Virus record (IMG/VR): IMGVR_UViG_646564533_000005
Length of the DNA: 64,000 bases
Direction: 5' to 3' (one strand)
From: a virus
Taxonomy: Duplodnaviria > Heunggongvirae > Uroviricota > Caudoviricetes
Shown: in pieces, positions 1 to 64,000 of the stretch
Numbering within the stretch: the stretch's first letter is position 1
How the letters are laid out: every line of letters starts with the position of its first letter
Position numbers and translations under genes: made by a program
The notes under the pieces: generated by a model
What the model was told of the DNA's origin: nothing
The model's input: the letters and a program-made list of their open reading frames with translations, nothing else
Database searches by the model: none

Positions 1-1
1 T

Positions 2-901
2 TATGAAGCGCGCCCGAACGTGACGGTTGATGTCGCTTCGCTGTGCCTGAAAACCGGTAACGCGGTGATCCTGCGTGGTGGCAAAGAAACCTGTCGCACT
101 AACGCGGCAACGGTGGTGGTGATTCAGGACGCCCTGAAATCCTGTGGCTTACCGGCGGGTGCCGTGCAGGCGATTGATAATCCTGACCGTGCGCTGGTCA
201 GTGAAATGCTGCGTATGGATAAATACATCGACATGCTGATCCCGCGCGGCGGGGCTGGTTTGCATAAACTGTGCCGCGAGCAGTCGACGATCCCGGTGAT
301 CACAGGTGGTATAGGCGTATGCCATATTTATGTTGATGAAAGTGCAGAGATTGCTGAAGCCCTGAAAGTAATCGTCAATGCGAAAACTCAGCGTCCGAGC
401 ACATGTAATACGGTAGAAACGTTGCTGGTGAATAAAAACATCGCCTATAGCTTCCTGCCCGCATTAAGCAAACAAATGGCGGAAAGCGGCGTGACGTTAC
501 ACGCAGATGCATCTGCGCTGGCGCAGTTGCAGACAGGCCCTGCGAAGGTGGTGGCGGTTAAAGCCGAAGAGTATGACGATGAGTTTCTGTCATTAGATTT
601 GAACGTCAAAATCGTCAGCGATCTTGACGATGCCATCGCCCATATTCGTGAACACGGCACGCAACACTCCGATGCGATCCTGACCCGCGATATGCGCAAC
701 GCCCAGCGTTTTATTAACGAAGTGGATTCGTCCGCTGTTTACGTTAACGCCTCTACGCGTTTTACCGACGGCGGCCAGTTTGGACTGGGTGCGGAAGTGG
801 CGGTAAGCACACAAAAACTCCACGCGCGTGGCCCAATGGGGCTGGAAGCACTGACCACTTACAAGTGGATCGGCATTGGTGATTACACCATTCGTGCGTA
901 A
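2..901 (+). CDS. proA: gamma-glutamyl phosphate reductase, C-terminal part (5' end lies outside the window)
   Basis: ORF track 20..901 is open to the window edge; translation matches ProA as I recall it (aldehyde dehydrogenase-type catalytic Cys region ...GGIGVCHIY...); lies directly upstream of thrW as in E. coli. Confidence 0.9.
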
Positions 902-1015
902 ATAAAACCGGGTGATGCAAAAGTAGCCGTTTGATTCACAAGGCCATTGACGCATCGCCCGGTTAGTTTTAACCTTGTCCACCGTGATTCACGTTCGTGA
1001 ACATGTCCTTTCAGG

Positions 1016-1091
1016 GCCGATATAGCTCAGTTGGTAGAGCAGCGCATTCGTAATGCGAAGGTCGTAGGTTCGACTCCTATTATCGGCACCA
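1016..1091 (+). tRNA. thrW: tRNA-Thr (anticodon CGU), intact; integration target
   Basis: 76-nt cloverleaf read directly: acceptor GCCGATA, D-arm TAGCTCAGTTGGTAGAGC, anticodon loop TTCGTAA, T-arm GGTTCGACTCC, 3' CCA. Confidence 0.9.
1046..1091. repeat. att core, copy 1 (3' 46 bp of thrW), left prophage junction
   Basis: identical 46-bp sequence attcgtaatgcgaaggtcgtaggttcgactcctattatcggcacca recurs at 50059-50104. Confidence 0.85.
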
Positions 1092-1105
1092 CTTAAATCA
1101 ATAAG

Positions 1106-2266
1106 TTACCTCGCATTTAAGTAAACCACGTTCTCCTCTTGTGCCGTATTTGTGCCATTGCGACTTATAATCGCATCGATTTTGCTCGCGTGCTCGGTGA
1201 GATGCCCGGCTGAAAGGTGGGCGTATCTTTGAACCATTTCGAGAGTTTCCCATCCTCCCATCTCTTTAAGTGCAAGAAGAGAGACACCGGACTGAACCAG
1301 CCAGCTTGCCCAGGTATGCCTCAGGTCATGGAAGCGGAAGTTGCTAATGCCTGCCCGCTTTAACGCTCCTTTCCATGCCTTGTTGCTGTCGGTTCTCATC
1401 TTCCTTACCGCTGCTGTTTTTGTTCCGTCGCTTCGGTAGGCAGGTTTGGTGTGGACAAATACCCATCTCTTATGGAGCCCCTGCTGTTTTCTTAATATCT
1501 GGCATGCGGTTTCGTTAAGAGGAACTCCGATCGCATTGCCAGCTTTTGTTTCATCAGGGTGCATCCATGCCATTTTCTTATCCAGATCGACCTGTGACCA
1601 CTCAAGGTCTGTAACGTTGGAGCGGCGAAGACCTGTAGTGATTGCGAACATGACCACAGGGAAGAAATGAGGAGCAATTTCTGCAAACAGGCGCTTCGAT
1701 TCCTCCTCTGTAAGCCATCTGATTCGTCCATTCTTAACGCGTGGTGTTGATATTTTTGGCGCCCTGTCAAGCCATCCACATTCAACAGCCATATTGAGAA
1801 TAGCGCGAAGTATTGCCAGATGCCGCGTCTTCGTTCCTTTGCTTGCCAGCTTTGGTTTATACTCCGGCACTGGCTTGCCAAGCCGCAAACACCTGTCCCG
1901 GCTCATCTCCCAGTTCAGGCGATGGCGGCGGTTTTCCATCCCGTCTACCGCCTCCATTATTTTTTCTGTTGTTATGTCAGAGAGAATGGTTTCTCTGAAG
2001 TGCAACATCCAGAACGATATAATGCTCTTGTCATCATCAATGGACTTCTTATCCGATTTCTCACGCAGCCACCGTATGCAGGCTTCCTTGAATAGCTTTT
2101 TCGGCGATTCCCCGAGATTTTTTACTCTCCACGCCTCTGCTTTCAGACGATCGTGAAGTTCTTGCGCTTGCCTTTTGTCCGATGTTTCAAGAGAGCGTCT
2201 AACTCTTGATCCATCTTGCGCGACGAAATCGCAGTGCCATGTGCCACCGCGCAGTTTGATTGACAT
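1106..2266 (-). CDS. int: tyrosine integrase, P22-like (thrW-specific)
   Basis: 386-aa ORF adjacent to att; C-terminal HDLRHTWAS...MVQRYAHL catalytic motifs; N-terminus resembles P22 Int. Confidence 0.9.
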   Translation of the reverse strand: MSIKLRGGTWHCDFVAQDGSRVRRSLETSDKRQAQELHDRLKAEAWRVKNLGESPKKLFKEACIRWLREKSDKKSIDDDKSIISFWMLHFRETILSDITTEKIMEAVDGMENRRHRLNWEMSRDRCLRLGKPVPEYKPKLASKGTKTRHLAILRAILNMAVECGWLDRAPKISTPRVKNGRIRWLTEEESKRLFAEIAPHFFPVVMFAITTGLRRSNVTDLEWSQVDLDKKMAWMHPDETKAGNAIGVPLNETACQILRKQQGLHKRWVFVHTKPAYRSDGTKTAAVRKMRTDSNKAWKGALKRAGISNFRFHDLRHTWASWLVQSGVSLLALKEMGGWETLEMVQRYAHLSAGHLTEHASKIDAIISRNGTNTAQEENVVYLNAR

Positions 2267-2562
2267 GCTTTAACCTCCTGCACATCAACCGCATTCACCG
2301 CGCTATTGTGTCTCACAGACTTAAGCGCCGCAATGCAGTCTGACTTGCAAATGCGATATGGGCTTTTAGGTTTATCTGGATTTATCTTTGCGGCCTGAAG
2401 TCGTCCACTTCGTATCCACTGCGTGATAGTGCCTTTGTCTACCTTCAGATACGACGCAGCCTCTTCACGAGTGAAGATTTCTTCTTCCACTTGGAGTCTC
2501 CATTTATTGGATTGACATGATTGCTGTAGGTCTGGATATCTTGAGAAGCTGGCAGGCCTCAT
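2143..2562 (-). CDS. xis: excisionase-like DNA-binding protein (start uncertain, overlaps int 5' end)
   Basis: position immediately upstream of int; helix-turn-helix-like segment EEAASYLKVDKGTITQWIRSGRL. Confidence 0.5.
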   Translation of the reverse strand: MRPASFSRYPDLQQSCQSNKWRLQVEEEIFTREEAASYLKVDKGTITQWIRSGRLQAAKINPDKPKSPYRICKSDCIAALKSVRHNSAVNAVDVQEVKACQSNCAVAHGTAISSRKMDQELDALLKHRTKGKRKNFTIV

Positions 2563-2579
2563 CGAGTGTGAGGCTGTGG

Positions 2580-2924
2580 TTAGTCCTTGCGTAACTCGCT
2601 AATTCTTCTGTAAGTCTCTGGTGCTTTGTTTCCGTGTATCTTCATTTCAGACTTCAACAGAGCAACGAGAGAATCCCATTCGTTGAGGATTCCTTTGAAT
2701 GCCGGAACGCGCTTTGCAACCTTGTCGAATGAATCTCTGATTTCTGGAATCTGCTCAACAAGTGCAACGCATCGTCTGAAATCGGCTGCGTCATGTGGAG
2801 CACCGAAGCTATGACCATAGATATTCTTTTTCAGGCCACATGCGATTGAGGCAAGAGTTGCGCTACTGATGCCGACATCGCCAGTCGATTGCCATTTCAA
2901 AACCTTCATAGCCAAATCTGACAT
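2580..2924 (-). CDS. hypothetical prophage early-region protein
   Basis: 114-aa ORF co-oriented with the early leftward operon. Confidence 0.45.
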   Translation of the reverse strand: MSDLAMKVLKWQSTGDVGISSATLASIACGLKKNIYGHSFGAPHDAADFRRCVALVEQIPEIRDSFDKVAKRVPAFKGILNEWDSLVALLKSEMKIHGNKAPETYRRISELRKD

Positions 2925-3024
2925 TTCTTGTCTCCATAAAACAAAACCCGCCGTAGCGAGTTCAGATAAAAGAAATCCCCGCGAGTGCGAGGATTGTTAT
3001 TCACCTTTGACGGCAAGTTGCAGG

Positions 3025-3789
3025 TTAGCCACGGTTAACTCCTTGCTGTGTGGCGTCGAGTAATAAATCCCACAACCGCTGAGAGCAATTTCCGCATGTA
3101 CAGCGTTGACCCACAACGTTTATCGCGTTGCTGATTTCCGGCGTTACCTGTTTAGGAACCATAACCCAACCATCCGGAGTTACCGGAAGCGAGAACGGCA
3201 GCACATCTCTGTGAACAAGTTTTTGCTGTGACAGGTTATCCAGAACTTTCTGTACTGCTGCATCACCGAATACACCAAGCGCATCTGCCATAACTCCTAC
3301 AACCTGATAAGCCTCAGCGCATACCGTGGATAAACCATCCGGAGTTACCGGAGAGTTGCCGGGTTCTTTAATGTGCAAGCGAGGCTCACCATCTTTTGGC
3401 TCAGGCCACTGGCGCTCCATGTTGATCTTCAATTTATCTTCCATAGCAGCGGTAATTTCAGCATCGCTGATGCCGGCACGGCGCTGTGCATCCCACAACA
3501 GAAACTGCATATCAGCCCACTCGCTAAGATCGTCTGGTTCGGCTGCGGCTTCCAGAGCCTCTTTTGAGAGGTGTTTCAGTGGACCAATGGGGCCAACGCA
3601 GCCAAATGTGGAGTCAGACCATTTGGCATGCTCGTGGCGAATCTGTTCGCGTTCCAGTGAGGCGAGAGCGATTTTAAATGCTGTAAGCATGTGTGCTTGA
3701 TCGTTGTCGAGTCCGAATGGCATTTCATCTCGTGCTGACTCAATACTGGTAATCGTATTTTGTAGCCATTCTTTGGTAAAAGTGCTCAT
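3025..3789 (-). CDS. hypothetical prophage protein (possibly DUF550/DUF551-type)
   Basis: 254-aa ORF in the leftward operon; family assignment from memory only. Confidence 0.45.
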   Translation of the reverse strand: MSTFTKEWLQNTITSIESARDEMPFGLDNDQAHMLTAFKIALASLEREQIRHEHAKWSDSTFGCVGPIGPLKHLSKEALEAAAEPDDLSEWADMQFLLWDAQRRAGISDAEITAAMEDKLKINMERQWPEPKDGEPRLHIKEPGNSPVTPDGLSTVCAEAYQVVGVMADALGVFGDAAVQKVLDNLSQQKLVHRDVLPFSLPVTPDGWVMVPKQVTPEISNAINVVGQRCTCGNCSQRLWDLLLDATQQGVNRG

Positions 3790-4292
3790 CGTAAAATATC
3801 CTCTATACTGGTAAGTCCTTCATTATTTAGCCAGATCATGGCGTCATCCGGCAACTTGCTGTCTGGTTTGGCGTTTTTGAGAGAGGAACTCAGTCGCTTA
3901 ATCCACATTGTCACCTCAGTAATGCGCCTGTCTTTGCCTTCCAGCTCAACACGCAGCTTCCCTACCGTTAGCGCAATTTCCTCGCTCTCTTGGTCGCGTG
4001 ATTTGATGTATTGCTGGTTTCTTTCCCGTTCATCCAGCAGTGCCAAGACGGTAGCAGGATTGGCTGCGGCGATGAATTCAGCATTGGCCTGCTGTTCCAT
4101 TTGGAAATCTTCATCGAAACCGCTTTCTGGATGCGCTCCTTCAATTCTGCAAATAGGAATATATCCAGCAACTTCACGATGAATTAGCGCATCATCACCA
4201 TCAAATCGGCTCTCTCCATATTCGAGCGACCGCTCACCACACGTTGCTTTTTCTGCCGCCTCACGCAGTGCCTGAGAGTTAATTTCGCTCAC
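3786..4292 (-). CDS. Ead/Ea22-like prophage protein (tentative)
   Basis: 168-aa ORF with acidic N-terminus and coiled-coil C-terminus; 4-nt overlap with the downstream gene. Confidence 0.45.
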   Translation of the reverse strand: MSEINSQALREAAEKATCGERSLEYGESRFDGDDALIHREVAGYIPICRIEGAHPESGFDEDFQMEQQANAEFIAAANPATVLALLDERERNQQYIKSRDQESEEIALTVGKLRVELEGKDRRITEVTMWIKRLSSSLKNAKPDSKLPDDAMIWLNNEGLTSIEDILR

Positions 4293-4510
4293 TTCGAACC
4301 TCTCTGTTTACTGATAAGCTCCAGATCCTTCTGGCAACTTGCACAAGTCCGACAACCCTGAACGGCCAGACGTCTTAGTTCATCTATCGGATCGCCACAC
4401 TCACAACAATGAGTGGCAGATATAGCCTGGTGGTTCAGGCGGTGCATTTTTATTGCTGTGTTGCGCTGTAATTCTTCAATTTCTGATGCTGAATCAATGA
4501 TGTCTGCCAT
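4289..4510 (-). CDS. TraR/DksA-family C4 zinc-finger protein
   Basis: 73 aa with CxxC...CxxC (CCECGDPI...CRTCASC). Confidence 0.7.
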   Translation of the reverse strand: MADIIDSASEIEELQRNTAIKMHRLNHQAISATHCCECGDPIDELRRLAVQGCRTCASCQKDLELISKQRGSK

Positions 4511-4608
4511 CTTCCATTAATCCCTGAATTGTTGGTTAATACGCTTGAGAGTGAATGCGAATAATAAAAAAGGAGCCTGTAGCTCCCTGATGATTTTGCT
4601 TTTCATGT

Positions 4609-4890
4609 TCACCGTTCCTTAAAGACGCCGTTTAACATACCGATTGCCAGACTTAAGTGAGTCGGTGTGAATCCCATCAGCGTTACCGTTTCGCGGTGCT
4701 TCTTCAGTACGCTACGGCAAATGTCATCGACGTTTTTATCCGGAAACTGCTGTCTGGCTTTTTTGATTTCAGAATTAGCCTGACGGGCAATACTGCGAAG
4801 GGCGTTTTCTTGCTGAGGTGTCATTGAACAAGTCCCATGTCGGCAAGCATAAGCACACAGAATATGAAGCCCGCTGCCAGAAAAATGCAT
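4609..4890 (-). CDS. hypothetical small prophage protein (true start probably internal)
   Basis: ORF track only. Confidence 0.35.
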   Translation of the reverse strand: MHFSGSGLHILCAYACRHGTCSMTPQQENALRSIARQANSEIKKARQQFPDKNVDDICRSVLKKHRETVTLMGFTPTHLSLAIGMLNGVFKER

Positions 4891-4900
4891 TCAGTGGTTG

Positions 4901-5092
4901 TCATACCAGGTCTCTCTCATCTGCTTCTGCTTTCGCCACCATCATTTCCAGCTTTTGCGAAAGGGATGTGGCTAACGTATGAAATTCTTCGTCTGTTTCT
5001 ACTGGTATTGGCACAAACCTGACTCCAATTTGAGCAAGGCTATGTGCCATCTCAATACTCGTTCTTAACTCAACAGGAGATGCTTTGTGCAT
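4901..5092 (-). CDS. hypothetical small prophage protein
   Basis: ORF track only. Confidence 0.35.
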   Translation of the reverse strand: MHKASPVELRTSIEMAHSLAQIGVRFVPIPVETDEEFHTLATSLSQKLEMMVAKAEADERDLV

Positions 5093-5243
5093 ATCGCCTC
5101 CCGTTTATTATTTATCTCCTCAGCCAGCCGCTGGGCTTTCAGCGGATTTCGGATAACAGAAAGGCCGGGAAATACCCAGCCTCGCTTCGTAACGGAGTAG
5201 ACGAAAGTGATCGTGCCTACGCGGATATTATCGTGAGGATGCG

Positions 5244-5924
5244 TCATCGCCATTGCTCCCCAAATACAAAACCAATTTCAGCCAGTGCCTCGTCCATTTT
5301 TTCGATGAACTCCGGCACCATCTCGTCAAAACCCGCCATGTACTTTTCATCCCGCTCAACCACGACATAATGCAGGCCTTCACGCTTCATACGCGGGTCA
5401 TAGTTGGCAAAGTACCAGGCATCTTTTCGCGTCACCCACATGCTGTACTGCACCTGGGCCATGTAAGCCGACTTTATGGCCTCGAAACCACCGAGCCTGA
5501 ACTTCATGAAATCCCGGGAGGTAAACGGGCATTTCAGCTCAAGGCCGTTGCCGTCACTGCATAAACCATCGGGAGAGCAGGCGGTGCGCATACTTTCGTC
5601 GCGATAGATGATCGGGGATTCAGTAACATTCACGCCGGAAGTGAATTCAAACAGGGTTCTGGCGTCGTTCTCGTACTGTTTTCCCCAGGCCAGCGCCTTA
5701 GCATTAACTTCCGGAGCCACACCGGTGCAAACCTCAGCCAGCAGGGTGTGGAAGTAGGACATTTTCATGTCAGGCCACTTCTTTCCTGAGCGGGGCTTTG
5801 CTATCACGTTGTGAACTTCTGAAGCGGTGATGACGCCGAGCCGTAATTTGTGCCATGCATCATCCCCCTGTTCGACAGCTCTCACGTCGATCCCGGTACG
5901 CTGCAGGATAATGTCCGGTGTCAT
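5244..5924 (-). CDS. exo: lambda-type 5'-3' exonuclease (Red alpha)
   Basis: 226-aa translation matches lambda Exo as recalled; 4-nt overlap with bet. Confidence 0.95.
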
Positions 5925-6706
5925 GCTGCCACCTTCTGCTCAGTGGCTTTCTGTTTCAGGAATCCAAGAGCTTTCACTGCTTCGGCCTGTGTCAGTTCTG
6001 ACGATGCGCGAATGTCGCGGCGAAATATCTGGGAACAGAGCGGCAATAAGTCGTCATCCCATGTTTTATCCAGGGCGATTAGCAGAGTGTTAATCTCCTG
6101 CATGGTTTCATCGTTAACCGGAGTGATGTCGCGTTCCGGCTGGCGTTCTGCAGTGTATGCAGTATTTTCGACAATGCGCTCGGCTTCATCCTTGTCATAG
6201 ATACCAGCAAATCCGAAGGCCAGACGGGCACACTGAATCATAGCTTTATGCCGTAACATCCGTTTAGGATGCGACTGCCACGGCCCCGTGATTTCTCTGC
6301 CTTCGCGGGTTTTGAATGGTTCGCGGCGGCATTCATCCATCCATTCGGTAACGCAGATCGGATGATTACGGTCCTTGCGGTAAATCCGGCATGTACAGGA
6401 TTCATTGTCCTGCTCAAAGTCCATGCCATCAAACTGCTGGTTTTCATTGATGATGCGGGACCAGCCATCAACGCCCACCACCGGAACGATGCCGTTCTGC
6501 TTATCAGGGAAGGCGTAAATTTCTTTCGTCCACGGATTAAGGCCGTACTGGTTGGCGACGATCAACAATGTGATGAACTGCGCATCGCTGGCATCGCCTT
6601 TAAATGCCGTCTGGCGAAGAGTGGTGATCAGTTCCTGTGGGTCGACAGAATCCATGCCGACACGTTCAGCCAGCTTCCCTGCCAGCGTTGCGAGTGCTGT
6701 ACTCAT
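5921..6706 (-). CDS. bet: lambda-type single-strand annealing protein (Red beta)
   Basis: 261 aa matching lambda Bet; operon position. Confidence 0.95.
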
Positions 6707-6711
6707 CCGTT

Positions 6712-7008
6712 TTATACCTCTGAATCAATATCAACCTGATGGTGAGCAATGGTTTCAACCATGTACCGGATGTGTTCTGCCATGCGCTCCTGAAACTCAA
6801 CATCGTCATCAAACGCACGGGTAATGGCTTTTTTGCTGGCCCCGTGGCGTTGCAAATGACCGATGCATAGCGATTCAAACAGGTGCTGGGGCAGGCCTTT
6901 TTCCATGTCGTCTGCCAGTTCTGCCTCTTTCTCTTCACGGGCTATCTGCTGGTAGTGACGCGCCCAGCTCTGAGCCTCAAGACGATCCTGAATGTAATAA
7001 GCGTTCAT
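6712..7008 (-). CDS. gam: host nuclease inhibitor Gam (short form)
   Basis: 98 aa [21 protein letters not shown]... matches lambda Gam. Confidence 0.9.
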
Positions 7009-7081
7009 GGCCGAACTCCTGAAATAGCTGTGAAAATATCGCCCGCGAAATGCCGGGCTGATTAGGAAAACAGGAAAGGGG

Positions 7082-7225
7082 TTAGTGAATGCTTTTGCTT
7101 GATCTCAGTTTCAGTATTAATATCCATTTTTTATAAGCGTCGACGGCTTCACGAAACATCTTTTCATCGCCAATAAAAGTGGCGATAGTGAATTTAGTCT
7201 GGATAGCCATAAGTGTTTGATCCAT
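7082..7225 (-). CDS. kil: Kil (host cell-division inhibitor), 47 aa
   Basis: internal Met of ORF 7082..7351 gives [24 protein letters not shown]..., matching lambda Kil. Confidence 0.8.
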
Positions 7226-7358
7226 TCTTTGGGACTCCTGGCTGATTAAGTATGTCGATAAGGCGTTTCCATCCGTCACGTAATTTACGGGTGATTCGTT
7301 CAAGTAAAGATTCGGAAGGGCAGCCAGCAACAGGCCACCCTGCAATGGCATATTGCAT
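7194..7358 (-). CDS. cIII: CIII (FtsH inhibitor), 54 aa
   Basis: internal Met of ORF 7194..7460 gives MQYAIAGWPVAGCPSESLLERITRKLRDGW..., matching lambda CIII; overlaps kil as in lambda. Confidence 0.85.
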   Translation of the reverse strand: MQYAIAGWPVAGCPSESLLERITRKLRDGWKRLIDILNQPGVPKNGSNTYGYPD

Positions 7359-7581
7359 GGTGTGCTCCTTATTTATACATAACGAAAAACGCCTCGAGTG
7401 AATCGTTATTGGTATGCATATAAAAAAGCCCTCACATTGGAGGGCAAAGAAGATTTCCAATAATCAGAACAAGTCGGCTCCTGTTTAGTTACGAGCGACA
7501 TTGCTCCGTGTATTCACTCGTTGGAATGAATACACAGTGCAGTGTTTATTCTGTTGTTTATGCCAAAAATAAAGGCCACCA

Positions 7582-7782
7582 TCAGGCAGCCTTGTTTTTC
7601 TGTTTGCCAAGTTCTCTGGCAATCATTGCCGTAGTTCGTATTGCCCATTTATCGACATATTTCCCATCTTCCATTACAGGAAACATTTCTTCAGGCTTAA
7701 CCATGCATTCCGATTGCAGCTTGCATCCATTGCATCGCTTGAATTGTCCACACCATTGATTTTTATCAATAGTCGTAGTCAT
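7582..7782 (-). CDS. ral: Ral restriction-alleviation protein
   Basis: 66 aa MTTTIDKNQWCGQFKRCNGCKLQSECMVKPEEMFPV... matches lambda Ral. Confidence 0.85.
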   Translation of the reverse strand: MTTTIDKNQWCGQFKRCNGCKLQSECMVKPEEMFPVMEDGKYVDKWAIRTTAMIARELGKQKNKAA

Positions 7783-7976
7783 ACGGATAGTCCTGGTATT
7801 GTTCCATCACATCCTGAGGATGCTCTTCGAACTCTTCAAATTCTTCTTCCATATATCACCTTAAATAGTGGATTGCGGTAGTAAAGATTGTGCCTGTCTT
7901 TTAACCACATCAGGCTCGGTGGTTCTCGTGTACCCCTACAGCGAGAAATCGGATAAACTATTACAACCCCTACAGT

Positions 7977-8531
7977 TTGATGAGTATAGAAATGGATCCA
8001 CTCGTTATTCTCGGACGAGTGTTCAGTAATGAACCTCTGGAGAGAACCATGTATATGATCGTTATCTGGGTTGGACTTCTGCTTTTAAGCCCAGATAACT
8101 GGCCTGAATATGTTAATGAGAGAATCGGTATTCCTCATGTGTGGCATGTTTTCGTCTTTGCTCTTGCATTTTCGCTAGCAATTAATGTGCATCGATTATC
8201 AGCTATTGCCAGCGCCAGATATAAGCGATTTAAGCTAAGAAAACGCATTAAGATGCAAAACGATAAAGTGCGATCAGTAATTCAAAACCTTACAGAAGAG
8301 CAATCTATGGTTTTGTGCGCAGCCCTTAATGAAGGCAGGAAGTATGTGGTTACATCAAAACAATTCCCATACATTAGTGAGTTGATTGAGCTTGGTGTGT
8401 TGAACAAAACTTTTTCCCGATGGAACGGGAAGCATATATTATTCCCTATTGAGGATATTTACTGGACTGAATTAGTTGCCAGCTATGATCCATATAATAT
8501 TGAGATAAAGCCAAGGCCAATATCTAAGTAA
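7977..8531 (+). CDS. sieB: superinfection exclusion protein B
   Basis: opposite-strand membrane protein between ral and N as in lambda; two hydrophobic segments. Confidence 0.8.
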   Translation: MMSIEMDPLVILGRVFSNEPLERTMYMIVIWVGLLLLSPDNWPEYVNERIGIPHVWHVFVFALAFSLAINVHRLSAIASARYKRFKLRKRIKMQNDKVRSVIQNLTEEQSMVLCAALNEGRKYVVTSKQFPYISELIELGVLNKTFSRWNGKHILFPIEDIYWTELVASYDPYNIEIKPRPISK

Positions 8532-8855
8532 CTAGGTAAGAGGAATCGATTTTCCCTTAATTTTCTGGCGTCCACTGCATGTTATGCCGCGTTCGCCAGG
8601 CTTGCTGTACCATGTGCGCTGATTCTTGCGCTCAATACGTTGCAGGTTGCTTTCAATCTGTTTGTGGTATTCAGCCAGCACTGTAAGGTCTATCGGATTT
8701 AGTGCGCTTTCTACTCGTGATTTCGGTTTGCGATTCAGCGAGAGAATAGGGCGGTTAACTGGTTTTGCGCTTACCCCAACCAACAGGGGATTTGCTGCTT
8801 TCCATTGAGCCTGTTTCTCTGCGCGACGTTCGCGGCGGCGTGTTTGTGCATCCAT
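8532..8855 (-). CDS. N: antitermination protein N
   Basis: MDAQTRRRERRAEKQAQWKAAN arginine-rich motif; 107 aa from the internal Met of ORF 8532..8933. Confidence 0.9.
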   Translation of the reverse strand: MDAQTRRRERRAEKQAQWKAANPLLVGVSAKPVNRPILSLNRKPKSRVESALNPIDLTVLAEYHKQIESNLQRIERKNQRTWYSKPGERGITCSGRQKIKGKSIPLT

Positions 8856-9013
8856 CTGGATTCTCCTGTCAGTTAGCTTTGGTGGTGTGTGGCAGTTGTA
8901 GTCCTGAACGAAAACCCCCCGCGATTGGCACATTGGCAGCTAATCCGGAATCGCACTTCCGGCCAATGCTTCGTTTCGTATCACACACCCCAAAGCCTTC
9001 TGCTTTGAATGCT

Positions 9014-9046
9014 GCCCTTCTTCAGGGCTTAATTTTTAAGAGCATC
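9014..9046 (-). promoter_or_regulatory. nutL (boxA-like plus boxB hairpin GCCCTGAAGAAGGGC)
   Basis: reverse complement reads ...GCTCTTAAAAATTAAGCCCTGAAGAAGGGCAGC, the lambda nutL arrangement. Confidence 0.75.
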
Positions 9047-9088
9047 ACCTTCATGGTGGTCAGTGCGTCCTGCTGATGGTTTAAAATT

Positions 9089-9156
9089 ACAAGAAAGATT
9101 GTATGCTGTAAACAAGAAATATTGTAAAAAGAGGTATACAAAACAAACTCCATTGT
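9089..9156. promoter_or_regulatory. OL operators: three 14-bp 434-type sites (ACAAGAAAGATTGT, ACAAGAAATATTGT, ACAAACTCCATTGT) with PL
   Basis: ACAA-N6-TTGT palindromic 14-mers read directly upstream of N. Confidence 0.65.
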
Positions 9157-9206
9157 TTTTAAACGGAAAATAGTTTGTTTTTTGGTTATTGAGATTGAGG
9201 TGGGGA

Positions 9207-10559
<1,353 letters not shown>

Positions 10560-10567
10560 GACATTCC

Positions 10568-10599
10568 CGCTCTTACACATCCCCGCCCTGAAAAAGGGC
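10568..10599 (+). promoter_or_regulatory. nutR (boxA CGCTCTTAC, boxB GCCCTGAAAAAGGGC)
   Basis: read directly downstream of cro. Confidence 0.75.
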
Positions 10600-10678
10600 A
10601 TCCAATTAAACCACACCTATGGTGTATGCATTTATTTGCATACATTCAATCAATTGTTATCTAAGGAAATACTTACAT

Positions 10679-10972
10679 ATGGTTCGTGCAAACAAACGCA
10701 ACGAGGCTCTACGAATCGAGAGTGCGTTGCTTAACAAAATCGCAATGCTTGGAACTGAGAAGACAGCGGAAGCTGTGGGAGTTGATAAGTCGCAGATCAG
10801 CAGGTGGAAGAGGGACTGGATTCCAAAGTTCTCAATGCTGCTTGCTGTTCTTGAATGGGGTGTCGTTGACGACGACATGGCTCGATTGGCACGACAAGTT
10901 GCTGCGATTCTCACCAATAAAAAACGCCCGGCGGCAACCGAGCGTTCTGAACAAATCCAGATGGAGTTCTGA
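10679..10972 (+). CDS. cII: CII transcriptional activator
   Basis: MVRANKRNEALRIESALLNKIAMLGTEKTAEAVGVDKSQISRWKRDWIPK matches lambda CII. Confidence 0.9.
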   Translation: MVRANKRNEALRIESALLNKIAMLGTEKTAEAVGVDKSQISRWKRDWIPKFSMLLAVLEWGVVDDDMARLARQVAAILTNKKRPAATERSEQIQMEF

Positions 10973-11004
10973 GGTCATTACTGGATAAATCTACAGGAGT
11001 CATT

Positions 11005-11904
11005 ATGACAAATACAGCAAAAATACTCAACTTCTGCAGAGGTAACTTTGCCAAACAGGAGCGTAATGTGGCAGATCTCGATGATGGTTACGCCAGACTA
11101 TCAAATATGCTGCTTGAGGCTTATTCGGGCGCAGATCTGACCAAGCGACAGTTTAAAGTGCTGCTTGCCATTCTGCGTAAAACCTATGGGTGGAATAAAC
11201 CAATGGACAGAATCACCGATTCTCAACTTAGCGAGATTACAAAGTTACCCGTCAAACGGTGCAATGAAGCCAAGTTAGAACTCGTCAGAATGAATATTAT
11301 CAAGCAGCAAGGCGGCATGTTTGGACCAAATAAAAACATCTCAGAATGGTGTATCCCTCAAAACGAGGGAAAATCCCCTAAAACGAGGGATAAAACATCC
11401 CTCAAATTGGGGGATTGCTATCCCTCAAAACAGGGGGACACAAAAGACACTATTACAAAAGAAAAAAGAAAAGATTATTCGTCAGAGAATTCTGGCGAAT
11501 CCTCTGACCAGCCAGAAAACGACCTTTCTGTGGTGAAACCGGATGCTGCAATTCAGAGCGGCAGCAAGTGGGGGACAGCAGAAGACCTGACCGCCGCAGA
11601 GTGGATGTTTGACATGGTGAAGACTATCGCACCATCAGCCAGAAAACCGAATTTTGCAGGGTGGGCTAACGATATCCGCCTGATGCGTGAACGTGACGGA
11701 CGTAACCATCGCGACATGTGTGTACTGTTCCGCTGGGCATGCCAGGACAACTTCTGGTCCGGTAACGTGCTTAGCCCGGCCAAACTCCGCGACAAGTGGA
11801 CCCAGCTCGAAATCAACCGTAACAAGCAACAGGCAGTCGTGACAGCCAGCAAACCAAAACTCGACCTGACAAACACAGACTGGATTTACGGGGTGGATCT
11901 ATGA
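11005..11904 (+). CDS. O: replication initiator O
   Basis: 299 aa matching lambda O; contains ori iterons. Confidence 0.95.
   Translation: MTNTAKILNFCRGNFAKQERNVADLDDGYARLSNMLLEAYSGADLTKRQFKVLLAILRKTYGWNKPMDRITDSQLSEITKLPVKRCNEAKLELVRMNIIKQQGGMFGPNKNISEWCIPQNEGKSPKTRDKTSLKLGDCYPSKQGDTKDTITKEKRKDYSSENSGESSDQPENDLSVVKPDAAIQSGSKWGTAEDLTAAEWMFDMVKTIAPSARKPNFAGWANDIRLMRERDGRNHRDMCVLFRWACQDNFWSGNVLSPAKLRDKWTQLEINRNKQQAVVTASKPKLDLTNTDWIYGVDL
11353..11480. repeat. ori-lambda: four iterons (TCCCTCAAAACGAGGGA-like) plus adjacent A-rich region, inside O
   Basis: four tandem about 18-bp inverted-repeat iterons followed by caaaagacactattacaaaagaaaaaagaaaag. Confidence 0.8.
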
Positions 11905-12602
11905 AAAACATCGCCGCACAGATGGTTAACTTTGACCGTGAGCAGATGCGTCGGATCGCCAACAACATGCCGGAACAGTACGACGAAAAGCCGCAGGTAC
12001 AGCAGGTAGCGCAGATCATCAACGGTGTGTTCAGCCAGTTACTGGCAACTTTCCCGGCGAGCCTGGCTAACCGTGACCAGAACGAACTGAACGAAATCCG
12101 CCGCCAGTGGGTTCTGGCTTTCCGGGAAAACGGGATCACCACAATGGAACAGGTTAACGCAGGAATGCGCGTAGCCCGTCGGCAGAATCGACCATTTCTG
12201 CCATCACCCGGGCAGTTTGTTGCATGGTGCCGGGAAGAAGCATCCGTTATCGCCGGACTGCCAAACGTCAGCGAGCTGGTTGATATGGTTTACGAGTATT
12301 GCCGGAAGCGAGGCCTGTATCCGGATGCGGAGTCTTATCCATGGAAATCGAACGCGCACTACTGGCTGGTTACCAACCTGTACCAGAACATGCGAGCCAA
12401 TGCGCTGACTGACGCGGAATTACGGCGCAAGGCTGCCGATGAACTGACCTGTATGACCGCGCGAATTAACCGTGGTGAGGCAATACCTGAACCAGTAAAA
12501 CAACTTCCTGTCATGGGGGGAAGACCTCTAAATCGTGTTCAGGCGCTGGCGAAGATCGCAGAAATTAAAGCTAAGTTCGGACTGAAAGGAGCAAGTCTAT
12601 GA
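11901..12602 (+). CDS. P: replication protein P (helicase loader)
   Basis: 233 aa matching lambda P; overlaps the O stop. Confidence 0.95.
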   Translation: MKNIAAQMVNFDREQMRRIANNMPEQYDEKPQVQQVAQIINGVFSQLLATFPASLANRDQNELNEIRRQWVLAFRENGITTMEQVNAGMRVARRQNRPFLPSPGQFVAWCREEASVIAGLPNVSELVDMVYEYCRKRGLYPDAESYPWKSNAHYWLVTNLYQNMRANALTDAELRRKAADELTCMTARINRGEAIPEPVKQLPVMGGRPLNRVQALAKIAEIKAKFGLKGASL

Positions 12603-12889
12603 CGGGCAAAGAAGCAATTATTCATTATCTGGAGACGCACAAGAGCTTCTGTGCGCCGGACGTTGCCGCGCTAACAGGCGCAACAGTAACCAGCATAAAT
12701 CAGGCCGCGGCTAAAATGGCACGGGCAGGTCTTCTGGTTATCGAAGGTAAGGTCTGGCGAACGGTGTATTACCGGTTTGCTACCAGGGAAGAACGGGAAG
12801 GAAAGATGAGCACGAACCTGATTTTTAAGGAGTGTCGCCAGAGTGCCGCGATGAAACGGGTATTGGCGGTATATGGAGTTAAAAGATGA
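12599..12889 (+). CDS. ren: Ren
   Basis: 96 aa, lambda Ren-like; 4-nt overlap with P. Confidence 0.8.
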   Translation: MTGKEAIIHYLETHKSFCAPDVAALTGATVTSINQAAAKMARAGLLVIEGKVWRTVYYRFATREEREGKMSTNLIFKECRQSAAMKRVLAVYGVKR

Positions 12890-12962
12890 CCATCTACATC
12901 ACTGAGCTAATAACAGGCCTGCTGGTAATCGCAGGCCTTTTTATTTGGGGGAGAGGGAAGTC

Positions 12963-13403
12963 ATGAAAAAACTAACCTTTGAAATTCGATCTCCAGCACA
13001 TCAGCAAAACGCTATTCACGCAGTACAGCAAATCCTTCCAGACCCGACCAAACCAATCGTAGTAACCATTCAGGAACGCAACCGCAGCTTAGACCAAAAC
13101 AGGAAGCTATGGGCCTGCTTAGGTGACGTCTCTCGTCAGGTTGAATGGCATGGTCGCTGGCTGGATGCAGAAAGCTGGAAGTGCGTTTTTACAGCAGCAT
13201 TAAAGCAGCAGGACGTTGTTCCTAACCTTGCCGGGAATGGCTTTGTGGTAATAGGCCAGTCAACCAGCAGGATGCGTGTAAGCGAATTTGCGGAGCTATT
13301 AGAGCTTATACAGGCATTCGGTACAGAGCGTGGCGTTAAGTGGTCAGACGAAGCGCGACTGGCTCTCGAATGGAAAGCGCGATGGGGAGATCGGGCTGCA
13401 TGA
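12963..13403 (+). CDS. ninB: NinB recombination protein
   Basis: MKKLTFEIRSPAHQQNAIHAVQQILPDPTKPIVV... matches lambda NinB. Confidence 0.85.
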   Translation: MKKLTFEIRSPAHQQNAIHAVQQILPDPTKPIVVTIQERNRSLDQNRKLWACLGDVSRQVEWHGRWLDAESWKCVFTAALKQQDVVPNLAGNGFVVIGQSTSRMRVSEFAELLELIQAFGTERGVKWSDEARLALEWKARWGDRAA

Positions 13404-13927
13404 CTATCAAATCAAATACGCCAGCACACGACAAGGACTGCTGGCAAACGCCGCTCTGGCTTTTTGATGCACTGGATATTGAGTTTGGATTCTGGCTGGA
13501 TTCAGCAGCGAGCGACAAAAATGCTCTGTGCGCTCACTGGCTGACTGAGGCCGACGACGCGCTCAATTCTGAGTGGGTAAGCCACGGTGCAATCTGGAAT
13601 AACCCACCGTACAGCAATATCAGGCCGTGGGTGGAAAAAGCCGCTGAGCAGTGCATACAACAGCGACAGACGGTAGTTATGCTTGTGCCAGAGGATATGT
13701 CAGTCGGATGGTTCAGCAAGGCTCTGGAGAGTGTCGACGAAGTTCGCATTATCACTGATGGACGGATTAATTTTATCGAACCATCGACGGGGGTGGAGAA
13801 GAAGGGAAACAGCAAAGGCTCCATGCTGCTGATTTGGCGACCGTTCATCAGTCCTCGACGGATGTTTACTACCGTATCCAAAGCGGCATTGATGGCGATC
13901 GGGCAGGGCGTCAGGAGGGCGGCATGA
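13400..13927 (+). CDS. DNA N6-adenine methyltransferase (phage Dam-like) replacing ninC/ninD
   Basis: NPPY catalytic motif (IWNNPPYSN); ATGA overlap with ninB. Confidence 0.75.
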
Positions 13928-14106
13928 GGCGACAACGACGAAGTATCACCGACATCATCTGCGAAAACTGCAAATACCTTCCAACGAAACGCTCCAGAAA
14001 TAAACCCAAGCCAATCCCAAAAGAATCTGACGTAAAAACCTTCAACTACACGGCTCACCTGTGGGATATCCGGTGGCTAAGACATCGTGCGAGGAATACA
14101 AGGTGA
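13924..14106 (+). CDS. ninE: NinE
   Basis: [30 protein letters not shown]... matches lambda NinE. Confidence 0.75.
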
Positions 14107-14273
14107 TTGACCCAAATCGAAGTTACGAACAAGAAAGCGTCGAGCGGGCTTTAACGTGCGCTAATTGCGGTCAGAAGCTGCATGTGCTGGAAGTTCACTT
14201 GTGTGAGCACTGCTGTGCAGAGCTGATGAGCGATCCGAATAGCTCGATGCACGAGGAAGAAGACGATGGCTAA
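14103..14273 (+). CDS. ninF: NinF (GTG start)
   Basis: [30 protein letters not shown]... matches lambda NinF; GTGA overlap with ninE. Confidence 0.65.
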
Positions 14274-14871
14274 ACCAGCGCGAAGGAAATGCAAAATATG
14301 CAAGGAATGGTTTCACCCGGCATTCTCAAATCAGTGGTGGTGCTGCCCGGAACACGGAACTCAATTAGCACTCGAACGACGAAGCAAAGAACGCGAAAAA
14401 GCGGAAAAAGCAGCAGAGAAGAAACGACGACGAGAGGAGCAGAAACAGAAAGATAAACTTAAGATTAGAAAACTCGCCTTAAAGCCCCGCAGTTACTGGA
14501 TTAAACAAGCCCAACAAGCCGTAAACGCCTTCATCAGAGAAAGAGACCGCGACTTACCATGTATCTCGTGCGGAACGCTCACGTCTGCTCAGTGGGATGC
14601 CGGGCATTACCGGACAACTGCTGCGGCACCTCAACTCCGGTTTGATGAACGCAATATTCACAAGCAATGCGTGGTGTGCAACCAGCATAAAAGCGGAAAT
14701 CTCGTTCCGTATCGTGTCGAACTGATTAACCGCATTGGGCAGGAAGCAGTAGAGGAAATCGAATCAGACCATAACCGCCATCGCTGGACTGTCGAAGAGT
14801 GCAGGGCCATCAAGGCGGAGTATCAACAGAAACTTAAAAAACTGCGAAACAGCAGAAGTGAGGCTGCATGA
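14266..14871 (+). CDS. ninG: NinG/Rap recombination endonuclease
   Basis: 201 aa, Cys-rich N-terminus, lambda NinG-like. Confidence 0.85.
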
Positions 14872-15539
14872 ATATCTACGAAAGAATTGATGGCAGCAAA
14901 TACCGAAATATTTGGGTAGTTGGCGATCTGCACGGATGCTACACGAACCTGATGAACAAACTGGATACGATTGGATTCGACAACAAAAAAGACCTGCTTA
15001 TCTCGGTGGGTGATTTGGTTGATCGCGGTACAGAGAACGTCGAATGCCTGGAATTAATCACATTCCCCTGGTTCAGAGCTGTACGTGGAAACCATGAGCA
15101 AATGATGATTGATGGCTTGTCAGAGCGTGGAAACGTCAATCACTGGCTGCTTAATGGCGGCGGCTGGTTCTTTAATCTCGATTACGACCAAGAAATTCTG
15201 GTTAAAGCACTTGCTTATAAAGCAGATGAACTTCCATTAATCATCGAACTGGTGAGCAAAGATAAAAAATATGTCATCTGTCACGCCGATTATCCTTGTG
15301 ACGAATACGAGTTTGGAAAGCCAGTTGATAATCAGCAGGTAATCTGGAATCGCGAACGAATCAGCAACTCACAAGACGGGATCGTGAAAGAAATCAAAGG
15401 CGCGGACACGTTCATCCTTGGTCATACGCCAGCAGTGAAACCACTCAAATTTGCCAACCAGATGTATATCGATACTGGCGCAGTGTTCTGCGGAAACCTC
15501 ACATTGATTCAGGTACAGGGAGAAGTCGCATGGGTATAA
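14868..15539 (+). CDS. ninI: Ser/Thr protein phosphatase (lambda PPase/NinI-like)
   Basis: metallophosphatase motifs GDLHG...GDLVDRG...GNHE. Confidence 0.85.
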
Positions 15540-16048
15540 GAGAACTAAACCTCACCAAAGAACAGCACGATTGGCTGAATGGCTGGCTTGAACTGTGGGG
15601 CGCATGGGTTTATTCAGGTCGTCTGGAAAAGCGCATGAGCAGCGTAATAGCGAAGTTCATGGAGAGCGTAGAGCCGGGAAGAATTATGACAAGGCCAATG
15701 TGCAATGATGATGATGGAATGTTGATTTCTCAGGTCGTCGATTCCGTCATGTGCATTGACAAGAAAGCCTTTGGCATCCTCCTCAGCTACTACGCTCATG
15801 GTTCATCTAAGCGAGCAATTGCATCCTACTATCACGCGACTGCAAAGCCACGCAAGATGTGTGGACGTGGTGGCGAGGGATGGAGAAAACCTTCACTGGC
15901 AACCTGTAGAAATGAAATTGACGACATCCTGAAAGCATCATTATTTGTTTTGTACCAACCAATGCAAAATGCTTTCAAAATGCGTAAACGTGTTGAGAAA
16001 GTTAAACACATTGCTGTTAAAAGTCTTGACATGCAATTATCCATTTAG
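15530..16048 (+). CDS. Q: late-gene antiterminator Q (non-lambda allele, 21/933W-like family)
   Basis: position between nin genes and PR'; 172-aa ORF; family assignment by context and recall. Confidence 0.7.
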
Positions 16049-16056
16049 CCATAATT
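16026..16056 (+). promoter_or_regulatory. putative late promoter PR' (TTGACA -35, CATAAT-like -10) overlapping the Q 3' end
   Basis: TTGACA at 16026-16031 with an ATAAT element about 18 bp downstream. Confidence 0.45.
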
Positions 16057-16068
16057 AGAAGGTAAGCT

Positions 16069-16107
16069 GCCGTTAGTGACTCTTAAGTTGCAACGGTGGC
16101 TTTTTTT
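16069..16107 (+). terminator. putative tR'-like hairpin plus T7 tract
   Basis: ccgtt...aacgg stem followed by ttttttt. Confidence 0.35.
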
Positions 16108-16111
16108 ATTT

Positions 16112-16186
16112 GGGTCAGTCGTATAAAGGTCATTACGGAAGGCTGTTAACCTTCTTATCGTGGTTCGAGTCCACGCTGTCCCGCCA
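16112..16186 (+). tRNA. phage tRNA-like gene (anticodon loop CTGTTAA, apparent GUU/Asn; D-arm non-canonical)
   Basis: perfect anticodon and T stems, GGTTCGAGTCC T-arm, CCA end; one acceptor mismatch; folded by hand. Confidence 0.5.
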
Positions 16187-16191
16187 AACAT

Positions 16192-16267
16192 GCTGGTTTA
16201 GCTCCAATGGTAGAGCAACTGACTTGTAATCATCAGGTCGCCAGTTCGATTCCGGTAGTCGGCACCA
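16192..16267 (+). tRNA. phage tRNA-like gene (canonical D-arm TAGCTCCAATGGTAGAGC; weak anticodon stem; identity uncertain, possibly degenerate)
   Basis: acceptor stem with G-U pairs, T-arm TTCGATT, CCA end; loop CTTGTAA. Confidence 0.45.
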
Positions 16268-16270
16268 TAT

Positions 16271-16345
16271 GCGGGTATCATATAATGGCTATTACCTCAG
16301 CCTTCCAGGCTGATGATGCGGGTTCGATTCCCGCTACCCGCTCCA
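16271..16345 (+). tRNA. phage tRNA-like gene (perfect acceptor, anticodon and T stems; anticodon loop CTTCCAG, identity uncertain)
   Basis: 75 nt, 7-bp acceptor, GGTTCGATTCC T-arm, CCA end; folded by hand. Confidence 0.55.
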
Positions 16346-16359
16346 GATTTATTATCAGT

Positions 16360-16380
16360 CTCGCTTCGGCGGGCTTTTTT
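16360..16380 (+). terminator. putative rho-independent terminator after the tRNA cluster
   Basis: ctcgcTTCGgcggg hairpin followed by ctttttt. Confidence 0.4.
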
Positions 16381-16977
16381 CATATCTGCGCCACGTTCGG
16401 TGCATATCAACCATAAAGCTTTTCAGGGACGGGGTTACGGGATAGTCAGTGTGACTTTATCCGTAGGCTGGTTACCCACTGGCGCAGGCTCTGCAGTTAC
16501 CGCTGGGGCAGTACCTGTGGAAAGTGCACGCTTTGGGCTGACTGTCATCATGTTGTTTCTGGTGGTGGCAGTGGATTTCACCGGGCGTCTGATGTCGGTA
16601 CTGGCTGATGGTGTGATGAAGCGTGGGATTGTGACATTACGGTGGTCGGTGATGAAAAGAAACAGTCTGAATAATGCTTGATTTTTTTACTTACTGTTTA
16701 TTAGAAATACTGCCGTATAGCGAATCCCATGTGTAAGAGGTTATCAGCAGGCTGGAATACTGGGGGGCGCGGATTCAGGTGCTGATACTGAATTCACCGG
16801 GGCGGCCACCGGACCATGCATATATCAAAGTTGTGATTCTACTTATCATTTTCCTTGTGAGTTTTGGCTGCGCATGGCGCGGCCTTTTTTTACGATCTGC
16901 CACTGGCAGATGCTCATCCTGTGATTTTCTTCTGTTTCGGCCTTTTTTACTCTATTCCTGTGCATGGGAGAAATTCG

Positions 16978-18819
16978 ATGTCGATTAATCGTTACGATAT
17001 TGTGCGGGCAGCATCGCCATCAGATCTGGCGGACAAGCTCACGCAAAAACTGAAAGAAGGCTGGCAGCCGTTTGGTAGCCCTGTGGCCATAACTCCTTAT
17101 ACCCTGATGCAGGCGATTGCAGCAGAAGGTGATGTGGTGGTCAGTGGCACAACTGAGCCGGAGTGGTACTACGTGGTCGTGCTGGCCGGACAGTCCAATG
17201 CCATGTCTTATGGTGAGGGTATTCCTCTTCCTGATTCATATGATGCGCCTGATCCGCGTATTAAGCAGTTGGCACGTCGCAGTACGGTGACGCCTGGCGG
17301 AGAGGCATGTGTATTTAACGATGTGATCCCGGCAGATCATTGTCTGCATGATGTGCAGGATATGAGTGTGTTCAGTCACCCTGAAGCAGATTTAAGCAAA
17401 GGTCAGTATGGGTGTGTCGGACAGGGCTTACATATCGCCAAACGTCTGCTGCCGTATATCCCAAAAAATGCCGGGATTCTGCTGGTTCCCTGCTCCCGTG
17501 GCGGTTCAGCATTTACAGCAGGGGCGGATGGTACATTCAGTGAAGCTACGGGGGCCAGCCAGAACTCTGCGCGCTGGGGAGTGGGTAAGCCGTTATATCA
17601 GGATCTGATACTGCGTACAAAAGCGGCACTGGCGAAGAATCCTGAAAATGTTCTGCTGGCGGTATGCTGGATGCAGGGTGAATTCGATATGACAAACGCT
17701 GGCTATGCTCAGCAGCCTGCAGCATTCCAGTCGATGGTGCAGCAGTTCCGTAGCGACCTTGCCGGTATGGCGGCGCAGTGTCATGGTGGAAGCGCTCAAA
17801 AAGTGCCGTGGATTTGTGGTGACACCACATACATCTGGAAACAGAAGTACGCCACACAATATGAGGCGGTGTATGGCGCTTATAAAGGAAAGGAAGCACA
17901 GAATATTTTCTTTGTTCCTTTTATGACAGGTGGCAGTGGTGAAAACACGCCCACGAATGAGCCGACGGAAGATCCGGATATCGTGGCTGCCGGTTATTAC
18001 GGGGCGGCATCCCGGACATCGGCCAACTGGACGTCAGCAGACCGTGCGAGCCATTTCAGTGCCTGGGCACGGCGTGGGATTATTGCAGACAGAATGGCCT
18101 CGGCTATCCTGTCGCAGGCAGGGCGCTCACAGGCATTTATTGCCGGTGTAAAACCGGAGAACACACCATCAGCAGGTGGCTCTACGTCGCCGGATGACTC
18201 ATCCCTGGAATCGATATCGCTTCTGGCCTCCGCCGGCGATGTTGCTTCTCAGGGGTGGAGTATTACCGGGGGCAGCGTTCAGTTATCGGATGGCGTACTG
18301 AGAATTGTCAAAGAGAGCGGTAAAAGCTGGATACTATCGCATCCGGTGAAGAATGCATCCTCACTGCTGAGCCGGGGAGGGAAGCTGACCTGTAAGTTCC
18401 GTCTGACTGGTGCTCTGACAAACAACCAGTTTGGACTGGGGCTTTATCTGTACACAGACGCTCCTGTTCCTGATGGTGTGACGATAACGGGGACTGGTGA
18501 TCCGTTCCTGATGTCGTACTTTACGCAGACCACCGACGGCAAACTGAATCTGATGCACCACAGGAAGTCAGGAAACACGAAGCTGGGGGAATTCGGGAAC
18601 TACAGTAACGACTGGCAGGCGCTGGAGCTGGTGTTCACCGCCGGCAGTGCCACGGTTACTCCGAAACTGAATGGAGTGGCTGGCCCGGCATTCCAGGTTA
18701 TAAAAGACAGTCTGACACTGGGACTGAATGCGCTGACGCTGACGGATGTTACAAAAAATGCAGCGTATGGCGTTGAGATAGAAAGTCTGGTGCTGGAGAT
18801 AAATGCACCGGCAGCATAA
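16978..18819 (+). CDS. nanS: prophage NanS-p-like sialate O-acetylesterase (DUF1737 N-terminus plus esterase domain)
   Basis: N-terminus MSINRYDIVRAASPSDLADKLTQKLKEGWQPFGSP typical of 933W-type NanS-p as recalled; located downstream of Q-tRNA as in Stx phages. Confidence 0.75.
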   Translation: MSINRYDIVRAASPSDLADKLTQKLKEGWQPFGSPVAITPYTLMQAIAAEGDVVVSGTTEPEWYYVVVLAGQSNAMSYGEGIPLPDSYDAPDPRIKQLARRSTVTPGGEACVFNDVIPADHCLHDVQDMSVFSHPEADLSKGQYGCVGQGLHIAKRLLPYIPKNAGILLVPCSRGGSAFTAGADGTFSEATGASQNSARWGVGKPLYQDLILRTKAALAKNPENVLLAVCWMQGEFDMTNAGYAQQPAAFQSMVQQFRSDLAGMAAQCHGGSAQKVPWICGDTTYIWKQKYATQYEAVYGAYKGKEAQNIFFVPFMTGGSGENTPTNEPTEDPDIVAAGYYGAASRTSANWTSADRASHFSAWARRGIIADRMASAILSQAGRSQAFIAGVKPENTPSAGGSTSPDDSSLESISLLASAGDVASQGWSITGGSVQLSDGVLRIVKESGKSWILSHPVKNASSLLSRGGKLTCKFRLTGALTNNQFGLGLYLYTDAPVPDGVTITGTGDPFLMSYFTQTTDGKLNLMHHRKSGNTKLGEFGNYSNDWQALELVFTAGSATVTPKLNGVAGPAFQVIKDSLTLGLNALTLTDVTKNAAYGVEIESLVLEINAPAA

Positions 18820-19265
18820 TAAAAAAAGCCAGCGACTGACCTGAAAGAAGACGCTGGCTAAAAGGCCTTATATGTTTGTAGAGACTTATTTTTCACAGAC
18901 AGCAATGATGCCTGTCAATATATTATCAATATGCGGATTGTTTCAGTTACAGATGCTTTATTAAGGAAAAAACAGCCAGCACTGACTTTCGGTGAAGAGG
19001 TGCTGGCTCAAAAGGATAGATGTACTTCACATGTTGCTTCTATATGGCGGTACATTTTCTGACAGACAGTGACGGATGTTGTCAAGATATTGTGTCATTT
19101 ATAACCTGAATCAGGGAGGGAGCCGGAATGTTATCTGGCATTTTTAGCAGAGCCTGAATGCCATAATCACGGCTCCCGGTGTTGGCCGTCAGTGGGTGAC
19201 ACTGGCGGCTTTTTTGTTTTTCTTTACTTTCATTTTCTGTCGGCGGTGACGGAGACATACATCAG

Positions 19266-19472
19266 ATGGAAAAAATCACAACAGGTGTGTCATACACCAC
19301 GTCAGCGGTGGGGACGGGATACTGGTTACTGCAGCTGCTGGACAAAGTCTCTCCGTCCCAGTGGGTGGCAATAGGTGTGCTGGGAAGTCTGCTGTTTGGC
19401 CTGCTGACGTATCTGACAAATCTTTATTTCAAGATTAAAGAAGATAAGCGTAAGGCTGCGAGAGGTGAATAA
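19266..19472 (+). CDS. S: holin, phage 21 S-type (pinholin)
   Basis: 68 aa with two TMDs, [25 protein letters not shown]...; TAATG junction with R. Confidence 0.85.
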
Positions 19473-19969
19473 TGTCGCCGTCATTACGCAAGGCTGTTGC
19501 AGCTGCTATTGGTGGTGGGGCTGTTGCCATAGCGTCTGTGCTCATCACTGGTCCAGGTGGTAACGATGGTCTGGAAGGTGTCAGCTACATACCATACAAA
19601 GATATCGTTGGCGTATGGACTGTATGTCACGGACACACCGGAAAAGACATCATGCCCGGTAAAACGTATACCGAAGCAGAATGCAAAGCCCTCCTGAATA
19701 AAGACCTTGCCACGGTCGCCAGACAAATTAACCCGTACATCAAAGTCGATATACCGGAAACAACGCGCGGCGCTCTTTACTCGTTCGTTTACAACGTGGG
19801 CGCTGGCAATTTCAGAACATCGACGCTTCTTCGCAAAATAAACCAGGGTGATATCAAAGGCGCATGTGATCAGCTACGGCGCTGGACATACGCTGGCGGT
19901 AAGCAATGGAAAGGGCTGATGACTCGCCGCGAGATTGAGCGTGAAGTCTGTTTGTGGGGGCAACAATGA
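19472..19969 (+). CDS. R: SAR-endolysin (lysozyme, R21 type)
   Basis: N-terminal Gly/Ala-rich SAR segment, catalytic E...D...T context of T4-lysozyme-like fold. Confidence 0.85.
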
Positions 19970-20430
19970 GCAGGGTAACCGTTATTATCTCCGCTCTGGT
20001 TATCTGCATTATCGCCTGCCTGTCATGGGCTGTTAATCATTACCGCGACAATGCCATTACCTACAAAGCCCAGCGCGACAAAAATGCCAGAGAACTGAAG
20101 CTGGCGAATGCGGTAATTACTGACATGCAGATGCGTCAGCGTGATGTTGCTGCGCTCGATGCAAAATACACGAAGGAGTTAGCTGATGCGAAAGCTGAAA
20201 ATGATGCTCTGCGTGATGATGTTGCCGCTGGTCGTCGTCGGTTGCACATCAAAGCAGTCTGTCAGTCAGTGCGTGAAGCCACCACCGCCTCCGGCGTGGA
20301 TAATGCAGCCTCCCCCCGACTGGCAGACACCGCTGAACGGGATTATTTCATCCTCAGAGAACGGCTGATGACAATGCAGAAGCAACTGGAAGGAGCACAG
20401 GAATATATCCGTACCCAGTGTATACCGTGA
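19966..20430 (+). CDS. Rz: i-spanin Rz
   Basis: N-terminal TMD plus coiled coil; ATGA overlap with R. Confidence 0.85.
20186..20368 (+). CDS. Rz1: o-spanin Rz1 lipoprotein, embedded in Rz in the +1 frame
   Basis: lipobox LVVVGC, proline-rich (PPPPPAW...PPPDW), wholly inside Rz. Confidence 0.8.
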
Positions 20431-20894
20431 TGTTTTGTTATGAAGGTGTTACTGGTAACGTTAAGGTAATTTAACAAAAAGTCAGTTCCGGACTTTATAG
20501 TGTGCTCAGATCATGGCCAAAAACGATTTCTGTGATAAATATTTTGAATATTATTTACAGATAAATGAAGTTGTTCGCATGGATGGAAATATTACAATAG
20601 AGTATGAAGTATATGTCCGTATTGTATGGGCAGAGAAGGCAAAAACACGGTAATTCCTTGTGTTGCCATTATACCTGATTGGCAGAATAGTTGTTTGGTT
20701 TTGAGTATATAGTCAGCGTTTTTTGTTCAGTAATAGCTCTCTCAAAAAATAATAAAATAAGGTGATTATTTGGGTTTATTATTTAGTTTTTTTGTGTGTT
20801 GTTTTGTTGTTTTTCTGTGATTTATTTTTTATTGTTATTTCATTAAAGGAAGGTAAATTCAGGATAGCAGTCTGTAGATAATCGGAGGTCACTT

Positions 20895-21209
20895 ATGCTA
20901 CATGATCACCTGGCAGAATGTCTGGAGAAAAAAGGACTGTACCGGAGAGCAGCTGAACGATGGGCAAAAGTGATGGTACAGCTAAGTGATGACCAGAAAA
21001 GAAAAGTGGCGGCACAGAAACGAGCAGAGTGTTTGCGTAAGGCGCGCCGGACTCCGGTTTCACCGATGAACCTGACAGAAATAAAACAAGCGGTCAACAG
21101 ACTACATTCTGAGTTGGGAATGGGATTTGAAGAGCGGCGGGTATTCCGACGATATAAAGGGACAGGAGAACAGAATACGTCCGGAAACGCGCGGTCAAAA
21201 AAATGCTAA
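20895..21209 (+). CDS. PerC/Pch-family transcriptional activator-like protein
   Basis: LEKKGLYRRAAERW...QKRAECLRKAR resembles the PerC family motif as recalled; preceded by about 430 bp of very AT-rich DNA. Confidence 0.55.
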   Translation: MLHDHLAECLEKKGLYRRAAERWAKVMVQLSDDQKRKVAAQKRAECLRKARRTPVSPMNLTEIKQAVNRLHSELGMGFEERRVFRRYKGTGEQNTSGNARSKKC

Positions 21210-21289
21210 AAAATATCTGAGAGAGTTATTGCCTGTTACCATAATAAAAAGCGACTTTAGTGGTCGCTTTTGTGTCATATATAAGTCAT

Positions 21290-21526
21290 TTAAGTAAACC
21301 TGTCTGAACAGGTGCTCTGGTCGTGTTTGTCTTTGTTGGGTAAAAATTGAGAATATTTTTCATTAATTAATCTTCTTCTGCAGGCTTCAATAACCCACGC
21401 TGAAAAATTCCCTGAACCTTTCTGGTCAAGAGCAATATTAATTTGTTCAATCATCTGGTTTGGAAATCGGATGTTGCGGGTTGTTGTTCTTCGGGTTCTG
21501 TTCTTCGATGACATAATGTTGCTCAT
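21290..21526 (-). CDS. YlcI/YnfO-family (DUF3950) small protein
   Basis: MSNIMSSKNRTRRTTTRNIRFPNQMIEQINIALDQKGSGNFSAWVIEACRRRL matches DLP12 YlcI as recalled. Confidence 0.55.
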   Translation of the reverse strand: MSNIMSSKNRTRRTTTRNIRFPNQMIEQINIALDQKGSGNFSAWVIEACRRRLINEKYSQFLPNKDKHDQSTCSDRFT

Positions 21527-21720
21527 ATTCAGTGTTGCTGATTTGTATTGTATGAAGTTGCTTTTACGTTAAGTTGATGTGGGGCAATTAATACGATATC
21601 TGCGCCATAATTGATTATTTGTCGTTGTTTGATGGCTCACACACATCGTTGTGATGAGCATTATTCACATGAAATTATTATCATTTTTGTGGGTCCTTTC
21701 CGGCGATCCTGCAGGCTACG

Positions 21721-21870
21721 GGGCGGCGACCTCGCGGGTTTTCGCTATTTATGAAAATTTTCCGGGATCCATGTCCGGTTTCTCTGCAAGTTAACTATAT
21801 GAAAAATATAAAAACAGGCTGTCCGTGAACCGGACATGTGCAAAAAACGGACATGTAAACCGGACATGAC
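21721..21870. other. cos site: lambda-type cosN (GGGCGGCGACCT, 21721-21732) plus divergent cosB with repeated CGGACATG elements
   Basis: first about 50 bp matches the lambda left end (GGGCGGCGACCTCGCGGGTTTTCGCTATTTATGAAAATTTTCCGG); four copies of the (C)CGGACATG motif follow. Confidence 0.8.
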
Positions 21871-21915
21871 CGGTTTTGTGCTGATTGTGAGGTAAGAGTT
21901 TTTGCGAGGTGAGGA

Positions 21916-22425
21916 GTGGCTACGCAGACTGAAGTTGCCAGGCATTTGAGTCTGACCGATCGCCAGCTTCGCAGATTGCAGAAATTACCGGGTGCCCCGA
22001 TCTCGAATAAGCGAGGGCAACTGGATCTGGATGCCTGGCGCGATTTTTACATATCGTATCTGAGAAGAAGTAAAAACGATGTGCCTGATGGCGATAGCAA
22101 AGAAGACTATGAAGAGAAATTGCTTATTGCCAGATGGGAACTGACAGCAGAACAGGCTGTTACACAGCAGTTAAAAAATGAGGTGTCAAAAGGAAAACTG
22201 ATTGACACCGGGTTCTGTATTTTTGCCCTCAGTAAGCTGGCAATGGCGTTATCCAGTACGCTTGATTCCATCCCTTTATCCATGCAGCGACAGTTTCCTG
22301 ATTTAACACCGCGCCATCTTGACCATCTGAAAAACCTTATTGCTAAGGGGGCAAATCAGTGTGCGCGGGCAGGGGATAAATTACCGGATTTACTTGATGA
22401 ATATATCAGAGCAACAACTGAATAA
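21916..22425 (+). CDS. nu1: terminase small subunit (Nu1 analogue, non-lambda specificity)
   Basis: 169-aa ORF immediately after cos, GTG start with SD; C-terminal part weakly Nu1-like. Confidence 0.65.
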   Translation: MATQTEVARHLSLTDRQLRRLQKLPGAPISNKRGQLDLDAWRDFYISYLRRSKNDVPDGDSKEDYEEKLLIARWELTAEQAVTQQLKNEVSKGKLIDTGFCIFALSKLAMALSSTLDSIPLSMQRQFPDLTPRHLDHLKNLIAKGANQCARAGDKLPDLLDEYIRATTE

Positions 22426-24325
22426 TATGATGAGCGCTGTCACAACTGCATTACAGCCCCTGATAAGGGCATTGCCGGTGACGCCAGTTGAATGGGCTGA
22501 TCAAAATTATTATCTGCCTAAAGAATCTTCATATGGTGAGGGAGAATGGAAAACGCTGCCATTCCAGATCGCCATCATGAACAGCATGGGGAATGATCAG
22601 ATCCGCACTGTTAATCTGATTAAATCTGCCCGTGTTGGCTATACAAAGATGTTGCTGGGGGTGGTCGGGTATTTTATTGAGCATAAATCCCGAAACAGTC
22701 TGCTTTTTCAGCCCACGGATTCTGCCGCTGAAGATTTTATGAAGTCTCACGTGGAGGCGACGATTCGGGACGTGCCATGCCTGAAAGTCATTTCCCCATG
22801 GCTGGGACGTAAACATCGTGACAATACTCTCACGCTGAAACGCTTTTCATCTGGCGTCGGTTTCTGGTGCCTGGGCGGCGCTGCCGCCAAAAACTACCGT
22901 GAAAAATCCGTGGATGTGGTCTGCTATGACGAACTTTCCTCGTTCGAACCGGATGTCGAAAAAGAGGGCTCGCCAACCCTGCTGGGGGATAAACGTATTG
23001 AGGGCTCTGTATGGCCAAAATCCATTCGCGGCTCAACGCCTAAAATCAAAGGCACCTGTCAGATCGAAAAAGCCGCTAACGAGTCGGCACATTTCATGCG
23101 TTTTTATGTGCCCTGCCCGCATTGTGGGGAGGAGCAGTATCTGAAATTTGGCGATGAGTCCACGCCTTTTGGCCTTAAATGGGAGAAGGACAGACCCGAA
23201 AGTGCTTTCTACCTTTGTGAGCATCATGGCTGTGTGATCCATCAGTCTGAGCTTGACCAGAGTAACGGGCGGTGGATCTGTGAAAACTCGGGCATGTGGA
23301 CCCGTGACGGCCTGATGTTTTTCAGCGCCCGGGGTGATGAAATTCCGCCGCCGCGCTCCATCACGTTCCATATCTGGACTGCGTACAGTCCGTTCACCAC
23401 CTGGGTACAGATAGTCTATGACTGGCTGGATGCACTGAAAGATCCCAACGGCGTGAAAACCTTTGTGAACACCACGCTGGGCGAGACCTGGGAAGAGGCC
23501 GTGGGCGAAAAACTCGATCACCAGGTACTGATGGATAAGGTTGTTCATTACACGGCGGCGGTGCCTGCCCGGGCGGTTTATCTGACGGCGGGCATTGACT
23601 CGCAGCGAAACCGTTTTGAGATGTATGTCTGGGGATGGGCTCCGGGAGAGGAAGCCTTTCTGGTGGATAAAATCATTATTATGGGACGTCCCGATGAAGA
23701 AGAGACGCTGTTACGTGTGGATGCGGCGATCAATAAAAAATACCGTCATGCAGACGGAACAGAAATGACCATTTCCCGTATCTGCTGGGACATCGGGGGG
23801 ATCGATGGCGAAATCGTTTATCAGAGGTCAAAAAAACACGGTGTTTTCCGGGTGCTGCCGGTAAAAGGCGCATCTGTCTATGGCAAGCCGGTGATCACCA
23901 TGCCAAAAAACCGCAATCAGCGGGGTGTGTATCTGTGTGAAGTGGGGACGGACACCGCAAAAGAAATTCTTTATGCCCGTATGAAAGCCGATCCCACACC
24001 TGCAGATGAAGCCACATCGTATGCCATCCGTTTTCCTGATGATCCGGATATTTTTTCGCAGACAGAGGCGCAGCAACTGGTGGCGGAAGAGCTTGTGGAG
24101 AAGTGGGAAAAAGGAAAGATGCGCCTGCTGTGGGATAACAAAAAGCGGCGTAACGAAGCGCTGGACTGCCTGGTGTATGCCTACGCGGCATTACGTGTGT
24201 CCGTGCAACGCTGGCAGCTTGATCTGGCTGTACTGGCAAAATCCCGGGAGGAAGAGACGACCCGGCCAACCCTTGAAGAACTGGCAGCGAAGCTGTCCGG
24301 AGGAGTGAATGGTAACAGTCGCTGA
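22397..24325 (+). CDS. A: terminase large subunit (gpA)
   Basis: near-collinear with lambda gpA (Walker A and endonuclease regions). Confidence 0.95.
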   Translation: MNISEQQLNNMMSAVTTALQPLIRALPVTPVEWADQNYYLPKESSYGEGEWKTLPFQIAIMNSMGNDQIRTVNLIKSARVGYTKMLLGVVGYFIEHKSRNSLLFQPTDSAAEDFMKSHVEATIRDVPCLKVISPWLGRKHRDNTLTLKRFSSGVGFWCLGGAAAKNYREKSVDVVCYDELSSFEPDVEKEGSPTLLGDKRIEGSVWPKSIRGSTPKIKGTCQIEKAANESAHFMRFYVPCPHCGEEQYLKFGDESTPFGLKWEKDRPESAFYLCEHHGCVIHQSELDQSNGRWICENSGMWTRDGLMFFSARGDEIPPPRSITFHIWTAYSPFTTWVQIVYDWLDALKDPNGVKTFVNTTLGETWEEAVGEKLDHQVLMDKVVHYTAAVPARAVYLTAGIDSQRNRFEMYVWGWAPGEEAFLVDKIIIMGRPDEEETLLRVDAAINKKYRHADGTEMTISRICWDIGGIDGEIVYQRSKKHGVFRVLPVKGASVYGKPVITMPKNRNQRGVYLCEVGTDTAKEILYARMKADPTPADEATSYAIRFPDDPDIFSQTEAQQLVAEELVEKWEKGKMRLLWDNKKRRNEALDCLVYAYAALRVSVQRWQLDLAVLAKSREEETTRPTLEELAAKLSGGVNGNSR

Positions 24326-24515
24326 ACTGCAGGCGCTGCGTCAGGCGCGCCTTGATTTATTAACCGGTAAACGGGTGGTGTCGGTCCAGAAAGACGGTCG
24401 CAGAATTGAATATACGGCAGCCTCTCTGGATGAGCTTAACCGTGCGATCAATGATGCGGAGTCAGTTCTGGGGACAACCCACCGCCGCCGTCGTCCGCTG
24501 GGAGTGAGGTTATGA
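24309..24515 (+). CDS. W: head-tail joining protein W
   Basis: 68 aa, ...LLTGKRVVSVQKDGRRIEYTAASLDEL... lambda gpW-like. Confidence 0.8.
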   Translation: MVTVAELQALRQARLDLLTGKRVVSVQKDGRRIEYTAASLDELNRAINDAESVLGTTHRRRRPLGVRL

Positions 24516-26104
24516 AACGAACGCCAGTCCTGATTGATGTGAATGGCGTTCCGCTTCGTGAGAGTCTCAGCTACAACGGGGGCGGCGCAGGATTTGGCGG
24601 GCAAATGGCGGAGTGGTTACCACCGGCGCAGAGTGCTGATGCGGCTCTGTTGCCTGCATTGCGTCTGGGGAATGCCCGGGCAGATGATCTGGTACGCAAT
24701 AACGGTATCGCGGCCAATGCAGTGGCCCTGCATAAGGATCATATTGTCGGGCACATGTTTCTTATCAGTTACCGTCCCAACTGGCGCTGGCTTGGGATGC
24801 GGGAGACCTCAGCAAAAAGTTTTGTCGATGAGGTGGAAGCGGCCTGGTCGGAATATGCAGAAGGGATGTTTGGCGAGATCGATGCGGAAGGTAAACGCAC
24901 ATTTACGGAGTTTATCCGTGAAGGTGTGGGCGTTCATGCGTTTAACGGCGAAATCTTTGTGCAGCCGGTCTGGGATACGGAGACCACGCAGTTATTTCGT
25001 ACGCGTTTTAAAGCCGTAAGTCCGAAACGGGTGGACACGCCAGGACACGGTATAGGGAACCGCTTTCTGCGGGCCGGGGTGGAGGTCGATCGGTATGGAC
25101 GGGCCGTTGCGTACCATATCTGTGAGGATGATTTTCCGTCCTCTGGAAGTGGACGCTGGGAGCGGATCCCGCGTGAACTTCTCACCGGACGTCCGGCCAT
25201 GCTGCATATTTTCGAGCCGGTGGAGGATGGGCAGAGTCGTGGGGCTAATCAGTTTTATAGCGTCATGGAGCGTCTGAAGATGCTCGACTCCCTGCAGGCC
25301 ACGCAGCTCCAGTCGGCCATAGTGAAAGCCATGTATGCGGCCACAATCGAAAGTGAACTTGATACTGAAAAAGCATTTGAATATATCGCGGGTGCGCCGC
25401 AAGGTCAGCAGGATAATCCGCTTATTAATATTCTGGAGAAGTTCACCCGCTGGTATGACACGAATAACGTGACGCTGGGCGGCGTCAAAATTCCGCACCT
25501 TTTTCCCGGGGATGATCTGAAACTGCAGACTGCGCAGGATTCAGACAATGGATTTTCTGCGCTTGAACAGGCGTTGTTGCGGTATATAGCCGCCGGTCTT
25601 GGCGTTTCCTACGAACAGTTGTCCCGTGATTACTCGAAGGTCAGTTACTCAAGTGCCCGCGCCTCAGCCAATGAGTCGTGGCGTTATTTTATGGGACGGC
25701 GAAAATTTATTGCTTCCCGGCTGGCCACGCAGATGTTTTCCTGCTGGCTGGAAGAGGCGCTTCTTCGGGGAATTATCCGCCTGCCACGGGCGCGTTTTGA
25801 TTTTTATCAGGCGCGTTCTGCCTGGTCACGGGCAGAGTGGATTGGTTCAGGAAGAATGGCCATTGACGGGCTCAAGGAGGTTCAGGAATCAGTGATGCGC
25901 ATTGAGGCCGGACTGAGCACGTATGAGAAAGAGCTGGCGCTGATGGGTGAGGATTATCAGGAGATTTTCCGCCAGCAGGTCAGGGAATCTGCAGAGCGGG
26001 AAAAAGCCGGACTCTCACGTCCGGTGTGGATAGCGCAGGCGTATCAGCAGCAGATAGCGGAGAGTCGCAGGCCGGAAGAGGAGACAACACCACGTGAGAC
26101 GTAA
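24512..26104 (+). CDS. B: portal protein (gpB)
   Basis: 530 aa, lambda gpB-like. Confidence 0.95.
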   Translation: MKRTPVLIDVNGVPLRESLSYNGGGAGFGGQMAEWLPPAQSADAALLPALRLGNARADDLVRNNGIAANAVALHKDHIVGHMFLISYRPNWRWLGMRETSAKSFVDEVEAAWSEYAEGMFGEIDAEGKRTFTEFIREGVGVHAFNGEIFVQPVWDTETTQLFRTRFKAVSPKRVDTPGHGIGNRFLRAGVEVDRYGRAVAYHICEDDFPSSGSGRWERIPRELLTGRPAMLHIFEPVEDGQSRGANQFYSVMERLKMLDSLQATQLQSAIVKAMYAATIESELDTEKAFEYIAGAPQGQQDNPLINILEKFTRWYDTNNVTLGGVKIPHLFPGDDLKLQTAQDSDNGFSALEQALLRYIAAGLGVSYEQLSRDYSKVSYSSARASANESWRYFMGRRKFIASRLATQMFSCWLEEALLRGIIRLPRARFDFYQARSAWSRAEWIGSGRMAIDGLKEVQESVMRIEAGLSTYEKELALMGEDYQEIFRQQVRESAEREKAGLSRPVWIAQAYQQQIAESRRPEEETTPRET

Positions 26105-27599
26105 TCTTTCACACATTATTGCCGCAGCATTCAATGAACCGCTGCTTCTGGAGCCCGCCTATGCGCGGGTTTTCTTTTGCGCGCTCGGGCGCGAGATGGG
26201 GGCAGCAAGTCTTTCGGTACCACAACAGCAGGTACAGTTTGATGCTCCCGGAATGCTGGCTGAAACGGACGAGTACATGGCCGGAGGTAAACGACCGGCC
26301 CGTGTTTACAGGGTGGTGAACGGTATTGCTGTACTGCCGGTGACCGGCACGCTGGTGCACCGGCTGGGTGGTATGCGGCCATTTTCCGGAATGACAGGCT
26401 ATGACGGTATTGTCGCCTGTCTTCAGCAGGCAATGGCGGATAGCCAGGTGCGGGGCGTACTGCTGGACATTGACAGTCCGGGCGGGCAGGCCGCCGGCGC
26501 GTTTGACTGCGCTGACATTATTTACCGCCTCCGTCAGCAGAAGCCGGTCTGGGCACTGTGCAATGACACGGCCTGTTCTGCAGCCATGCTGCTGGCGTCG
26601 GCCTGCTCCCGACGACTGGTTACCCAGACATCCCGTATCGGCTCCATTGGCGTGATGATGAGCCATGTCAGCTATGCCGGTCATCTGGCGCAGGGCGGTG
26701 TGGATATCACGCTGATTTACTCAGGGGCGCACAAGGTGGATGGCAATCAGTTTGAAGCGTTGCCGGCAGAGGTTCGCCAGGACATGCAGCAGCGGATTGA
26801 TGCGGCGCGCCGGATGTTTGCCGAAAAAGTGGCGATGTTTACCGGTCTGTCTGTTGATGCAGTCACGGGAACAGAGGCCGCCGTTTTTGAAGGTCAGTCT
26901 GGCATTGAGGCCGGGCTGGCGGATGAATTAATCAATGCGTCGGATGCCATCAGTGTGATGGCCACGGCGCTGAACAGTAATGTCAGAGGAGGCACTATGC
27001 CGCAATTAACTGCAACGGAAGCCGCCGCGCAGGAGAACCAGCGAGTGATGGGGATCCTGACATGCCAGGAAGCGAAAGGACGTGAACAGCTTGCCACGAT
27101 GCTGGCAGGACAACAGGGCATGAGCGTTGAACAGGCCCGGGCGATTCTGGCCGCGGCGGCACCGCAGCAGCCGGTGGCATCCACGCAGAGTGAAGCCGAT
27201 CGCATTATGGCGTGTGAAGAAGCGAACGGTCGTGAACAACTGGCGGCAACGCTGGCGGCGATGCCGGAGATGACGGTGGAAAAAGCCCGCCCGATCCTGG
27301 CTGCTTCACCGCAGGCGGATGCCGGACCATCACTCCGTGATCAGATCATGGCACTGGATGAGGCAAAAGGGGCTGAGGCGCAGGCTGAACAGCTGGCTGC
27401 CTGCCCGGGAATGACTGTGGAGAGCGCCCGGGCTGTGCTGGCTGCGGGATCAGGTAAGGCAGAACCGGTCTCTGCATCCACAACCGCCATGTTTGAACAT
27501 TTCATGGCGAACCATTCACCGACAGCGGTACAGGGTGGCGTGCCACAGACGTCAGCAGACGGTGATGCGGACGTAAAAATGCTCATGGCCATGCCATGA
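26094..27599 (+). CDS. C: head maturation protease/scaffold (gpC with nested Nu3-like C-terminus)
   Basis: S49 peptidase region plus C-terminal Ala/Glu-rich segment with three about 34-aa repeats. Confidence 0.9.
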   Translation: MRRNLSHIIAAAFNEPLLLEPAYARVFFCALGREMGAASLSVPQQQVQFDAPGMLAETDEYMAGGKRPARVYRVVNGIAVLPVTGTLVHRLGGMRPFSGMTGYDGIVACLQQAMADSQVRGVLLDIDSPGGQAAGAFDCADIIYRLRQQKPVWALCNDTACSAAMLLASACSRRLVTQTSRIGSIGVMMSHVSYAGHLAQGGVDITLIYSGAHKVDGNQFEALPAEVRQDMQQRIDAARRMFAEKVAMFTGLSVDAVTGTEAAVFEGQSGIEAGLADELINASDAISVMATALNSNVRGGTMPQLTATEAAAQENQRVMGILTCQEAKGREQLATMLAGQQGMSVEQARAILAAAAPQQPVASTQSEADRIMACEEANGREQLAATLAAMPEMTVEKARPILAASPQADAGPSLRDQIMALDEAKGAEAQAEQLAACPGMTVESARAVLAAGSGKAEPVSASTTAMFEHFMANHSPTAVQGGVPQTSADGDADVKMLMAMP

Positions 27600-27635
27600 A
27601 GTCAGTGCTGACCATCAACAGGAGGTTTTTACAAT

Positions 27636-27983
27636 ATGGTGACGAAAACCATCACTGAACAGCGTGCGGAAGTACGTATTTTTGCCGGTAATGATCCGGC
27701 TCATACCGCCACAGGCAGCAGCGGGATTTCCTCGCCAACACCGGCACTGACGCCCCTGATGCTGGATGAAGCCACCGGGAAACTGGTGGTCTGGGACGGA
27801 CAGAAAGCCGGTAGTGCGGTTGGCATACTGGTACTGCCGCTTGAAGGCACAGAGACGGCGCTGACGTATTACAAGTCGGGAACCTTTGCGACGGAGGCAA
27901 TCCACTGGCCTGAAAGTGTGGATGAACACAAAAAGGCAAATGCCTTTGCCGGCAGTGCCCTGAGTCACGCGGCGCTGCCGTAA
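27636..27983 (+). CDS. D: head decoration protein (gpD)
   Basis: ...GNDPAHTATGSSG...PLMLD...KLVVWDG... lambda gpD-like. Confidence 0.85.
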   Translation: MVTKTITEQRAEVRIFAGNDPAHTATGSSGISSPTPALTPLMLDEATGKLVVWDGQKAGSAVGILVLPLEGTETALTYYKSGTFATEAIHWPESVDEHKKANAFAGSALSHAALP

Positions 27984-28040
27984 CACGTTATCAGGCCACC
28001 GCGGTGGCCTGACTGATTTCTGAATGAAAGGAACTGATTT

Positions 28041-29069
28041 ATGGGATTGTTTACGACCCGCCAGTTACTCGGTTATACCGAACAAAAAGTTAAATTTCGT
28101 GCGCTGTTTCTGGAGCTGTTTTTCCGCCGTACAGTGAATTTCCATACCGAAGAGGTGATGCTGGACAAAATTACCGGAAAAACGCCGGTGGCGGCCTATG
28201 TCTCCCCGGTTGTTGAAGGAAAAGTGCTGCGTCATCGTGGTGGTGAAACCCGCGTGTTGCGTCCGGGCTACGTCAAGCCGAAACACGAATTTAATTACCA
28301 GCAGGCGGTTGAGCGCCTTCCTGGTGAAGATCCATCTCAACTGAATGATCCGGCTTACCGCCGTCTGCGTATCATTACCGATAACCTCAAACAGGAAGAG
28401 CACGCGATTGTCCAGGTGGAAGAAATGCAGGCGGTAAATGCTGTGTTGTATGGCAAATACACTATGGAAGGAGACCAGTTCGAGAAAATTGAGGTCGATT
28501 TTGGCAGGTCGACGAAGAATAACATCACTCAGGGTAGTGGTAAGGAGTGGTCAAAACAGGATCGTGACACGTTCGATCCTACACATGATATTGACCTCTA
28601 CTGCGACCAGGCCAGCGGTCTTGTGAATATTGCCATTATGGACGGTACCGTCTGGCGTCTTCTGAATGGTTTTAAGCTGTTCCGCGAAAAACTGGATACC
28701 CGTCGCGGTTCAAATTCTCAACTCGAAACGGCAGTGAAAGATCTGGGCGCAGTGGTGTCCTTCAAGGGGTATTACGGCGATCTGGCTATTGTTGTGGCGA
28801 AAACGTCTTATATAGCAGAAGACGGTATCGAAAAACGTTATCTTCCAGATGGCATGCTGGTTCTGGGGAATACTGCTGCAGATGGGATCCGTTGTTACGG
28901 TGCCATTCAGGATGCTCAGGCGTTGTCCGAAGGTGTGGTGGCCTCTTCCCGTTATCCGAAACACTGGCTGACGGTAGGGGATCCCGCCCGTGAATTTACC
29001 ATGACGCAGTCCGCGCCGCTGATGGTGTTGCCGGACCCGGATGAGTTTGTGGTGGTACAGGTGAAATAA
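28041..29069 (+). CDS. E: major capsid protein (gpE)
   Basis: 342 aa collinear with lambda gpE. Confidence 0.95.
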   Translation: MGLFTTRQLLGYTEQKVKFRALFLELFFRRTVNFHTEEVMLDKITGKTPVAAYVSPVVEGKVLRHRGGETRVLRPGYVKPKHEFNYQQAVERLPGEDPSQLNDPAYRRLRIITDNLKQEEHAIVQVEEMQAVNAVLYGKYTMEGDQFEKIEVDFGRSTKNNITQGSGKEWSKQDRDTFDPTHDIDLYCDQASGLVNIAIMDGTVWRLLNGFKLFREKLDTRRGSNSQLETAVKDLGAVVSFKGYYGDLAIVVAKTSYIAEDGIEKRYLPDGMLVLGNTAADGIRCYGAIQDAQALSEGVVASSRYPKHWLTVGDPAREFTMTQSAPLMVLPDPDEFVVVQVK

Positions 29070-29120
29070 TCCGTGAGCGGGGGCGAAATGCCTCCGTGTC
29101 TTTTTTCACAGGGGGCTGGT

Positions 29121-29495
29121 ATGGCAACGAAAGAGCAAAATCTGAAACGGCTTGATGAACTGGCCCTGATTCTGGGGCGTGAGCCGGATATATCCGGGAG
29201 TGCCGCAGAGATAGCGCAGCGGGTGGCAGAATGGGAAGAGGAAATGCAGTCATCCGGTGATGATGTACAGGTTATGAATATGGATATCCGGGAGCGGGAA
29301 ACCGCGGCTCATGATGTTCGTGAGGAAACATCCGGCGCGTTAACGCGCATCAGAGTTCTGACCTGCCTCCATCTCTGTGGCGTTGATGGAGAAACGGGGG
29401 AATCCGTTGAGCTTGCGGATGTTGGTCGGGTGATTCTGATTATGTCCTCAGATGCAAAAACACACGTTGATGGTGGAATGGCTGTTTATGCGTGA
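29121..29495 (+). CDS. FI: DNA packaging protein FI
   Basis: position and acidic composition; start set at the internal ATG with context. Confidence 0.65.
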   Translation: MATKEQNLKRLDELALILGREPDISGSAAEIAQRVAEWEEEMQSSGDDVQVMNMDIRERETAAHDVREETSGALTRIRVLTCLHLCGVDGETGESVELADVGRVILIMSSDAKTHVDGGMAVYA

Positions 29496-29841
29496 TTTTC
29501 AGAATGCCTTTGATGCCGCCCTTGCCGGGGTGGACAGTACGATTGTTGAAGTGATGGGCATCAGTGCGCAGTTCACCTCCGGTGCACAGCGTGGCGGCGA
29601 GGTTCATGGCGTTTTTGACGATCCGGAGTCGCTGGGTTTTGCCAGTAGTGGGATCCGTATTGAAGGAAGTAATCCGTCATTATTTGTGCTTACGGATACG
29701 GTTTGTGCTGTACGGCGTGGTGACACGCTGACCATTAACGGCGAGATGTTCTGGGTGGACCGTGTTTCTCCGGATGACGGAGGGAGTTGTTATCTCTGGC
29801 TTGGGCGGGGCGTACCGCCTGCCGTTAACCGTCGCCGCTGA
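29488..29841 (+). CDS. FII: head-tail connector FII
   Basis: C-terminus ...FWVDRVSPDDGGSCYLWLGRGVPPAVNRRR matches lambda FII. Confidence 0.85.
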   Translation: MRDFQNAFDAALAGVDSTIVEVMGISAQFTSGAQRGGEVHGVFDDPESLGFASSGIRIEGSNPSLFVLTDTVCAVRRGDTLTINGEMFWVDRVSPDDGGSCYLWLGRGVPPAVNRRR

Positions 29842-29852
29842 CAGGGGGATGT

Positions 29853-30386
29853 ATGACCATCAGAGGCCTTGAGCAGGCTGTTGAAAACCTCAGACGCATC
29901 AGCAAAACGGCAGTGCCCGGTGCCTCCGCAATGGCCATTAACCGCGTGGCCACAACGGCAATGAATCAGTCGGCGTCACAGGTTGCCCGTGAGACAAAGG
30001 TGCGGCGAAAACTGGTAAAGGAAAGGGCCAGACTGAAAAAGGCCACGGTCAAAAATCCGCACGTAAAAATCATTGTTAACCGCGGTGATTTACCTGTCAT
30101 CAAACTGGGGATACGGATCACCGGAAGTCGTCCCAACAGTACGCTACGGGCCGGTCAGCATCGTTATCAGCGGGCATTTATCCAGCGATTAAAAAATGGT
30201 CGCTGGCATGTCATGCAGCGTGTGGCCGGGAAAAACCGTTACCCCATTGATGTGGTGAAAATCCCGATGGCGGCGCCGCTGACCACGGCGTTTAAACAGA
30301 ATATTGAACAGATACGGCGTGAACGTTTGCCGAAAGAACTGGAATACGCCCTGAAACAACAACTGAGAATTGCGATAAAGCGATGA
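29853..30386 (+). CDS. Z: minor tail protein Z
   Basis: 177 aa, lambda gpZ-like. Confidence 0.9.
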   Translation: MTIRGLEQAVENLRRISKTAVPGASAMAINRVATTAMNQSASQVARETKVRRKLVKERARLKKATVKNPHVKIIVNRGDLPVIKLGIRITGSRPNSTLRAGQHRYQRAFIQRLKNGRWHVMQRVAGKNRYPIDVVKIPMAAPLTTAFKQNIEQIRRERLPKELEYALKQQLRIAIKR

Positions 30387-30778
30387 AACATACGGATATC
30401 CGTGCAGCCGTACTGGATGCACTGGAGAAACATGACACCGGGGCGACGTTTTTTGATGGTCGCCCCGCTGTTTTTGATGAGGCGGATTTTCCGGCAGTTG
30501 CCGTTTATCTCACCGGCGCTGAATACACGGGCGAAGAGCTGGACTGCGATACCTGGCAGGCGGAGCTGCATATTGAAGTTTTTCTGCCTGCTCAGGTGCC
30601 GGATTCAGAGCTGGACACGTGGATGGAGTCCCGGATTTACCCGGTGATGAGCGATATCCCGGCACTGTCAGATTTGATCACCAGTATGGTGGCCAGCGGC
30701 TATGACTACCGGCGCGATGATGATGTGGGCCTGTGGAGTTCAGCCGATCTGACTTATGTCATTACCTATGAAATGTGA
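30383..30778 (+). CDS. U: tail terminator U
   Basis: 131 aa, lambda gpU-like. Confidence 0.9.
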
Positions 30779-30785
30779 GGACGAT

Positions 30786-31526
30786 ATGCCTGTACCAAAT
30801 CCAGCAATACCGGTGAAAGGTGCCGGAACCACCCTGTGGGTTTATAACGGAAACGGCGACCCTTATGCGAACCCGCTTTCAGACGTTGACTGGTCGCGTC
30901 TGGCAAAAGTTAAAGACCTGACGCCCGGCGAACTGACCGCGGAGTCCTATGACGACAGCTATCTCGATGATGAAGATGCGGACTGGACTGCGACCGGGCA
31001 GGGGCAGAAATCCGCCGGAGATACCAGCTTCACGCTGGCGTGGATGCCCGGAGAGCAGGGGCAGCAGGCGCTGCTGGCGTGGTTTAATGAAGGTGATACC
31101 CGTGCCTATAAAATCCGCTTCCCGAACGGCACGGTCGATGTGTTCCGTGGCTGGGTCAGCAGTATCGGTAAGGCGGTGACGGCGAAGGAAGTGATCACCC
31201 GTACGGTGAAGGTCACCAATGTGGGCCGTCCGTCAATGGCAGAAGATCGCAGTACGGTGACGGCGGCAACCGGTATGACCGTGACGCCTGCCAGCTCCTC
31301 GGTGGTGAAAGGGCAGGGCACTACGCTGACCGTGGCATTCCAGCCGGAGGGCGCAACTGACAAGAGCTTCCGTGCGGTGTCAGCGGATAAAACAAAAGCC
31401 ACCGTGTCGGTCAGTGGTATGACCATCACCGTGAAAGGCGTTGCTGCAGGTAAGGTCAACATTCCGGTTGTATCCGGTAATGGTGAACTTGCTGCGGTTG
31501 CAGAAATCACTGTCACCGACAGTTAA
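30786..31526 (+). CDS. V: major tail protein V (with C-terminal Ig-like domain)
   Basis: [20 protein letters not shown]... lambda gpV-like. Confidence 0.95.
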
Positions 31527-31541
31527 TCCGGAGAGTCAGCG

Positions 31542-31964
31542 ATGTTCCTGAAAACCGAATCATTTGAACATAACGGCGTGACCGTCACGCTTTCTGAACT
31601 GTCAGCCCTGCAGCGTATTGAGCATCTCGCCCTGATGAAACGGCAGGCAGAACAGGCGGAGTCAGACAGCAACCGGAAGTTTACTGTGGAAGACGCCATC
31701 AGAACCGGTGCTTTTGTGGTAGCGATGTCCCTGTGGCATAACCATCCGCAGAAGACAAAGCTGCCTTCCATGAATGAAGCCGTTAAACAGATTGAGCAGG
31801 AAGTGCTTACCACCTGGCCTACAGAGGCAATTTCTCATGCTGAAAACGTGGTGTACCGGCTGTCCGGTATGTATGAGTTTGTGGTGAATGATGCCCCTGA
31901 ACAGGCAGAGGACGCCGGGCCTGCAGAGCCTGTTTCTGCGGGAAAGTGTTCGACGGTGAGCTGA
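31542..31964 (+). CDS. G: tail assembly chaperone G
   Basis: 140 aa; ends just after the GGGAAAG slippery site. Confidence 0.9.
   Translation: MFLKTESFEHNGVTVTLSELSALQRIEHLALMKRQAEQAESDSNRKFTVEDAIRTGAFVVAMSLWHNHPQKTKLPSMNEAVKQIEQEVLTTWPTEAISHAENVVYRLSGMYEFVVNDAPEQAEDAGPAEPVSAGKCSTVS
31940..31946 (+). promoter_or_regulatory. G GGA AAG -1 programmed ribosomal frameshift site (G to G-T fusion)
   Basis: heptamer sits in the G frame 6 codons before the G stop; the -1 frame continues into T. Confidence 0.8.
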
Positions 31965-32380
31965 GTTTTGCCCTGAAACTGGCGCGTGAGATGGGGCGAC
32001 CTGACTGGCGCGCCATGCTTGCCGGGATGTCATCCACGGAGTATGCCGACTGGCACCGCTTTTACAGTACCCATTATTTTCATGATGTTCTGCTGGATAT
32101 GCACTTTTCCGGGCTGACGTACACCGTGCTCAGCCTGTTTTTCAGCGATCCGGATATGCATCCGCTGGATTTCAGTCTGCTGAACCGGCGCGAGGCTGAC
32201 GAAGAGCCTGAAGATGATGTGCTGATGCAGAAAGCGGCAGGGCTTGCCGGAGGTGTCCGCTTTGGCCCGGACGGGAATGAAGTTATCCCTACTTCCCCGG
32301 ATGTGGCGGACATGACGGAGGATGATGTAATGCTGATGACAGTATCAGAAGGGATCGCAGGAGGAGTCCGGTATGGCTGA
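31946..32380 (+). CDS. T: tail assembly protein T (expressed as G-T fusion via -1 frameshift)
   Basis: -1 frame ORF overlapping the G 3' end. Confidence 0.8.
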   Translation: MFDGELSFALKLAREMGRPDWRAMLAGMSSTEYADWHRFYSTHYFHDVLLDMHFSGLTYTVLSLFFSDPDMHPLDFSLLNRREADEEPEDDVLMQKAAGLAGGVRFGPDGNEVIPTSPDVADMTEDDVMLMTVSEGIAGGVRYG

Positions 32381-34922
32381 ACCGGTAGGCGATCTGGTCG
32401 TTGATTTGAGTCTGGATGCGGCCAGATTTGACGAGCAGATGGCCAGAGTCAGGCGTCATTTTTCCGGTACGGAAAGTGATGCGAAAAAAACAGCGGCAGT
32501 CGTTGAACAGTCGCTGAGCCGACAGGCGCTGGCTGCACAGAAAGCGGGGATTTCCGTCGGGCAGTATAAAGCCGCCATGCGTATGCTGCCTGCACAGTTC
32601 ACCGACGTGGCCACGCAGCTTGCAGGCGGGCAAAGTCCGTGGCTGATCCTGCTGCAACAGGGTGGTCAGGTTAAGGACTCCTTCGGCGGGATGATCCCCA
32701 TGTTCAGGGGGCTTGCCGGTGCGATCACCCTGCCGATGGTGGGGGCCACCTCGCTGGCGGTGGCGACCGGTGCGCTGGCATATGCCTGGTATCAGGGCAA
32801 CTCAACCCTGTCCGATTTCAACAAAACGCTGGTCCTTTCCGGCAATCAGGCGGGACTGACGGCAGATCGTATGCTGGTCCTGTCCAGAGCCGGGCAGGCG
32901 GCAGGGCTGACGTTTAACCAGACCAGCGAGTCACTCAGCGCACTGGTTAAGGCGGGGGTAAGCGGTGAGGCTCAGATTGCGTCCATCAGCCAGAGTGTGG
33001 CGCGTTTCTCCTCTGCATCCGGCGTGGAGGTGGACAAGGTCGCTGAAGCCTTCGGGAAGCTGACCACAGACCCGACGTCGGGGCTGACGGCGATGGCACG
33101 CCAGTTCCATAACGTGACGGCGGAGCAGATTGCGTATGTTGCTCAGTTGCAGCGTTCCGGCGATGAAGCCGGGGCATTGCAGGCGGCGAACGAGGCCGCA
33201 ACGAAAGGGTTTGATGACCAGACCCGCCGCCTGAAAGAGAACATGGGCACGCTGGAGACCTGGGCAGACAGGACAGCGCGGGCATTCAAATCCATGTGGG
33301 ATGCGGTGCTGGATATTGGTCGTCCTGATACCGCGCAGGAGATGCTGATTAAGGCAGAGGCTGCGTTTAAGAAAGCAGACGACATCTGGAATCTGCGCAA
33401 GGATGATTATTTTGTTAACGATGAAGCGCGGGCGCGTTACTGGGATGATCGTGAAAAGGCCCGTCTTGCGCTTGAAGCCGCCCGAAAGAAGGCTGAGCAG
33501 CAGAGTCAACAGGACAAAAATGCGCAGCAGCAGAGCGATACCGAAGCGTCACGGCTGAAATACACCGAAGAGGCGCAGAAGGCTTACGAACGCCTGCAGA
33601 CGCCGCTGGAGAAATATACCGCCCGTCAGGAAGAACTGAATAAGGCACTGAAAGACGGGAAAATCCTGCAGGCAGATTACAACACGCTGATGGCGGCGGC
33701 GAAAAAGGACTATGAAGCGACGCTGAAAAAGCCGAAACAGTCCGGCGTGAAGGTGTCTGCGGGCGATCGTCAGGAAGACAGTGCTCATGCTGCCCTGCTG
33801 ACGCTTCAGGCTGAACTCCGGACGCTGGAGAAGCATGCCGGAGCAAATGAGAAAATCAGCCAGCAGCGCCGGGATTTGTGGAAGGCGGAGAGTCAGTTCG
33901 CGGTACTGGAGGAGGCGGCGCAACGTCGCCAGCTGTCTGCACAGGAGAAATCCCTGCTGGCGCATAAAGATGAGACGCTGGAGTATAAACGCCAGTTGGC
34001 TGCACTTGGCGACAAGGTTACGTATCAGGAGCGCCTGAACGCGCTGGCGCAGCAGGCGGATAAATTCGCACAGCAGCAACGGGCAAAACGGGCCGCTATT
34101 GATGCGAAAAGCCGGGGGCTGACTGACCGGCAGGCAGAACGGGAAGCCACGGAACAGCGCCTGAAGGAACAGTATGGCGATAATCCTCTGGCGCTGAATA
34201 ACGTCATGTCAGAGCAGAAAAAGACCTGGGCGGCTGAAGACCTGCTTCGCGGGAGCTGGATGGCAGGCCTCAGGTCCGGCTGGAGCGAGTGGAAAGAGAG
34301 TGCCACGGACAGTATGTCGCAGGTAAAAAGTGCAGCCACGCAGACCTTTGATGGTATTGCACAGAATATGGCGGCGATGCTGACCGGCAGTGAGCAGAAC
34401 TGGCGCAGCTTCACCCGTTCCGTGCTGTCCATGATGACAGAAATTCTGCTTAAGCAGGCAATGGTGGGGATTGTCGGGAGTATCGGCAGCGCCATTGGCG
34501 GCGGCGCATCAGCGTCAGGCGGTACAGCCATTCAGGCAGCTGCGGCGAAATTCCATTTTGCGGCCGGAGGGTTTACGGGAACCGGCGGCAAATATGAGCC
34601 AGCGGGGATTGTTCACCGTGGTGAATTTGTCTTCACGAAGGAGGCAACCAGCCGGATTGGCGTAGGAAATCTTTACCGGCTGATGCGCGGCTATGCCACC
34701 GGCGGTTATGTCGGTACACCGGGCAGCATGGCGGACAGCCGGTCGCAGGCGTCCGGGACGTTTGAGCAGAATAACCATGTGGTGATTAACAACGACGGCA
34801 CGAACGGTCAGATAGGGCCACAGGCACTGAAGGCGGTTTATGACGTAGCCCGTAAGGCGGCAATGGATGTTGTGACCGGGCAGATGCGCGATGGTGGTCT
34901 GTTCTCCGGAGGTGGACGATGA
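32373..34922 (+). CDS. H: tail tape-measure protein H
   Basis: 849 aa, lambda gpH-like. Confidence 0.95.
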   Translation: MAEPVGDLVVDLSLDAARFDEQMARVRRHFSGTESDAKKTAAVVEQSLSRQALAAQKAGISVGQYKAAMRMLPAQFTDVATQLAGGQSPWLILLQQGGQVKDSFGGMIPMFRGLAGAITLPMVGATSLAVATGALAYAWYQGNSTLSDFNKTLVLSGNQAGLTADRMLVLSRAGQAAGLTFNQTSESLSALVKAGVSGEAQIASISQSVARFSSASGVEVDKVAEAFGKLTTDPTSGLTAMARQFHNVTAEQIAYVAQLQRSGDEAGALQAANEAATKGFDDQTRRLKENMGTLETWADRTARAFKSMWDAVLDIGRPDTAQEMLIKAEAAFKKADDIWNLRKDDYFVNDEARARYWDDREKARLALEAARKKAEQQSQQDKNAQQQSDTEASRLKYTEEAQKAYERLQTPLEKYTARQEELNKALKDGKILQADYNTLMAAAKKDYEATLKKPKQSGVKVSAGDRQEDSAHAALLTLQAELRTLEKHAGANEKISQQRRDLWKAESQFAVLEEAAQRRQLSAQEKSLLAHKDETLEYKRQLAALGDKVTYQERLNALAQQADKFAQQQRAKRAAIDAKSRGLTDRQAEREATEQRLKEQYGDNPLALNNVMSEQKKTWAAEDLLRGSWMAGLRSGWSEWKESATDSMSQVKSAATQTFDGIAQNMAAMLTGSEQNWRSFTRSVLSMMTEILLKQAMVGIVGSIGSAIGGGASASGGTAIQAAAAKFHFAAGGFTGTGGKYEPAGIVHRGEFVFTKEATSRIGVGNLYRLMRGYATGGYVGTPGSMADSRSQASGTFEQNNHVVINNDGTNGQIGPQALKAVYDVARKAAMDVVTGQMRDGGLFSGGGR

Positions 34923-35248
34923 AAACCTTCCGCTGGAAAGTGAAACCCGGTATGGATGTGGCTTCGGCCCCTTCCGTAAGAAAGGTGCGCTTTGGTGATG
35001 GCTATTCCCAGCGAGCGCCTGCCGGGCTGAATGCCGACCTGAAAACGTACAGCGTGACGCTTTCTGTTCCCCGTTGGGAGGCCACGGCGCTTGAGTCGTT
35101 TCTGGCTGAGCACGGGGGCTGGAAATCCTTTCTGTGGACGCCGCCTTATGAGTGGCGGCAGATAAAGGTGACCTGCGCAAAATGGTCGTCGCGGGTCAGT
35201 ATGCTGCGTGTTGAGTTCAGCGCAGAGTTTGAACAGGTGGTGAACTGA
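34919..35248 (+). CDS. M: minor tail protein M
   Basis: 109 aa, lambda gpM-like. Confidence 0.95.
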   Translation: MKTFRWKVKPGMDVASAPSVRKVRFGDGYSQRAPAGLNADLKTYSVTLSVPRWEATALESFLAEHGGWKSFLWTPPYEWRQIKVTCAKWSSRVSMLRVEFSAEFEQVVN

Positions 35249-35946
35249 TGCAGGATATCCGGCAGGAAACACTGAATGAATGCACCCGTGCGGAGCAGTC
35301 GGCCAGCGTGGTGCTCTGGGAAATCGATCTGACAGAGGTCGGTGGAGAACGTTATTTTTTCTGTAATGAGCAGAACGAAAAAGGTGAGCCGGTCACCTGG
35401 CAGGGGCGACAGTATCAGCCGTATCCCATTCAGGGGAGTGGTTTTGAACTGAATGGCAAAGGCACCAGTACGCGCCCCACGCTGACGGTTTCTAACCTGT
35501 ACGGTATGGTCACCGGGATGGCGGAAGATCTGCAGAGTCTGGTCGGCGGAACGGTGGTCCGGCGTAAGGTTTACGCCCGTTTTCTGGATGCGGTGAACTT
35601 CGTCAACGGAAACAGTGACGCCGATCCGGAGCAGGAGGTGATCAGCCGCTGGCGCATTGAGCAGTGCAGCGAACTGAGCGCGGTCAGTGCCTCCTTTGTA
35701 CTGTCCACGCCGACGGAAACGGACGGCGCTGTTTTTCCGGGACGTATCATGCTGGCCAACACCTGCACCTGGACCTATCGCGGCGGTGAGTGCGGTTATC
35801 ACGGTCCGGCGGTCGCGGATGAATATGACCAGCCAACGTCCGATATCACGAAGGATAAATGCAGCAAATGCCTGAGCGGTTGTAAGTTCCGCAATAACGT
35901 CGGCAACTTTGGCGGCTTCCTTTCCATTAACAAACTTTCGCAGTAA
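35248..35946 (+). CDS. L: minor tail protein L
   Basis: 232 aa, lambda gpL-like (Cys cluster near the C-terminus). Confidence 0.95.
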   Translation: MQDIRQETLNECTRAEQSASVVLWEIDLTEVGGERYFFCNEQNEKGEPVTWQGRQYQPYPIQGSGFELNGKGTSTRPTLTVSNLYGMVTGMAEDLQSLVGGTVVRRKVYARFLDAVNFVNGNSDADPEQEVISRWRIEQCSELSAVSASFVLSTPTETDGAVFPGRIMLANTCTWTYRGGECGYHGPAVADEYDQPTSDITKDKCSKCLSGCKFRNNVGNFGGFLSINKLSQ

Positions 35947-35951
35947 ATCCC

Positions 35952-36695
35952 ATGACAAAGACAGAATCAGCGATTCTGGCGCACGCCCGGCGATGTGCGC
36001 CAGCGGAGTCGTGCGGCTTCGTGGTAAGCACGCCGGAGGGGGAAAGATATTTTCCCGGCGTGAATATTTCCGGTGAGCCAGAGGCGTATTTCCGTATGTC
36101 GCCGGAAGACTGGCTGCAGGCAGAAATGCAGGGTGAGATTGTGGCGCTGGTCCACAGCCACCCCGGTGGTCTGCCCTGGCTGAGTGAGGCCGACCGGCGG
36201 CTGCAGGTGCAGAGTGATTTGCCGTGGTGGCTGGTCTGCCGGGGGACGATTCATAAGTTCCGCTGTGTGCCGCATCTCACCGGGCGGCGCTTTGAGCACG
36301 GGGTGACGGACTGTTACACGCTGTTCCGGGATGCTTATCATCTGGCGGGGATTGAGATGCCGGATTTTCATCGCGGGGATGACTGGTGGCGTCACGGTCA
36401 GAATCTCTATCTGGATAATCTGGAGGCCACAGGGCTGTATCAGGTGCCGTTGTCATCAGCACAACCGGGCGATGTGCTGCTGTGCTGTTTTGGTTCATCG
36501 GTGCCGAATCATGCCGCCATTTACTGTGGTGATGGCGAGCTGCTGCACCATATTCCTGAACAACTGAGCAAACGAGAGAGGTATACCGACAAATGGCAGC
36601 GACGCACACACTCCCTCTGGCGTCACCGGGCATGGCGCGCATCTGCCTTTACGGGGATTTGCAACGATTTGGCCGCCGCATCGACCTTCGTGTGA
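35952..36695 (+). CDS. K: tail tip assembly protein K (MPN/JAB plus NlpC/P60 domains)
   Basis: 247 aa, lambda gpK-like. Confidence 0.9.
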   Translation: MTKTESAILAHARRCAPAESCGFVVSTPEGERYFPGVNISGEPEAYFRMSPEDWLQAEMQGEIVALVHSHPGGLPWLSEADRRLQVQSDLPWWLVCRGTIHKFRCVPHLTGRRFEHGVTDCYTLFRDAYHLAGIEMPDFHRGDDWWRHGQNLYLDNLEATGLYQVPLSSAQPGDVLLCCFGSSVPNHAAIYCGDGELLHHIPEQLSKRERYTDKWQRRTHSLWRHRAWRASAFTGICNDLAAASTFV

Positions 36696-37264
36696 AAACG
36701 GGGGCTGAAGCCATCCGCGCACTGGCCACACAGCTCCCGGTGTTTCGTCAGAAACTGAGCGACGGCTGGTATCAGGTACGGATTGCCGGGCGGGACGTCA
36801 GCACGTCCGGGTTAACGGCGCAGTTACATGAGACTCTGTCTGATGGCGCTGTGATTCATATTGTTCCCAGAGTCGCCGGGGCCAAGTCAGGTGGCGTATT
36901 CCAGATTGTCCTGGGGGCTGCCGCCATTGCCGGATCATTCTTTACCGCCGGAGCCACCCTTGCAGCATGGGGGGCAGCCATTGGGGCCGGTGGTATGACC
37001 GGCATCCTGTTTTCTCTCGGTGCCAGTATGGTGCTCGGTGGTGTGGCGCAGATGCTGGCACCGAAAGCCAGAACTCCCCGTACACAGACAACGGATAACG
37101 GCAAACAGAACACCTATTTCTCCTCACTGGATAACATGGTTGCCCAGGGTAATCCGCTACCGGTGCTGTACGGTGAAATGCGCGTGGGGTCACGCGTGGT
37201 TTCTCAGGAGATCAGCACGGCAGACGAAGGGGATGGTGGTCAGGTTGTGGTGATTGGTCGCTGA
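36593..37264 (+). CDS. I: tail assembly protein I
   Basis: 223 aa, lambda gpI-like; overlaps the K 3' end. Confidence 0.85.
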   Translation: MAATHTLPLASPGMARICLYGDLQRFGRRIDLRVKTGAEAIRALATQLPVFRQKLSDGWYQVRIAGRDVSTSGLTAQLHETLSDGAVIHIVPRVAGAKSGGVFQIVLGAAAIAGSFFTAGATLAAWGAAIGAGGMTGILFSLGASMVLGGVAQMLAPKARTPRTQTTDNGKQNTYFSSLDNMVAQGNPLPVLYGEMRVGSRVVSQEISTADEGDGGQVVVIGR

Positions 37265-37324
37265 TGCAAAATGTTTTATGTGAAACCGCCTGCGGGCGGT
37301 TTTATCGTTTATGGAGCATGACGA

Positions 37325-40300
37325 ATGGGTAAAGGCAGCAGTAAGGGGCATACCCCGCGCGAAGCGAAGGACAACCTGAAGTCCACACAGCTGCTGAGTG
37401 TGATCGATGCCATCAGCGAAGGGCCGGTTGAAGGTCCGGTGGATGGATTAAAAAGCGTGCTGCTGAACAGTACGCCGGTGCTGGACAGTGAGGGGAATAC
37501 CAATATATCCGGCGTCACGGTGGTGTTCCGGGCCGGTGAGCAGGAGCAGACACCGCCGGAGGGATTTGAATCCTCCGGCTCCGAGACGGTGCTCGGTACA
37601 GAAGTGAAATATGACACGCCGATCACCCGGACCATCACGTCGGCAAACATTGACCGTCTGCGTTTTACTTTCGGCGTGCAGGCACTGGTGGAAACCACCT
37701 CAAAGGGGGACAGGAATCCATCGGAAGTCCGCCTGCTGGTTCAGATACAACGTAACGGTGGCTGGGTGACGGAAAAAGACATCACCATTAAGGGCAAAAC
37801 CACCTCACAGTATCTGGCCTCGGTTGTGGTGGATAACCTGCCGCCGCGCCCGTTTAATATCCGGATGCGCAGGATGACGCCGGACAGCACCACAGACCAG
37901 CTGCAGAACAAAACGCTCTGGTCGTCATACACCGAAATTATCGATGTGAAACAGTGCTACCCGAACACGGCACTGGTCGGCGTGCAGGTGGACTCGGAGC
38001 AGTTCGGCAGCCAGCAGGTGAGCCGTAATTATCATCTGCGCGGGCGTATTCTGCAGGTGCCGTCGAATTATAACCCGCAGACGCGGCAATACAGCGGTAT
38101 CTGGGACGGAACGTTTAAACCGGCATACAGCAACAACATGGCCTGGTGTCTGTGGGATATGCTGACCCATCCGCGCTACGGCATGGGGAAACGTCTTGGT
38201 GCAGCGGATGTGGATAAATGGGCGCTGTATGTCATCGGCCAGTACTGCGACCAGTCAGTGCCGGACGGCTTTGGCGGCACGGAGCCGCGCATCACCTGTA
38301 ATGCGTACCTGACCACACAGCGCAAGGCGTGGGATGTGCTCAGTGATTTTTGCTCGGCGATGCGCTGTATGCCGGTATGGAACGGGCAGACGCTGACGTT
38401 CGTGCAGGACCGACCGTCGGATAAGGTGTGGACCTATAACCGCAGTAATGTGGTGATGCCGGATGATGGCGCGCCGTTCCGCTACAGCTTCAGCGCCCTG
38501 AAGGACCGCCATAATGCCGTTGAGGTGAACTGGATTGACCCGAACAACGGCTGGGAGACGGCAACAGAGCTTGTGGAGGACACGCAGGCCATTGCCCGTT
38601 ACGGTCGTAACGTCACGAAGATGGATGCCTTTGGCTGTACCAGCCGGGGGCAGGCACACCGCGCCGGGCTGTGGCTGATTAAAACAGAACTGCTGGAAAC
38701 GCAGACCGTGGACTTCAGCGTGGGTGCTGAAGGGCTTCGCCATGTACCGGGCGATGTCATTGAAATCTGCGATGATGACTATGCCGGTATCCGCATCGGC
38801 GGGCGCGTGCTGGCGGTAAACAGCCAGACCCGGACGCTGACGCTCGACCGTGAAATCACGCTGCCATCTTCCGGCACCACGCTGATAAGCCTGGTTGACG
38901 GGCAGGGGAGTCCGGTCAGCGTGGAGGTCCAGTCCGTCACCGACGGCGTGAAGGTGAAAGTGAGCCGTGTTCCTGACGGCGTTGCAGAATACAGCGTGTG
39001 GGGGCTGAAGCTGCCGACGCTGCGCCAGCGCCTGTTCCGCTGCGTGAGTATCCGTGAGAACGATGACGGCACGTATGCCATCACCGCCGTGCAGCATGTG
39101 CCGGAGAAAGAGGCCATCGTGGATAACGGGGCGCACTTTGACGGCGACCAGAGCGGCACGGTGAATGGTGTCACGCCGCCAGCGGTGCAGCACCTGACTG
39201 CTGAAGTCACCGCAGACAGCGGGGAGTATCAGGTACTGGCCCGCTGGGACACGCCGAAGGTGGTGAAGGGCGTGAGCTTCCTGCTCCGTCTGACCGTAAC
39301 AGCGGATGACGGCAGTGAGCGGCTGGTCAGCACGGCCCGGACGGCGGAAACCACATACCGCTTCACGCAACTGGCGCTGGGGAACTACAGGCTGACAGTC
39401 CGGGCAGTAAATGCCTGGGGACAGCAGGGAGACCCGGCGTCGGTATCGTTTCGGATTGCCGCCCCGGCAGCGCCGTCGCGGATTGAGCTGACACCGGGCT
39501 ATTTTCAGATAACCGCCACGCCGCATCTTGCGGTTTATGACCCGACGGTACAGTTTGAGTTCTGGTTCTCGGAAAAACGGATTACCGATATCAGGCAGGT
39601 TGAAACCACAGCCCGCTACCTTGGTACGGGACTGTACTGGATAGCCGCCAGTATCAATATCAAACCGGGCCATGATTATTATTTTTACGTTCGCAGTGTG
39701 AACACCGTTGGCAAATCGGCATTCGTGGAGGCCGTCGGTCGGGCGAGCGATGATGCGGAAGGTTACCTGGATTTTTTCAAAGGCAAGATAACCGAATCCC
39801 ATCTCGGCAAGGAGCTGCTGGAAAAAGTCGACCTGACGGAGGATAACGCCAGCAGACTGGATGAGTTTTCGAAAGAGTGGAAGGACGCTAACGATAAATG
39901 GAATGCCATGTGGGGCGTCAAAATTGAGCAGACCAAAGACGGCAAACATTATGTCGCGGGTATTGGCCTCAGCATGGAGGACACGGAGGAAGGCAAGCTG
40001 AGCCAGTTTCTGGTTGCCGCCAATCGTATCGCGTTTATTGACCCGGCAAACGGGAATGAAACGCCGATGTTTGTGGCGCAGGGCAATCAGATATTCATGA
40101 ACGACGTGTTCCTGAAGCGCCTGACGGCCCCGACCATTACCAGCGGCGGCAATCCTCCGGCATTTTCCCTGACACCGGACGGGCGGCTGACGGCGAAAAA
40201 CGCTGATATCAGCGGTAACGTGAATGCGAACTCAGGAACGCTCAACAATGTCACGATTAACCAGAACTGTACGATTAAGGGCATGCTGGAGGCGACCCAG

Positions 40301-40738
40301 GTCAGAGGGGATTTCGTTAAAGCTGTATCAAAAGCCTTCCCGAAAAAAGTCGGTACGTGGGGTAACACGGAAACGCCAGACGGGACGGTTACAGTCACCA
40401 TCAGCGATGATCATAACTTTGACCGTCAGATTATTATCCCGCCCATTATCTTTAACGGTATAGCGTATACCGATCCGGGAAGTGGTAATAACCCGGGAGG
40501 TACAAGGTACACGGGTTATGGATTTGAAGTTCGCAAAAACGGCGTATTAATCGCATCCAGAGAAACTAAAGGGGCCATTCCCGGTAGTTACAGTGCGGTT
40601 ATTGATATGCCGAGTGGGCGAGGTAGCGTCACTCTGGAGTTTAAGATTTACCAGAAAGGCAATCAGGGGGCAGGCAATATCACCGACTGTACGGTGATTG
40701 TGACCAAAAAAGCGGCTTCCGGCATCAGTATCCGTTGA
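37325..40738 (+). CDS. J: tail tip/host specificity protein J
   Basis: 1137 aa, lambda gpJ-like throughout. Confidence 0.95.
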
Positions 40739-40760
40739 AATATTTATAACCCTAATAACG

Positions 40761-40786
40761 GGCGCCAGAAATGGCGCCTTTTTTAT
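40761..40786 (+). terminator. rho-independent terminator after J
   Basis: GGCGCC-agaaat-GGCGCC hairpin followed by T7. Confidence 0.7.
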
Positions 40787-40808
40787 TGCAGAAAATCGGG
40801 AGGTAATT

Positions 40809-41408
40809 ATGCGTAAAGTTTGTGCAGCAATTTTGTCCGCAGCCATTTGTCTGGCCGTATCCGGTGTGCCTGCATGGGCGTCTGAGCATCAGTCCACGCT
40901 GAGCGCAGGATATCTTCATGCCAGTACGGACGCTCCCGGCAGCGATGATCTGAACGGGATTAACGTGAAATACCGTTATGAGTTTACGGACACACTGGGG
41001 CTGATTACGTCCTTCAGTTATGCCAACGCCGAAGATGAGCAAAAAACGCATTACAGCGATACCCGCTGGCATGAGGATTACGTGCGTAACCGCTGGTTCA
41101 GCGTGATGGCAGGGCCGTCTGTGCGTGTGAATGAATGGTTCAGTGCGTATGCGATGGCGGGTGTGGCTTACAGCCGTGTGTCGACTTTTTCCGGGGATTA
41201 TTTCCGCGTAACTGACAACAAGAGGAAAACGCACGACGTGCTGACCGGAAGTGATGACGCTCGCTACAGCAACACATCTCTGGCGTGGGGGGCTGGCGTG
41301 CAGTTTAACCCGACCGAATCAGTGGCCGTTGATGTCGCTTATGAAGGCTCCGGCAGCGGTGACTGGCGCACTGACGGTTTCATCGTGGGTGTCGGTTATA
41401 AATTTTGA
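40809..41408 (+). CDS. lom: Lom outer-membrane protein (Ail/Lom family)
   Basis: signal peptide; beta-barrel ending ...GFIVGVGYKF. Confidence 0.9.
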   Translation: MRKVCAAILSAAICLAVSGVPAWASEHQSTLSAGYLHASTDAPGSDDLNGINVKYRYEFTDTLGLITSFSYANAEDEQKTHYSDTRWHEDYVRNRWFSVMAGPSVRVNEWFSAYAMAGVAYSRVSTFSGDYFRVTDNKRKTHDVLTGSDDARYSNTSLAWGAGVQFNPTESVAVDVAYEGSGSGDWRTDGFIVGVGYKF

Positions 41409-41429
41409 TTAGTAACACAGCGTTATGAC

Positions 41430-41456
41430 AGCCCGCCGGTTCAGGCGGGCTTTTTT
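41430..41456 (+). terminator. rho-independent terminator after lom
   Basis: GCCCGCC-ggttcag-GCGGGC hairpin followed by T6. Confidence 0.7.
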
Positions 41457-41467
41457 GTGGAGTGGGT

Positions 41468-42784
41468 ATGGCAGCAGTACAAATATCAGGCGTGCTGAAA
41501 GATGGTGCGGGAAAACCAATACAGAACTGCACCATTCAACTGAAAGCCAGACGTAACAGCACCACGGTGGTGGTGAACACGGTGGCCTCTGAAAATCCGG
41601 ATGAGGCAGGGCGTTACAGCATGGACGTCGAGTATGGTCAGTACAGCGTCACTCTGTTGGTGGAGGGATTCCCGCCATCACATGCCGGGACCATCTCCGT
41701 GTATGAAGATTCTCAACCGGGTACGCTGAATGATTTTCTCGGTGCCATGACGGAGGATGATGCCCGTCCGGAGGCACTGCGTCGTTTTGAACAGATGGTG
41801 GAAGAAGCAGCGCGTCACGCAGAGGAGGCGAAGAAGAATGCCGGAGAAGCAGAGACGTCCGCGAGGAATGCCGGCATATCAGCCAGTAAGGCGGAAGCGA
41901 GCGCCGCAAATGCTGATACTTCAGCAGAGGATGCATCGGAGTCAGCCCGGCAGGCGGCAGAAAGTGCAGCCTCTGCAAAGAAGTCAGAGGAAGCGTCCTC
42001 GTCCTCAGCCTCTGAGGCCGCTCAAAAAGCCAGTGAGTCATTACAAAGTGCAACAGATGCCGAGTTGTCAAAAAAGACGGCAGAAAGTGCAGCCGGTAAT
42101 GCAGCCAGGGATGCAACGACCGCAACAGAAAAAGCCCGGGAATCAGCAGAAAGCGCACAGTCAGCGGAACAAAGCAGAATAGCGGCGGAAGACGCCGTAA
42201 ACAGAATTCCCACCGTGGTGGGGCCTCCCGGACCAAAGGGGGAACCGGGTCCCGCGGGTCCTCAGGGGCCGAAGGGAGATAAAGGAGAGCGTGGAGACAC
42301 CGGTCCGGCAGGGGCAACCGGTGAACGGGGACCGGGAGGAGATACAGGTCCGGCAGGTCCGCAGGGGCCGAAAGGCGACAGGGGAGAGCGGGGAGAGACC
42401 GGTCTGACAGGAAGTACAGGTCCACAGGGACCAAAGGGAGATACCGGGGCAACAGGTCCGGCAGGACCGCAGGGACCGAAAGGGGAAACAGGTGCGGCTG
42501 GCCCGGTGGGGGCTACCGGACCTCAGGGGGCGAAGGGCGACCCGGGGGAGACACAAATCCGTTTTCGTCTGGGGCCGGCGAGCATTATTGAGACAAACAG
42601 CTATGGCTGGTTCCCGGGTACAGATGGTGCGCTCATCACCGGACTGACCTTTCTTGACCCCAAAGATGCCACACAGGTTCAGGGGATGTTTCAGCATTTG
42701 CAGGTCAGATTTGGTGACGGGCCATGGCAGGATGTTAAGGGACTGGATGAAGTGGGCAGTGATACAGGCAGAACTGGAGAATGA
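41468..42784 (+). CDS. stf: side tail fiber protein with collagen-like Gly-X-Y repeat tract
   Basis: N-terminal about 100 aa matches lambda Stf; central Ala/Ser/Glu-rich region; long (GPXGXKGEX) triplet run; divergent C-terminal tip. Confidence 0.85.
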
Positions 42785-42785
42785 C

Positions 42786-43055
42786 ATGAATATTTTGAGA
42801 AAGCTTATGCAGAGTCTGTGCGGTTGCGGAAAGCATGATGACTGTGAAAACGGACGGTCACTTACAGCACAATTGCGACTGGGACCGGCAGACATTCTGG
42901 AGTCAGATGAGAATGGCATTATTCCGGAGCAGGACAGGGTAATCACACAGGTGGTGATACTGGATGCAGATAAAAAGCAGATACAGTGTGTGGTAAGACC
43001 GCTGCAAATCCTGCGTGCTGACGGGACGTGGGAAAATGTTGGCGGAATGAAATAG
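42786..43055 (+). CDS. small protein downstream of stf sharing a C-terminal-like motif with the Stf tip (not a canonical Tfa)
   Basis: LRLGPADILESDENG versus Stf [15 protein letters not shown]; starts 2 nt after the stf stop. Confidence 0.45.
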   Translation: MNILRKLMQSLCGCGKHDDCENGRSLTAQLRLGPADILESDENGIIPEQDRVITQVVILDADKKQIQCVVRPLQILRADGTWENVGGMK

Positions 43056-43074
43056 CCGACGGGTTCACAAAAAA

Positions 43075-43097
43075 CCGGAGGCCGGCTCCGGTTTTTG
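43075..43097 (+). terminator. rho-independent terminator ending the late operon
   Basis: CCGGAG-gccgg-CTCCGG hairpin followed by TTTTTG. Confidence 0.7.
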
Positions 43098-43160
43098 TTG
43101 TCATGCCATGGTGATGTTTGTTATGAAGACTTGAGGGAATATTTATCCGTATGAAGGAAT

Positions 43161-53572: not shown

Positions 53573-54094
53573 TTGAAAGCGCAATTAATTTATCCTGAAT
53601 ATGATCAAGTCATTGTTTCAAGAGAACTTGAGAAAGCAGAGCAAGATATTGAATCATCGAAAGATATATTGAAAGGTATTGTTGATGCACTTGATGATAA
53701 GAAGCAATTATTAAAAGAGTTAAGTGATGAATTATATTCAATCAGTGACAGGGAAAAATACTTATCATTACTCATTGAAAGATTTAGTCTTCTTAAAGAC
53801 CAATACTTTATAGATCTACAAAGAATAGATGTTGTATCACAGGCGAATTTCTATTTAAATAATTTTGCAGATATTTATTGTGAGTTCTGTAATACACCGC
53901 AAAAAAAAGAAAATGAAATATCATATGATGATTGTTTTTTGTCGTGTAATGCAGAAAAATTGAAAATCAAAAGCCAGCTGAAAGGATTAATTGAATCAAT
54001 CGGATCTAATGTTCGCGAACATGAATTAATTATGTTAAGAAAAAATGATGTTAATGAAATTTATCAAGCAGAAAAAGTGATTTTAAGACGTTAG
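53573..54094 (+). CDS. coiled-coil segment (probable ATPase arm), same frame as the preceding fragment
   Basis: heptad-rich Lys/Glu sequence; TTG start without SD; same frame as 53363..53551. Confidence 0.4.
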   Translation: MKAQLIYPEYDQVIVSRELEKAEQDIESSKDILKGIVDALDDKKQLLKELSDELYSISDREKYLSLLIERFSLLKDQYFIDLQRIDVVSQANFYLNNFADIYCEFCNTPQKKENEISYDDCFLSCNAEKLKIKSQLKGLIESIGSNVREHELIMLRKNDVNEIYQAEKVILRR

Positions 54095-54161
54095 AAGATA
54101 AAAATATAAAACAATACATTCATCTCTTGAATCACTTTATGAATATAAAGACAATCTTTTA

Positions 54162-54728
54162 ATGGATCACACAAAACATAGCATTCTATCCTCATTACAA
54201 GATAAAGAAGATGATGTTGACGAACTTAAATACTCCGCCGAGGACTTTGACTCCTTAACAGTAGCTGATTTGTATGATATAGAAATAGCGATGCAAGACT
54301 TTTTGAATGATATAAATTTTGAAAATTCTAAAGATAACAAAGTGCGATTTGACGAAGATACATATGACTTTAATATCAATGGGAAACGCCGAGGAATGTT
54401 TGGTAAAGGTACCCGTGCAGTAATGCATGCTATATTTACCATTTGCTTTGCGGAATTTTTATCAAGAAAAGGGAATCCATTCATTGGATTTGTTGTGCTT
54501 GATAGTCCATTAGTGACGCACTTTGATAAAGATAGAGGGGTTTCTCTATCGGATGTTAATAGCGTCAGTCTCAGTGATTCATTTTATCACGCATTAATCA
54601 AAAGGGACTATAATTTCCAGATTGTAATTCTTGAGAATAAAGGTCCGACGTTCCAAATAAAAATTAATGATGCAAATAAAATCCATAACTTAAATAAGAA
54701 TGGAAGCTCTGGTTTTTATCCTGTTTAA
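54162..54728 (+). CDS. ABC ATPase C-terminal head-like fragment (signature-like and Walker B-like motifs)
   Basis: GMFGKGTRAVMHAIF followed by hydrophobic strand FIGFVVLDSP and THFD; no SD before the ATG. Confidence 0.4.
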   Translation: MDHTKHSILSSLQDKEDDVDELKYSAEDFDSLTVADLYDIEIAMQDFLNDINFENSKDNKVRFDEDTYDFNINGKRRGMFGKGTRAVMHAIFTICFAEFLSRKGNPFIGFVVLDSPLVTHFDKDRGVSLSDVNSVSLSDSFYHALIKRDYNFQIVILENKGPTFQIKINDANKIHNLNKNGSSGFYPV

Positions 54729-55137
54729 TACATTAAAAATATAACTGCTAATTGGGGTGCTCGAAATTATATTTCGTTTCGAGCGCTCAGTTCATTTCTA
54801 AATAATTTGCAAAATTATTTTGGGTACTTTCGCCTCTACACTTCCTTCGGGTGGTTCCACAATAATGGATCTCACCGGCGTTTGATATTTTATAATCTAA
54901 CCCCTTAGCGCGCGCAGCCCCCCACGCCTGCCCGCTTCGCTTAACAGACTGGTTTTCATGCATTCCGCAAATCGTCTCAGAAGCCACCACACAAGGGCTT
55001 TCGCGTCAAAAATGGTGCATGAGAATCATGCGTTTTCATGCGCTATAGACATGCACTCATGCGCTCTCAGGCCAGCCAGGGAAAAGGCGTAAAAAATCCC
55101 AGTACTGGACCGGGATTACGTGGGCTTTTTTTGCTAA

Positions 55138-55410
55138 TCAGACAGGAATTTGCTGACGGCTTGACAGCTTTGACGCGGAGCCATAGCGATTGAGAGTTTG
55201 CTGTTGTTTTTCCGGCATTTGTGCTTTCTCTGATTCCTGTTCATTGCGCCGGGGCTTCATGATTATCGTATCCACACTTTCCAGTGCGGTAAATGTGTAG
55301 GAACATTCAAGATTCTGGCACTGATACCATGAGCGTTTAACCGATGGTGCTTCATAGGCGGAGGTTCTGGCGTGTGCCGTCGTACCGCATTCGGGACATT
55401 TAAGTGCCAT
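55138..55410 (-). CDS. Ogr/Delta-family zinc-finger late-gene activator
   Basis: CPECGTTAHARTS...YQCQNLECSYTF matches the Ogr/Delta C2C2 zinc-finger pattern. Confidence 0.8.
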   Translation of the reverse strand: MALKCPECGTTAHARTSAYEAPSVKRSWYQCQNLECSYTFTALESVDTIIMKPRRNEQESEKAQMPEKQQQTLNRYGSASKLSSRQQIPV

Positions 55411-55415
55411 TAATA

Positions 55416-55967
55416 TTACTCCTGCATGCCGTTAATGTAATCCAGACGTTGCTGAAAGCGCAGTTGTTGTGCAGGGGTGTAAGAGCTCTGGCAATCACGA
55501 ACCATCATGGGGTCAGGCATCACACCGGATTCATCCAGAATCATACGATAATCCCCGGCAATTTCAGGCGGTGTTATTGCCAGCTGGCGAACCAGAGCAT
55601 TGCGTAATATACGGGACGCAACGTCAACCCCTCCGCGCCCCTTCAGGAACGGAGCCAGTGCAGATGTCAGGGCTGCTCCATTCGCCTGCATAAAATTGCT
55701 GAGAGCGTCTTCTGTGCAGGCCTCCATCAGTTGATGCTGCGAGTAAATGCATTCGCGCGCAGCACAGTTAATTTGCCATTTCAGCACATCCAGATGTTCC
55801 CGCTGTAATTCGAGCTGTCGAGCATAATCTGCTGGTTTTTCCATGGCAGTGAGGAGTGATTCTATCTGTTGTTCAACGGCTTTTCGGCTCTCACTATGTC
55901 CAGCCCACAGAATACGGGCATTTCTAAAACTGATAAGCGCTTGGTCTGGAGTGACTCGGGCCATCAT
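55416..55967 (-). CDS. Psu-like (polarity suppression/capsid decoration) protein
   Basis: segment ...FMQANGAALTSALAPFL... resembles P4 Psu as recalled; position in the late operon. Confidence 0.55.
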   Translation of the reverse strand: MMARVTPDQALISFRNARILWAGHSESRKAVEQQIESLLTAMEKPADYARQLELQREHLDVLKWQINCAARECIYSQHQLMEACTEDALSNFMQANGAALTSALAPFLKGRGGVDVASRILRNALVRQLAITPPEIAGDYRMILDESGVMPDPMMVRDCQSSYTPAQQLRFQQRLDYINGMQE

Positions 55968-56716
55968 ACTGCTTTCTCCTTCTCAGCACGTTCCTGACGA
56001 ACCTTCATTTTATGCATAGCTGCTGGAGAGAGTTTATTACTGAAATCCAGACGGGCCGCATAATCCGGGGCAACTCCCGCCAGTTTAAACACGGGGTCCT
56101 GTTCGGGCATCGCATCGTTAGTCAGAGCCGGTCTGGTGATATGTTTATGAATAAAATCTTTCAGCAGTGTGTCCGGGTCATTAACTGAATGCACCACACC
56201 GACAACTGCGCTGGCTTCCCTGCCCATTGTTGATTTGAGCAGGCTTAGTGTCTGGATTAGTGCTTTTCCATGCGACTGCATAAAATCTTCCCAGATTTGT
56301 TTTGCGCGAATACCCACAAGGGTGTCGTGCGCGTGGATATACTTTCCGGCTAATTCCGCAGCCTCCTGTGGCAAAAGTGCATTTTCGCTTTCCTGAGCCG
56401 CCAGCAGCTCATCAAAATCCTCAAGCGTTTCTCGTCCCAGCGCAATTTCCGTGCGCAGTTTTTTCATTTCCTTTGAGACTACGCCCTGACTTTCACGAAA
56501 TAGCGTGCGCCACTCCTCATTCAGGGCGTTCGTCGTGGCTTCCATTTCAGCGCGGCGCTGGCGGATTGTCGCAATATTATCCGCTGCCGCTTTTTGCTGA
56601 CGACGTGCTTCAAGCCATGCAGATTTGGTGGCATTCACTTTCTCAAGCGCCTGTTGCGTCGAAACAGGGATAGAAATTTCAACGATCGGGTTATTGTTCT
56701 GTTCTGGGATTGTCAT
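55964..56716 (-). CDS. Sid-like external scaffold/size-determination protein (tentative)
   Basis: 250-aa coiled-coil-rich protein at the head of the psu/ogr operon. Confidence 0.4.
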   Translation of the reverse strand: MTIPEQNNNPIVEISIPVSTQQALEKVNATKSAWLEARRQQKAAADNIATIRQRRAEMEATTNALNEEWRTLFRESQGVVSKEMKKLRTEIALGRETLEDFDELLAAQESENALLPQEAAELAGKYIHAHDTLVGIRAKQIWEDFMQSHGKALIQTLSLLKSTMGREASAVVGVVHSVNDPDTLLKDFIHKHITRPALTNDAMPEQDPVFKLAGVAPDYAARLDFSNKLSPAAMHKMKVRQERAEKEKAV

Positions 56717-57634
56717 GTCAGCACCTAGTGGTTTGTCGTGGTGTCAATTGTGCTGTGATGCATACAAAGCTGCCATTGAACGCCATTGTGCGAGCGACAA
56801 GACAAAGACCTCTTTTGGCTAGCCAGAAAAGGCCTCGTTTAACTAAGTCTGTTTCAGACTTACCTTAACTATTCACTACTATTCACTTAGGTAAAAAAAA
56901 TAGGTAATACAGAAGGTTATAAGGTGAAGGGTTGGCATGGCAGTATTCATCGACTGTTCATAACTGTTCACATGGGAATAAAATTATTTATGGTATTTTT
57001 TCATAATGGGTGGTTTTTTTATTCCTCGTAGCTATTTGTTTTTTGCTCCTCACCACTATTCACCCTTATTCAGGAGTATTCAACAGGCACATAAATAGAC
57101 TGCATGTTTTTGCCGGGGAATAACATTTTCGCCTCTGGCCATGGTGTTGCATTTCATACTGATTTTTATAAAACTAGATCTGTCCGGTTCTTTATGGATT
57201 CATTCGGATATATTTTACGATTTAAGGTGATGTTATTTAATATCAAGGTTTTTATGCAGGCCCAATGTTTATAAGTTGGATGCGATTCAAAAATATGCCC
57301 GGAAATTGGGGCCTGCAATGCAAGGCCTCGTGTAGAAGTTGTACTGCCTTGCTGTATTGGCGGTGGGGTTAGCACTATCAGGTGCAATGACCCATAGGAT
57401 AGTAAACCCTGGGGGAATGGTAGTTCCTATTAATGCTCCTGTATTTATAGTCCGCAGGCATGGTATTTATTATGTCATTTTATATGGTTTAATCGGGCTT
57501 TAAATTCCATAAAATCAATATGTGACGCTAAATAAAAAATGCGTGCGCAGGTGGTTTATATACACATAATAAGGAACTACCTGAACCCGGATAAATTCAT
57601 CCGGACTGTTGTGGAAATTAAAGAGGGTAGATAA

Positions 57635-57895
57635 ATGCGTAATATTTCTGTGTCTGCGCCAGCTCCTGCTGCGCCATTATTTCCTGTATCGAACCATCAT
57701 GAGCGATTTTTACGCCTGCCTGAGGTGATGCACTTATGCGGGTTGTCCCGTTCGACCGTTTACGACCTGATCAGCCGCGATGCGTTTCCGAAGCAGATCC
57801 CGCTTGGCGGTAAAAATGTCGCCTGGGCACAGTCTGAGGTCAGCGCATGGATGGCGGACCGCATCAGCGCCCGTGGGCGGGGATGTGATGCATGA
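57635..57895 (+). CDS. alpA: AlpA/Vis-family transcriptional regulator
   Basis: [49 protein letters not shown] matches the AlpA HTH pattern. Confidence 0.75.
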
Positions 57896-58254
57896 TGATA
57901 CCTGCATACATTAAATACCTTTATTCTGGCTTGCTTACTGTCGTCATTTCCAGGTATAGTTTTTCCGCTGTCGCAAAATCGGCAGCCGGAATTGGCGTTC
58001 CGTATAACTTATTGGCGACAATTGACGCCCCTTGCGTCTTTTTTTACGTCGTAGCTCAGGCACAACCATTTTCAGGGCTGTGGTGTTTATGCTTACACCA
58101 TGGTTCTATCGAGATAATGGTAGTCCGGGCGGGGCAGCCTTCGGGCTGGCCGGTTTCCAATAAGGCCGGTTACGCCAACCCCGTTCGGGCTGCCACCAGT
58201 GAAATTGGCGTTTCCGGTGGTAGCAATAACCGCTACTTATTGGAGGCTGCCATC

Positions 58255-58449
58255 ATGGCTACAATCCTCACCCCGTCACACCCGCAATATGTCTTTGTGT
58301 TTGCCGCAATCCGCCGTGCTGACACTCAACCCCGCATCTGTATGCTTCGCACTGTCTCCTGCGATGAGCGTTCCGCGCGCCGTTTGCTAGTCCGAGATTA
58401 TGTACTCTCCCTTTCTGCACGGCTGCCTGCCGGGGAGGTGACGCTATGA
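58255..58449 (+). CDS. small hypothetical protein (64 aa) with good SD
   Basis: GGAGG 8 nt upstream of the ATG at 58255; 4-nt overlap with the next ORF. Confidence 0.4.
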
Positions 58450-58667
58450 ACCAGTTTGAGATTTCCTACGACGATGTTGTAAGGCTGAAACATTTACGCA
58501 ATGTGGGTGAGTATGTAACTGGCATGGCAGCCCTGCAGGACTGTTATGAAAAGCCAGCAGGTGCCCAATGCGAACAACTGGTTTCCCTCATTTATCTGAT
58601 GACAGAGCAACTGGATGGAGTGGTGCAACGCTGCCATGACGACCTGATGAATGCGGAGGTGGCCTGA
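58446..58667 (+). CDS. hypothetical protein
   Basis: translationally coupled chain (ATGA overlaps) leading into alpha. Confidence 0.4.
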
Positions 58668-58990
58668 TGATATGCTGTGAATCTCTTCTGGCACTTCGTG
58701 CCGCTCTGTATCGCCGTGCCGTTGCCTGTGCCTGGCTGGCTCTAAGCAATCATCAGGAACGTTATTCCGGCCTGACGCTCGCTGAACTTGAAGATGCCAT
58801 AGCCCGCGAGCTGGAAGGGTTCTATCTGCGCCAGCATGGGCAGCAAAGAGGGCTGGAAATTGCCTGCGCGTTGCTTTCGGATCTGATGGAGTCGGGGCCG
58901 CTTAAAGCCTGTCCGGTTCTCTCACTGCTCGGAATGACGGTCATGGATGAACTTTGTTCCCGTCACCTCAACAAACCAGCGCTGCACTAA
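58667..58990 (+). CDS. hypothetical protein
   Basis: translationally coupled chain leading into alpha. Confidence 0.4.
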
Positions 58991-59003
58991 GGAGGGCCGC
59001 ACA

Positions 59004-61337
59004 ATGTCAGGAATGAAAGTTAGCCAGGCTGAGAAAGCAGCTCGGGGTCACTGGTCAAGAATTTTACCTGCGCTGGGCGTAAATGTACTGAAAAATCGGC
59101 ACCAGCCCTGCCCGGTCTGTGCCGGGAAAGACCGCTTTCGATTTGATGACCAGGAAGGGCGGGGAACGTGGTTCTGTAACCAGTGCGGGGCAGGTGATGG
59201 CCTGGCGCTTGTAAGTAAAGTACTGGATGTAGGCATTAGTGAAGCGGCAGACAGAATAAACGGCATTATCGGAAACCTGCTGCCAGTATCTCAGGGAATG
59301 CTTGAATCTGGTTCTCCTGAAAAAGAGGACGGGAGAAAAGCTGCAGCAGTGCTGGCTGCCCGTTTGTTTGATAAGTCCCGCCAGACCACTGGCAATGCCT
59401 ATCTGACGAGTAAAGGGTTTCCTGCACTGCCTTGCCGGGAATTAACCGCTATGCATAAAGTCGGTGGTGTGGCATTTCGCGCGGGAGATCTTGTCGTTCC
59501 ATTGTATGCAGATGGAGAGCTGGTAAATCTGCAGTTAATCAACGCTAATGGGGGCAAATGCTTCCTTAAAGGCGGTCAGGTTAAGAATGCCTTTTACCTG
59601 GTTGAAGGTACTGCCAAAGCAGCCAAACGGCTCTGGATAGCGGAAGGATATGCCACCGCACTTACTATCAACTATCTGACTGGCGATGCTGTCATGGTGG
59701 CCTTTTCGTCCGTCAATTTCCTTTCCCTGGCGAGCATTGCCTGCAGTGAGTACCCAACGCACCAGATAATTATTGCTGCTGACCGCGATCTCAACGGTGC
59801 GGGGCAAACAAGGGGCGCAGCTGTTACCGGGGCCTGCAATTGCACAATGGCGCTCCCGCCTGTGTTTGGTGACTGGAACGATGCATTCACGCAAAACGGC
59901 GAAGAAGCCACCCGGCATGCAATTCATGAAGTAATAAAACCAGCTGTTGCCAGCCCCTTCGACACAATGAGCGAAGCTGAATTTACCGCGCTGAGCGTCA
60001 GCGAAAAAGCGCAGAGGGTAGTGGATCACTATAAAAATTCACTGGCAGTAGACCCGAACGGGCAGCTCCTTTCACGCTATGAGGCGGGGGCCTGGAAAGT
60101 TATCTATTACGCCGATTTTGCCCGTGATGTCGCTGCGCTGTTTCAGCGCCTCGACGCACCTTTTTCATCCGCGAAAATTGCGTCTCTCGTGGAAAACCTC
60201 AAACTGATCGTTCCGCAACAGCAGAATCCGGCGCGGCAACTTATCGGATTTCGCAACGGTGTGCTCGATACCCGGACAGGATTGTTCAGCCCGCACGATA
60301 AGAAGCACTGGTTACGTACGCTGTGCGAGGTGGATTACACGCAGCCCGTTGACGGTGAGTCACTGGAAACCCATGCCCCGGCATTCTGGCGCTGGCTGGA
60401 TCGTGCCGCAGGTTTTAATCCTGAAAAACGGGACATTATTCTGGCTGCATTGTTTATGGTGCTGGCTAACCGTTATGACTGGCAGCTGTTTCTGGAGGTC
60501 ACTGGCCCTGGCGGAAGTGGAAAGAGTATTCTTGCTGAAATAGCAACCATGCTGGCGGGTGAAGATAACGCGACCTCGGCAACCATTGAAATGCTTGAGT
60601 CGCCAAGAGAACGAGCTGCGTTAATAGGTTTTTCACTGATTCGACTTCCCGACCAGGAAAAGTGGAGCGGTGACGGGGCCGGACTAAAAGCCATCACTGG
60701 CGGCGATGCGGTATCCGTTGATCCCAAATATCAGAACGCCTATTCAACCCACATCCCGGCGGTCATCCTGGCTGTGAACAATAATCCGATGCGCTTCACT
60801 GATCGTAGTGGTGGAGTTTCACGCCGAAGGGTGATCCTGCATTTCCCCGACCAGATAGCCCCGGAGGAACGCGATACCCAGCTCAAAGAGAAAATTGCCA
60901 GTGAGCTAGCGGTGATTGTTCGCCAGCTTATGCAGCGTTTCAGCGACCCAATGAGTGCCAGGACATTGCTTCAGTCACAGCAGAACTCCGATGAAGCGCT
61001 CACCATCAAACGTGATGCTGATTCAGCTTTTGATTTTTGCGGCTACCTTGAGGTCCTACCTGACACCACGGGCATGTTTATGGGGAACGCTAATATTGTT
61101 CCACGTCAGCCTCGAACTTACCTCTACCATGCCTATCTGGTCTACATGGAGGCTAACGGCTATAAAAATACGCTCAGTCTGACCATGTTTGGCAAGGGGC
61201 TACCGTTAATGCTCAAGGAATATGGGCTGCAGTATGAGAAACGACGGACCAATCAAGGAATGCAGACTAATCTGGCCCTAAGAGAGGAAAGCAATGCTGA
61301 CTGGTTGCCAAAATGCGATGAGTTTGCAGCGAAATAA
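59004..61337 (+). CDS. P4 alpha-type primase-helicase (zinc-binding plus TOPRIM primase plus D5-like helicase)
   Basis: CPVCAGKDRFRFDD...CNQCG zinc motif; Walker A GPGGSGKS; Walker B-like; SD AAGGAGGG upstream. Confidence 0.9.
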   Translation: MSGMKVSQAEKAARGHWSRILPALGVNVLKNRHQPCPVCAGKDRFRFDDQEGRGTWFCNQCGAGDGLALVSKVLDVGISEAADRINGIIGNLLPVSQGMLESGSPEKEDGRKAAAVLAARLFDKSRQTTGNAYLTSKGFPALPCRELTAMHKVGGVAFRAGDLVVPLYADGELVNLQLINANGGKCFLKGGQVKNAFYLVEGTAKAAKRLWIAEGYATALTINYLTGDAVMVAFSSVNFLSLASIACSEYPTHQIIIAADRDLNGAGQTRGAAVTGACNCTMALPPVFGDWNDAFTQNGEEATRHAIHEVIKPAVASPFDTMSEAEFTALSVSEKAQRVVDHYKNSLAVDPNGQLLSRYEAGAWKVIYYADFARDVAALFQRLDAPFSSAKIASLVENLKLIVPQQQNPARQLIGFRNGVLDTRTGLFSPHDKKHWLRTLCEVDYTQPVDGESLETHAPAFWRWLDRAAGFNPEKRDIILAALFMVLANRYDWQLFLEVTGPGGSGKSILAEIATMLAGEDNATSATIEMLESPRERAALIGFSLIRLPDQEKWSGDGAGLKAITGGDAVSVDPKYQNAYSTHIPAVILAVNNNPMRFTDRSGGVSRRRVILHFPDQIAPEERDTQLKEKIASELAVIVRQLMQRFSDPMSARTLLQSQQNSDEALTIKRDADSAFDFCGYLEVLPDTTGMFMGNANIVPRQPRTYLYHAYLVYMEANGYKNTLSLTMFGKGLPLMLKEYGLQYEKRRTNQGMQTNLALREESNADWLPKCDEFAAK

Positions 61338-61344
61338 CTGACCT

Positions 61345-61368
61345 AAGACCGGCTGTGCCGGTCTTAAA
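61345..61368 (+). terminator. stable hairpin after alpha (no U-tract)
   Basis: AAGACCGGC-tgt-GCCGGTCTT perfect 9-bp stem. Confidence 0.35.
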
Positions 61369-61469
61369 TCCGCTACAGGAAATTATCTCAAAATATATAT
61401 CGATAAAATTTAAAAGTTATATGCTAAGGCGTCAGCGGAAAATGCATCTAATTCATTGTTAGATGATGT

Positions 61470-62426
61470 TTATTTTTGAATTGATTTAAACATCCCATCG
61501 AGTTGTAATTTATTTATGTCGGTTTTCTTTATGGCTTTAATTAAGTTTTCAATAACTTCCAAAGAAAAAATTACATCTTTCTTTTCAATTCTAACCCCCC
61601 CGTGGTGGCTGCAAGCATTAAGGATGTCCTTTGTAATTTCAACATCATTTTTCATTAATGGTTCATAGTCCAGAGCCTCAATAACAGAAACTAAACTACC
61701 TAGCATTTGCTCTTGGTATTGAACGTTGTTTAAATGCATTATACGAATATTAACAAGCATGAGAATATATTCTAAATATCTCCTGGCAGTATTTCCTTTC
61801 TCTTGTAAAGAATCACGATCATATTCCTCAATACTCATGACTTCATTATGTAAAGAGGCTATTTTGTGCTCTGCTAATGAAATATTTATCGCATCCATGA
61901 GGTTTCGTGAGAAGCCTGTAGATGTAACATGACCATTTGCGGGCCTTGTTAAAATACATGTAGTATAGCAATTTATATTTGGGGTCTGGATTGTCTCATT
62001 TACTCTTTTAACCGTTCTATAAACGTCTACCATATAAGAACCTGAGTTTTCAAATGAACATGAAGAGCATTTTGTATTATATATTCTATTTAGAGATAAC
62101 TGATTGTGATAGTATCCCTTTAAGAAAGCATATATAGTGTCATTAAACTCGACAAACACAACGGACTCAATATATATATGGAATTTATCATTGGGGTGCC
62201 ACTCTAATTCAAGTCTTCTTGTAGAGTCATCAAAGGAAAAGTTTGAAATAAAATTCCAGTTACCTAAATCTATAAAATCAACGATATTTCTACCTGCACC
62301 ATGGATATTTTTATTTATTAAAGTTGTGATTGAGTTTTTTATAATATCCCAATCATGAATTTCATGATCGAATTTATTATTGATGGTTTCTTTTATTTGA
62401 TTGGAAAAGTTTGAATAACTAGTCAC
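61470..62426 (-). CDS. orphan AT-rich protein of unknown function (318 aa), att-proximal cargo
   Basis: long ORF with strongly AT-biased codons; Asn/Ile/Lys-rich; no family recognised. Confidence 0.55.
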   Translation of the reverse strand: MTSYSNFSNQIKETINNKFDHEIHDWDIIKNSITTLINKNIHGAGRNIVDFIDLGNWNFISNFSFDDSTRRLELEWHPNDKFHIYIESVVFVEFNDTIYAFLKGYYHNQLSLNRIYNTKCSSCSFENSGSYMVDVYRTVKRVNETIQTPNINCYTTCILTRPANGHVTSTGFSRNLMDAINISLAEHKIASLHNEVMSIEEYDRDSLQEKGNTARRYLEYILMLVNIRIMHLNNVQYQEQMLGSLVSVIEALDYEPLMKNDVEITKDILNACSHHGGVRIEKKDVIFSLEVIENLIKAIKKTDINKLQLDGMFKSIQK

Positions 62427-62940
62427 TTGTTAGCCTCAAAATTAATAATGAGTATTAAAATTTAATTGATATTGTCTATAAAATGTAGCGATGCAATTTT
62501 ATTGCAACGAAATGATTTTTACAACATACCATTATCGCTAAACAAAATCGCACCCATCAAATCAACTTACGTTACAATCACTACAAAGCGATTGCATTTA
62601 AATTCAAAACAGTTTTCTGTTGGGCGCATTTTTTGTTGTACTGGACTAAAGAGAAAAAATGGGGTAAGGAACAAATACCTTCCGTGCTCAAAAATTAGGT
62701 TTTTATGCACTTATTAATCAGTCAAGGTGAACAGTAAAGTGTTCACTTCTTATCAATCGTTAATTTCATATCTTTTTGAATATTAATGAAAAAAACACAA
62801 TGAGTAGTATGAACAGTTTTCCCCCAAAAAAAGTTTTTTCTGCCTTGAGAATGCGCGGAAAGCGAACGCCTTCACCAATGTGTATAGGGGGGTGTGTAGT
62901 TTAAATCTTCTATTTTAATTTATGTATTAAAATCATTGTG

Positions 62941-62974
62941 TTGGTGGCGATTATTGGTTCCTATTATCGCACCA
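62941..62974. repeat. att core, copy 3 (degenerate, with deletions), right border
   Basis: ggttc-ctattatcg-cacca aligns to the thrW 3' end with two short deletions. Confidence 0.6.
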
Positions 62975-63042
62975 TTTAAATCAAGTAGTTACCCCATATT
63001 TAAATACACCACGTTTCCTCCTGTGCCGCATTTGTGCCATTG
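62975..63042. other. fossil integrase 3'-end remnant (diverged copy of 1092-1160)
   Basis: about 85 percent identical by eye to the segment right after thrW that encodes the int C-terminus. Confidence 0.55.
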
Positions 63043-63100
63043 TAACCCTGGCAATTAATCAAAATACTGTTCTGACATCAGGCAATGCAGGTGCAGACAT

Positions 63101-64000: not shown

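What the first reader, a model, noticed from the sequence alone, without database searches (positions are those of the whole stretch)
20440..21209. PerC/Pch-like regulator with a long AT-rich upstream region downstream of the lysis cassette
Where lambda has bor, this prophage has a 104-aa ORF with a PerC-like motif (LEKKGLYRRAAERW) preceded by about 430 bp of very AT-rich DNA with long T/A runs, typical of H-NS-silenced, horizontally acquired promoters. Pch/PerC proteins activate LEE virulence genes in EHEC/EPEC, which fits the effector cargo of the same prophage.
Basis: partly seen in the sequence, partly recalled or inferred. Interest (0 to 1): 0.45.

Follow-up and report, generated by a model that had tools for sequence, protein, structure and literature searches.

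The report
Known LEE activator gene pchC
This is the well-studied prophage gene pch (the PchC allele), which switches on the gut-attachment (LEE) virulence genes of EHEC-type E. coli, sitting with its AT-rich control region in its usual place between the phage lysis genes and the packaging site, so the finding is correct but ordinary.

Summary
The ORF at 20895-21209 (+) encodes a 104-aa protein. It matches Pfam PerC over the full length (E 2e-44) and is 100% identical to PchC of E. coli O157:H7 Sakai (99% PchB, 98% PchA). The window is E. coli O55:H7 STEC strain 2013C-4465 (NZ_CP015241.1), where RefSeq already annotates a PerC family regulator. The gene follows a 464-bp spacer of 31% GC (window 48%) that is rich in T/A runs. 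Spacer, gene and terminator hairpin form a ~970-bp cassette that occupies the slot holding borD-ybcV-ybcW in K-12 DLP12, about 510 bp before cosN. All three Sakai copies have the same layout. Published work shows that PchC activates a ler reporter, that Pch displaces H-NS at LEE1, and that pchC rises about 8-fold on SOS induction. The prophage carries NleG and EspM2 effector genes plus an espW pseudogene, with nleB in the degraded element beyond. H-NS silencing of the pch promoter itself is plausible but untested here, and an H-NS motif scan showed no enrichment. Novelty: already known. Interest is low.

The parts
20409..21379 (.). pch cassette (moron-like insert): variable last 22 bp of Rz, AT-rich spacer, pch, terminator hairpin, and the 3' end of the ylcI-like gene
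   Evidence: BLASTN against K-12 DLP12: homology covers window 19266-20408 (91%) and 21380-21765 (86%). The 971 bp between them replace 1761 bp holding borD-ybcV-ybcW.
19966..20430 (+). Rz (i-spanin), with Rz1/RzoD embedded at 20186-20368; last genes of the lysis cassette upstream of the finding
   Evidence: Pfam Phage_lysis E 2.6e-53. Annotated as 'lysis protein' in RM12579. rzoD is annotated in NZ_CP015241.1.
20431..20894 (+). AT-rich spacer: presumed pch promoter/regulatory region and 5' leader (TSS not determined here)
   Evidence: 31.2% GC and enriched A/T runs. Nearly identical to the region upstream of Sakai pchC and 90-97% identical to those of pchA and pchB. The upstream region of pchA is used as the native, Lrp/butyrate-responsive promoter in PMC7279287. 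LrhA control of pchA/pchB is reported in PMC4456613.
20731..20850 (+). T-rich core (59% T in 20750-20850); the most variable part of the cassette among copies
   Evidence: 18-30 variable columns per 30 bp here against 0-2 in the CDS, over 53 haplotypes from 79 full-length copies (76 IMG/VR loci plus the three Sakai genes). pchB differs most here.
20513..20653 (+). 46-codon ORF inside the spacer; probably not a constrained coding gene
   Evidence: Matches phrog_2157 over the full length (E 1.4e-35) and is open in 77 of 80 sequences counted (79 copies plus the window itself). But it has no SD, its differences are mostly non-synonymous (pN/pS about 1.6 against 0.1 for pch), and it is never found apart from pch.
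20884..20888 (+). Shine-Dalgarno GGAGG of pch
   Evidence: Read directly from the sequence, 6 nt before the ATG. Partly paired in predicted folds.
20895..21209 (+). pch CDS (PchC allele), 104 aa, PerC family transcriptional activator
   Evidence: Pfam PerC E 2.2e-44. 100% identical to Sakai ECs_2737 PchC. RefSeq WP_001302690.1 'PerC family transcriptional regulator'. The CDS is nearly invariant across 79 copies.
20990..20999 (+). Candidate anti-SD / DicF target inside the CDS (UGACC + ACCAGAAA)
   Evidence: UGACC (20990-20994) is complementary to GGUCA of the SD region (20887-20891). ACCAGAAA (20992-20999) is a perfect complement of the DicF 5' end UUUCUGGU taken from K-12. The stretch is invariant in pchA, pchB and pchC. 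It fits the published mechanism as summarised in PMC7769764; the exact published site could not be read.
21247..21271 (.). Hairpin AAAAGCGAC-UUUAGU-GGUCGCUUUU between convergent pch and ylcI-like genes; probable bidirectional intrinsic terminator
   Evidence: It is a 10-bp stem within an 81-nt fold of -15.7 kcal/mol (z -1.8) and is conserved in all Sakai copies. The consensus terminator scan did not list it.
21290..21514 (-). YlcI/YnfO family (DUF3950) gene, convergent with pch
   Evidence: Pfam DUF3950 E 1e-19. NCBIfam YlcI_YnfO_N. RefSeq WP_013009113.1.
21721..21732 (+). cosN cohesive-end sequence GGGCGGCGACCT; marks the right end of the packaged genome about 510 bp after pch
   Evidence: Sequence read. 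Identity to the lambda cohesive end is from established knowledge. The surrounding 160 bp are conserved in 77 lambdoid phage records. Nu1 follows at 21916-22425.
43167..45878 (.). T3SS effector cargo after the tail fibre genes: NleG, EspW (pseudogene), DUF1076/NleG-like, EspM2. These belong to effector families reported to be co-regulated with the LEE.
   Evidence: RefSeq annotation of NZ_CP015241.1. The link to the Pch/Ler regulon rests on PMC4764244.

Best explanation
The ORF is a group-1 pch gene (pchA/B/C, also called PerC1), specifically the PchC allele. It is carried as a small cassette at the right end of a lambdoid prophage integrated next to a tRNA-Thr gene, beside proA, in E. coli O55:H7 STEC strain 2013C-4465.

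Shown here: family membership, exact identity to PchC, cassette boundaries, AT-rich composition, a conserved SD/anti-SD/DicF-complementary element, the terminator hairpin, and co-residence with effector genes.

From published experiments on the same or near-identical genes: the about 12-kDa protein binds the LEE1 (ler) promoter region and loosens the H-NS/StpA nucleoprotein complex. Ler is then made and turns on the LEE type III secretion system and non-LEE effectors.

Inferred: in the lysogen the gene is transcribed from its own promoter inside the 464-bp AT-rich spacer. Host regulators shown for pchA/pchB (LrhA, Lrp with butyrate, the NtrC/sigma-S pathway) would control it, probably against a background of H-NS repression. 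Translation would be gated by pairing of the SD with a site in the CDS, which the sRNA DicF relieves under low oxygen.

The gene lies on the late-operon strand directly after Rz, with no terminator-like site before it. Q-antiterminated late transcription on prophage induction should therefore also read into it. That would explain the published 8-fold SOS induction of pchC.
For: - Family: Pfam PerC 150 bits, full length.
- Identity: 100% to Sakai PchC, 99% to PchB, 98% to PchA. Diagnostic nucleotides C16/A172/A183 match pchC (PMC5931665).
- Upstream: the 464 bp are nearly identical to those of pchC.
- Synteny: all three Sakai copies show Rz, an approximately 465-bp gap, pch, then the small terminase subunit or its remnant.
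- Cassette: it replaces borD-ybcV-ybcW of DLP12.
- Distribution: 672 of 5426 complete E. coli genomes carry it, median 3 copies.
- Selection: the CDS is under strong purifying selection (pN/pS about 0.1) while the T-rich core varies.
- Late-operon position: no terminator-like site on the + strand between Rz and pch.
- Translation control: the SD is partly sequestered in predicted folds, and a DicF 5'-end complement sits at 20992-20999.
- Host: the strain is an O55:H7 STEC with intimin and tir (PMC9413875).
- Literature: PchC activates ler::lacZ about 5-fold and is induced about 8-fold by an SOS inducer (PMC5931665). Pch removes H-NS from LEE1 (PMC4764244). LrhA, Lrp/butyrate, and the NtrC pathway, reported via sigma-S and the LrhA-Pch network, act on pchA/pchB (PMC4456613, PMC7279287, PMC10714755, PMC13012123). 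The DicF anti-SD mechanism is summarised in PMC7769764 and PMC7873438.
Against: - Nothing contradicts the identification.
- The weak points are all about regulation. No TSS or promoter could be placed: the sigma-70 scan found 2 weak sites against 4.1 expected by chance.
- The H-NS high-affinity motif is not enriched (77 matches against 71 expected window-wide, one weak match in the spacer).
- No H-NS occupancy data for pch upstream DNA were found.
- The folding energy of the translation-initiation region is not unusual (z -0.6).
- The SD partner differs between the pchC-type and pchA-type sequences in my folds, so the DicF mechanism shown for pchA is transferred, not demonstrated.
- One paper credits only PchA and PchB with optimal LEE expression in Sakai (PMC13012123), so a pchC-type copy may contribute little without induction.
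Confidence: 0.93

Rival explanations
1. The gene is intact, but it is essentially a late-operon passenger. Its own promoter would be negligible or fully silenced in the lysogen, so Pch from this copy is made mainly when the prophage is induced. It would then contribute little to steady-state LEE expression.
For: It has the same strand and immediate adjacency to Rz, with no terminator-like site between them. pchC, but not pchA, rose about 8-fold with an SOS-inducing drug (PMC5931665). PMC13012123 states that PchA and PchB are the two copies contributing to optimal LEE expression. No convincing sigma-70 promoter was found in the spacer.
Against: The upstream region of pchA, which is 90-97% identical, works as a native, regulated promoter in reporter constructs (PMC7279287). 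A 464-bp non-coding spacer that is kept in all copies, and a dedicated terminator, are what a self-contained transcription unit looks like. This strain has only 2 pch copies, so each matters more for gene dosage.
Confidence: 0.2
2. It is a PerC-family protein that does not act on the LEE. It would instead behave like PchD (no effect) or PchE (repressor of curli and flagella).
For: The PerC family is functionally heterogeneous. PchD and PchE barely affect ler (PMC5931665, PMC6265319, PMC7369912). EPEC PerC also controls nitrate respiration and the fim switch (PMC5293775).
Against: The protein is identical to PchC, not merely related. PchC, PchB and PchA each activated ler at least 4-fold in the same assay in which PchD and PchE did not. 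Extra targets would add to LEE activation, not replace it.
Confidence: 0.03
3. The AT-rich spacer is not a dedicated H-NS-silenced promoter. It would be decayed or leftover DNA, for example the remnant of a small gene (the 46-codon ORF, phrog_2157), whose composition is incidental.
For: The ORF is open in 77 of 80 sequences counted (79 copies plus the window) and forms a PHROG family. The H-NS motif is not enriched. The distal half (20431-20730) is better conserved than the promoter-proximal T-rich core.
Against: The ORF has pN/pS of about 1.6, has no SD, and never occurs without pch. The E. albertii homologue sits in a different context and lacks the distal spacer, yet it still has a 27.5% GC stretch directly upstream. 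Published regulator effects (LrhA, Lrp) act on pchA/pchB transcription.
Confidence: 0.1

Closest known systems
PchC (ECs_2737) of prophage Sp14, E. coli O157:H7 Sakai
   Same: Identical 104-aa protein. Nearly identical 464-bp upstream region and terminator. Same position between Rz and the terminase small subunit.
   Different: The host prophage and integration site differ: beside a tRNA-Thr gene next to proA in O55:H7 here, against serU for Sp14. There are a few SNPs in the non-coding flanks.
PchA (ECs_1091, Sp4) and PchB (ECs_2182, Sp11), the best-studied LEE1 activators of EHEC
   Same: 98% and 99% protein identity, the same cassette and the same synteny. Function is interchangeable in ler reporter assays (PMC5931665).
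   Different: Substitutions are L6V plus M58V (PchA) and M58V (PchB). The T-rich promoter-proximal core of pchB is clearly different, which fits the reported differential regulation of pchA and pchB by LrhA (title of Honda et al. 2009, cited in PMC4456613). In Sp4 the lysis-pch block lies in the opposite orientation to the flanking late and packaging genes, next to IS629 copies.
PerC of the EPEC pEAF plasmid (perABC operon)
   Same: Same Pfam family. Both activate the LEE1 promoter and are functionally interchangeable with PchABC (PMC5293775, PMC4332760).
   Different: PerC is plasmid-borne in an operon with perA and perB, under PerA control. This gene is a single-gene prophage cassette. Requirement also differs: LEE expression depends on Pch in EHEC, but on PerC only conditionally in EPEC (PMC4764244).
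Lambda bor / DLP12 borD-ybcV-ybcW (lysogenic-conversion genes between Rz and cos)
   Same: Same genomic slot. It is accessory cargo that is not needed for phage growth and benefits the lysogen.
   Different: The gene content and strand are unrelated. bor is a lipoprotein gene on the opposite strand. pch is a regulator gene on the late-operon strand.

Membership tests
PerC family (Pfam PF06069) | Significant full-length match to the family profile above the curated threshold | tested here: met
   150.1 bits against a cutoff of 22.6, E 2.2e-44, residues 1-89 on profile positions 1-89 of 90. Also phrog_994 at E 2e-45.
Group-1 Pch (PchA/B/C = PerC1) of EHEC | 104-aa protein at least 98% identical to PchA/B/C; the alleles are told apart by CDS nucleotides 16, 172 and 183 | tested here: met
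   100% to PchC, 99% to PchB, 98% to PchA. C16/A172/A183 is the pchC pattern (definition in PMC5931665).
Group-1 Pch (PchA/B/C = PerC1) of EHEC | Carried on a lambdoid prophage between the lysis cassette and cos/terminase | tested here: met
   Order is holin-lysozyme-Rz/Rz1, spacer, pch, ylcI-like gene, cosN, Nu1. The Rz-spacer-pch arrangement is the same in Sakai Sp4, Sp11 and Sp14, with terminase genes following.
Group-1 Pch (PchA/B/C = PerC1) of EHEC | Activates the LEE1/ler promoter | not testable with these tools
   Published for the pchC allele, defined by the same three diagnostic nucleotides: ler::lacZ at 7,783 against 1,577 Miller units (PMC5931665).
Group-1 Pch (PchA/B/C = PerC1) of EHEC | The target (LEE island) is present in the same genome | not tested
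   Not checked in the sequence. PMC9413875 reports intimin, tir and non-LEE effectors in all ten O55:H7 closed genomes, including 2013C-4465. T3SS effector genes are in the window.
Group-1 Pch (PchA/B/C = PerC1) of EHEC | SD sequestered by an anti-SD in the CDS and released by DicF (shown for pchA) | tested here: inconclusive
   Complementary elements are present and invariant in all copies (GGUCA/UGACC; ACCAGAAA against DicF UUUCUGGU). But the fold is not unusually stable (z -0.6), the primary paper could not be read, and there is no dicF in the window.
H-NS-silenced horizontally acquired promoter | AT content well above the genome average over a few hundred bp | tested here: met
   31.2% GC against 48.4%; the core is 23.6% GC. 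A/T runs are enriched, P = 0.009.
H-NS-silenced horizontally acquired promoter | High-affinity H-NS nucleation motif (TCGATAAATT-like) | tested here: not met
   One 2-mismatch match in the spacer. Window-wide there are 77 matches against 71 expected.
H-NS-silenced horizontally acquired promoter | H-NS occupancy and derepression in an hns mutant | not testable with these tools
   No such data for pch upstream DNA in PMC4764244 or its held supplements.
Phage moron (autonomous accessory transcription unit) | Present or absent between conserved flanks in related phages, with atypical composition and its own terminator | tested here: met
   Sharp homology breaks at 20408 and 21380 against DLP12. 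The spacer is AT-rich. There is a hairpin terminator at 21247-21271. An own promoter was not demonstrated here.

The most novel reading that the evidence does not exclude
The better-conserved distal half of the spacer (20431-20730) contains the 46-codon ORF (phrog_2157), which stays open in 77 of 80 sequences counted. This stretch could be a functional leader, either a small protein or upstream ORF, or a long structured 5' UTR. It would set how much Pch is made, separately from the variable T-rich promoter-proximal core. A related, less novel possibility is that late-operon read-through couples LEE activation to prophage induction.
Probability: 0.08. Interest if true: 0.3.

Novelty: already known. 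Interest (0 to 1): 0.08.

Why it matters
Pch proteins are the switch that lets EHEC and related strains express the LEE type III secretion system, and pch copy number matters for virulence. Finding a PchC-identical copy in an O55:H7 STEC prophage, next to effector genes, fits the accepted picture that prophages deliver both effectors and their regulator. It adds nothing new. The gene is annotated in RefSeq, the allele has been assayed, and the locus architecture is the same as in Sakai. The only open points are where transcription starts in the AT-rich spacer, whether H-NS sits on it, and how much late-operon read-through contributes. These are refinements of a known system.

Tried and rejected
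- **Promoter and terminator scan of 20300-21950.** It gave 2 weak promoter-like sites against 4.1 expected and missed the obvious hairpin. It cannot place the pch promoter.
- **H-NS high-affinity motif scan.** No enrichment.
- **Rfam on the whole window.** Nothing in or near the pch cassette and no DicF. DicF is also absent from the dicB region of Sakai Sp14, so it was taken from K-12 Qin.
- **RNAduplex of DicF with pch mRNA.** It gives unrealistically long duplexes. Only the 8-nt perfect seed complement was kept as a lead.
- **The 46-codon ORF as a gene.** It hits a PHROG. I set it aside because pN/pS is about 1.6, it has no SD, and it never occurs without pch.
- **Structure.** No PDB relative by sequence. 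The single-sequence AlphaFold2 model had pLDDT 50 (all-helical, unusable), so no fold search was run. I ran no further search on an MSA because it could not change the verdict.
- **Phage collection.** It holds only two unannotated fragments with this DNA, so pch lives in prophages rather than in sequenced free phages.
- **Genome-contig scan.** It found only E. albertii (90%) and an Escherichia sp. (76%), because a single-protein query finds close relatives only.
- **Melson & Kendall 2019.** The paper could not be opened.
- **Supplement search for H-NS ChIP data at pch.** It returned strain tables only.

Full report
**Observation**

It lies at 20895-21209 on the + strand, is 104 aa long, starts with ATG, and has a GGAGG Shine-Dalgarno 6 nt upstream. 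The quoted motif LEKKGLYRRAAERW is residues 10-23.

The gene follows the lysis cassette: a P21-type holin at 19266-19472, lysozyme at 19472-19969, and Rz at 19966-20430 with Rz1 embedded at 20186-20368.

The non-coding gap from the Rz stop to the ATG is 464 bp, slightly more than the stated 430.
- Its GC is 31.2% against 48.4% for the window, in the lowest 4% of equal-sized windows.
- The core 20700-20860 is 23.6% GC and 51% T.
- A/T runs of 5 or more occur 8 times, against 3.2 +/- 1.6 in shuffles of the same composition (P = 0.009).

**Identity**

The protein matches Pfam PerC (PF06069) over the full length at 150 bits, with a cutoff of 22.6 (E 2.2e-44).

The 870 bp around it are 100% identical to E. 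coli O55:H7 genomes. A 24.7-kb stretch of the window (21300-46000) matches strain 2013C-4465 (NZ_CP015241.1) at 100%, so the window corresponds to 3260400-3324399 of that record. RefSeq annotates this CDS there as WP_001302690.1, 'PerC family transcriptional regulator'.

- The window protein is 100% identical to PchC, 99% to PchB (M58V) and 98% to PchA (L6V, M58V).
- The CDS carries C16, A172 and A183. These are the three nucleotide positions that PMC5931665 gives as the only differences between pchA, pchB and pchC.
- The upstream 464 bp and the downstream hairpin are also nearly identical to those of pchC.

**Architecture**

All three Sakai copies have the same layout as the window: Rz, a gap of about 465 bp, then pch. 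In Sp11 and Sp14 an intact small terminase subunit follows. In Sp4 the terminase genes lie further on, past IS elements, with a truncated small-subunit ORF.

Against the K-12 cryptic prophage DLP12, homology covers window 19266-20408 (holin to Rz, 91%) and 21380-21765 (ylcI to cos, 86%). The 971 bp between them replace 1761 bp that hold borD, ybcV and ybcW. The unit behaves like a moron-type cassette of spacer, gene and terminator.

A hairpin at 21247-21271 (AAAAGCGAC/GUCGCUUUU) lies between pch and a convergent YlcI/YnfO-family gene at 21290-21514 on the - strand. It looks like a bidirectional terminator.

The lambda-type cohesive end GGGCGGCGACCT is at 21721-21732 (identity to lambda cos is from established knowledge; the region is shared by 77 lambdoid phage records). 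In a packaged genome, pch would therefore be the last + strand gene before the right end.

**Distribution and variation**

The 870-bp region occurs in 672 of 5426 complete E. coli genomes, with a median of 3 copies per genome. This strain has 2.

I compared 79 full-length copies (76 IMG/VR loci plus the three Sakai genes), which gave 53 haplotypes. The CDS is almost invariant and encodes only the three known protein alleles. The T-rich core 20731-20850 is the most variable part. Against the most divergent copy, pN/pS is about 0.1 for pch.

In E. albertii a 90% identical homologue sits in a different context. It lacks the distal spacer but still has a 27.5% GC stretch directly upstream.

**Function (from the literature)**

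- Group-1 pch genes are needed for full ler and LEE expression and for adherence (Iyoda & Watanabe 2004, as cited in PMC6265319 and PMC4456613).
- They are interchangeable with EPEC PerC (Porter et al. 2005, as cited in PMC5293775).
- Plasmid-expressed PchC raised a chromosomal ler::lacZ fusion in K-12 from 1,577 to 7,783 Miller units, while PchD and PchE did little (PMC5931665).
- Pch binds LEE1 DNA and reduces H-NS/StpA occupancy there, so it acts as an anti-silencer (PMC4764244).
- Strain 2013C-4465 is an stx1a-positive O55:H7 with intimin and tir (PMC9413875), so the target is present.
- Immediately after the tail fibre genes lie NleG, an EspW pseudogene, a DUF1076/NleG-like gene and EspM2.

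**Regulation: what is shown and what is inferred**

Published work places LrhA, Lrp with butyrate, and the NtrC pathway, reported via sigma-S and the LrhA-Pch network, upstream of pchA/pchB. The region upstream of pchA is used as a native regulated promoter (PMC4456613, PMC7279287, PMC10714755, PMC13012123).

I could not place a promoter computationally. I also found no TSS in the papers I could read.

The idea that H-NS silences the pch promoter rests on composition only. The high-affinity H-NS motif is not enriched, and no occupancy data were found.

For translation, reviews describe an SD/anti-SD hairpin in pchA mRNA that the sRNA DicF opens under low oxygen (PMC7769764, PMC7873438).
- In the window, GGUCA of the SD region (20887-20891) is complementary to UGACC at 20990-20994.
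- That site overlaps a perfect 8-nt complement (ACCAGAAA, 20992-20999) of the DicF 5' end.
- These bases are invariant in pchA, pchB and pchC.
- This fits the published model, but it is not a test of it. The fold is not unusually stable (z -0.6), and the L6V codon changes which partner the SD prefers in my folds.

Finally, pch lies on the late-operon strand with no terminator-like site after Rz. Q-antiterminated transcription should therefore reach it on induction. That would explain the 8-fold, pchC-specific rise after an SOS-inducing drug (PMC5931665).

**The small ORF in the spacer**

A 46-codon ORF at 20513-20653 matches phrog_2157 over the full length. It is open in 77 of 80 sequences counted, that is the 79 copies plus the window itself. 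However, it has no SD, its differences are mostly non-synonymous (pN/pS about 1.6), and it is never found without pch. I treat it as a probable non-gene and keep it only as the most novel reading that remains.

**Verdict**

The finding is real and correctly interpreted, and it is already known. It is an exact PchC allele in a sequenced, annotated O55:H7 STEC strain, with the same locus architecture as in the reference EHEC genome. Interest is low.

Noticed in passing
window 51452-54728 (+), inside the P4-like element 50267-~62000: Lamassu-type anti-phage defence genes follow the P4-like integrase, but they look degraded. LmuA is split into two ORFs, LmuC is intact, and LmuB is split into three ORFs (padloc). 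This is also the lowest-GC stretch of the window (about 26%). C4 antisense RNA and isrK lie at 57967-58200.
   Followed up: partly
window 16978-18819 (+): A 613-aa protein with DUF1737, a SASA (sialate O-acetylesterase) domain and DUF6645 sits just after Q and the tRNA genes, in the slot where Stx phages carry stx. It resembles the NanS-p esterases of Stx prophages (the resemblance is from memory).
   Followed up: no
window 16192-16264 (+): A third tRNA-like Rfam hit (47 bits) lies between tRNA-Asn and tRNA-Gly. Neither ARAGORN nor RefSeq calls it. It may be a degenerate tRNA.
   Followed up: partly
window 21721-21732 (+): The lambda-type cohesive end GGGCGGCGACCT (cosN) lies about 510 bp after pch and about 185 bp before Nu1. 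This makes pch the last + strand gene of the packaged genome.
   Followed up: partly
window 19966-20430 (+): The Rz (i-spanin) ORF is intact with a strong Pfam hit, but it is not annotated in NZ_CP015241.1, where only rzoD is. It is annotated in RM12579.
   Followed up: yes
window 22397-26104 (+): The terminase large subunit, head-tail joining and portal genes are intact in this strain. In O55:H7 RM12579 (and, judging by 92% coverage, DEC5D and TB182A) a deletion leaves truncated terminase and portal pseudogenes side by side. The prophage here therefore looks more complete.
   Followed up: partly
window 46126-49636: Beyond the effector cargo lies a remnant of another element: a tail-fibre-assembly fragment, an integrase fragment, an NleB-family glycosyltransferase (46878-47858) and a T3SS protein pseudogene with an internal stop.
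   Followed up: no
window 7313-7371 (-): The lambda cIII thermoregulator RNA element is present (Rfam RF01804, 88.5 bits), which shows how lambda-like the early region is.
   Followed up: no
L004 22131-24728 (Sakai Sp4): In Sakai Sp4 the holin-endolysin-Rz-pchA block lies on the opposite strand to the flanking late and packaging genes, next to IS629 copies. Here pchA is no longer downstream of the late promoter. That might relate to pchA not responding to SOS induction in PMC5931665.
   Followed up: no

Follow-up and report, generated by a model that had tools for sequence, protein, structure and literature searches.

Three Repeats in the Scaffold Region of a Lambdoid gpC Homologue as the Probable Tri Boxes of a Phage 21-Type Head Operon in Escherichia coli

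Introduction

Among the described head proteins that are closest to the locus studied here, the protease C and the scaffold Nu3 of phage lambda and the products of genes 5 and 6 of phage 21 serve as the main references. The lambda protease reportedly cleaves the scaffold and itself inside the prohead, a result ascribed to Medina et al. in 2010, and gpNu3 is said, in the title of one paper, to be an intrinsically disordered assembly catalyst. Nu3 is an essential scaffold of lambda (PMC10695390). Its interactions, collected from published work and from yeast two-hybrid, comprise Nu3-Nu3, Nu3-C, Nu3-B, and Nu3-E, the last of which was reported from yeast two-hybrid (PMC3224144).

In phage 21, the corresponding genes were deposited as the GenBank record M81255 ('Bacteriophage 21 head gene operon'), in which gene 5, the nested gene 6, and a ribosome-binding site (RBS) are annotated. 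This record also contains three repeat_region features, designated the Tri1 box, the Tri box, and the Tri3 box, with the note 'function unknown; putative'. The paper behind the record is presumably that of Smith and Feiss (Gene, 1993). A 'capsid protease/scaffolding protein' and a nested 'scaffolding protein' are also annotated in the phage 21 genome OL657228, and the RBS is located at the homologous place in the phage 21 records.

The present analysis concerns a stretch of 64,000 nucleotides from the IMG/VR virus record IMGVR_UViG_646564533_000005 (hereafter the window) and, within it, three repeats near the C-terminus of a 501-aa protein. When the boxes of M81255 are mapped to the window, they fall at 27064-27167, 27204-27314, and 27345-27458 and coincide with three peptides that had been picked out in a sequence-only reading of this DNA. 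As judged from sequence comparison, the repeats very probably correspond to the Tri1, Tri, and Tri3 boxes of a head operon of the phage 21 type in an E. coli lambdoid prophage and represent three old and diverged copies of a module of about 40 residues that is single in lambda. The triplication itself is already known, being marked in the old GenBank record M81255.

Head Operon and Nested Scaffold Gene

The repeats form part of an open reading frame in the +2 frame, that of a prohead protease/scaffold gene (26094-27599, + strand; 501 aa, GTG start, stop codon included), which is the homologue of lambda gpC and phage 21 gp5. Its S49 peptidase domain covers aa 146-293 (26529-26972, + strand) and was detected in the 501-aa protein with Pfam PF01343 (E = 6.9e-34, 117.5 bits, cut-off 24.9), while the PHROG 53 family 'head maturation protease' matches the same protein with E = 1.4e-227. 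The gene had been read from its sequence as a gpC homologue, and both the S49 domain and an identity of 53% to lambda C over aa 3-372 agree with this.

The head operon is arranged in the order large terminase, a 68-aa W-like gene, portal, the 501-aa gene, decoration, and major capsid. The portal gene (24512-26104) is the upstream neighbour of the 501-aa gene, the decoration gene (27636-27983, 115 aa) is the downstream neighbour, and the major capsid gene (28041-29069, 342 aa) lies beyond the latter. The neighbouring head proteins share 50-66% identity with lambda A, W, B, D, and E.

Within the 501-aa gene, an AGGAGG RBS (26987-26992, + strand), recognized by direct reading of the sequence, is followed by an ATG at 26997. 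This codon opens an in-frame nested gene (26997-27599, + strand; 200 aa, 20.6 kDa) homologous to lambda Nu3 and to phage 21 gene 6, in accordance with the annotation in M81255 and OL657228, and the start Met of the nested gene is kept in the three-copy relatives. A separate, putative scaffold protein would be made from this internal start with its own RBS. The region shared by the protease and the nested gene is the one that contains the repeats, in agreement with their earlier placement in a scaffold-like C-terminus. No covering model for the scaffold part was found in Pfam-A or NCBIfam. In the RefSeq/PGAP annotation of an identical gene (L008 5105-6610), a single CDS, 'S49 family peptidase', is given and the nested scaffold gene is omitted.

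Extent and Organization of the Repeats

Because self-blastp of the protein gave the diagonal only, the copies were compared by segment-wise Smith-Waterman alignment combined with composition-preserving shuffles. The copy-versus-copy local alignment scores were 83-101, compared with 25-26 +/- 5 for the shuffles (z = 10.9-15.7), and none of the 2000 shuffles reached an observed score. In a scan of the six-frame translation of the 64-kb window with a module profile built from 18 repeat copies, exactly three matches were detected, at 27048-27164, 27195-27317, and 27333-27452, with i-Evalues of 1e-20 to 1e-21.

The repeat array spans approximately 27033 or 27048 to 27458. Three copies had previously been placed at 27050-27420; their number is supported by both the alignment scores and the six-frame scan, but the end is not, since a boundary at 27420 drops the last ~13 residues of the third copy. 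Similarly, the repeat length of about 34 aa proposed at that time describes the conserved core (the Tri boxes measure 35, 37, and 38 aa) and not the period, which is 53 aa and then 48 aa from start to start. The period exceeds the core of 35-42 aa because short linkers part the copies.

Module 1 (aa 319-358; 27048-27167, + strand; profile match of 67 bits) includes the Tri1 box, and AlphaFold2 (AF2) predicts helices at residues 6-21, 30-37, and 44-53 of the 200-aa scaffold, the first of which reaches upstream to ~27012 (aa 307). It is followed by linker 1 (QPVASTQS; 27168-27191, + strand), whose length differs between relatives and which falls below a pLDDT of 50 in the 200-aa model (residues 57-63). 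Module 2 (aa 367-408; 27192-27317, + strand; 71 bits) includes the Tri box and is predicted to form helices at residues 66-71, 80-87, and 94-103. Linker 2 (DAGPS; 27318-27332, + strand) corresponds to the gap between two profile matches and lies in a block with a mean pLDDT of 64. Module 3 (aa 414-455; 27333-27458, + strand; 66.5 bits) includes the Tri3 box, with predicted helices at residues 113-118, 127-134, and 141-151.

Outside the repeat, the protein ends in a C-terminal tail of 46 aa (27459-27596, + strand), which contains an F..FM motif and a terminal LLM..P and for which AF2 helices at residues 160-173 and 191-196 are predicted with low confidence. The tail is not a fourth copy (z = -1.3 to 0.1 against the repeats), and its residues F166 and M170 are nearly invariant among relatives.

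At the DNA level, Tandem Repeats Finder returned nothing, so that the repeat is visible in the protein only, and a seed-based repeat search yielded only short, chance-like families. The repeat cores share 58-65% DNA identity, and identity at third codon positions is only 36-42%; the duplication is therefore old, and selection on the protein has preserved it. Pfam-A contains no model for the module. A helix-hairpin-helix match (Pfam PF00633) in module 3 only was rejected (13.0 bits against a cut-off of 24, E = 0.096).

Two further observations concern individual sites within the array. At aa 427 in module 3 (27372-27374), the Arg that is nearly invariant in the EAKGRE motif has been replaced by Ala (KGAEAQAE, that is, G-A-E), which is seen in the phage 21 clade only; the third module retains GRE in Salmonella, Providencia, and other three-copy relatives. 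The loss of this Arg in the phage 21 clade may reflect relaxed function of module 3. In addition, the 'CII binding sites' (TTGYNNNNNNTTGY) annotated within gene 6 in OL657228 correspond to 27002-27015 and 27236-27249 of the window (- strand), the second being inside the Tri box. This pattern occurs 14 times in the window, compared with 15.7 +/- 4.3 expected, and the sites were therefore regarded as chance matches.

Relationship to Lambda C and Nu3

Lambda C (J02459 4418-5737) has one module, at aa 362-401, in contrast to the three of the window protein. The lambda copy aligns with each window copy with z = 13-21, and each of the lambda-type Nu3 PHROG profiles 8399, 8940, and 17040 matches the window protein in three stretches. 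The protease parts of the two proteins are 60.9% identical; they occupy the same position in the head operon and have a common C-terminal tail. In lambda, AGGAGG also precedes a Met, at aa 309 of C, which is homologous in position to the ATG at 26997.

The two proteins differ in the composition of the scaffold region. The conserved GLAD motif, with which the protease domain ends, is separated from the first module by 84 aa in lambda and by 45 aa in the window protein, and the net gain of 62 aa in gpC corresponds to two extra modules minus the shorter lead. The sequence-only reading had described the protein as longer than lambda C and had suggested an expansion of the scaffold domain, which the occurrence of the same repeats in lambda C would have made unremarkable. 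The greater length was confirmed by the net +62 aa, and the scaffold, at 200 aa (20.6 kDa), is larger than that of lambda (131 aa, 13.4 kDa), where Nu3 was taken as the 131-aa reading frame and J02459 itself annotates a 201-aa nu3. Since lambda C carries a single copy only, the description as a scaffold expansion relative to lambda is correct.

Predicted Structure of the Module

The 200-aa scaffold was modelled with AlphaFold2 using 16 aligned relatives. In this model, each repeat adopts a helix-helix-helix arrangement with a pLDDT of 74-80, and the linkers have values from below 50 to 64. The overall values (mean pLDDT 67.8, pTM 0.26) are as expected for beads on a string. A single repeat modelled separately reached a pLDDT of 82.9 and formed a three-helix bundle. 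Each copy is thus predicted to be a small three-helix bundle, and the copies are predicted to be arranged as beads on flexible linkers. The nearest solved folds to the module model belong to small three-helix domains that bind proteins, namely protein A/affibody, RuvA domain III, and UBA/CUE domains; at the sequence level, no match to the module was found among PDB chains.

Distribution and Copy Number

In E. coli, the three-copy form is widespread. A 611-bp three-copy segment was matched with at least 80% coverage in 1863 of 5426 complete genomes (1869 with any match), in up to five places per genome, and is annotated as 'S49 family peptidase'. The best match, which is 100% identical to window positions 26990-27600, was found in strain 2013C-4465 (NZ_CP015241.1), where the segment occurs in five places; this genome therefore harbours several lambdoid prophages whose head genes are of the same type. 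In NZ_CP015241.1, a gene for a PerC-family regulator is located just upstream of the terminase genes. The one-copy segment of lambda was detected in 3221 of the 5426 genomes.

With regard to sequenced phages, a tblastn search with the 200-aa scaffold part yielded phage 21, with 98.5% identity. The query is covered to at least 80% by 20 records, and those listed are of the three-copy type; viable phages with three copies are 21, 4A7, ev017, D2, 1W, 3W, and Gifsy-1, and several PhiR phages are also listed. The other 93 matching phage records are mostly of the lambda type, with an alignment over approximately 40% of the query.

On a broader scale, a 42-position module profile was compared with 1.84 billion representative proteins, and 1217 of them matched at E <= 1e-3. 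Among the best 150 of the 1217, one copy is present in 137, two copies in 10, and three copies in 3, in a list that favours multi-copy proteins because scores add up. These best 150 carriers comprise proteins of ~415-550 aa and short proteins with a median of 140 aa, the latter of which look like nested or separate scaffolds. Pfam S49 is present in 55 of 56 long carriers, and in long and short carriers alike the last module ends 46-50 residues (median) before the C-terminus. The conserved motif of the module is EAKGRE...GMT. The carrier of the module is thus almost always either an S49 prohead protease or a short protein of scaffold size. As 137 of the best 150 carriers have a single copy near the C-terminus of an S49 protease or scaffold, one copy is the norm and the multi-copy forms are a minority. 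Two other searches were less informative for this purpose: a whole-protein search with one genome per species recovered no more than 4 loci, which is not enough to survey copy numbers, and a word-indexed homologue search returned mostly gene fragments.

Taken together, the triplication is ordinary, because it is annotated in phage 21, its module is present in lambda, and about one third of complete E. coli genomes have the three-copy form.

History of the Triplication

Three-copy relatives from E. coli, Salmonella, Providencia, and other, unstated sources share 45-94% identity with the window protein and can be aligned with it copy by copy. In a neighbour-joining tree of the repeats, built from 42 columns and without support values, one cluster comprises the first copies and a separate group the second and third. 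This grouping of the copies suggests that a single old triplication took place in the lineage of phage 21 and Gifsy-1, before the E. coli, Salmonella, and Providencia versions split.

Later changes in copy number are also seen among close E. coli relatives. One E. coli protein (P0026) has four copies, of which copies 2-4 are nearly identical, indicating a recent expansion; the four-copy form was not found among the sequenced phages of the collection. Two proteins (P0019 and P0022) have two copies as a result of in-register deletions, and in two others (P0016 and P0008) copy 2 is partly deleted. Independent two-copy forms are present in the distant carriers P0153, P0104, P0151, and P0107, and the two copies of P0153 are joined by a PPTPPTPPTPP linker.

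In addition, lambda C is fused in frame to unrelated sequence in three proteins, one with ~400 unrelated N-terminal residues (P0131) and two with C-terminal extensions (P0125 and P0123). These are probably rearranged lambda derivatives or artefacts of assembly or gene calling.

Possible Roles of the Module

How the module acts can be proposed tentatively, at somewhat less than an even chance for the mechanism as a whole. The modules would be protein-contact units of the scaffold (gp6/Nu3) and of the protease that shares the same C-terminus, so that both proteins would stay within the shell during its assembly, held against the major capsid protein and/or one another. In that case, the three-copy form would be trivalent, offering three contact points per chain, and lambda would combine one module with a longer disordered lead. 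Once assembly was done, the S49 protease would degrade the modules. The module could bind the coat protein, the portal, or the protease, or it could pair with itself, and it is also conceivable that the conserved 46-aa tail, instead of the modules, is the real coat-binding element.

The latter idea leads to a rather doubtful but substantial alternative, in which the modules serve self-association or bind the portal or protease, acting in oligomerisation or in an initiator complex, and the 46-aa tail binds the coat. The scaffolds of P22, phi29, and 80alpha bind coat via their extreme C-terminus, which counts in favour of this division of labour, and all architectures have, beyond the last module, a tail of ~46-50 aa in which an F..FM motif is conserved. 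It was also reported that lambda Nu3 self-associates and interacts with C and B; however, a Nu3-E interaction was likewise reported in yeast two-hybrid (PMC3224144), and the tail is modelled at low confidence. According to another proposal, which is unlikely, the extra copies are neutral padding: unequal recombination would vary their number, and the modules would replace the long disordered lead of lambda Nu3 so that the length of the scaffold stays workable. The range of one to four copies among relatives, with the in-register deletions of P0019 and P0022 and the recent expansion of P0026, fits this proposal, as do two measures of length. Multi-copy forms have a lead of 41-45 aa ahead of the first module, compared with a median of 84 aa for single-copy ones, and the 227 aa that separate GLAD from the C-terminus barely exceed the single-copy range of 140-223 aa. 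On the other hand, the three copies are still recognisable though synonymous sites are near saturation, and each is conserved as a distinct copy across E. coli, Salmonella, and Providencia, which speaks for selection acting on every one of them. Two-copy variants are rare as well, in that coverage is less than 80% in 6 of 1874 E. coli records and the variant clusters contain 1-4 sequences.

It is hardly conceivable that the repeats are an artefact of an alanine-rich, low-complexity composition. The scaffold part does contain 22% Ala, and a tandem repeat was not detected at the DNA level, but the observed scores lie beyond those of all composition-preserving shuffles (0/2000), and the same EAKGRE...GMT module recurs in the 1217 representative proteins at a fixed architectural position. 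If the modules are contact units, as tentatively preferred here, a more specific form of this reading may be considered, although it is itself doubtful: the module would be the element that gives specificity when lambda-type S49 scaffolds and proteases dock to the capsid protein or the portal, and the copy number of 1-4 would be selected for valency or reach and not be set by neutral drift.

The value of the locus as a discovery is small, the triplication having long been marked in M81255 and the same allele being present in about one third of complete E. coli genomes. The natural series of one-, two-, three-, and four-copy scaffolds nevertheless constitutes a ready set of variants with which two questions can be asked, namely, which partner the module has and what role valency plays in the assembly of a T=7 shell.

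Comparison with Known Systems

The module can be compared with several known proteins at different levels. Generic three-helix binding domains have the same predicted topology and size, with 40-42 residues aligned at 2.1-2.9 A. The P22 scaffold has a small helical coat-binding element near its C-terminus and is removed before packaging, a resemblance in the way of working only; its coat-binding helix-turn-helix, taken as a solved domain, gave neither a sequence match nor a fold match to the module.

Within the lambdoid head operons, the resemblance is one of common architecture. The Gifsy-1 'prohead protease; Lambda gpC homolog' and its Salmonella and Providencia relatives also have three modules, each of which can be aligned with its counterpart in the window protein, and the same tail; identity is 45-64%. 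Phage 21 is by far the closest: its gene 5 and the window gene are both 1506 nt long and collinear, with 99.07% nucleotide identity and 6 aa differences, and no frameshift or indel was seen in the 1506-base alignment. The Tri1 and Tri3 peptides are identical in the two proteins, and Tri2 differs by one residue (A373V). The phage 21 form and the window form thus show allelic differences only, the window gene being located in a chromosomal prophage of E. coli.

Follow-up and report, generated by a model that had tools for sequence, protein, structure and literature searches.

A probable cos site with a variant core in a P4-like satellite of Escherichia coli O55 and O157

An apparently intact P4-like satellite of E. 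coli O55/O157, located near thrW, carries between its late operon and its integrase-side hotspot a 155-bp region that is almost certainly homologous to the cos sites of P2-family phages and that, judging from its sequence and conservation, probably serves as a working packaging site. The region aligns, module by module, with Fels-2-like helper phages and with satellites that have a canonical core. Compared with the canonical form, its own core shows a duplication of AAGCG (+5) and has 14 nt between the two nick contexts instead of 19 (-5). These two changes cancel, so that the distance between the proximal box and the right flank remains 48 nt. For the window itself (the whole 64,000-nt stretch of DNA that was analysed) the result is an ordinary one, a satellite's cos, just as the initial annotation had guessed.

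The DNA of the window is 100% identical to that of E. coli 2013C-4465 and of O55:H7 strains, and 99.9% identical to that of O157:H7 strains. Integrase, primase, psu, sid and ogr genes are all intact in its satellite. The Pfam calls for the late operon (sid/psu/ogr, 55138..56716, minus strand) match the RefSeq annotation of identical DNA, which also lists an AlpA-like HTH protein, an Icd-like protein and DUF5375 further in the satellite; an alpha primase-helicase with primase/D5 domains is encoded on the plus strand. The element thus has the core gene list of P4-like satellites (PMC8628076), i.e. psu, sid, delta/ogr, alpha primase-helicase and integrase, together with a cos between the late operon and the integrase-side hotspot. 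By analogy with P4, the packaged genome would have the part comprising integrase, cargo and hairpin (50267..54788) at its left. In the O157 Sakai strain the P4-like prophage is Sp2, which carries an ogr homologue (PMC2669165), and we infer that the satellite of the window, which carries one too, is its equivalent.

Several observations concern the surroundings of the satellite and its cargo. In O157:H7 PV15-279 (L001, 3977-6170, compared with window 50267-51868) the satellite integrase is truncated by the insertion of IS1203, of the IS3 family, and the first hotspot gene is frameshifted, while the version in the window, as in 2013C-4465 and O55:H7, has an intact integrase. Upstream of this integrase, at about 46880-49640 of the window (from L150, 179-2937), a gene for a type III effector of the NleB family is accompanied by a partial integrase and by a pseudogene of type III secretion; together they have the appearance of another element, now degraded, lying in tandem near thrW. 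The satellite hotspot encodes, at 51841-53388 on the plus strand, an ABC-three-component (ABC-3C) protein, a middle component 2 and an AAA ATPase, and a P2-like prophage of O157:H7 SS17 (L149, 1-2906) has an ABC-3C set (middle component 4 and AAA ATPase) adjoining its own cos; related defence families are therefore found at both cos-adjacent hotspots in the same lineage.

The initial annotation had singled out a string within 54880-54960, GGCGTGGGGGGCTGCGCGC, as starting like the P2/186 cohesive end and then diverging. The string is indeed present, in a single copy at 54910..54928 on the minus strand, and allowing up to three mismatches it has no second match in the window, where 0.02 are expected from dinucleotide shuffles. 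A search for GGCGWGGCGGGG with one mismatch gave no match at the site, with 0.58 expected by chance. Since the resemblance of the start of the end to P2/186 is insignificant alone, the wider context was tested, using an nhmmer profile built on 50 distinct cos cores of the P2 family (helper, P2 and P4), each about 63 nt long and most of them taken from 80 portal-anchored IMG/VR loci. In the 64 kb this profile had a single match, 54962..54907 on the minus strand, which is significant (E = 3.7e-7, 26.7 bits), the next-best match in the window having an E-value of 1.2. Circularised cos junctions of P4, P2, Fels-2, Yersinia phage MLG42 and an E. coli P2-like phage-plasmid record could be aligned with the region and have in common TGCAT(G/T)AAAACC, AAGCGGGC(A/G)GGCG and CGCGCGC. 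When 751 nt around the site were compared by BLAST with 50,697 phage records there was no match at E <= 1e-5, and with a short query and a relaxed E-value matches to P2-family cos sites were recovered.

The idea of a cos-like site of the satellite therefore holds, in that the region can be aligned to the cos junctions of P4, P2 and Fels-2 and is the sole profile match in the window; the alignment with P2 and P4 cos regions that had been proposed as a check succeeds over box, nick context and flank. The divergence that had been noticed after the first bases is also real, and it is structured, consisting of the compensated +5/-5 change common to a clade of satellites. The position relative to psu, described as that of P4, was borne out as well: the site lies between late operon and hotspot, 210 nt downstream of the ogr/delta stop, and the cos of P4 lies 164 nt after psu. 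Such a placement of cos in P4-like satellites is described in PMC9122126 and PMC8628076.

The modules of the region are listed in Table 1. Those shared with Fels-2-like helpers are a distal block of GCATG repeats, the box TGCATGAAAACC, and the left nick context AAGCGGGCA^GGCG followed by the CGCGCGC flank. The distal block is the only place in the 64 kb with at least four GCATG/CATGC per 160 nt, against a background mean of 0.35; the block at 55062..55017 has five copies of the GCATG/TGCAT repeats, while the mean for helpers is 4.0 per 160 nt and P4 has 4. A repeat cluster about 80 nt before the box, a descriptive feature of our own and not one taken from the literature, is thus present. The distal core, TGCATG-N8-GCATGAAAACGCATGAT, is near-identical in helpers (e.g. 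L100 and L047), and the distance from the start of the distal block to the proximal box is 79 nt in 44/44 satellites vs 81 nt in 65/65 helpers. TGCAT triplets of P2 and P4 are analogous to this block. The box fits TGCAT(T/G)AAAACC exactly and lies upstream of the nick context, and the motif occurs in all sequences compared, namely the window, its relatives, P4, P2, Fels-2, Yersinia MLG42 and the E. coli P2-like phage-plasmid record. Distal repeats and box are candidate binding sites for the small terminase subunit. An ORF of 67 aa with a GTG start (window 54787-54990, minus strand) overlaps the core; as conservation among relatives breaks down within it, a real gene is very unlikely.

Table 1. 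Features of the satellite, modules of its cos region and candidate cohesive ends (window coordinates)
Feature	Position	Strand	Length	Basis or remark
Integrase	50267..51448	+		Pfam integrase domains; annotation of 100% identical 2013C-4465
Hotspot cargo including ABC-three-component-system genes	51452..54728	+		annotation of 100% identical 2013C-4465
Terminator-like hairpin after hotspot cargo	54755..54788	+		terminator scan
Variable hotspot cargo DNA, unrelated among satellites	from 54907	-		conservation drop
Whole cos region (distal block, spacer, box, nick-site core, right flank)	54908..55062	-	155 bp	module-by-module alignment
Right flank CGCGCGC, end of conserved region	54914..54908	-		CGCGCGC or TGCGCGC in helpers
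G-rich core GGCGTGGGGGGCTG	54928..54915	-	14 nt	between both conserved nick contexts
Left nick context AAGCG-AAGCG-GGCA	54942..54929	-		second AAGCG (54937..54933) is the duplication relative to helper AAGCGGGCA^GGCG
Spacer AGTCTGTT	54950..54943	-		
Proximal box TGCATGAAAACC	54962..54951	-		fits TGCAT(G/T)AAAACC; start of nhmmer alignment
Clade-specific sequence	55016..54963	-	54 nt	
Distal repeat block GCATGagTGCATGtctatagcGCATGaaaacGCATGattctCATGC	55062..55017	-		four direct GCATG copies and one inverted
ogr/delta	55410..55138	-		Pfam Ogr_Delta, 1e-16; ends upstream of cos
psu	55967..55416	-		Pfam Psu, 4.8e-42
sid	56716..55964	-		Pfam Psu-like, 7e-10
Candidate end GGGCAGGCGTGGGGGGCTG	54933..54915		19 nt	nicks by distance from box (gap-free register)
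Candidate end GGCGTGGGGGGCTG	54928..54915		14 nt	nicks by both sequence contexts
Candidate end GGCGTGGGGGGC	54928..54917		12 nt	right context taken as P2-like ^TGCGCGC
Candidate end GGCGTGGGGGGCTGCGCGC (initial annotation)	54928..54910		19 nt	left context and fixed 19-nt stagger

In the canonical layout the box is followed by 17 nt ending in AAGCGGGC(A/G), a 19-nt end and (C/T)GCGCGC, the end being GGCGAGGCGGGGAAAGCAC in P2 and P4 and GGCGTGGCGGGG[A/C]TACGAG in Fels-2-like phages, with other 3' halves in other genera. In the window, the interval between GGC(A/G)^ and ^YGCGCGS, which would hold a 19-nt end made of GGCGWGGCGGGG and 7 nt, is 14 nt long, and the nhmmer alignment places a 5-nt insertion at the left nick context and deletions of 1 and 4 nt in the core. 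Counted from the first base of the box up to the right flank, the distance is 12 + 8 + 14 + 14 = 48 nt in the window, and 12 + 17 + 19 = 48 nt in P2, P4 and Fels-2-like phages. As this distance is unchanged, a gap-free alignment is possible too, with 11/19 identities to the P4 end. The AAGCG duplication is present in all variant satellites seen. Relatives have the core GGCG[G/T]G[C/G]GGGGCTG; most of them have GTGC or GGGC, and the GTGG allele of the window recurs with other cargos (L037, L130, L131, L162 and L257), and is therefore a shared polymorphism.

Given that the core is a derived, satellite-specific form, the cohesive end is probably not the canonical one. Among the candidates in Table 1, the 19-nt end placed by distance from the box is the one that we would put forward, and that tentatively; after it comes the 14-nt end defined by both sequence contexts, which is a possible reading. 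The 19-mer of the initial annotation would be an unlikely end, and the 12-nt candidate a doubtful one, as would any end other than these four. A conservation break directly after CTG was considered as a mark of the right nick and rejected, the break following the 7-nt flank, as it does in helpers. A metagenome contig of 6078 nt (L310, OGHK01005189.1) stops exactly at ...GGCGTGCGGGGCTG, which is the predicted right edge of the 14-nt and of the gap-free 19-nt candidates; this could be a real end or an assembly branch point.

The variant is widespread. Of 5426 complete E. coli genomes, about 846 carry its arm with at least 80% query coverage, compared with 1221 for the P4-type arm and about 1250 for the Fels-2-type helper cos. 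All 15 IMG/VR loci anchored on Psu alone carry the variant core, and among the 120 matches listed for species-level genomes there are at least eight variant sites (in Citrobacter, Shigella, Scandinavium, Pseudocitrobacter and others), all eight with ogr, sid or psu upstream and none in a helper context. Its occurrence across several genera and cargo types indicates continued horizontal spread. The two length changes hardly ever part: the duplication combined with a full core was not found in IMG/VR, and occurred once among 64 metagenome hits. This exception (L294, metagenome contig ERZ781269.53, about 4163-4250) has the arm of the clade, the AAGCG duplication and a full-length helper-like core of 20 nt, GGCGTGGCGGGGGCTACGAG, and is an intermediate or a recombinant, the sole one among those hits.

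Conservation was compared in 35 distinct satellites, which have many different cargos and a Psu about 86-89% identical to that of the window. Mean pairwise identity in the cos region is 0.80-0.99, with 0.88 in the distal block and 0.80 in the stretch from block to box, and ogr gives 0.81, 0.84 and 0.65 at codon positions 1, 2 and 3, respectively. The 7-nt right flank is more polymorphic (0.74), and beyond 54907 identity falls to 0.35 and then to 0.25. Box and core had partly served to retrieve these loci; the core was therefore checked separately in 51 distinct metagenomic satellites retrieved without it, and there it is at least 90% conserved through GGGGCTG. The arm, which played no role in retrieval, is about as conserved (0.80-0.88) as ogr codon positions 1-2 (0.81-0.84) and more so than position 3. 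Conservation and the coupling of the two indels argue for purifying selection on what would be a working site, and for a constraint on its spacing. The species-level scan also contained a non-canonical site at position 2845 of another locus (L235), in which box and 17 nt are followed by GGCAGGCGAAGCGGAGCTATGATCGCAC. Relative to the canonical arrangement its nick context is displaced by 4 nt, and its core diverges; neither ogr nor psu nor a portal gene was detected in that locus.

A helper with the matching core was not found among the 78 portal-linked IMG/VR loci or among the species-level matches listed. Of the portal-anchored P2-like IMG/VR loci with a recognisable cos, 77/78 have the canonical 19-nt core, the exception being a satellite with a portal remnant, and an exact-pattern scan of IMG/VR for the variant core returned satellite-type flanks only. 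In the species-level scan, the matches listed include the canonical core in at least 42 helper and at least 13 satellite contexts; the core is 19 nt long in 42/42 of these helper loci, with rare one-base variants (e.g. L219). In O157 SS17, the cos of the P2-like prophage is of the P2 type. Since the helpers sampled lack the variant core, a helper terminase would need to tolerate a change of 5 nt in the spacing of the nick contexts. Some differences in the core are tolerated by P2-family terminases: phage 186, whose end differs at two positions, is a helper of P4. A 5-nt spacing change would be a larger demand. Other P2-like phages are able to mobilise P4 (PMC11806420), and the retronphage phiR73 is known to be transferred with P2 as helper (PMC8628076, citing Inouye 1991). 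A link between the clade and phiR73 is unproven, as the homologues of the retron reverse transcriptase of one clade member (ESY003) are named only "retron St85 family", with no Ec73. Among P2-family phages, those of the Fels-2/PSP3 type have the distal block most similar to that of the satellite, which makes them the most likely type of helper.

In several loci (E. coli MDK6L1, L008, 20001-22471; also L126/L043 and L257) the satellite cos is followed by a DUF4062 cargo gene and then by a P2-type portal gene on the opposite strand. This arrangement resembles a helper left end (cos, hotspot, Q), and the portal DNA is about 82-87% identical to that of Fels-2-like phages, which suggests satellite-helper recombination at or near cos. 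When the cos-portal segment of MDK6L1 was compared with helpers, there was homology in the portal only, and no informative junction at cos.

Explanations other than a working cos were considered as well. One is that a G+C-rich string unrelated to cos resembles one by chance, and the first 7-12 nt alone are indeed insignificant; however, the profile match is single and has E = 3.7e-7, and the multi-module architecture and its position are conserved in hundreds of genomes, so that we regard this explanation as refuted and give it a negligible probability. Alternatively, the likeness to cos may be ancestral only, the block being kept for some other role such as termination of the late operon, regulation of the hotspot or recombination of cargo. 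There is a terminator-like hairpin after ogr, a weak hairpin inside the GCATG block, and a coincidence between the hotspot boundary and the end of the conserved block. Nevertheless, the best-conserved parts are the modules shared with helpers (box, distal block and nick context), not the terminator region (identity 0.78 in the 35 satellites), Rfam and promoter scans of the region gave no family and no promoter-like site, and cargo exchange at cos is itself considered to depend on cos cleavage (PMC9122126). We consider such a role quite improbable.

A more serious contender, albeit still an unlikely one, is that the site is a decayed relic of cos, in which the +5/-5 change is damage that abolishes cleavage and the clade is a defence island that is inherited vertically or mobilised in some other way. 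The core does not have the 19-nt spacing of every helper sampled and of at least 13 canonical satellites among the matches listed, and the right flank is polymorphic in satellites, less conserved than in helpers. Moreover, Sakai Sp2 has not been seen to circularise, replicate or be packaged, and the P2-like Sp13 of Sakai is itself defective, lacking most morphogenetic genes (PMC2669165). On the other hand, one would expect a dead site to drift, whereas this variant is found in several genera and with many cargo types, the 155-bp region exceeds the third codon positions of ogr in conservation across diverged Psu proteins and cargos, and its two indels compensate exactly and are almost never separate. 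We therefore favour a packaging site that is in use.

If the region does work as a cos, a P2-family helper terminase would bind it and make two staggered nicks, and the satellite genome would be packaged with cohesive ends. On the side of psu and ogr, the small subunit may bind both the distal GCATG repeats and the TGCATGAAAACC box; the large subunit would then nick the top strand in or beside AAGCGAAGCGGGCA^GGCG and the bottom strand beside CTG^CGCGCGC, and, as in P4, the left end would come from the hotspot side and the right end from the ogr side. We infer all four of these steps. A further proposal, which we put forward with reserve since it may well be wrong, is that a large enterobacterial clade of P4-like satellites possesses a cos core of its own, with an end that differs from that of every helper and is possibly 12-14 nt long instead of 19; the helper terminase would still cut this core, given that it keeps the binding modules and the distance from box to flank. 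Were this proposal true, satellite ends could not anneal with those of helpers, or competition with the helper for packaging would be tuned, and the placement of nicks by distance or context would be more flexible than the invariant cores of helpers suggest.

The cos is the only DNA that a satellite and its helper must share, and it decides which helpers mobilise which satellites, and hence the adjoining defence systems, effectors and other cargo. Its anatomy is now defined for a satellite clade present in about one sixth of complete E. coli genomes, including O157:H7 and O55:H7, with exact borders for locating the hotspot cargo in this variant-cos clade. In addition, a compensated core change restricted to satellites makes two questions testable: whether terminase cuts by sequence context or by distance, and whether the resulting ends are compatible with those of helpers.

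Compared with P4 itself (NC_001609 junction, end GGCGAGGCGGGGAAAGCAC), the site occupies the same place, downstream of the late operon and adjoining the integrase-side hotspot, and shares with it the proximal box (TGCATTAAAACC in P4 vs TGCATGAAAACC in the window), the 48 nt from box to CGCGCGC, a cluster of TGCAT(G) repeats upstream and the AAGCGGGC(G/A)GGCG nick context. In contrast, the core of P4 is the same as that of P2, whereas that of the window agrees at 11/19 positions without gaps or is 5 nt shorter in the best local register; there is no alignable DNA outside box and core, and the late genes are ordered sid-psu-ogr with a single-domain Ogr/Delta of 90 aa, rather than sid-delta-psu with a delta of 166 aa. 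Closest overall are helpers of the Fels-2/PSP3 type, with GGCGTGGCGGGG[A/C]TACGAG and CGCGCGC, whose box is identical, to which GCGGGCAGGCGTGG is an exact 14-nt match, and which share the CGCGCGC flank, a near-identical distal block (TGCATGTCTATGCTGCATGAAAACGCATGAT) and an almost equal spacing from block to box. Unlike the satellite, with its AAGCG duplication and its loss of 1 + 4 nt, these helpers have an essentially invariant 19-nt core, and they have a hairpin terminator between block and box that the satellite lacks. P4-like satellites with canonical cores from Pantoea, Enterobacter and Raoultella/Klebsiella (L176, L205, L152 and L203) have the same ogr/sid/psu upstream, the same block and the same box, but their cores are of helper type, either GGCGTGGCGGGGCTACGAG or the P2-type GGCGAGGCGGGGAAAGCAC. 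As satellites with helper-type cores exist, the variant in the window is a form that was derived among satellites and does not characterise them in general.

A literature search for cos variants in P4-like satellites found no description of one, the nearest report being a meeting report in which P2/P4 shared sequences are under study by others (PMC11806420). That cos adjoins the hotspot in P4-like satellites and P2-like phages has already been published (PMC8628076; PMC13586616; PMC9122126). The 55-bp cos core shared by P2 and P4 goes back to Ziermann & Calendar 1990, as cited in these papers and in PMC5694545. In the passages searched of Rousset et al. 2022 (PMC9122126), cos is treated as a shared core signal, and no satellite-specific core variant was found described. 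The window has the same hotspot layout as is given there, with integrase, defence cargo, cos and late operon, and its conservation ends at the cos flank. The site thus belongs to a known kind of element, the cos of P4-like satellites, and apparently represents an undescribed variant of its core.

Follow-up and report, generated by a model that had tools for sequence, protein, structure and literature searches.

ORF318 is a gene of 318 amino acids (61470..62426, minus strand, stop included) in a 64,000-nucleotide stretch of DNA, referred to here as the window, which represents the thrW locus of O157:H7/O55:H7-type E. coli. We propose that ORF318 is the stand-alone, single-gene cargo of a P4-like satellite and that its product is a phage-activated RNase used in defence, with a HEPN domain of the PrrC/RloC type and the triad R215, E219 and H274. 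We assign this reading a probability of roughly 60%. The parts of the proposal differ in strength: ORF318 is mobile cargo, its triad is invariant and its relatives sit in defence neighbourhoods; the C-terminal domain has a HEPN fold in the predicted structure; RNase activity, a tRNA target, latency followed by activation and an anti-phage phenotype are what we infer from these observations.

ORF318 is a genuine gene

The 957 bp CDS is annotated with the same coordinates and length in RefSeq, where the protein is WP_000205213.1 ('hypothetical protein', O157:H7 PV15-279). The Sakai counterpart is ECs_0304 (ECs0304), listed in RefSeq as the final gene of 'prophage Sp2, P4-like phage'. The long AT-biased minus-strand reading frame reported in the first-pass annotation, which was made from the sequence alone, is therefore the one found in the reference database. 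Its GC content is 0.31 (GC3 0.28), compared to 0.50-0.57 for the alpha gene. The start codon is GTG, homologues begin with ATG at the equivalent position, and a Shine-Dalgarno sequence GAGG (62434..62437, minus strand) is located 7 nt 5' of the start.

A frame of 318 codons is improbable by chance here because stop codons are AT-rich. Given the composition of the block, the probability of 318 sense codons is ∼4e-12, and when the 1.6-kb block was shuffled 2,000 times no open frame exceeded 161 codons, compared to the observed 319. Pairwise dN/dS values among the homologues ranged from 0.06 to 0.26, the signature of purifying selection. ORF318 is a genuine gene under selection. The first-pass annotation had allowed for a random frame, and this is contradicted by the chance probability, by the dN/dS values and by the ∼35 clusters of homologues.

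These clusters came from a first homologue search, with identities from 80% down to 43%, and belong to Enterobacterales and Aeromonas: the hosts were Citrobacter, Providencia, Pantoea, Pectobacterium, Proteus, Serratia, Salmonella, Enterobacter, Klebsiella, Buttiauxella and Aeromonas. All of them are unnamed ('hypothetical protein' in the databases) and have no Pfam domain. All homologue copies examined are AT-rich (GC 0.29-0.35), those of Aeromonas and Serratia included. When 1.84 billion representatives were searched exhaustively with a profile, we recovered a superfamily of 108 clusters (50% identity) at E up to 1e-3, with at least one member in a Firmicute, Paenibacillus; the superfamily is therefore rare. 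A second large search with the superfamily alignment added just two more usable proteins. Some superfamily members are 470-610 aa long and have an additional N-terminal region of ∼170-200 aa (e.g. among P0049, P0068 and P0074-P0142), others consist of the C-terminal domain alone (∼160-200 aa), and 5 of the 22 members that were scanned matched DUF3775 (best E 3e-7).

For the ORF318 protein itself there was no match in Pfam at E up to 1, nothing credible in NCBIfam or PHROGs, and none of the families in PADLOC-DB 2.0 (5,027 models) was hit at E up to 1. A profile search against the PDB sequences returned only designed helical proteins (E ∼0.7). Foldseek against viral structures gave nothing significant, the top entry being an 'RNaseLS-like protein' (E 0.011, probability 0.21). 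Querying the literature for WP_000205213 and ECs0304 we found no paper on ORF318.

The satellite and its cargo slot

The left end of the locus is marked by a tRNA-Thr(CGU) gene (1016-1091). A prophage of ∼48 kb (1092-50058) lies between this gene and the satellite, and the two elements form a tandem array at thrW. The prophage has its own tRNA-Asn and tRNA-Gly genes (16112-16345). At the same site Sakai has a lambda-like remnant of only 10.6 kb (Sp1) and PV15-279 has no prophage. A second copy of the tRNA 3' end (∼50059-50105) is the int-proximal att copy. The satellite is organised in the P4-like order int, AT-rich cargo, delta/psu/sid, C4 RNA, alpha, ORF318 and att copy, after which the core LysR gene follows. 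Rfam models identified isrK (57967-58044) and the C4 antisense RNA (58113-58200), and the P4-type immunity RNA region is intact. The main int-psu hotspot (51452-54728) is strongly AT-rich with a GC content of 0.27-0.34; in sister strains RefSeq places 'ABC-three component system' genes and hypothetical genes here, and in Sakai also an AAA ATPase pseudogene. With this hotspot on one side and the ORF318 slot on the other, the satellite therefore has cargo at both ends.

The left anchor of the ORF318 slot is the alpha primase-helicase gene (58947..61337, plus strand). Between the convergent alpha and ORF318 genes we found a G+C hairpin element (61340..61370) homologous to the P4 t-alpha terminator; its 10-bp hairpin at 61344-61366 follows the alpha stop (61337), and the element is placed so as to terminate both genes. 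The similarity to P4 extends through the alpha stop and the t-alpha hairpin and stops at 61365. Core E. coli homology restarts at 62959, the tRNA-Thr 3' end in empty-site strains, and the right island boundary is attR (62959-62985, plus strand), a degenerate copy of this tRNA-Thr 3' end. The interval contains no other credible gene. The position originally described for ORF318, alone between the alpha terminator hairpin and the right att copy, is confirmed by these boundaries.

The content of the slot is variable. The 1.6-kb interval is present in just 306 of 5,426 complete E. coli genomes. Homology with a sister thrW satellite breaks at 61316 and picks up again at 62951, and the swapped interval (61317..62950) is without homology to the sister satellites. 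These have an alpha that is 86% identical and carry a different single gene in the slot, encoding a 365-aa SIR2-like protein that matches PADLOC SIR2 models at 3.5e-9 and has no Pfam match. The SIR2-like gene (5730-6827 in contig L026 from E. coli CFSAN064035, also found in L027) shares the strand of alpha, and its GC content is 0.36. The interval between primase and att is a published minor defence hotspot of P4, accounting for 7% of the defence systems in P4-like satellites (NAR 2026 survey). ORF318 is situated between alpha and att in a slot of variable content and has a foreign composition, which qualifies it as cargo of this hotspot. The suggestion that it was acquired horizontally in a variable end of the satellite is borne out by the loss of P4 homology at the alpha terminator, the SIR2-like gene of the sisters, the rarity of the interval among E. 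coli genomes and, at other loci, by homologues that share the CDS alone.

We compared this arrangement with the satellite hotspots described previously (Rousset et al. 2022; NAR 2026). A slot whose content differs between related satellites is common to both. ORF318, however, lies outside the main int-psu hotspot, which is the experimentally studied one, and its protein is absent from the systems described or tested in those papers.

Predicted structure and active site

The AlphaFold2 model, computed from an alignment of 33 sequences, shows two domains with high confidence (pLDDT 87.7, pTM 0.83). The N-terminal alpha/beta domain (aa 1-160; 61947..62426, minus strand) is composed of two helices and an antiparallel sheet and has an invariant acidic cluster, VDFIDxGxW(D/N). 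In the fold search it matched the functionally uncharacterised B. subtilis protein YojF (PDB 1njh) as well as HemS/ChuX- and PH-like beta domains, at identities of 7-12%, and the cluster is without known counterpart. The VDFID...E...K pattern could also be read as a PD-(D/E)xK nuclease; as the fold search gave the YojF/HemS/PH-like matches and no nuclease, this candidate was rejected. We regard the domain as a putative sensor or regulatory module.

The C-terminal domain (aa 170-318; 61473..61919, minus strand) adopts the HEPN fold in the model and is probably of the PrrC/RloC anticodon-nuclease type. Among its top structural matches were HepT-type HEPN toxins (8xdj, 7ae2, 5yep). The modelled helices span residues 204-229 (with R215 and E219), 242-250 (a short insert), 261-273 (with N270 and S273) and 282-301, and H274 begins the loop leading to the last of these. 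The putative triad is encoded in two places: the codons R215-R-Y-L-E219-Y-I-L-M223 (61758..61784, minus strand) supply Arg-x3-Glu in HEPN helix 2 and the codons N270-A-C-S273-H274-H-G-G277 (61596..61619, minus strand) supply the His at the end of HEPN helix 3.

R215, E219, H274 and G277 are invariant in 52 relatives that are only ∼20% identical, and N270 and S273 are each conserved in 49 of the 52. Lys occurs at position 223 in 45 of the 52, giving a superfamily consensus of Ex3K, and is replaced by Met in the clade of ORF318. At position 269, which corresponds to the canonical HEPN Arg, we observed L, A, S, T, C or I and never a basic residue; ORF318 has Leu.

HEPN active sites combine an acidic residue in helix 2, often as Ex3[K/R], with an Rx4-6H motif whose His is located at the end of helix 3 or the start of the following loop, with N, D or H four positions earlier; the residue following the Arg is polar and helices 2 and 3 are separated by an insert (Anantharaman et al. 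2013, PMC3710099). In the ORF318 family the His (52/52) with a polar residue four positions before it (N270, 49/52) and the acidic residue of helix 2 (E219, 52/52) are present. The Arg of Rx4-6H is absent, and no curated HEPN-clan profile was matched significantly. R-less yet probably active HEPN variants exist, e.g. Parep1/8 (Anantharaman et al. 2013, PMC3710099), and the invariant R215 of helix 2 is a candidate to replace the missing Arg. The first-pass annotation had seen a protein in which no catalytic motif was recognisable; this is superseded by the invariant R-x3-E...S-H nuclease signature, while the structure prediction it had looked to delivered the confident two-domain model.

Relationship to PrrC and RloC

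A comparable arrangement of residues is known from two anticodon nucleases. The triad of PrrC (R320, E324, H356) was established by mutagenesis and chemical rescue (PMC1484252). For RloC the signature is Arg-X3-Glu-X36-52-His, often with a Ser before the His, and the mutants R692A, E696A and H737A are inactive and non-toxic (PMC2610378). ORF318 reads R215-X3-E219-X54-S273-H274, and the triad is found in all 52 relatives. The spacer between Glu and His is 50-70 residues long in the family and falls within the 36-52 of RloC in only 7 of the 52.

Further indications came from the relatives and from profile comparison. P0115, a relative that consists of the C-terminal domain only, matched Pfam AAA_13 at its C-terminal end (E 3.9e-5; 23 bits, against a cut-off of 36), and two other short relatives gave DUF4145 (E 0.07) and HEPN_Swt1 (E 0.14), both below the curated cut-offs. 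We take AAA_13 to be the PrrC/RloC family, a view supported by the relatives of an AAA_13 C-terminus, which carry PF13166 and include a protein named 'wobble nucleotide-excising tRNase'. The C-terminus of an RloC-type protein is also present at the Salmonella locus and reads ...FNTMRNILEYYF...AINRHSHSDG..., compared to ...GNTARRYLEYIL...ILNACSHHGG... in ORF318. We aligned the superfamily C-terminal domain to a cleaned RloC-type profile, a shallow template, with hhalign. The alignment covered 89 columns and held both motifs in register, with E 1.6e-4, a probability of 51% and a score of 31. For 30 column-shuffled templates the maximum probability was 1.6% and the maximum score 18. BLASTP of the C-terminal domain against the RloC-type C-terminus was not significant (E 1.2), and only the profile comparison reached significance. 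On this basis the nuclease domain is probably homologous to that of the PrrC/RloC type.

Genomic contexts and alternative explanations

We sampled thirteen contexts of the ORF318 family, counting the satellite of the window, where ORF318 is the sole gene between alpha and attR. In nine of the thirteen the gene is held by a mobile element or adjoins a defence system (Gabija, Septu, R-M, PDC-M60). In another E. coli thrW island it comes directly after the integrase and is followed by the candidate system PDC-M60 A/B/C, and in an E. coli contig it adjoins a resolvase and a 1,522-aa protein. The Citrobacter copy sits in an ICE between an N6/N4 methylase and ArdC, with Septu (PtuA 4e-200, PtuB 2e-98) and type I R-M genes adjacent. 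In Providencia it is found at the end of a satellite-like element, after an Ogr/Delta gene, and on a plasmid-like Salmonella contig it has a RelA/SpoT-domain gene, ParDE, TacAT and the RloC-type gene nearby. One Pantoea copy sits at the margin of a lambdoid prophage, another next to a C5 methylase and HATPase module. The Paenibacillus homologue is located between PLD-nuclease genes and a full-length Gabija (GajA 8e-206, GajB 4e-155), and a metagenomic copy adjoins an MmeI-like R-M enzyme. In the remaining four contexts (Proteus, Serratia, Aeromonas and Enterobacter) the gene forms a solitary islet amid housekeeping genes.

DNA similarity between loci is confined to the CDS plus at most 30 nt upstream. 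ORF318 therefore moves by itself, as a single-gene cassette that lacks a conserved partner. We considered a conserved antitoxin, partner gene or RNA as a candidate and rejected it: none is kept across the loci, and a recurrent upstream gene was seen in the Pantoea clade alone. In two different contexts this gene (6919-7974 in L032 and L033) precedes the homologue by 26 nt, and it encodes a 351-aa protein with no Pfam domain, which may be a clade-specific partner. Very large proteins are encoded directly upstream of two other homologues, with 1,586 aa in Paenibacillus (L023, 3707-8467) and 1,522 aa in the E. coli contig (L012, 3722-8290); neither has a Pfam or PADLOC match and both lie inside defence-island-like regions.

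Three other explanations have to be weighed against a defence nuclease. The HEPN domain could be non-catalytic and bind RNA, nucleotide or protein, in which case ORF318 would be a regulator, an anti-defence factor or a counter-helper factor of the mobile element. HEPN domains that lack the motif can be non-catalytic binders of this kind (Anantharaman et al. 2013, PMC3710099), and the canonical Arg is indeed absent from ORF318. The resemblance of the N-terminal domain to ligand- and peptide-binding folds and the Citrobacter ICE copy, flanked by the orphan N6/N4 methylase and ArdC, would also fit. Nevertheless, the invariance of R215, E219 and H274, along with S273 and N270, matches a proven triad and exceeds the conservation usual for a binding domain, and the neighbours are mostly defence systems rather than anti-defence genes. 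We therefore consider a non-catalytic role unlikely.

The domain could instead belong to an addiction or stabilisation toxin, a HEPN nuclease that penalises loss of the mobile element and is held in check by auto-inhibition in cis or by an unrecognised antitoxin. The HepT-type toxins among the best structural matches, the frequent occurrence of the family on mobile elements and the Salmonella copy among ParDE and TacAT modules agree with such a role. HepT/MntA (HEPN-MNT) modules are recognised by an adjacent minimal nucleotidyltransferase gene, and neither the window nor the thirteen contexts provided one. More generally, we found no MNT or other antitoxin gene adjoining ORF318 in the window, no conserved neighbour in the thirteen contexts and no ncRNA at ORF318. 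The end of inter-locus homology with the CDS argues against a conserved partner, and several copies reside in stable chromosomal islets. Toxin-antitoxin and abortive-infection functions overlap in practice. An addiction or stabilisation toxin appears quite improbable.

A satellite life-cycle gene, acting in P4-like replication, helper exploitation or packaging, would suit the place of ORF318 inside an att-delimited element directly downstream of alpha, where P4 has crr, but is largely refuted by the distribution of the gene, which is absent from P4 and from the sister satellites with 86%-identical alpha, has homologues in ICEs, plasmids, prophages and chromosomal islets without satellite genes and is foreign in composition to the satellite core, leaving this explanation only a very slight chance.

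Proposed mechanism

A phage-activated defence nuclease could operate as follows. The ORF318 protein would be made from its own promoter and kept latent. An infection cue would be sensed via the N-terminal domain, standing in for the ABC ATPase that regulates PrrC and RloC, and would unmask or assemble the HEPN site. This site would probably span a dimer, as it does in other HEPN enzymes. In the site R215 would stabilise the transition state, with E219 as the general base and H274 as the general acid, and tRNA anticodon loops or other RNA would be cleaved without metal. Translation would stop and the infection would be aborted, which would protect both the clonal population and the satellite. 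The earlier idea of a possible single-gene abortive-infection or defence protein is in line with this scheme and is supported by inference from the HEPN fold, the PrrC/RloC-type triad and the defence-island neighbourhoods.

We also considered a more far-reaching version, in which ORF318 represents an ATPase-independent class of the PrrC/RloC type and a new defence system, with a small YojF-like domain whose invariant acidic pocket detects an infection signal directly and turns on an HEPN site where a helix-2 Arg replaces the motif Arg, and the alpha-att interval is an effector swap site. We hold this to be slightly short of an even chance. If it is true, a single-gene defence system is present in the E. 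coli O157:H7 reference strains and the alpha-att slot is a dedicated site at which single-gene effectors are swapped (HEPN here, SIR2 in the sisters).

Comparison with known systems

The similarities to PrrC and RloC are the HEPN fold, Arg-x3-Glu on one helix with Ser-His ∼50 residues further on, and the occurrence of the family beside R-M and other defence genes. The local motifs NTxRxxLEY and NxxSHxxG are almost identical to those of the RloC-type protein. Weak initiation signals are another shared feature, with the GTG start in ORF318 (RloC: PMC2610378). In contrast to both nucleases ORF318 has no ABC ATPase, zinc hook or coiled coil and no P-loop: their regulatory N-terminal two-thirds are swapped for a beta-rich domain of 160 aa, and at 318 aa the protein is shorter than PrrC (396) and RloC (∼800). 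ORF318 itself also lacks a Pfam AAA_13 match and an obligatory R-M linkage, and its Glu-to-His spacer is slightly longer. As the N-terminal domain is not an ABC ATPase, ORF318 is not an orthologue of PrrC or RloC.

ApeA is likewise a single gene with an uncharacterised N-terminal part and a C-terminal HEPN domain. It cleaves tRNA anticodons when triggered by a ligand (deoxydinucleotides), and the logic proposed for ORF318 is the same. ApeA differs in its size (∼570 aa), its canonical catalytic Arg (R502) and its decamer/dodecamer rings, and the two N-terminal domains are unrelated as far as visible. PADLOC presumably includes ApeA models, and the ORF318 protein had no PADLOC match.

HepS (the 'HEPN solo' abortive-infection protein of Gifsy-1) and DARNA resemble ORF318 as single HEPN proteins on mobile elements with no partner gene. 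Both are latent until a phage cue appears, the tail tip protein for HepS and SSB-bound ssDNA for DARNA, and then cleave tRNA in the anticodon loop. HepS consists of the HEPN domain alone, with a canonical R100-x4-H105, whereas DARNA combines an N-terminal HEPN domain (R117/H122) with a helical C-terminal ssDNA sensor. In ORF318 the domains are in the opposite order, the partner domain is beta-rich and the motif Arg is absent. Since HepS, DARNA and ApeA have other architectures and the canonical Rx4-6H, ORF318 represents a separate family with the same kind of function. We do not regard it as new in category but as an unannotated new family in the known class of mobile-element-borne HEPN abortive-infection nucleases, with an unusual minimal architecture and a precise active-site prediction that can be tested.

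If confirmed, ORF318 would define an uncharacterised single-gene defence family, a minimal relative of PrrC and RloC that does without the ATPase, and would shed light on the latency and the activation of HEPN nucleases. A gene present in essentially the whole O157:H7/O55:H7 lineage, Sakai and EDL933 included, would gain a function, which would be relevant to phage-based control or typing of these pathogens. The primase-att hotspot of P4-like satellites, so far little studied, would also receive experimental backing.

Noncoding DNA between ORF318 and attR

Between the start of ORF318 and attR there are ∼530 bp of AT-rich noncoding DNA, with an iteron-like pair as well as a candidate arm site for the integrase. 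The part immediately upstream of the gene (62427..62720) shows sigma-70-like hexamer pairs on the minus strand (62451-62560) and is probably ORF318's own promoter region, although such hexamers are statistically indistinguishable in AT-rich DNA.

The corresponding interval of P4 is occupied by the crr replication repeats. A P4-style crr was considered for the slot and rejected: there are no 120-bp repeats and just two octamers resembling P4 type-1 iterons, which form an inverted pair (GGTGAACA ... TGTTCACT, 62726..62747). This pair is a possible crr remnant or equivalent. Allowing at most one mismatch to TGTTCACC, we counted four type-1-iteron-like octamers (62726-62747 and 56965/57057) compared to 16 in P4, and the four stand at the ori- and crr-equivalent positions. 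Either the alpha protein recognises other sites or the cis elements of replication have decayed.

The candidate integrase arm-type site is ATGTGTATAG(G) at 62878..62887 (plus strand). The motif (A)TGTGTATAGG occurs three times beside the int-proximal att copy (50216, 50259, 50316) and once at 62878, and in a sister satellite TGTGTATAGG is found twice before attR (L026, 7134 and 7146). It differs from the TTGGGGGCAT arm repeats of P4. We read the copies as candidate arm-type sites, and with the one at 62878 ORF318 would lie within the mobilised element.

A further att-like copy, the third and also degenerate, was observed at 62531-62565, ∼100 bp upstream of the ORF318 start, and reads ATCGCACCCATCAAATCAA compared to ATCGCACCATTTAAATCAA at attR. 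We rejected it as the true attR, given that core homology begins at 62959 and the candidate arm site is at 62878. It could be the relic of an older insertion or a chance match.
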